Source: Thermoanaerobaculia bacterium
GTDB taxonomy: Bacteria; Acidobacteriota; Thermoanaerobaculia; Multivoradales; DATKCC01
Length of the DNA stretch: 26,262 bases
NCBI GenBank assembly: GCA_033762835.1
Contig: JANRLG010000123.1
Span: forward strand, 1-26,262
Direction of reading: 5' to 3'
Positions within the stretch are counted from its first letter, which is position 1; each line of letters begins with the position of its first letter. This document shows positions 1 through 26,262 of the stretch, in pieces. The notes under the pieces are model-generated. The model saw only the letters and a program-made list of their open reading frames with translations. It was not told the DNA's origin and made no database searches. The position numbers and the translations under genes are program-made.

Positions 1-38
1 CGCCTCCTGAACGCTGGTGTTCAAGGAGGCCCGACCGG

Positions 39-2408
39 ATGTTTGGAGGTCGTCGATGGAGCGCGTGGGCCGTCGCCCGCCCGCGAACGACTCTCGCCTT
101 GGCTACCCTGGCGGTTCTGCTCTCGGCACCGGGCCTGACGCGGCTCGAGCTCCAGACCGATGGCCACGCCCTGGTCCCGCCGGAGGCTCCGGTCGTCGCC
201 GCGGATGCTCGCGCCCGGGCCACGTTCGGACTCCGGGACCCGCTCCTGGTGGTGATCGAAACCAGCCACCCGGACGGCGTCTGGAACCGCGCGACCCTCG
301 GTCGGGTGGTGCGCCTGCAAGCAGCCTTGGCGGCCCTTCCCGAGCTCGGCGCGGAACACGTGGTGAGCCTCGCCAGCGAGACCTCGCCGCGCCGCGACCC
401 CGCCACCCGCCGCTTCCGCCACCTGCTCGAGCCCTTCCCCACGACCGCCGCGGAGCTCGCCCAGACCGCCCGCGACGTCGAAGCCATCGACCCACTGCTC
501 GGCACTCTGCTCTCATACGACCGGCGCGCCACGGCCCTGCTGGTCGGCGTGCCGCGACCGGAAGACGGTGCCGGAATCGATCGCCGCGCGTTGTACAACC
601 GGGTGGCCGCCCTCGCCGCGGCCGAAAGCGACGCGCGAGATCGGATCTCGGTCGTGGGCGCACCGGCCGCCGAAGCGCTGCTCGGTGAACACGTGCTGGC
701 GGACCTGAAACTCCTGGTCCCGCTGTCGCTCGCCGTCATCGCCGGGGTGTTGTGGCTGGCCGGGGGCTGGGGCGCCGCCGCCGTGGGCCTGATCAAAGTC
801 GGCGCCGCCCAGCTCTTCACCTTCGGCGTCATCGGCTGGAGCGGGCAACCGATCTACCTGACCACCGCCATCCTGCCCATTCTGCTGACCACCGTGGGCC
901 TGTCGGACGAGATCCACCTCGCCGGGCGGTTTCGTCGCCGGGAGCCGGACGAGGCCCCCGCGAGTGCGCTCGGCAAGGCCCTGGACGAGTTGGTCCGGCC
1001 GATCACCCTGACGTCGTTGACCAGTGCCGCCGGGTTCGCCTCGTTTCTGCTTTCGGACATCGCGCCGGTTCGCCATTTCGGCCTCTTCGCCGCCCTCGGC
1101 GTGTTGTTCTGCTTAGCCTGGGCGTTGACGGCCACTCCGGCGCTCCTGGCCCTGCGGCCCTCGTGGGTACCCGCGCGCCCCCGTCTCGACACTCCCGGCG
1201 CCTTCGAGCGTCTGGCTCGGCAGCTCGCCGGCGCGCCCGGACGGCTGCTGCTGGCGGGAGCGGCGGGCGCCCTGGTCTTCGTCGCCGGCGGCCTGCCGAA
1301 GCTCCAGGTCCAAGACGGCTGGATCGACAATTTTGCCCCGGACAGCGAGCTACGCACGGCAACGGAACGGGTGGACCGGCGCTTCGCGGGCAGCCACGTA
1401 TTGCGGGCAGTCGTCTACTTCGAGCCGCCTCCGGGCACCTCGGCGCCCCGGGTCGGGCCCGCCCAAGGGCCGCTGTTGGCGGGCGACGCCATGTTCGCCC
1501 TCGACGCTTTCGAGCGCGGACTCGCCGCTCGCCCCGAGGTCGGCGCGGTGCTCGGCCTGCCGTCGCAGCTCGCCACGACCTCGTTTCTCTACAGCGACCA
1601 AATGGAAAGTGAGCGCCGGATCGATCGCGAACCCGCTTGGTTGTACCTGCTGGCCCGGCGCATCGCCTTCACCCGTGGGGAAGCCCGGCGCCGTGAGTTG
1701 GTCGACGACGACTTTTCCCAAGCGGCCTTGACCCTGCTCCTGCCGCGGGCGAACTACCGCTCGACGGCAGAGCTCATGGCGGCCGGCGAGGCGTTGGCCG
1801 AGCGCCACTTGACCCCGGTCCACGGCCGCCTCGAGTGGGCCGGGGATGTCGCGGTGTCCCAGACCATGATCCCGGCCATCGTCCGCGGCCAGCTGTGGTC
1901 CCTGGGGCTCGCCCTCGGGGCCAACCTGCTGCTTCTCGCCTGGGCCTACCGCTCCTTCGCCGCCGGGGCCGCGGCGACGGCGCCAGCGCTGGTGGCCGTG
2001 GCGATCACCTTCGGGTTGATGGGGTTCACCGGCCTGACCCTGGGCGTGGCGTCTTCGGTGTTCGCCGCTGTGACCCTGGGGATCGGTGTCGACTACGGCA
2101 TCCACTTCCTCGAGCGCGTGCGCGCGGCCCCGGCCGGCACGGACGCCGGAACCTGGGCCGCGATCGAGGCCGGTCCCGCCATCCTCACCGACAGCCTCGC
2201 CATCACCCTCGGCTTCGGCCTCCTGGCCGCGTCCAGCGTGCCGCCCAATCGCACCCTCGGCTGGCTCGTGGCCACCGGGCTGGTGCTCGCGGCCCTCACC
2301 ACGGTCCTCGGTGGCCGCTGGCTCGCTCGCGGGCGAGCCCACGCGACGCCGACTCGGCGGACCGGGGTCGAAGAGCTCGTCGCCGTGCCCGCGGGAGAGC
2401 CAGGATGA
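39..2408 (+). CDS. MMPL/RND-superfamily membrane exporter (HpnN/MMPL-like, 12-TM with two periplasmic loops)
   Basis: 789-aa ORF. Two soluble loops (aa ~30-210 and ~400-610) are each followed by a ~6-helix hydrophobic bundle (aa ~215-400, ~620-785), which is the MMPL/RND architecture. AAGGAGG at 23-29 precedes ATG 39. Stop TGA at 2406-2408. Confidence 0.7.
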   Translation: MFGGRRWSAWAVARPRTTLALATLAVLLSAPGLTRLELQTDGHALVPPEAPVVAADARARATFGLRDPLLVVIETSHPDGVWNRATLGRVVRLQAALAALPELGAEHVVSLASETSPRRDPATRRFRHLLEPFPTTAAELAQTARDVEAIDPLLGTLLSYDRRATALLVGVPRPEDGAGIDRRALYNRVAALAAAESDARDRISVVGAPAAEALLGEHVLADLKLLVPLSLAVIAGVLWLAGGWGAAAVGLIKVGAAQLFTFGVIGWSGQPIYLTTAILPILLTTVGLSDEIHLAGRFRRREPDEAPASALGKALDELVRPITLTSLTSAAGFASFLLSDIAPVRHFGLFAALGVLFCLAWALTATPALLALRPSWVPARPRLDTPGAFERLARQLAGAPGRLLLAGAAGALVFVAGGLPKLQVQDGWIDNFAPDSELRTATERVDRRFAGSHVLRAVVYFEPPPGTSAPRVGPAQGPLLAGDAMFALDAFERGLAARPEVGAVLGLPSQLATTSFLYSDQMESERRIDREPAWLYLLARRIAFTRGEARRRELVDDDFSQAALTLLLPRANYRSTAELMAAGEALAERHLTPVHGRLEWAGDVAVSQTMIPAIVRGQLWSLGLALGANLLLLAWAYRSFAAGAAATAPALVAVAITFGLMGFTGLTLGVASSVFAAVTLGIGVDYGIHFLERVRAAPAGTDAGTWAAIEAGPAILTDSLAITLGFGLLAASSVPPNRTLGWLVATGLVLAALTTVLGGRWLARGRAHATPTRRTGVEELVAVPAGEPG

Positions 2409-2513
2409 GGCACGACCGACTCACCCCTGCCGCTGCCGCCCGTGGTCCGCCGGGATCACGAAGCCGCCCGGCCCGACTCCAGAACATCCCCTGACCTTTC
2501 TGAGGAGAAGACT

Positions 2514-3233
2514 ATGAAAATGCTTCGTTTTGGCCTCGCCTTCGCCTTGTTGGCGCTGGTCGTCGCTCTGCCGGCCTCCGCGCAGATCCCCGCCGGTCCG
2601 GATCGTTGGGTCACCCCGGCGAACGGCCAGACCTTCGTCGTGATCCCCGACACCGAGATCGCCGCTCTGTGCGGCGAGGTCGGCAATCCGGACCTCGACC
2701 ACAAGATCCCGATGGTCGGCGCTCCGGTCATCGACGCCACCGACTGGGACACCGAGGTTCGCCGTCTCGACAAGGCGACCTTCGTCAACCGCGTTGCTTC
2801 GACCCGCATCGTCGTCTCGCAGTTGAACTTCAAGGGCATCGAAGTGCATGAGACCGCTTGCGGCCGCAACACGTTCTCGGCCCATCTGTCGGGACCCCAG
2901 CCGATCACCGTGATGACCCTGCGCCAGACTCACGCCAACGGCGGCGTGTTCTACGCGGACATCCACGTCTCGACCAAGGTCGTCGTCTATGACGCCTCCG
3001 GCGCCACCCTCGGCGGCATCCCCTTCTTCGCCAAGTTGCCCAGCCCGGCCACCGGTACGCCCTACACCTGGGTCGCGGGCGGCACCTTCAAGCCCGGTAT
3101 CGACAGCTCGGCCGGTCCGGAAAGCTGCGTGCCCGCGCTGCGCGCCAAGCAGGCGACCTACCCGGTCGACTCCAGCCACTACTACTTCATCGAGAACCTG
3201 ATCGCTCAGGGCAAGTGCACCAAGCGCGGCTGA
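2514..3233 (+). CDS. secreted 4-Cys protein of unknown function, paralog A (signal peptide, ~24 kDa)
   Basis: ATG 2514 preceded by GAGGAG (2502-2507). N-terminus MKMLRFGLAFALLALVVALPASA|Q is a type-I signal peptide. Shares conserved blocks with the next gene: PAGxDRWVTPANGQT, LCG, DWDT, TRLDxATF, TRI, FK, CG, FKPGI, SHYYFIENLIAQGxCT. Four conserved Cys. The upstream in-frame Arg/Pro-rich extension (from 2442) is rejected. Confidence 0.7.
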   Translation: MKMLRFGLAFALLALVVALPASAQIPAGPDRWVTPANGQTFVVIPDTEIAALCGEVGNPDLDHKIPMVGAPVIDATDWDTEVRRLDKATFVNRVASTRIVVSQLNFKGIEVHETACGRNTFSAHLSGPQPITVMTLRQTHANGGVFYADIHVSTKVVVYDASGATLGGIPFFAKLPSPATGTPYTWVAGGTFKPGIDSSAGPESCVPALRAKQATYPVDSSHYYFIENLIAQGKCTKRG

Positions 3234-3259
3234 GGCCCTAGCCCGCTTCCCTCGCGGAT

Positions 3260-3284
3260 CGGACCGGGACCGGTCCGCGTTTTT
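3260..3284 (+). terminator. putative rho-independent terminator after paralog A
   Basis: Stem cggaccg (3260-3266) / cggtccg (3271-3277) with 4-nt loop, followed by TTTTT (3280-3284), 27 nt after the stop at 3233. Confidence 0.5.
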
Positions 3285-3323
3285 CCCGTGGACCTGCCTC
3301 CGGATCCCTGAAAGAGGAGTCTC

Positions 3324-4037
3324 ATGAAACTGTCACGTGCCGTTCTCTTCGCAGGTGCCTTCGCCCTCGGCGCGGCCTCCGCCTCTGCCCAAACCATTCC
3401 CGCCGGTGCCGATCGCTGGGTGACCCCGGCCAACGGCCAGACCTACTTCGTCTTCCCGAAGGGCGACCTCGAGTCCCTGTGCGGCCGGCCCGCCACCGGC
3501 GCTTTGTACCAGGCCTACTTCGTCGGCGATCCGCTCGCGGGCAATGACTGGGACACCGCCGTCACCCGGCTCGACAACGCCACGTTCAACACCGCGGGCG
3601 TTGCCACCACGCGCATCCAGGTCACCGCCCTGCGGTTCAAGAGCCTGAATCCGGTGAGCACCCCGTGCGGCGTGCTGACTTTCAAGGCCGAATTGAACGG
3701 CGGCCAGCCGATCTCCACCATGACGATCACCAAGACATCGGCGAAGGGCGGTACGTTCACCGCCAACATCCCGGTCAACGTGGTGATCCGCGCTTACAAC
3801 CAAAGCGGCGCGCCCGTCGGCCAGTTGTTCTACTCCCGGAACCTGCCGAATCCGACCACCGGGGCACCGTGGTCCTTCGGTCCCACCGGCGTCTTCCGGC
3901 CGGGTATCAGCACGACCGAAACCTGCGTCGCCCAGCTGCGGCAGAAGCTCGCCGGCACCTCGCCGACCTCGAGCCACTACTACTTCATCGAGAACCTGAT
4001 CGCCCAGGGCAGGTGCACCCAGACGGTTCTGCCCTAG
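3324..4037 (+). CDS. secreted 4-Cys protein of unknown function, paralog B
   Basis: ATG 3324 preceded by AGAGGAG (3312-3318). Signal peptide MKLSRAVLFAGAFALGAASASA|Q. Same conserved blocks and Cys pattern as 2514-3233, including the C-terminal HYYFIENLIAQGRCT. Confidence 0.7.
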   Translation: MKLSRAVLFAGAFALGAASASAQTIPAGADRWVTPANGQTYFVFPKGDLESLCGRPATGALYQAYFVGDPLAGNDWDTAVTRLDNATFNTAGVATTRIQVTALRFKSLNPVSTPCGVLTFKAELNGGQPISTMTITKTSAKGGTFTANIPVNVVIRAYNQSGAPVGQLFYSRNLPNPTTGAPWSFGPTGVFRPGISTTETCVAQLRQKLAGTSPTSSHYYFIENLIAQGRCTQTVLP

Positions 4038-4045
4038 CCCTTCGC

Positions 4046-4080
4046 GTCCTCCGGCCCCGCCTCGGCAGGCGCCGGAGGAC
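4046..4080. terminator. inverted repeat between convergent genes (possible bidirectional terminator)
   Basis: 10-bp perfect inverted repeat gtcctccggc (4046-4055) / gccggaggac (4071-4080) around a 15-nt GC-rich loop. Lies between the stop of the + gene (4037) and the stop of the - gene (4090). No U-tract. Confidence 0.4.
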
Positions 4081-4089
4081 CCTCCCTCG

Positions 4090-5916
4090 TCACGGCGTGG
4101 CGGTGATCTTGACGCCGTCGATGCCGCATTCGACCAGGCTGGCAGTCGCCAAATCCCCGCACTCGAACTGAATGCGGATCGTCTGGCCCTTGAGGCTGGT
4201 CAAGTCGGCGCTGCGCAGAACCCAGGCGCCGTTGCGGTTGCTGGCCGCCCCGAGCTGCTCGTAGACCGTGGTGGTTGTCGCGGCGATCACCTTGGCGCGC
4301 AAAAAGTCGGCACTCGAGGCGTTGCTGCCGTGGGCGAGGTAGCCGTAGAACTCGAGGGTGATCGCCGTCGCCGTCGCGGGCAGGCTGATCGCCGCCGAGC
4401 GCACGGTGGTGACTCCGCCGTCGAGATCGAACGCTCCCGCCGAGGTCCCGGCCGCCGCTCCCGTGACCAGATCCCGCGTTCCCGACTGAGCCGTCAACTG
4501 TTTGGCGCCGGACGAAGTCGTCGCCGCCGCGACGCCGATTTCCCAGGCACCGGAGGTGGCGGTGTCGGTGGCGTTGGGGTTGAACACCCAGCCCGTGGCG
4601 GCGCCGTAGAAGGCATCGGCGAACACCGTCACCGGCGCTCCCCCACCGCCGCCGCAGTACTGAGCTTCCTTGCCGATCACCGCGTAAGGGCAGCCCGCCT
4701 TGTCGATCAAATAGAGGATGGCGGACCGATTACGCGCCGTCTGGGCCGGAATGACCTCGTCCGGTGGGTAGAAGCCGCCACCCGCGGAGGACGCCGGATA
4801 CATCTCGAAGGTGAAGACGAAGACTTTGTGGGCACCGTAGAGCCAATCGTCGACGGCGCCGTCGGCGACGTAGAGGTCACTGGCCTGGCCAGGGGTGTAG
4901 CCGTTGGTGGCGGCCATGGCCCGGCCGAGGGTGGAAAACACCGCCTGGTCGTCCGCCGTCATGTCCGCCGGAACGTCGGTGAAGGTGTAGCCGTAGGGCC
5001 ACAACACCAGCTCGCTGTAGGAGTGGAAGTCGATCGCGACTTTGATCTGCTGGCGGCCGCCGACCACCCGAGTCGCCACGAAGTCGCGGACCCGCGCCGT
5101 CTCCGGGCTCGAGAACGCCGCCGTGCCGCGGTAGGTCTCCGAGCTCGGCGAGGTACTGCTGCCGCCGCAGCAGCCCCATTTGTAACCCCAGTTGCGATTG
5201 AGGTCGGTGCCCACCGCGGTAGTGCCGGCGTTGGGCAGGCGGTTCTTGCGCCAGGTCCGGTAGCTGCCGGTGGCGATGTCGTACTCCCCACCGTCGGGAT
5301 TGAGGTCGAACAGCAGGTAGATCTCTCGGGTGTTGACCAACTGGGTGATCGTGCCGTCGACGCCGTACTCGTCGGTCAACATTCGCAAGGTGTAGAGCCC
5401 CTGCTCGACGGTGATGTGCTCGCGGGCGTGTTGGTGGTGGGTGAACAGCACTTCCGGTTCGTCTTCATCGACGCCGACGTTGTCCGAGATCTTGCCCGCC
5501 CAGATCGTCCGGCCCTCGTGGGACGTGCCGATCGAGAAGAGCGAAAAGATCGCCGGGTGGTCGGCCGCGGCCTGGTTCAGCTCCGCCACCATCTCGGCGT
5601 AGTCGTGGTACGCCGAGTCGGCAGGCGGGAACGCGCGGCCGAAGAACTCCGCGGTGACGTCCTCGACCTGCCAGCGCCGCCCGCCGCGCTCCAGGACCTC
5701 CCCGGCCTCCGCCGCCGTCGCCTCAATCAACACGAAATCCGGGCCGAATTCGAAGATCGCGGCGCCGGTCGCCGCGACCTCGCTGCGTTCCTTGGCATCG
5801 CCGACGCCCTGAACGCGATAGATCGCCGTTTCGTCGTTCTTCTGGCCTTCGGCGCCGAACGCGACCGCCGCCAGGCACCCACAGAGCACCCACCCAAGCT
5901 TCCGAGAACCCTTCAT
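4090..5916 (-). CDS. secreted M14-family zinc carboxypeptidase (Streptomyces griseus carboxypeptidase-like) with C-terminal beta-rich domain
   Basis: Start chosen at ATG 5916 ([22 protein letters not shown] signal peptide; AGGAAGG SD just upstream on the minus strand) rather than the ORF-track 6048. M14 motifs are present: HHQHAREH (HxxE zinc ligands), [18 protein letters not shown] (third His), FTFEMYP (catalytic Glu). A ~200-aa Thr/Ala/Gly-rich C-terminal domain ends [13 protein letters not shown]. Confidence 0.85.
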
Positions 5917-6046
5917 GACACCGACCTTCCTCGAGACGGGACGAGCGGCGACAGGCCGCATCCCTGAAAGGACGAAGCCAGTGCCGGAGGTGGCCGCGAC
6001 GTAGACACTCGGGTTTCGGCATAGTCTCGAGCGCCAGGAGGTCACC

Positions 6047-6331
6047 ATGGCAAAAGCTCAATGGAACGGACGGACGATCGCGGAAAGCGAAGTCTTCGAG
6101 GTCGTGGAAGGCAATGTCTACTTCCCGCCCGGCAGTGTCGACCCGCAGTACCTGAAAACCAGCAACACGACGACCGTGTGCGGCTGGAAGGGCACCGCGA
6201 GTTACTACACCCTGGTGGTCGACGGGCGCGAAAACCCGGACGCCGCCTGGTACTACCCGCAACCCAAGGAGGCGGCCCAGAACATCACGGGCCACATCGC
6301 GTTCTGGCGCGGTGTCACTGTCGAACGTTAG
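6047..6331 (+). CDS. DUF427 domain protein
   Basis: 94-aa ORF, AGGAGG at 6035-6040 before ATG 6047. Sequence [58 protein letters not shown] has the length and conserved W/YY/WYYP pattern of DUF427. Confidence 0.75.
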
Positions 6332-6479
6332 GCAGGACGCTTTCGCCGCCTCAACCTTTCGCCCTTTCCACCGTTAGATACAAACGGAGGCAACCCATCG
6401 CCCGGTCTCACCCGTTTGGGGAGCCTTCGTGTTCTCGGACACACAGTGGCGAATCCAACCCCTACCAGAGGACACCGGC

Positions 6480-7046
6480 ATGATTGTTCCCGCTGTTCCG
6501 GTGACCGACCTCCTGCGCGAGTGGGTGGGCGGCAAGTCTGAAAACCTCGATCACCTGCTTCCCGTTCTCTACGACCAACTACACCGCATCGCAGCCCGTG
6601 AGCTCCGGCGCGAGAGCGGCGACCACACCCTGCAGCCGACCGCCCTCGTCAACGAGGCCTACCTCAAGTTGCGCGACATCGCCGGGGTGTCTTTCGCGAG
6701 CCGAAACCAGTTCCTGGGCTTCGCCGCCCACTTGATCCGCCGTATCCTGGTCGACCATGCCCGCCGCAAGCAGGCCCAGAAACGGGGCTCGGCCGGCGTC
6801 AAGGTGAGCCTTCTCGAGGCCGACGCCGTGGCCTGGTCGCGTCCGCCGGATCTGGTCGCCTTGGACGACGCGTTGATGCAGCTCAGCGCCCTCGATCCCC
6901 GCAAGGGGGCGGTCGTCGAGCTGCGCTTCTTCGGCGGCTTGTCCGCGGAGGAGATCGCCGTCCTGCTCGAAACCTCCGCGGTGACGGTGCATCGCGAATG
7001 GCGGCGCGCCCGCGCGTGGCTGCTGCGGGAGATGCAGGCGTCGTGA
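6480..7046 (+). CDS. ECF-type sigma-70 factor (PF07638/Sigma70_ECF-like, ECF43-like Ser/Thr-kinase-associated group)
   Basis: AGAGGA at 6467-6472 before ATG 6480. An upstream GTG 6429 is possible but has no SD. The conserved TLQPTALVNEAYLKL block is typical of the PF07638 family. The C-terminal region-4 HTH (LSAEEIAVLLETSAVTVHREW) is present. The stop TGA 7044-7046 overlaps the start of the kinase gene. Confidence 0.8.
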   Translation: MIVPAVPVTDLLREWVGGKSENLDHLLPVLYDQLHRIAARELRRESGDHTLQPTALVNEAYLKLRDIAGVSFASRNQFLGFAAHLIRRILVDHARRKQAQKRGSAGVKVSLLEADAVAWSRPPDLVALDDALMQLSALDPRKGAVVELRFFGGLSAEEIAVLLETSAVTVHREWRRARAWLLREMQAS

Positions 7047-9712
7047 ACGCCGAGCGGTTCCTCCGCGTCGACGCCCTCTTCGCCAAAGCCCTCGAGCTCC
7101 CGGTCGAGGCGCGCGCGGCCTTCCTCGCCGAAGTCTGCGGGGACGACGGCGACCTCCGTCGACAGCTCGAGGAGTTGCTCGCCGCGGACTCGAAAGCCTC
7201 CGGCTTCCTCGAGTCGGCCTCCCCCTCGCCGGAGCTCGGCGTCGGATCGTCGGTCGGGCCGTACCAGCTCGAGAGCCTGCTCGGGCGCGGCGGCATGGGT
7301 GCGGTGTATCTCGCCCGGCGTGCCGATCTCGATCGGCCGGTGGCGCTGAAGCTGGTCGACAGCCCGTTCCGCCACCCCCAATTGGTGCCGCGTTTCCACG
7401 CCGAACGGCAGATCCTGGCGCGGCTCGAGCATCCGGGCATCGCGCGGCTCTACGACGCCGGAGAGACCGCGGACCAGGTGCCCTACCTCGTCCTCGAGTA
7501 CGTCGACGGCGAGCCGCTCGACCGTTACTGCGATCGGCTCGAATTGGACTTGGGTGCCCGCGTCGAGTTGTTCCGCAAGCTGCTCGACGCCGTCGCGCAC
7601 GCCCACCAGAGCCTGCTGATCCATCGCGACATCAAACCGAGCAACGTTCTGGTCCGGGCGGACGGCCAAGTCAAGCTGCTCGACTTCGGCATCGCCCAAC
7701 GGGTCGATCGCGACCTCGGCGCCGCCTCGGCCACCAGCTCGCGCCCCATGACGCCAGCCTACGCGAGCCCGGAGCAGGTCCGCGGCGAGCCCCTGACCAC
7801 GGCCACCGACATCTACTCGTTGGGCGTCGTGTTCTACGAACTTCTGGCCGGCCGGCGGCCCTACCGGGTGAAGTCGGATCTGCCCCACGAGCTCGAAGCG
7901 GCGATCCTCGAGCAGGAGCCCGAGCGGCCCAGTGCGGCGTCCGTACCGTGGCGGCGCCAGCTGGCCGGCGACCTCGACACCATCGTCCTGACCGCCTTGG
8001 ACAAGGACCCTGCCAAGCGCTACCGGTCCGTCCTGGAGCTGCAAGCGGATCTCGAGCGTTGGGCGGATTTTCGACCGATTGCCGCCCGGCCGCCATCGCG
8101 GACCTACCGCCTCGCCAAGTTCGTGCGGCGGCATCGGGTCGGCGTGGCCGCCGGGGTGCTCGGCGCCGCCCTCGGTCTCGGTCTCGTGGTGAGCCTGTTC
8201 CAAGAGCGCAACCGGGCGGCCCGCGAGCGGGACCGCGCGCAAGAGGCCCTCTCCTTCGTCGTCTCCGTCTTCACGCAGGACTCGCCCTACCTCCAGGGCA
8301 CCCGAGAAGTCACCGCCCGCGAGATTTTGGTCGCCGCGAAGGACCGGGCCGAAACGGAACTGACCAACGATCCGGACTTGCAGGCCGACTTGTTCCGGGT
8401 ACTCGGCCAGGCCACCGCGGGCATCGGACGCTACTCGGAGGCCCAAGCCCTTTTGACGCGAAGCCTGGAGGCGGTGCGGGTCCGCAGCGGCGCCTCCCCC
8501 ACCCTCGCCACGAACCTCGAGGCCATCGGTTGGGTCGAGTACCTGCAGGGCGACTTCGAGGCCGCGCTGCCTCACCTCGAGGAGGCGGTCGACTTGCGCC
8601 GTCGCTTCCAGCCCGGAAGCCAAGAGCTCTCGGTGGCTTTGCAGCTGCTGGGAAACGTGCTCATCGAACACGATCGAGAGTCCGAGTCGCCCGAGCTGGT
8701 GCGCACCGAGCGGCTCTTCCACGAGTCTCTGCTGATCCTCGAACGTCTCGAACCCGGGGGTGGCCCCGGCACCGAGGCGAGCTTGGCCGGGTTGGTGAAA
8801 GTGGCGAGTCGGCGGCGCAACCTCGGTCCCGCCGAAGTCCTCGCCCGGCAAGTACTGGCGATGACGCGCCGCCGCAACGGGGAGCGCCACACCGCAACCG
8901 CCACCACCGAACGCAGCCTGGCGCAGATCCTCGTCGACCAAGGCCAGTTCGACGAAGCCGAAACGCTCGTGCGCCAGGCCCTGGCGAGCCTCGAGGCCTT
9001 GTTACCCGCCGACCATCCCGAGATCACCACGGCCGTCAGCGACCTCGGCATGACCCTGCTGGCCGCGGGACGGCTGGCCGAAGCCGAGCCCCTGTTGCGG
9101 CGGGCCTACGACGAGTCCCAGGCCCGCCTCGGGCCCGACCACCCGACCACGCTAGCGTCTCTCACACTGCTCGCCAACACCTTGCAGAACCTCGGGCGCA
9201 ACGCGGACGCGGTACCTCTGCGGGAACGGGCCCTCGCCGCCGAGACGCGCGTCCACGGCGAAGAGAGCCTGCCGGTGGCCTACACCCTCTCGGTCCTCGG
9301 CCAGGCCCTCGCCACCCTGGGTGAGTCCGAACGTGCCGAAGTCTTCGCTCGCCGCGGCCTGACGCTGATCGAGAAGCTGCGAGAGGCCGGGCACCCGGAA
9401 ATCGGTCGGGGGCATCGCTACCTCGGCGCGGTCCTCCTGAAGGCCGGCAAGCCGGCGGAGGCCGAGGGGCACCTGCGGCGGGGACTCGAGGCGCAGCGCA
9501 AGGACTTCGGCGTCGACTTCTACCAAACGGCAGCGCTCGAAACCGCGCTCGCTACCTGTCTGTTGCGGCTGGGCCGGCTCGACGAAGCCGGCGAGCTCCT
9601 CGACCACGCGGTGGGCGTCCTCGAAAAGCAGTTCAGCGCCGACCATCCGCTCGTCCTCGGCGTCCACCGAGCCCAGGCGGAGTTGGCGGCGGCCCGAGGC
9701 GGCGGACGTTGA
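7043..9712 (+). CDS. membrane-anchored Hanks-type Ser/Thr protein kinase with large C-terminal TPR domain (paralog 1)
   Basis: Start placed at GTG 7043 (VNAERFLRVDALF...). This aligns with the N-terminus of paralog 2 (MQEGRFLRIDGVF) and overlaps the sigma stop as GTGA; ORF-track ATG 6998 is the alternative. Kinase motifs: GRGGMGAVYLA, VALKLV, HRDIKPSNVLV, DFGIA, TPAYASPEQ. One TM helix follows (VGVAAGVLGAALGLGLVVSLF), then ~500 aa of TPR-like repeats. Confidence 0.85.
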   Translation: MNAERFLRVDALFAKALELPVEARAAFLAEVCGDDGDLRRQLEELLAADSKASGFLESASPSPELGVGSSVGPYQLESLLGRGGMGAVYLARRADLDRPVALKLVDSPFRHPQLVPRFHAERQILARLEHPGIARLYDAGETADQVPYLVLEYVDGEPLDRYCDRLELDLGARVELFRKLLDAVAHAHQSLLIHRDIKPSNVLVRADGQVKLLDFGIAQRVDRDLGAASATSSRPMTPAYASPEQVRGEPLTTATDIYSLGVVFYELLAGRRPYRVKSDLPHELEAAILEQEPERPSAASVPWRRQLAGDLDTIVLTALDKDPAKRYRSVLELQADLERWADFRPIAARPPSRTYRLAKFVRRHRVGVAAGVLGAALGLGLVVSLFQERNRAARERDRAQEALSFVVSVFTQDSPYLQGTREVTAREILVAAKDRAETELTNDPDLQADLFRVLGQATAGIGRYSEAQALLTRSLEAVRVRSGASPTLATNLEAIGWVEYLQGDFEAALPHLEEAVDLRRRFQPGSQELSVALQLLGNVLIEHDRESESPELVRTERLFHESLLILERLEPGGGPGTEASLAGLVKVASRRRNLGPAEVLARQVLAMTRRRNGERHTATATTERSLAQILVDQGQFDEAETLVRQALASLEALLPADHPEITTAVSDLGMTLLAAGRLAEAEPLLRRAYDESQARLGPDHPTTLASLTLLANTLQNLGRNADAVPLRERALAAETRVHGEESLPVAYTLSVLGQALATLGESERAEVFARRGLTLIEKLREAGHPEIGRGHRYLGAVLLKAGKPAEAEGHLRRGLEAQRKDFGVDFYQTAALETALATCLLRLGRLDEAGELLDHAVGVLEKQFSADHPLVLGVHRAQAELAAARGGGR

Positions 9713-9725
9713 AACGGAGACGGCC

Positions 9726-12401
9726 ATGCAAGAAGGGCGTTTTTTGCGCATCGACGGAGTTTTCGCCCAGGCTCTGGAACTGCCAGCGGCGGACCGCGGG
9801 GCCTTCCTCGCCGAGGCCTGCGCAGACGATCACGAGCTGCGCCGCGAGGTCGAAGCACTGCTGACGGCGGATCGCAAAGCCTCGCGATTCCTCGAAACCT
9901 CACCCGAACCGGCCTCGCTGGCTCCCGGCACCCGTGTCGGCCCTTACCAGCTCGAGGGGCTCCTCGGGCGCGGCGGCATGGGCTCGGTGTACCTCGCGCG
10001 GCGGGCGGATCTCGATCGACCGGTGGCGCTCAAGCTGGTCGATGCCCCCTACCGTCACCCCGAGCTGGTGCCGCGTTTCCACGCGGAACGACAAATCCTG
10101 GCGCGCCTCGAGCACCCGAGCATCGCCCGGCTCTACGACGCCGGGGAAACCGCCGACGACGTGCCGTACCTCGTCCTCGAGTATGTCGACGGCGAGCCGC
10201 TCGACCGCTACTGCGACCGGCTCGAGCTCGGTCTCGGGGAACGCGTCGGGTTGTTCAGGAAGCTTCTCGACGCCGTCGCCCACGCCCACCAGAGCCTCCT
10301 GGTGCACCGCGACATCAAACCCAGCAACGTCTTGGTGACCGCCGACGGCCAGGTCAAGCTGCTGGACTTCGGGATCGCGCAGCGCCTCGACCCGCAGCGC
10401 AGTGCCGCCTCGGCCACCTCCTCCCGCATGATGACCCCGGCCTACGCGAGTCCGGAACAGGTCCGTGGCGAGCCCCTAACGACCGCCACCGACATCTTCT
10501 CCCTCGGGGTGGTGCTCTACGAGCTCCTCACGGGGTGCCGGCCCTACCAGGTGCACTCGGAGCTGCCCCACGAGCTCAAAGCGGCGATTCTCGAGCAGGA
10601 GCCCGAGCGGCCCAGTGCGGCGGCCGTGCCGTGGCGGCGCCAACTGGCCGGCGACCTCGACACCATCGTCCTCACGGCCTTGGCCAAGGAGCCTGCCCAG
10701 CGCTACCGGTCCGTTCTGGAGCTGCAAGCGGATCTCGGGCGCTGGTCGGATCATCGGCCGATTTCCGCCCGTCCACCGTCGAGCATCTATCGCCTGACGA
10801 AGTTCGTGCGGCGGCGCCGGGCCGGGGTCGCAGCCGGCGTGCTCGGCGCCGGACTCGGCCTCGGTCTCGTGGTGAGCCTGTTTCAAGAACGGGATCGTGC
10901 CGCCCGCGAACGCGACCGTGCGCGCGACGCTCTCGCCTTCGTGGTCGAGGTCTTCGGGACCAAGCGACCCTACGATCAGGGCTCGCAGGAGATGTCGGCG
11001 CGGGACATTCTGGCCGCCGCGGCGAAGCGAGCCGAGGCCGAGTTGGGAGCGGACCCGGACTTGCAGGCGGCGCTTTTCCGCTCGTTGGGCCAAGCGACCG
11101 TGGGCATCGGCCGCTATGCCGACGCGGCGCCGCTCCTGACCCGCAGCCTCGAACACCACGCCCGAACTCAACCCGGCTCCGCCGAACACGCCGCCAGTCT
11201 CGAGGCCATCGGCTGGGCCGAGTTTCTCTTGGGCCAACGCGCCGAGGCCATCGCCCATCTCGAGCAGGCCGTGGCGCTCCGGCGCCGGCTGGCCCCCTTC
11301 TCCCTCGACCTCGCCCTCGCGCTCAATCTGCTCGCCAATGTCGAAAGCGAAATGGTCCGCACGACGGACGCGCAGACTCTCGATCGGATCGCGGCGCGCT
11401 TCAACGAGGCCCTGGAGCTGAGCCGGCGGCTCGAGGGACCGAACGGTACCGGCGTGATCGCAAACCTCGGAGGCCTGGTCAAGATCGCCGCCGCCCGCGG
11501 CGAGCTGCCCCAGGCGGAGCAGCTCGCCCGCCAGGTCGCCGCGGCCAACCTAGCCGCCTACGGACCGGAACATCCCGAAACGGTGTCGAGCCAACGCAGT
11601 CTGGCCTACACGCTAGTCGACCAAGCCAAGTTCCCGGAAGCCGAGGCCTTGTTTCGGGAGTCCTTGGCGACTCTCGAGCGCATTCTCCCGCCGGATCATC
11701 CGGAGATCGACACCGGGATCACGGACGTCGGTCTCGTGCTCAGTCGCCAAGCCAAGTACGTCGAAGCCGAGCCGTTCCTACGGCGCGCCTACGAGTCCAC
11801 CCGCGTGCAGCGGGGCGAGGAGCACCCGGACACGGTCATCAGTCTCGGCAACCTGGCCACGGCCATCCAGGGCCAAGGGCGACTCGCGGAGGCCATTCCC
11901 TTGCGCGAGCGGGAGGTGGCCCTGGGCCGCCGCGTGCACGGCGCGGACAGCGTCCTCGTGGCGCAAACGCTCGGGAGTCTGGCCCGCGCTCTGGCGGACA
12001 GTGGGCAGGTCGAACGGGCGCTGCCGATCGCGCGCGAGAGCCTGGCGATCCAGACGAAGGTGCTCGAGCCCGGGCATCCGAGCCTCGCCTGGCCCCACCG
12101 GAGTCTGGGCATGGTGCTCTCGGCCGCGGGGCAGTGGGAGGAGGCTGCCGAGCACCTGAAAGCGAGCCTCGAGATCCTGCGTCGAACCCAGGCTCCGGAC
12201 TTCTTTCAGACCGCGCGCGTCGAAGTACTGCTCGGCTCCAGCTTGACCCACCTCGGGCGCTACGACGAAGCCGCGGAGCTGATCACGCACGGCCGCGAGA
12301 TGCTGGCGCACCACTTCCCGCCCGAGCACGAGCGGGTGGTCGAGGCCGACGCGAAATGGACCGAACTCGAGCGCGCTCGGGCCACCGTGGCGCCGGGGTG
12401 A
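9726..12401 (+). CDS. membrane-anchored Hanks-type Ser/Thr protein kinase with C-terminal TPR domain (paralog 2)
   Basis: GGAGA at 9715-9719 before ATG 9726. The kinase domain is near-identical in blocks to paralog 1 (GRGGMGSVYLARRADLDRPVALKLVD, HRDIKPSNVLV, DFGIAQR, TPAYASPEQVRGEPLTTATDI). TM helix AGVAAGVLGAGLGLGLVVSLF. The TPR region is more divergent. Confidence 0.85.
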   Translation: MQEGRFLRIDGVFAQALELPAADRGAFLAEACADDHELRREVEALLTADRKASRFLETSPEPASLAPGTRVGPYQLEGLLGRGGMGSVYLARRADLDRPVALKLVDAPYRHPELVPRFHAERQILARLEHPSIARLYDAGETADDVPYLVLEYVDGEPLDRYCDRLELGLGERVGLFRKLLDAVAHAHQSLLVHRDIKPSNVLVTADGQVKLLDFGIAQRLDPQRSAASATSSRMMTPAYASPEQVRGEPLTTATDIFSLGVVLYELLTGCRPYQVHSELPHELKAAILEQEPERPSAAAVPWRRQLAGDLDTIVLTALAKEPAQRYRSVLELQADLGRWSDHRPISARPPSSIYRLTKFVRRRRAGVAAGVLGAGLGLGLVVSLFQERDRAARERDRARDALAFVVEVFGTKRPYDQGSQEMSARDILAAAAKRAEAELGADPDLQAALFRSLGQATVGIGRYADAAPLLTRSLEHHARTQPGSAEHAASLEAIGWAEFLLGQRAEAIAHLEQAVALRRRLAPFSLDLALALNLLANVESEMVRTTDAQTLDRIAARFNEALELSRRLEGPNGTGVIANLGGLVKIAAARGELPQAEQLARQVAAANLAAYGPEHPETVSSQRSLAYTLVDQAKFPEAEALFRESLATLERILPPDHPEIDTGITDVGLVLSRQAKYVEAEPFLRRAYESTRVQRGEEHPDTVISLGNLATAIQGQGRLAEAIPLREREVALGRRVHGADSVLVAQTLGSLARALADSGQVERALPIARESLAIQTKVLEPGHPSLAWPHRSLGMVLSAAGQWEEAAEHLKASLEILRRTQAPDFFQTARVEVLLGSSLTHLGRYDEAAELITHGREMLAHHFPPEHERVVEADAKWTELERARATVAPG

Positions 12402-12437
12402 AACGAGTCGGCCGGCACCGCGTCAGCGCCGAGGTCG

Positions 12438-12469
12438 GCGCTGGACCCGCTGGGCGCTGGACCCGCTGG
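12438..12469. repeat. perfect 2 x 16-nt tandem direct repeat (gcgctggacccgctgg) with partial third copy
   Basis: Read directly at 12438-12453 and 12454-12469, followed by gcgctcgggg. Lies in the 86-bp spacer between convergent gene ends (12401 and 12488). Confidence 0.6.
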
Positions 12470-12487
12470 GCGCTCGGGGCGAGGGCG

Positions 12488-13459
12488 TCACGGCCACAGG
12501 ACCACCTTGCCGATCACGGCGCGGCTTTCGAGCAAAGCGTGGGCCTCTGCGCCCTCGGCCAAGGGGAAGCCGCGGGCGATCCGCACCTTCAGCGAGCCGT
12601 CCCGCACCCAGCCGAAGAGCTCCGCGGCCCGCCGTCGGCGCTCGTCCGGCCCGGTCAGCACATTCCACAGATCACCACCCGTGAGGGTCTTCGACTCGTC
12701 CATCAGCCGCCGCGGGTCGATCGGTGCCGGATCGCCGCCCGCCATCCCGTAGAAGACGACGTGACCGCCTACCCGCGTGACGTCGAGGCTCGCGGACAAC
12801 GTCGAGCCCACCGCGTCGTACACCACGTCGACGCCCTGGCCGTTCCGCGACCAGGTGCGAGCCGCCGTCACCCAGTCGCCGTCGCTCGGGAAGGTCGCGT
12901 CGGCACCCGCGGCCAAGGCGGCAGCCCGCTTTTCGGCACTCGAGGCGAGGGCGAAGACCCGAGCGCCCAGCCGACGGGCGATCTGCACCAGGAGCAGACC
13001 CACGCCACCGCCCGCGGCGTGGACGAGCACCTCCTCGCCGGGCGCTACGGCGTGGCTGTCGCGCACGAGGTACTGTGCCGTCAACCCCTGGAGCAGGAGT
13101 GCCGCGGCAGTATCGAAGTCGATGTCGTCCGGCAGCGGGATGAGTTTCTCGCGCGGCACCGCCACGAGCTCGGCGTTGGCCCGGGGCGAGTCCGCGAACC
13201 CGACGCGGTCGCCAATCAGGAACGTCGCATCCGCCTCGCCACCCAAGGCGACGATCGTGCCAGCCGCCTCGTACCCGGCGACGTAGGGCGGCTCGCCCAC
13301 CAGGTGGTAGCGGCCCTGGCGGCGGTAGACGTCGGCGAAGTTGAGGCCGATGGCCGCCGTCTTGACGAGGGCAAAACCGGGCGGGACCTCGGGAGTCGGC
13401 AGCTCTCGGACCACCAGCACCTCGGGTCCGCCGAACCGGTCGAAGGTCAAAGCGCGCAT
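12488..13459 (-). CDS. NADPH:quinone oxidoreductase / zinc-type alcohol dehydrogenase-like (MDR superfamily)
   Basis: Start set at ATG 13459 (MRALTFDRFGGPEVLVVRELPTPE...); the ORF-track upstream extension is Arg/Gly-rich junk. GroES-like N-domain and Rossmann motif (VLVHAAGGGVGLLLVQIARRLGARV) are typical of Qor-type MDRs. Stop TGA 12488-12490. Confidence 0.85.
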   Translation of the reverse strand: MRALTFDRFGGPEVLVVRELPTPEVPPGFALVKTAAIGLNFADVYRRQGRYHLVGEPPYVAGYEAAGTIVALGGEADATFLIGDRVGFADSPRANAELVAVPREKLIPLPDDIDFDTAAALLLQGLTAQYLVRDSHAVAPGEEVLVHAAGGGVGLLLVQIARRLGARVFALASSAEKRAAALAAGADATFPSDGDWVTAARTWSRNGQGVDVVYDAVGSTLSASLDVTRVGGHVVFYGMAGGDPAPIDPRRLMDESKTLTGGDLWNVLTGPDERRRRAAELFGWVRDGSLKVRIARGFPLAEGAEAHALLESRAVIGKVVLWP

Positions 13460-13470
13460 GGCCGGGAAGT

Positions 13471-14040
13471 CTAGGACAGGTCGAAGAGCGGCAGGGTCTC
13501 GGCCAAGGCCCCTTCGATCTCGAGCAAGCGCCGTTTGGTGATCGTGCCCTGGGGAGCCGAGAAGCCGCCGAGCTTGCCGCCCGCGGCCACCACCCGGTGA
13601 CAGGGCACGACGAGGGGCCACGGGTTACGGCCAAGAGCTTGGCCGACCTCGCGAGCCGCGCCGGGCTGGCCGAGGCGCAAAGCGATGACGCCGTAGGTCA
13701 GGGTGGCGCCCGGTGGAATCGTGCGGGTGATTTCGTAGACCCGGCGGTCGAACTCGGGCACGCGCTCGAGGTCGAGAGCCACGTCCTGGAGATCGACGGG
13801 TTCGCCGGCCAGCAGGCGAGTCATGGCGTCGATGGCGCTCCGAACCGGTGCCGGCAAAGCCGTTCCCGAATCGGCTGGCACCTCGGAAAGGTCACCGGTG
13901 CGGCGAGCGAGCCGGCGGGCGGTGGCCTCCCGGCTCGCCTCGGGAAGCTGCACCGCGACCAGGCCGCGCTCGTCCCAGGCCACGCCCACGGGGCCAATGG
14001 CCGTGTCGAAGAGGCGCGCCCCGGCCAGCGGTTCGGTCAC
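13471..14040 (-). CDS. ogt: methylated-DNA--protein-cysteine methyltransferase (O6-alkylguanine-DNA alkyltransferase)
   Basis: 189 aa. Active-site motif VPCHRVV and the surrounding helix-turn-helix of the Ogt/MGMT family (YGVIALRLGQPGAAREVGQALGRNPWPLVVPCHRVV). GTG start at 14040-14038 overlaps the upstream gene's TGA (GTGA). Confidence 0.85.
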   Translation of the reverse strand: MTEPLAGARLFDTAIGPVGVAWDERGLVAVQLPEASREATARRLARRTGDLSEVPADSGTALPAPVRSAIDAMTRLLAGEPVDLQDVALDLERVPEFDRRVYEITRTIPPGATLTYGVIALRLGQPGAAREVGQALGRNPWPLVVPCHRVVAAGGKLGGFSAPQGTITKRRLLEIEGALAETLPLFDLS

Positions 14041-14540
14041 TTCACCTCGCTGAGATTCATGGTCCCGGTCCGCTCCTCTTTGCCGTCTACGACGCTGGCA
14101 TGGGTGCCGATGAACCGGCCGTCTTTGAATTCGCCCTGGAAGGTGAAGACCTCGCCGTCCGAGCTCTCCGCTTCGGGTTTCGCCGGCGCCTGGCCCGGAG
14201 CAGTGAGGTCCCCGATGAACGGCAGCACCGAGCCGGTTGCCAAGTCTCGGTCGAATCGGACCCGGCCCTTCAAGACCCCCTCACCGAATTTGCCCTCCGC
14301 GTTACCCGAGTAAACGTGGGAGGAACCCGCCGTCCCCCCTTTCGCGGCACGGAAGACGACTCGCCACCGCCCGTCCTCGAGAGGAACGAAGGTCGCCGAG
14401 AGGTCTCCATGGTCGTTTCCGTCTTCCCAGGTGTAAGTGCCGGTCAAGTTCTTCGTCGCTGCCCCCTGGGCGGCGAACGCCGGGCTCAGCGTCCAGAGCA
14501 GAGCCACCAGAATGAGCACGAGATGTAGAGCCTTGGACAT
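14037..14540 (-). CDS. small secreted protein of unknown function (signal peptide)
   Basis: Start at ATG 14540 preceded by AAGGAGG on the minus strand; the ORF-track upstream extension is rejected. MSKALHLVLILVALLWTLSPAFAAQG is a signal peptide. 167 aa, Gly/Asp/Thr-rich. First gene of a co-directional three-gene cluster. Confidence 0.55.
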   Translation of the reverse strand: MSKALHLVLILVALLWTLSPAFAAQGAATKNLTGTYTWEDGNDHGDLSATFVPLEDGRWRVVFRAAKGGTAGSSHVYSGNAEGKFGEGVLKGRVRFDRDLATGSVLPFIGDLTAPGQAPAKPEAESSDGEVFTFQGEFKDGRFIGTHASVVDGKEERTGTMNLSEVK

Positions 14541-14829
14541 CAGACCTCCTTGGATGCAGGCATTCTGGCAGAAGTCAGAGGGGCGAGCTCGGAGGGGCCT
14601 CGAGCACCACACCCAAACCGTCGCAGCGTTCCAGCGTCCAGAGAGCTGGTCAAAACTTTCTTCGCGACGCTCCGTAGCTGATATCGAGAGCACCGAAACC
14701 CCCAGACAAACAGGCCAATACGGTCCGCCGTCGGCGGGGCGAAGCCGTTGGGGGAACCGGGAGCTCTTGGAGCAAACTCCGGAACCGCCGATCCCAAGAA
14801 AGAACCCGTAAAATCGATTGGAGCAATCC

Positions 14830-16863
14830 ATGACCGCCCTGGCATGGCCCCTCGTGGCTGGCGCCGCCCTGTTCCTGGTTCTCGTCATCGTCCTCTTCCG
14901 CGCCCTCGTCTACATCCCCAACACCCGCGTGGGTCTCGTCGAGAAACTCTTCGCGGCCAAAGGCTCCGTGGCCTCCGGCTTGATCGCCCTGCAGCAGGAG
15001 GCGGGCTTCCAGCCCCAGGTGCTGCGCGGTGGCTGGCACTTGCTGACCCCGTTCCAGTATCGCGTCCACAAGATGCCTCTGGTGACGATTCCTCAGGGCC
15101 AGATCGGCTACGTCTTCGCCCGCGACGGCCAGGCGCTGCCGGCCACCCAGACCCTCGCCGCCAACGACCGCGCCGTCGACTTCCAAGATGCCGAGGCCTT
15201 CCTGCGTGCCGGAGGCCAAAAAGGTCCCCAGCGATTGATCCTGCGCGAGGGCACCTATGCCATCAACCAGGTGCTCTTCGTCGTCCTGACCCAGGACCAG
15301 ACCTACTTCCTGCCCATGGATCGCAGCGAACACGATTTGTTCAAGAAGATGACCCAGGCAATCGCCGAACGCGGCGGCTTCCAGCCGATCGTGGTGCGCG
15401 GTGAAGAAGACCGCATCGCCGTCATTACCGTGCACGACGGCCCGGCACTGCCCTCCGGCGAGATCATCGCGCCCCTGGTCGGCCACGACCCGGCACAGCC
15501 GGCGACCTACCACAACAACTTCCAGGACCCGGACAAGTTCCTGCGCGCCGGGGGCCAACGCGGCCGCCAGCTGCAAGTACTGGTGGAAGGTACCTACTAC
15601 ATCAACCGGCTGTTCGCCACCGCCGAGTGGATTCCGAAAACCGTCATCGAGGTCGGCACCGCGGGGGTCGTGGTGTCCTACACCGGCGATACCGGCGTCG
15701 ACCTCTCGGGCCAAGAGTACAAACACGGCGAAATGGTGGCCGTCGGCGAGCGCGGCGTCTGGAGCGAGCCGCTCCTGCCCGGCAAATACGCCTTCAACAC
15801 CTACGCCGGCAAGGTCACGATCGTCCCGACCACCAACTTCATCCTGAAGTGGAATCGCAGCGAGGTCGGCACCCACCGCTTCGACGAGAACTTGGCCGAG
15901 GTGAGCCTGATCACCAAGGACGCCTTCGAGCCCAGCCTACCGCTGTCCGTGGTGGTACACATCGACTACCGCAAGGCGCCCCTCGTGGTGCAGCGCTTCG
16001 GCGATATCAAACGGCTGGTCGAGCAAACCCTCGACCCGATGGTCAGCGCCTACTTCAAGAACGTCGCCCAGACCCGCACGCTGATCCAGCTCATCCAGGA
16101 CCGTTCGGCGATCCAGGCCCAGGCCGGGGTCGAAATGAAAGGCCGTTTCGAGGTCTACAACCTGGAACTCCAGGAGGTGCTGATCGGCACCCCCAACTCG
16201 GGCGGCTCCGGCGGCCAGATCGAGCAGATCCTGACCCAGCTGCGCTCGCGCCAGATCGCCGAGGAGCAGGTCGAGACCTACACCCGCCAGGAACGCGCCG
16301 CCGCCAAGGAGCGCGAGCTGCGCGAGGCCGAATCCCGCGCCAAGCAGCAGACCATGCTGACCGAGTCCGAGATCTCGATCACCGTGCAGTCGAACCAGGG
16401 CAAGGCCGACTACGCCCGCGCCCAGCAGCAGGCCGCCCAGATCCAGACCCTCGCCCAGGCCGAGGCCCAGAAAACGCGCATCCTGGCCGACGGTGAGGCC
16501 CAAAAGATCCGCCTCCTCGCCGAATCCGAAGCCGATCGCGCCGCCCGCGTGGGCCTCGCCCAGGCCATCGCCGTCGAAGAGCAGGTCAAGGCCTACGGCG
16601 GCCCGCAGTTCCAGCTCACCCAGCAGGTCCTGCAACGCTTCGCCGAGGCGGTCGAAAAGTCCAAGGTCGACGTCGTGCCCAAGATCCAAATGGGCGGCAA
16701 CGGCCAAGGCGGCGGCTTGATCGAGAACCTCCTCACCGTGCTCCTCTCCGACAAAGTCGGCGAAGTCGTCGGTGCCGCGGTGTCCACCACACCCAACCCC
16801 CAGGCCGAGGCCCTGAAGGCCGAGATCCGCAAGGGGCTGGCGGAGTCGACCGACCGCGGGTAG
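14830..16863 (+). CDS. flotillin-like SPFH/Band-7 family protein (YqiK-like)
   Basis: ATG 14830 has GGAG 6 nt upstream; TTG 14818 is the ORF-track alternative. N-terminal TM helix (LAWPLVAGAALFLVLVIVLF) is followed by an SPFH-like region. The C-terminal ~200 aa is an Ala/Glu/Gln-rich coiled coil with repeated AEAQK/EAQKIR motifs typical of flotillin C-termini. An internal duplication sits near aa 120 and 235. Confidence 0.75.
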   Translation: MTALAWPLVAGAALFLVLVIVLFRALVYIPNTRVGLVEKLFAAKGSVASGLIALQQEAGFQPQVLRGGWHLLTPFQYRVHKMPLVTIPQGQIGYVFARDGQALPATQTLAANDRAVDFQDAEAFLRAGGQKGPQRLILREGTYAINQVLFVVLTQDQTYFLPMDRSEHDLFKKMTQAIAERGGFQPIVVRGEEDRIAVITVHDGPALPSGEIIAPLVGHDPAQPATYHNNFQDPDKFLRAGGQRGRQLQVLVEGTYYINRLFATAEWIPKTVIEVGTAGVVVSYTGDTGVDLSGQEYKHGEMVAVGERGVWSEPLLPGKYAFNTYAGKVTIVPTTNFILKWNRSEVGTHRFDENLAEVSLITKDAFEPSLPLSVVVHIDYRKAPLVVQRFGDIKRLVEQTLDPMVSAYFKNVAQTRTLIQLIQDRSAIQAQAGVEMKGRFEVYNLELQEVLIGTPNSGGSGGQIEQILTQLRSRQIAEEQVETYTRQERAAAKERELREAESRAKQQTMLTESEISITVQSNQGKADYARAQQQAAQIQTLAQAEAQKTRILADGEAQKIRLLAESEADRAARVGLAQAIAVEEQVKAYGGPQFQLTQQVLQRFAEAVEKSKVDVVPKIQMGGNGQGGGLIENLLTVLLSDKVGEVVGAAVSTTPNPQAEALKAEIRKGLAESTDRG

Positions 16864-16879
16864 GAGAGGTGCGGAGGAT

Positions 16880-16903
16880 GGAGGCACGGTAGGCCGTGCC
16901 TCC
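16880..16903. terminator. 10-bp perfect hairpin between convergent genes (putative bidirectional terminator)
   Basis: ggaggcacgg (16880-16889) / ccgtgcctcc (16894-16903), 4-nt loop. Lies between the flotillin stop (16863) and the stop of the minus-strand gene (16917). No U-tract on either side, so confidence is modest. Confidence 0.4.
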
Positions 16904-16916
16904 ACGGCTGAGCCGT

Positions 16917-17990
16917 TCAGGTGCGGAAAAGCGACACCGGGCTAATGACGGTTTCGTCATTGCGCCCTGGAAGTGGGGGCGTAGGCTGCTGCTCCCGCAG
17001 AACGCGGATGTCTCCGGCCACGCGGATGACCAGGGAGAGTCCCTCGATCAACAGGCCGATGGCCCAGGCGAAGAGGTAAAAGCCACCGAGCGTCCCCGCG
17101 AACCTGTTGACCGCAGTCCGGCGCTGGCCACGAATAGCAGACTGTATCTCTGAGATTTCCTGCTCGGTGTGTTGGACGTTGTTGGGTACCTGGGCCAACT
17201 TGTTGCGCACTTCGCCCCATGCGGGCTGGCTTCTGTGGCGCCTGTTGTCCACTTCTTGGAGTTGGCCGGCGAGCCATTTTTCTTCATTAAGCGATGAAAA
17301 ATAAGAATTTGCGACGACGTTCCCTTGGACCTCTTGGTTTGTTTGGAAGAACTCGTGGGCGTTGTTCTCACGGCTGCCGTAGTCCGAATAGGGCATGGGT
17401 GACGTCTGTGGACCGAGCTGAACTCGGAGGCTCTCCGGGAGTGACAGCTCAAGGGTCAATCGAGCCAAGCGGAGCGCCAGTAGTTGCTGCTCGGTTTGAA
17501 GTTGCCATCTGGTGAGCGCCTTGGTCTTGAGTTGAGACCATTCATCGTCAAACTGGGCGAGTTCGGCTCTGAAGTGTTCCGGCTGCCTTCCCAGCACTAC
17601 GAGGTATTCCTTCTTCTCCCGCAAAATCCGGAAATCTACTCGGGAGGGTAGGCTGGCCCAAGCTCCAGCGAGGCCCATGGCAAGGAGCAGGATAGCTCCG
17701 ACGACCAAGCTGGCCTTGAGGCTGGCCAGATACCGGCGAATCAGGAATTGGTCGCTGCGGACACTCTCGTATTCTTCCCGCCGTTCGGTGTCTGCGACCT
17801 CGGCCAGGGTCTTACGAAGGAAGCTGAGGGGGCTGACGAAGACCAGGACGAAGAGTCGTCCCAGCCCCGCGGCCAGAGCCGGAATGTCGCTTCTCCTCAC
17901 GAAGGCTCCCAAAGCCAAGAGGAATAGCAGGAAGAGGACCGTGGCGGGGATGAGATTGGTGGCGATGCTGTTGAACAAGTCTTTGAACAT
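16917..17990 (-). CDS. integral membrane coiled-coil protein of unknown function (last gene of CHAT operon; compositionally atypical)
   Basis: ATG 17990 preceded by GGAGGAA on the minus strand (ORF-track 18005 is TTG). 357 aa with N-terminal TM helices, a further TM near aa 95-115 and a C-terminal TM (LGGFYLFAWAIGLLIEGLSLVI). The central region is Gln/Glu/Asn/Lys-rich and probably coiled coil. Local GC is ~40-57% across 17160-17640 with AAT/GAA/AAA/CAA codons, versus ~70% background. Confidence 0.6.
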   Translation of the reverse strand: MFKDLFNSIATNLIPATVLFLLFLLALGAFVRRSDIPALAAGLGRLFVLVFVSPLSFLRKTLAEVADTERREEYESVRSDQFLIRRYLASLKASLVVGAILLLAMGLAGAWASLPSRVDFRILREKKEYLVVLGRQPEHFRAELAQFDDEWSQLKTKALTRWQLQTEQQLLALRLARLTLELSLPESLRVQLGPQTSPMPYSDYGSRENNAHEFFQTNQEVQGNVVANSYFSSLNEEKWLAGQLQEVDNRRHRSQPAWGEVRNKLAQVPNNVQHTEQEISEIQSAIRGQRRTAVNRFAGTLGGFYLFAWAIGLLIEGLSLVIRVAGDIRVLREQQPTPPLPGRNDETVISPVSLFRT

Positions 17991-18014
17991 GGTTCCTCCG
18001 GACAACAGGTAGGG

Positions 18015-26100: not shown

Positions 26101-26262
26101 CCGGTACCAGCTGCCGGTCTTCGTCCCGTTCGCGAAGGCATGTTCGATCTCGTAGTCGGCTTCCGAGGACGAAGAGGCCAAGCACAACCACTGGTCGGCC
26201 GTGAGATTGGCCGTGCCGAGGCTGGCATTGTTGCGTCGGTCGCTGCCCAGGCGGTACTCGAA
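23173..26262 (-). CDS. RHS/YD-repeat polymorphic toxin, 3' portion (5' end lies beyond the window); C-terminal ~175-aa variable domain with a hydrophobic Gly/Ala segment and coiled coil
   Basis: The reading frame is open from the window edge; the ORF-track 'M' at 26187 is a TTG inside a continuous frame (upstream codons read FEYRLGSDRRNNASLGTANLTADQW). Multiple YD repeats (RYDALGNL, TYDALGNPSD, FRYDPSSQLV, YQYDLFGNLTQ). RHS core: DHLGSTRRITD...WPYGE...RFTGHERD...ARYYSPWLGRFLSTDP...LYSYVQGNPLTLVDPDGR. A variable tail follows DPDGR, about 23173-23700. Confidence 0.85.
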   Translation of the reverse strand, partial: FEYRLGSDRRNNASLGTANLTADQWLCLASSSSEADYEIEHAFANGTKTGSWYRKGGTRFFPLADTEVDRLGNTTVSRDAAGRATSLTLDDRSRIVSVTEPSGLVTTTQFDTPGRHTVREAKSGGTLLQRGEYFFDRFGRLERELQRLPAVNTSGFQDAERCIEYLPNSQVKRQSAFAAACPSVASDSGWTRFKFYDPFGKPGEVIAPDGKSTRFTLYGEQTKVVRAYIETGAAGNPEVHTKFLTDRRGNLARVVENESAIPGHAVRQTIYQYDVGGHLTKTTQSCRENCPAGYTGPQERRFGYDQRGFVKWQELPELGTTDHATVKFERYDALGNLGTRRFEETDPAGPAAFDLDFNYDRAGRPTQVIDRSTGKPVKEYFYATENRTEGAQTDYRAGKLVMAKRWNPIYGLRGESGLGVVVTEILGYWDVAGRLTTRETRSSDGTVFRNQVTYDALGNPSDIEYPTCIYPAACAAALPPRKVRTTYGFGLPTRIEQTGTGAQPFASAIEYFPNGLWSKAVHANGTADFLTLHDAFMPLVGSLRSERNSNTFFTTGTLSFDTAGNVTAAGADTFRYDPSSQLVFAQLAGLGSQAYQYDLFGNLTQLGSRVLKPDPLSNRLTPSNNEWIDYDQNGNLTGYFDTTRWFDSFNQLSGETGPGVFRDMLYTVDDERVMVRDYMTGEEIWSLRGPDNKLLRQAATTTDRTGPWSWKRDQIFRAGSLFAAVLPQGTGQKVQHYHLDHLGSTRRITDGVTGLPIGDEMKHWPYGEVAADNVDGPEPLRFTGHERDYGCAAASCAAQVGLRDDLDYMHARYYSPWLGRFLSTDPAGASPANPKSWNLYSYVQGNPLTLVDPDGRAGKAPEEVTSMGPAGWWVWLEAYSPLGHAVETAGAGLAAVVGTVALGAVDAVIIHPVAVANKEFRMEMLQEAGPGAFPTTRILWGTIGTFVEGLWRGHEVVKLESQLQQVGTELSLVTRRIVSAQTVDERYALEAYYKDRLEKLRAELEEIRRRLRELEEGAEQEEPEERPSG

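Follow-up and report, generated by a model that had tools for sequence, protein, structure and literature searches.

The window is the whole analysed stretch of 26,262 nucleotides. It contains a three-gene cassette on the minus strand, and the last gene of this cassette (hereafter the target gene) is the subject of this analysis. The genes and the intergenic feature of this region are as follows.

14830..16863, plus strand: SPFH/Band_7 gene, a conserved flank convergent with the cassette; 98% amino acid identity in L001 and L002
16863..20664, minus strand: three-gene cassette of 3.8 kb; an 84-bp spacer is present instead in the close relative L012
16880..16903, no strand: G+C-rich hairpin of 10 bp between the convergent genes; z = -4.4, no U-tract
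16917..17990, minus strand: target gene, 357 aa, hypothetical protein SF066_08535, a member of an uncharacterised membrane-protein family (ORF, homologues, AF2 model)
18015..18812, minus strand: middle gene of the cassette, 265 aa, with two TM helices at the N terminus and a soluble domain of ~180 aa; no family match
18802..20565, minus strand: CHAT (caspase-like) protease gene, 587 aa; PF12770, E = 6e-22
20658..22793, minus strand: DPP-IV / S9 peptidase gene, a conserved flank, kept in L012

The cassette genes are arranged in the order of the CHAT protease, the 2-TM protein, and the target. The middle gene and the CHAT gene overlap by 11 nt. In the CHAT protein, four cassettes share a conserved His215 (19921-19923) and Cys261 (19783-19785). 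Pfam gave no match for the C-terminal 202 aa of this protein or for the partner proteins, and sequence searches with the 265-aa middle protein, with its two TM helices, found no family or PDB match. The hairpin between the convergent genes is a possible bidirectional terminator, judging from its sequence.

The source contig (W) was compared with four cassette-bearing loci (L001 to L004) and with the cassette-free locus L012, all of which come from metagenome assemblies. The allele comparison thus covers five target genes (W and L001 to L004). In L012, the DPP-IV and Band_7 genes directly adjoin each other and the sequence corresponding to 16863-20664 of W is absent. Because the DPP-IV gene is retained in L012, it is considered to lie outside the cassette. 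The Band_7 distance of L012 (5-6%) places it inside the group of W, L001, and L002, with the cassette-bearing L004 (11-12%) as the outgroup. In L003, the same three genes are found in unrelated surroundings. Because it is absent from a close relative and lies in a different context in L003, the whole 3.8-kb cassette is accessory, and a broader horizontal origin is supported. There are no mobility genes (integrase or transposase, by Pfam), no tRNA genes, and no flanking repeats at the cassette within the 26-kb window. No description of a CHAT/2-TM/4-TM cassette was found in the literature.

The target gene is encoded on the minus strand (16917-17990). Its protein is divided into the following segments.

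17898..17954, minus strand: predicted TM1, codons 13-31 (hydropathy; AF2-model helices)
17820..17876, minus strand: possible TM2, a weaker hydrophobic helix, codons 39-57 (hydropathy; AF2 model)
17655..17720, minus strand: predicted TM3, codons 91-112 (hydropathy; AF2 model)
17103..17651, minus strand: central domain, codons 114-296, hydrophilic, all-helical, and Q/N/E-rich (composition, hydropathy, AF2 model)
17031..17099, minus strand: predicted TM4, codons 298-320; the conserved motif RVAGDIRVLR comes after it (hydropathy; AF2 model; conservation)

The AF2 model (pLDDT 92.5) shows approximately four TM helices and a helical domain of 180 aa. The central domain (codons 114-296), which corresponds to the interval singled out by the first-pass annotation, shows the lowest conservation within the protein, in the clade as well as across the family. 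By the positive-inside rule, it is probably extracytoplasmic or periplasmic.

The target family has 124 representatives at 50% identity. Searches with the target against Pfam, NCBIfam, PADLOC, and PHROGs gave either no match or sub-threshold coiled-coil noise. The sequence-profile search against PDB returned coiled-coil compositional matches only, with no solved fold, and no match was found among the BFVD viral structures. The TM bundle of the target showed no significant fold match to a 4-TM bundle like that of pentameric ligand-gated channels. The profile search of a word-indexed protein database with the target family gave 5 matches, and scans of GTDB genomes and JGI metagenomes revealed no additional target loci. 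Distant family members are stand-alone genes. The link to CHAT thus holds for this clade only, which makes the functional model built on it weak.

The nucleotide composition of the target gene is unusual on this contig. Two intervals describe it.

17051..17650, no strand: 600-nt window with the lowest GC on the contig, 56.3% (GC profile)
17271..17360, minus strand: GC trough, codons 211-240, 43% GC and GC3 0.50; 54% GC is predicted from the amino acids alone

In the sliding-window profile, the mean is 67.4% GC with an SD of 3.4, and the minimum among 600-nt windows outside the target gene is 61.2%. The minimum at 17051-17650 is thus real and not due to chance. A sharp low-GC island had been proposed at 17100-17700; the minimum does lie there, but its size and sharpness had been overstated, with the whole gene at 58.6% GC (GC1/2/3 = 0.63/0.41/0.71). 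From 17281 to 17640, the consecutive 60-nt lines have 40, 57, 60, 62, 50, and 52% GC. Only the lines at 17281 (40%) and 17521 (50%) are at or below 50% in the 26 kb. The value of 73% for the line at 7261 was reproduced. The flanking genes had been placed at 70-73% GC, which is too high: the directly adjacent genes have 65-66%, against a background of 67.5%. Windows of 60 codons in other genes have a mean of 68% GC. The TM-encoding ends of the target gene, described as GC-rich, are above most of the middle, but at 52-64% they are still under the contig mean.

About 40% of the GC deficit is accounted for by the Q/N/E-rich amino acid composition, and about 60% by a weaker preference for codons ending in G or C. 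Within the central 170 aa, Q (11.8% vs 3.6% in the rest), N (6.5% vs 2.0%), and E (10.0% vs 6.6%) are raised, as the first-pass annotation had stated, but K, which it also listed, is barely raised (3.5% vs 2.4%). The GC3 of the target is 0.71, compared with 0.847 expected from its own amino acids and the codon usage of the contig; a binomial estimate from these two values puts the shortfall at ~7 SE. Over codons 91-300, row averages give ~57% GC observed and ~64% expected from the amino acids. Among the AT-ending codons said to be preferred, GAA (50% vs 33%), CAA (48% vs 29%), and AAT (29% vs 17%) are more frequent but AAA (22% vs 25%) is not, and each of these differences is modest and non-significant. 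Relaxed constraint was considered as a local depressor of GC3 and dropped; GC3 is equal at invariant (0.684) and variable (0.679) codons.

The weak use of G/C-ending codons extends to the whole cassette. In W, GC3 is 0.71-0.80 in the cassette and 0.87-0.89 in the flanking genes, and the two genes upstream of the target are also reduced (0.76-0.80). Across the five loci, cassette genes have GC3 of 0.68-0.80, apart from the L001 target allele at 0.59, and non-cassette neighbours have 0.78-0.93 (0.85-0.93 in W, L001, L002, and L004; 0.78-0.85 in L003). The dinucleotide signature of the cassette is no outlier (delta* 63 vs 44 +/- 14), and the target gene alone, in the top 4%, is weakly atypical. 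A foreign dinucleotide signature was dropped as an explanation, being non-significant for the cassette. An AT-richer shared gene pool, low expression, and reduced biased gene conversion are candidates for the cause of the GC3 depression.

The low GC is shared by homologues. The four close homologues are 70%, 59%, 45%, and 45% identical to the target and are encoded on contigs of 64-68% GC. All four genes are low in GC (54-59%; GC3 0.59-0.74), and the trough at codons 211-240 is present in all three that were scanned by position (L001 to L003), as it is in W. The related high-GC genomes therefore show the same local composition, which is an old trait: composition is alike in every known allele of the lineage. 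It is not universal across the target family. A need for AT-rich codons intrinsic to the family was considered and dropped, since GC3 reaches 0.94 in the high-GC family member L014 and shows no depression in L007.

The alleles are far more diverged than their surroundings, as shown by the comparison of W with L001.

16853..17928, no strand: divergent block against L001, 33% (351 substitutions/1076 bp); flanks 3-5%

The flanks contain 63 substitutions in 2008 bp and 107 in 2153 bp. The edges of the block, at ~17928 and ~16853, are sharp, and the block covers the target gene from codon 21 onward and the 3' intergenic region. Between W and L001, dS is 0.07 for the CHAT gene, 0.12 for the middle gene, and 0.21 for Band_7, whereas it is ~1.9 (saturated) for the target, with dN/dS of 0.11.

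The first-pass annotation had suggested that a lower-GC donor recently supplied the middle of the gene, which would then lie between native GC-rich ends. The target centre is indeed the lowest-GC point of the contig and the part most divergent between relatives, and distant family members are present in genomes of 48-54% GC. However, low GC is found in all five alleles, and the divergence from L001 begins at codon 21 and runs on beyond the stop instead of being confined to the middle. The central segment is most closely related to the syntenic alleles found within its own lineage. The GC3 depression reaches the TM-encoding parts and the two upstream genes, and tblastn against plasmids and phages found no copies of the target. 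Such a partial transfer is very improbable.

The relationships among alleles differ along the gene. In codons 21-125, W is closer to L002 (0.20) than to L001 (0.26), whereas in the middle of the target it is closer to L001 (0.37) than to L002 (0.49). The flank distances are 0.03 between W and L001 and 0.15-0.18 between W and L002. The relationships of segments are thus mosaic and discordant with the flanks. Because dS is saturated, dN/dS is low (0.1-0.36), and the mosaic distances are at odds with the flanks, the pattern indicates that old alleles, kept under purifying selection, have been swapped in.

The description of the region as rapidly diversifying is right in that no other segment differs nearly as much between close relatives as the target does, chiefly in its centre; it does not fit the saturated dS and the dN/dS of 0.06-0.46 in every target segment and pair of the five alleles. 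No segment or pair showed dN/dS over 1. Diversifying selection acting in situ on an exposed recognition domain, with low GC as a by-product, would agree with the lowest conservation being in the central domain and with the probable extracytoplasmic location of the variable part. It would also agree with a dN of 0.31-0.84 in the middle, where dN/dS rises to 0.36-0.46 against L002 and L004. Protein-level selection, however, cannot yield a dS raised at least 10-fold (~1.9 vs 0.07-0.21 in the flanks), dN/dS stays below 0.5 throughout, and the strongly conserved TM region is also synonymous-saturated and incongruent. This explanation is unlikely, while site-specific positive selection may act at the tip of the domain, on which the present data are five saturated alleles.

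The very sharp excess of substitutions limited to one gene could also be produced by targeted hypermutation, through a diversity-generating retroelement (DGR) or another local mutator. In the 26-kb window there is no template-like repeat, and no large ORF has a reverse-transcriptase domain. The ~1.1-kb block, which includes intergenic DNA, far exceeds the variable region of a DGR. Its substitutions belong to all 12 classes, with a ts/tv of 1.06 and no adenine-specific pattern, and purifying selection is evident. Hypermutation is therefore extremely unlikely. Equally implausible is an assembly artefact, a chimeric join in metagenome-assembled contigs. Every contig is metagenomic, and the edges of the block lie in strain-identical stretches, where a switch between strains at shared k-mers would look like the sharp edges left by recombination. 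On the other hand, five independent assemblies have the same gene order, an intact ORF of 357-359 aa, and the same composition; reading frame, RBS, and family-wide conservation are intact. Even with chimerism, divergent alleles must exist in the same gene order.

A link between the divergence of alleles and the GC3 deficit is conceivable, if rather doubtful: divergence blocks recombination, GC-biased gene conversion is lost, and GC3 drifts toward AT. This would be compatible with allele replacement as a sub-mechanism. GC3 falls stepwise with divergence, from Band_7 (0.89 at 5%) through the CHAT and middle genes (0.76-0.80 at 3-18%) to the target (0.71 at 20-50%), it is independent of amino-acid constraint, and it is lowest (0.59) in L001, which is also the most divergent allele. 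The DPP-IV gene, however, has a dS of 0.39 against L002 and yet a GC3 of 0.87; stand-alone family members elsewhere are GC3-depressed too; and GC-biased gene conversion in this lineage is an assumption.

It is likely, with a probability of about 0.7, that the low GC is an old trait of the terminal gene of an accessory cassette in a Thermoanaerobaculia lineage, a gene whose divergent alleles are exchanged by recombination and whose product we infer to be a membrane partner. Two old and additive causes would lower the GC: the Q/N/E/S-rich composition of the helical central domain would contribute ~40% of the deficit, and weak use of G/C-ending codons, across the whole target gene and less strongly the whole cassette, ~60%. 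Deeply diverged versions of the whole gene would be exchanged between near-identical chromosomes by homologous recombination, with crossovers located in the initial 60 nt of the target, which are conserved, and at the 3' end of the gene next to it, and the protein would remain under purifying selection throughout. The variable helical domain may face the periplasm. The protein may be a membrane partner of the CHAT protease in the cytoplasm, acting as its sensor or serving as its target, and some antagonistic interaction may keep up the diversity of alleles.

The compositional anomaly is thus largely ordinary, as accessory genes of high-GC genomes are usually AT-richer and amino acids explain much of the remainder. 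The locus is of interest for other reasons. The target represents an uncharacterised membrane-protein family that is modelled with confidence as all-helical and has neither a Pfam entry nor a relative of solved structure, and a clade-specific operon ties this family to a CHAT caspase-like protease. The divergence of 33% amid flanks at 3-5% is a clear natural case of the replacement of a single-gene allele.

Accessory DNA in high-GC bacterial genomes typically has GC3 below that of the core genome. The cassette resembles such AT-rich accessory islets in its lower GC3 than the flanks, its presence or absence in close relatives, its location between conserved convergent genes with another context in another lineage, and its allelic divergence above the flanks. 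It differs from them in having no integrase, transposase, tRNA gene, or flanking repeats and in its size of only 3.8 kb. Its dinucleotides are not clearly foreign, and its composition is stable across synonymous-saturated alleles.

At hypervariable loci, such as genes for surface antigens, receptors, and specificity subunits, old alleles are swapped by homologous recombination via conserved flanks. The target is similar to these in the sharp block within conserved sequence, the saturated dS, the low dN/dS, and the mosaic discordant with the flanks, but it belongs to an uncharacterised protein family and five alleles have been seen. With the target genes of DGRs it shares localised hypervariability in one gene. 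Unlike them, it has neither a reverse transcriptase nor a template repeat in the 26-kb window, shows no adenine bias, and varies over a 1.1-kb block that includes non-coding DNA.

CHAT and caspase-like conflict systems include gasdermin-protease operons, SAVED-CHAT, and TPR-CHAT (e.g., bioRxiv 10.1101/2021.06.07.447441). PADLOC detected only the CHAT core in the cassette (E = 1.6e-8), with no known system model and no sensor or signalling partner (SAVED, TIR, NTPase, or TPR). No gasdermin-like, SAVED, TIR, NACHT, or TPR match was found with Pfam, and the partners are orphan membrane proteins. In bacterial gasdermin-protease systems, the partner next to the protease has a gasdermin fold of ~240-270 aa; the neighbour here is a 2-TM protein of 265 aa, known from sequence alone. 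The cassette resembles the conflict systems in the conserved His/Cys pair, the tight operon with membrane proteins, and its accessory and variable nature. A more elaborate model, which is tentative and on balance improbable, would make it a previously undescribed, membrane-anchored CHAT conflict or immune module. The 4-TM protein would be a sensor or a parasite-targeted receptor, and the ancient alleles of its extracytoplasmic helical domain would be maintained by negative frequency-dependent selection and shuffled among strains as a single-gene unit. The low GC3 would be the footprint of suppressed recombination within the allelic block, with biased gene conversion lost. If the cassette is a defence or conflict system of this kind, the variable domain is an obvious candidate for its specificity determinant.

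The 26,262-bp contig, which belongs to a Thermoanaerobaculia MAG, has an overall GC content of 67.5%. Its lowest-GC 600-nt window is 17051-17650, with 56.3% (contig mean 67.4%, SD 3.4); outside the gene at 16917-17990, called here the target gene, the lowest such window has 61.2%. Only two 60-nt lines show 50% GC or less, at 17281 (40%) and 17521 (50%), and both are inside the interval 17100-17700, described in the first-pass annotation as a sharp compositional island. The dip is therefore real and is not a chance fluctuation, but its size and sharpness were overstated. The genes next to the target gene are 65-66% GC, and the 70-73% attributed to the flanks is confined to the contig's left half. 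The TM-encoding ends of the target gene, thought to be GC-rich, are 52-64% GC. The depression covers the entire gene (58.6% GC), and thus there is no sharply bounded island.

Genes and other features are located as follows.

16917-17990, minus strand: target gene, ATG start after GGAGGA, 357 aa; final member of a co-directional run, with 24 nt between it and the middle gene upstream
18015-18812, co-directional with the target gene: middle gene, 265-aa protein with two TM helices; 11-nt overlap with the CHAT gene
18802-20565, co-directional with the target gene: CHAT caspase-like protease (PF12770, E = 6e-22)
20658-22793, co-directional with the target gene: DPP-IV / S9 peptidase
14830-16863: SPFH/Band_7 gene, convergent on the run from the opposite side
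16880-16903, within the 53-nt spacer between the target and Band_7 genes: 10-bp GC hairpin
9300-11072 and 14499-17080 of the comparison contig L004: an extra alpha/beta-hydrolase gene and a TPR-CHAT gene

Three strong hydrophobic helices lie at residues 13-31, 91-112, and 298-320 of the target protein, and a weaker one at 39-57. Its hydrophilic helical domain, residues 114-296 (17103-17651), nearly coincides with the flagged interval. Of the proposed Gln/Asn/Lys/Glu richness, enrichment in the central 170 residues holds for Gln (11.8% vs. 3.6% elsewhere), Asn (6.5% vs. 2.0%), and Glu (10.0% vs. 6.6%), but Lys is barely enriched. An exhaustive profile search found 124 representatives, 350-390 aa long, that share this layout; the target gene is therefore a member of a real but uncharacterised family. 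Members of a second subgroup (L006 and L013; 27-28% identity with the target) stand alone, in divergent orientation to an adjoining YjbR-family gene; one of these two contigs is from the same metagenome as L012, a close relative without the cassette.

The four close homologues of the target (70%, 59%, 45%, and 45% identity) are on independent contigs of 64-68% GC (L001 to L004). All four are 54-59% GC with GC3 of 0.59-0.74, and the trough at codons 211-240 is common to L001, L002, and L003, the three scanned position by position. As related high-GC genomes have the same local composition, a recent graft of low-GC donor DNA into the middle of the gene, one of the two origins first proposed, is rejected.

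The other proposed origin, rapid diversification, is borne out as to variability but not as to mechanism. W, the contig under study, and L001 are 95-97% identical in nucleotide sequence across the CHAT, middle, and Band_7 genes, and the initial 62 nt of the target gene are identical. Most of the block from ~17928 to ~16853 is only 57-73% identical. Mismatches per 50 nt jump from 0-2 to 8-25 and then return to 0 at edges that strain-switching chimeras at common sequence could have sharpened, as all contigs are metagenome assemblies; even with chimeric contigs, the alleles and gene order must be present in the population.

W vs. L001, block 16853-17928: 351 substitutions in 1076 bp (33%)
W vs. 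L001, CHAT and middle-gene flank: 63 substitutions in 2008 bp (3.1%)
W vs. L001, Band_7 flank: 107 substitutions in 2153 bp (5.0%)

The dS of the target is ~1.9 (saturated), vs. 0.07 for CHAT, 0.12 for the middle gene, and 0.21 for Band_7. Overall dN/dS is 0.11, with values between 0.06 and 0.46 in the full set of segments and pairs; selection on the protein cannot be the source of the raised dS. Segments of the gene are incongruent: at codons 21-125 the W-L001 distance is 0.26 and the W-L002 distance 0.20, in the centre 0.37 and 0.49, and in the flanks 0.03-0.04 and 0.15-0.18. When measured to L003 and L004, the deep outgroups, divergence of the target does not exceed that of CHAT or the middle gene, and so the target does not follow a constant fast clock. 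A DGR-like mechanism is excluded because all substitution classes are present without adenine bias and no template repeat for the target region was found in the 26-kb window. Allele exchange is the mechanism to which these patterns point. The lineage would hold circulating old, divergent alleles of the target gene, probably swapped by homologous recombination via its conserved 5' end and the 3' end of the neighbouring gene. A weaker but similar pattern is seen for the whole cassette in L002, where divergence is 15-18% for CHAT and the middle gene and 5% for Band_7. The hairpin between the convergent genes is kept in divergent alleles (alignment of L001 and L002), and its stem in L001 has an apparent compensatory pair change (G to A paired with C to T).

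The CHAT gene, a gene for a ~270-aa protein, and the target gene are found together in W and L001 to L004; in L003, unrelated genes lie on both sides. L012 has DPP-IV and Band_7 genes with 92-94% nucleotide identity to those of W, but only 84 bp lie between them, and the entire three-gene unit (W 16863-20664) is missing. By Band_7 distance, L012 is within the W/L001/L002 group (5-6% for all pairs), and the cassette-bearing L004 is an outgroup (11-12%). The absence in L012 is thus most simply read as a loss. No integrase, transposase, tRNA gene, or flanking repeat was found with the cassette. In L004, a more distant syntenic genome, the extra hydrolase gene lies between the target and Band_7 genes, and a separate large TPR-CHAT protein is encoded a few kb off.

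For the origin of the GC deficit, the target amino-acid sequence was recoded with the codon usage of W itself. Preference for A/T-ending codons, claimed previously, is modest for individual codons but clear in sum, with a whole-gene GC3 of 0.71 against 0.847 expected. Codons 91-300 are ~57% GC, ~64% is predicted from amino acids, and other genes average 68%; therefore, roughly 40% of the deficit is due to amino-acid composition and roughly 60% to synonymous codon choice. The trough at codons 211-240 (17271-17360) is 43% GC, where amino acids alone predict 54%. GC3 is equal at amino-acid-invariant and variable codons (0.684 vs. 0.679), and thus the codon effect is gene-wide and not a product of locally relaxed constraint. 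Among distant stand-alone family members, five (L006, L009, L010, L011, and L013) have GC3 below their neighbours, but L007, from a 48% GC genome, and L014 (GC3 0.94) do not; the protein therefore has no intrinsic requirement for AT-rich codons.

GC3 is also lowered in the two upstream cassette genes (0.76-0.80), compared with 0.87-0.89 in the flanking DPP-IV and Band_7 genes. No clearly foreign dinucleotide signature is seen. A common, AT-richer pool of accessory DNA and low expression are both options for the low GC3. Another option is that GC-biased gene conversion has been lost where recombination is blocked by the divergence of alleles. This option fits two observations: GC3 drops stepwise with divergence, from Band_7 (0.89) through CHAT and the middle gene to the target (0.71) and its L001 allele (0.59), and it is independent of amino-acid constraint. 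DPP-IV, whose GC3 is 0.87 despite a dS of 0.39, is a counter-example.

All four complete cassettes conserve the GGHGD and NACLS motifs of CHAT, which contain the caspase-like His215 and Cys261; the C-terminal 202 residues of CHAT have no match. In the target, K/R-rich segments follow TM2 and TM4. By the positive-inside rule, they suggest a cytoplasmic location for the 58-92 loop and the C-tail and a periplasmic one for the variable helical domain. The tentative working model is a membrane-associated protease module with the variable protein as a putative sensor or target. Because distant family members are stand-alone, the association with CHAT is clade-specific, and confidence in this model is low.

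Positions 1-14000 are ~69-73% GC and 14000-26262 ~62-69%. The cassette shares the right half with an RHS gene and orphan ORFs, and this part of the contig may be more flexible in general. The RHS-repeat protein (23173-26187; 1004 aa; RHS core at residues 740-830) has a C-terminal tip of lower GC3 (~0.68-0.72), first hydrophobic and then coiled-coil in character, as would fit a polymorphic-toxin tip. No convincing immunity ORF lies in the 380-bp gap that follows downstream (22794-23172). A 283-aa ORF without family match (14037-14888, minus strand) has reduced GC3 (0.74). The Band_7-to-methyltransferase interval of the syntenic L002 has three different small genes, one faintly PhdYeFM-like, and this may be a second variable spot. 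In the left half, an ECF sigma factor gene (6429-7046) precedes a tandem pair of paralogous Ser/Thr-kinase + TPR genes (6998-9712 and 9726-12401); repeats common to the two paralogs are spaced 2683 nt apart and reach 85% identity over 300 nt. Two tandem paralogous genes at 2442-4037 (263 and 237 aa, no Pfam match) share 77-93% identical segments spaced ~800-810 nt apart.

Accessory cassettes of low GC that include a hypervariable, recombining gene are a phenomenon known in kind. What is notable here is the orphan membrane-protein family, its tie to a CHAT protease, and a single-gene allele swap of unusual clarity.
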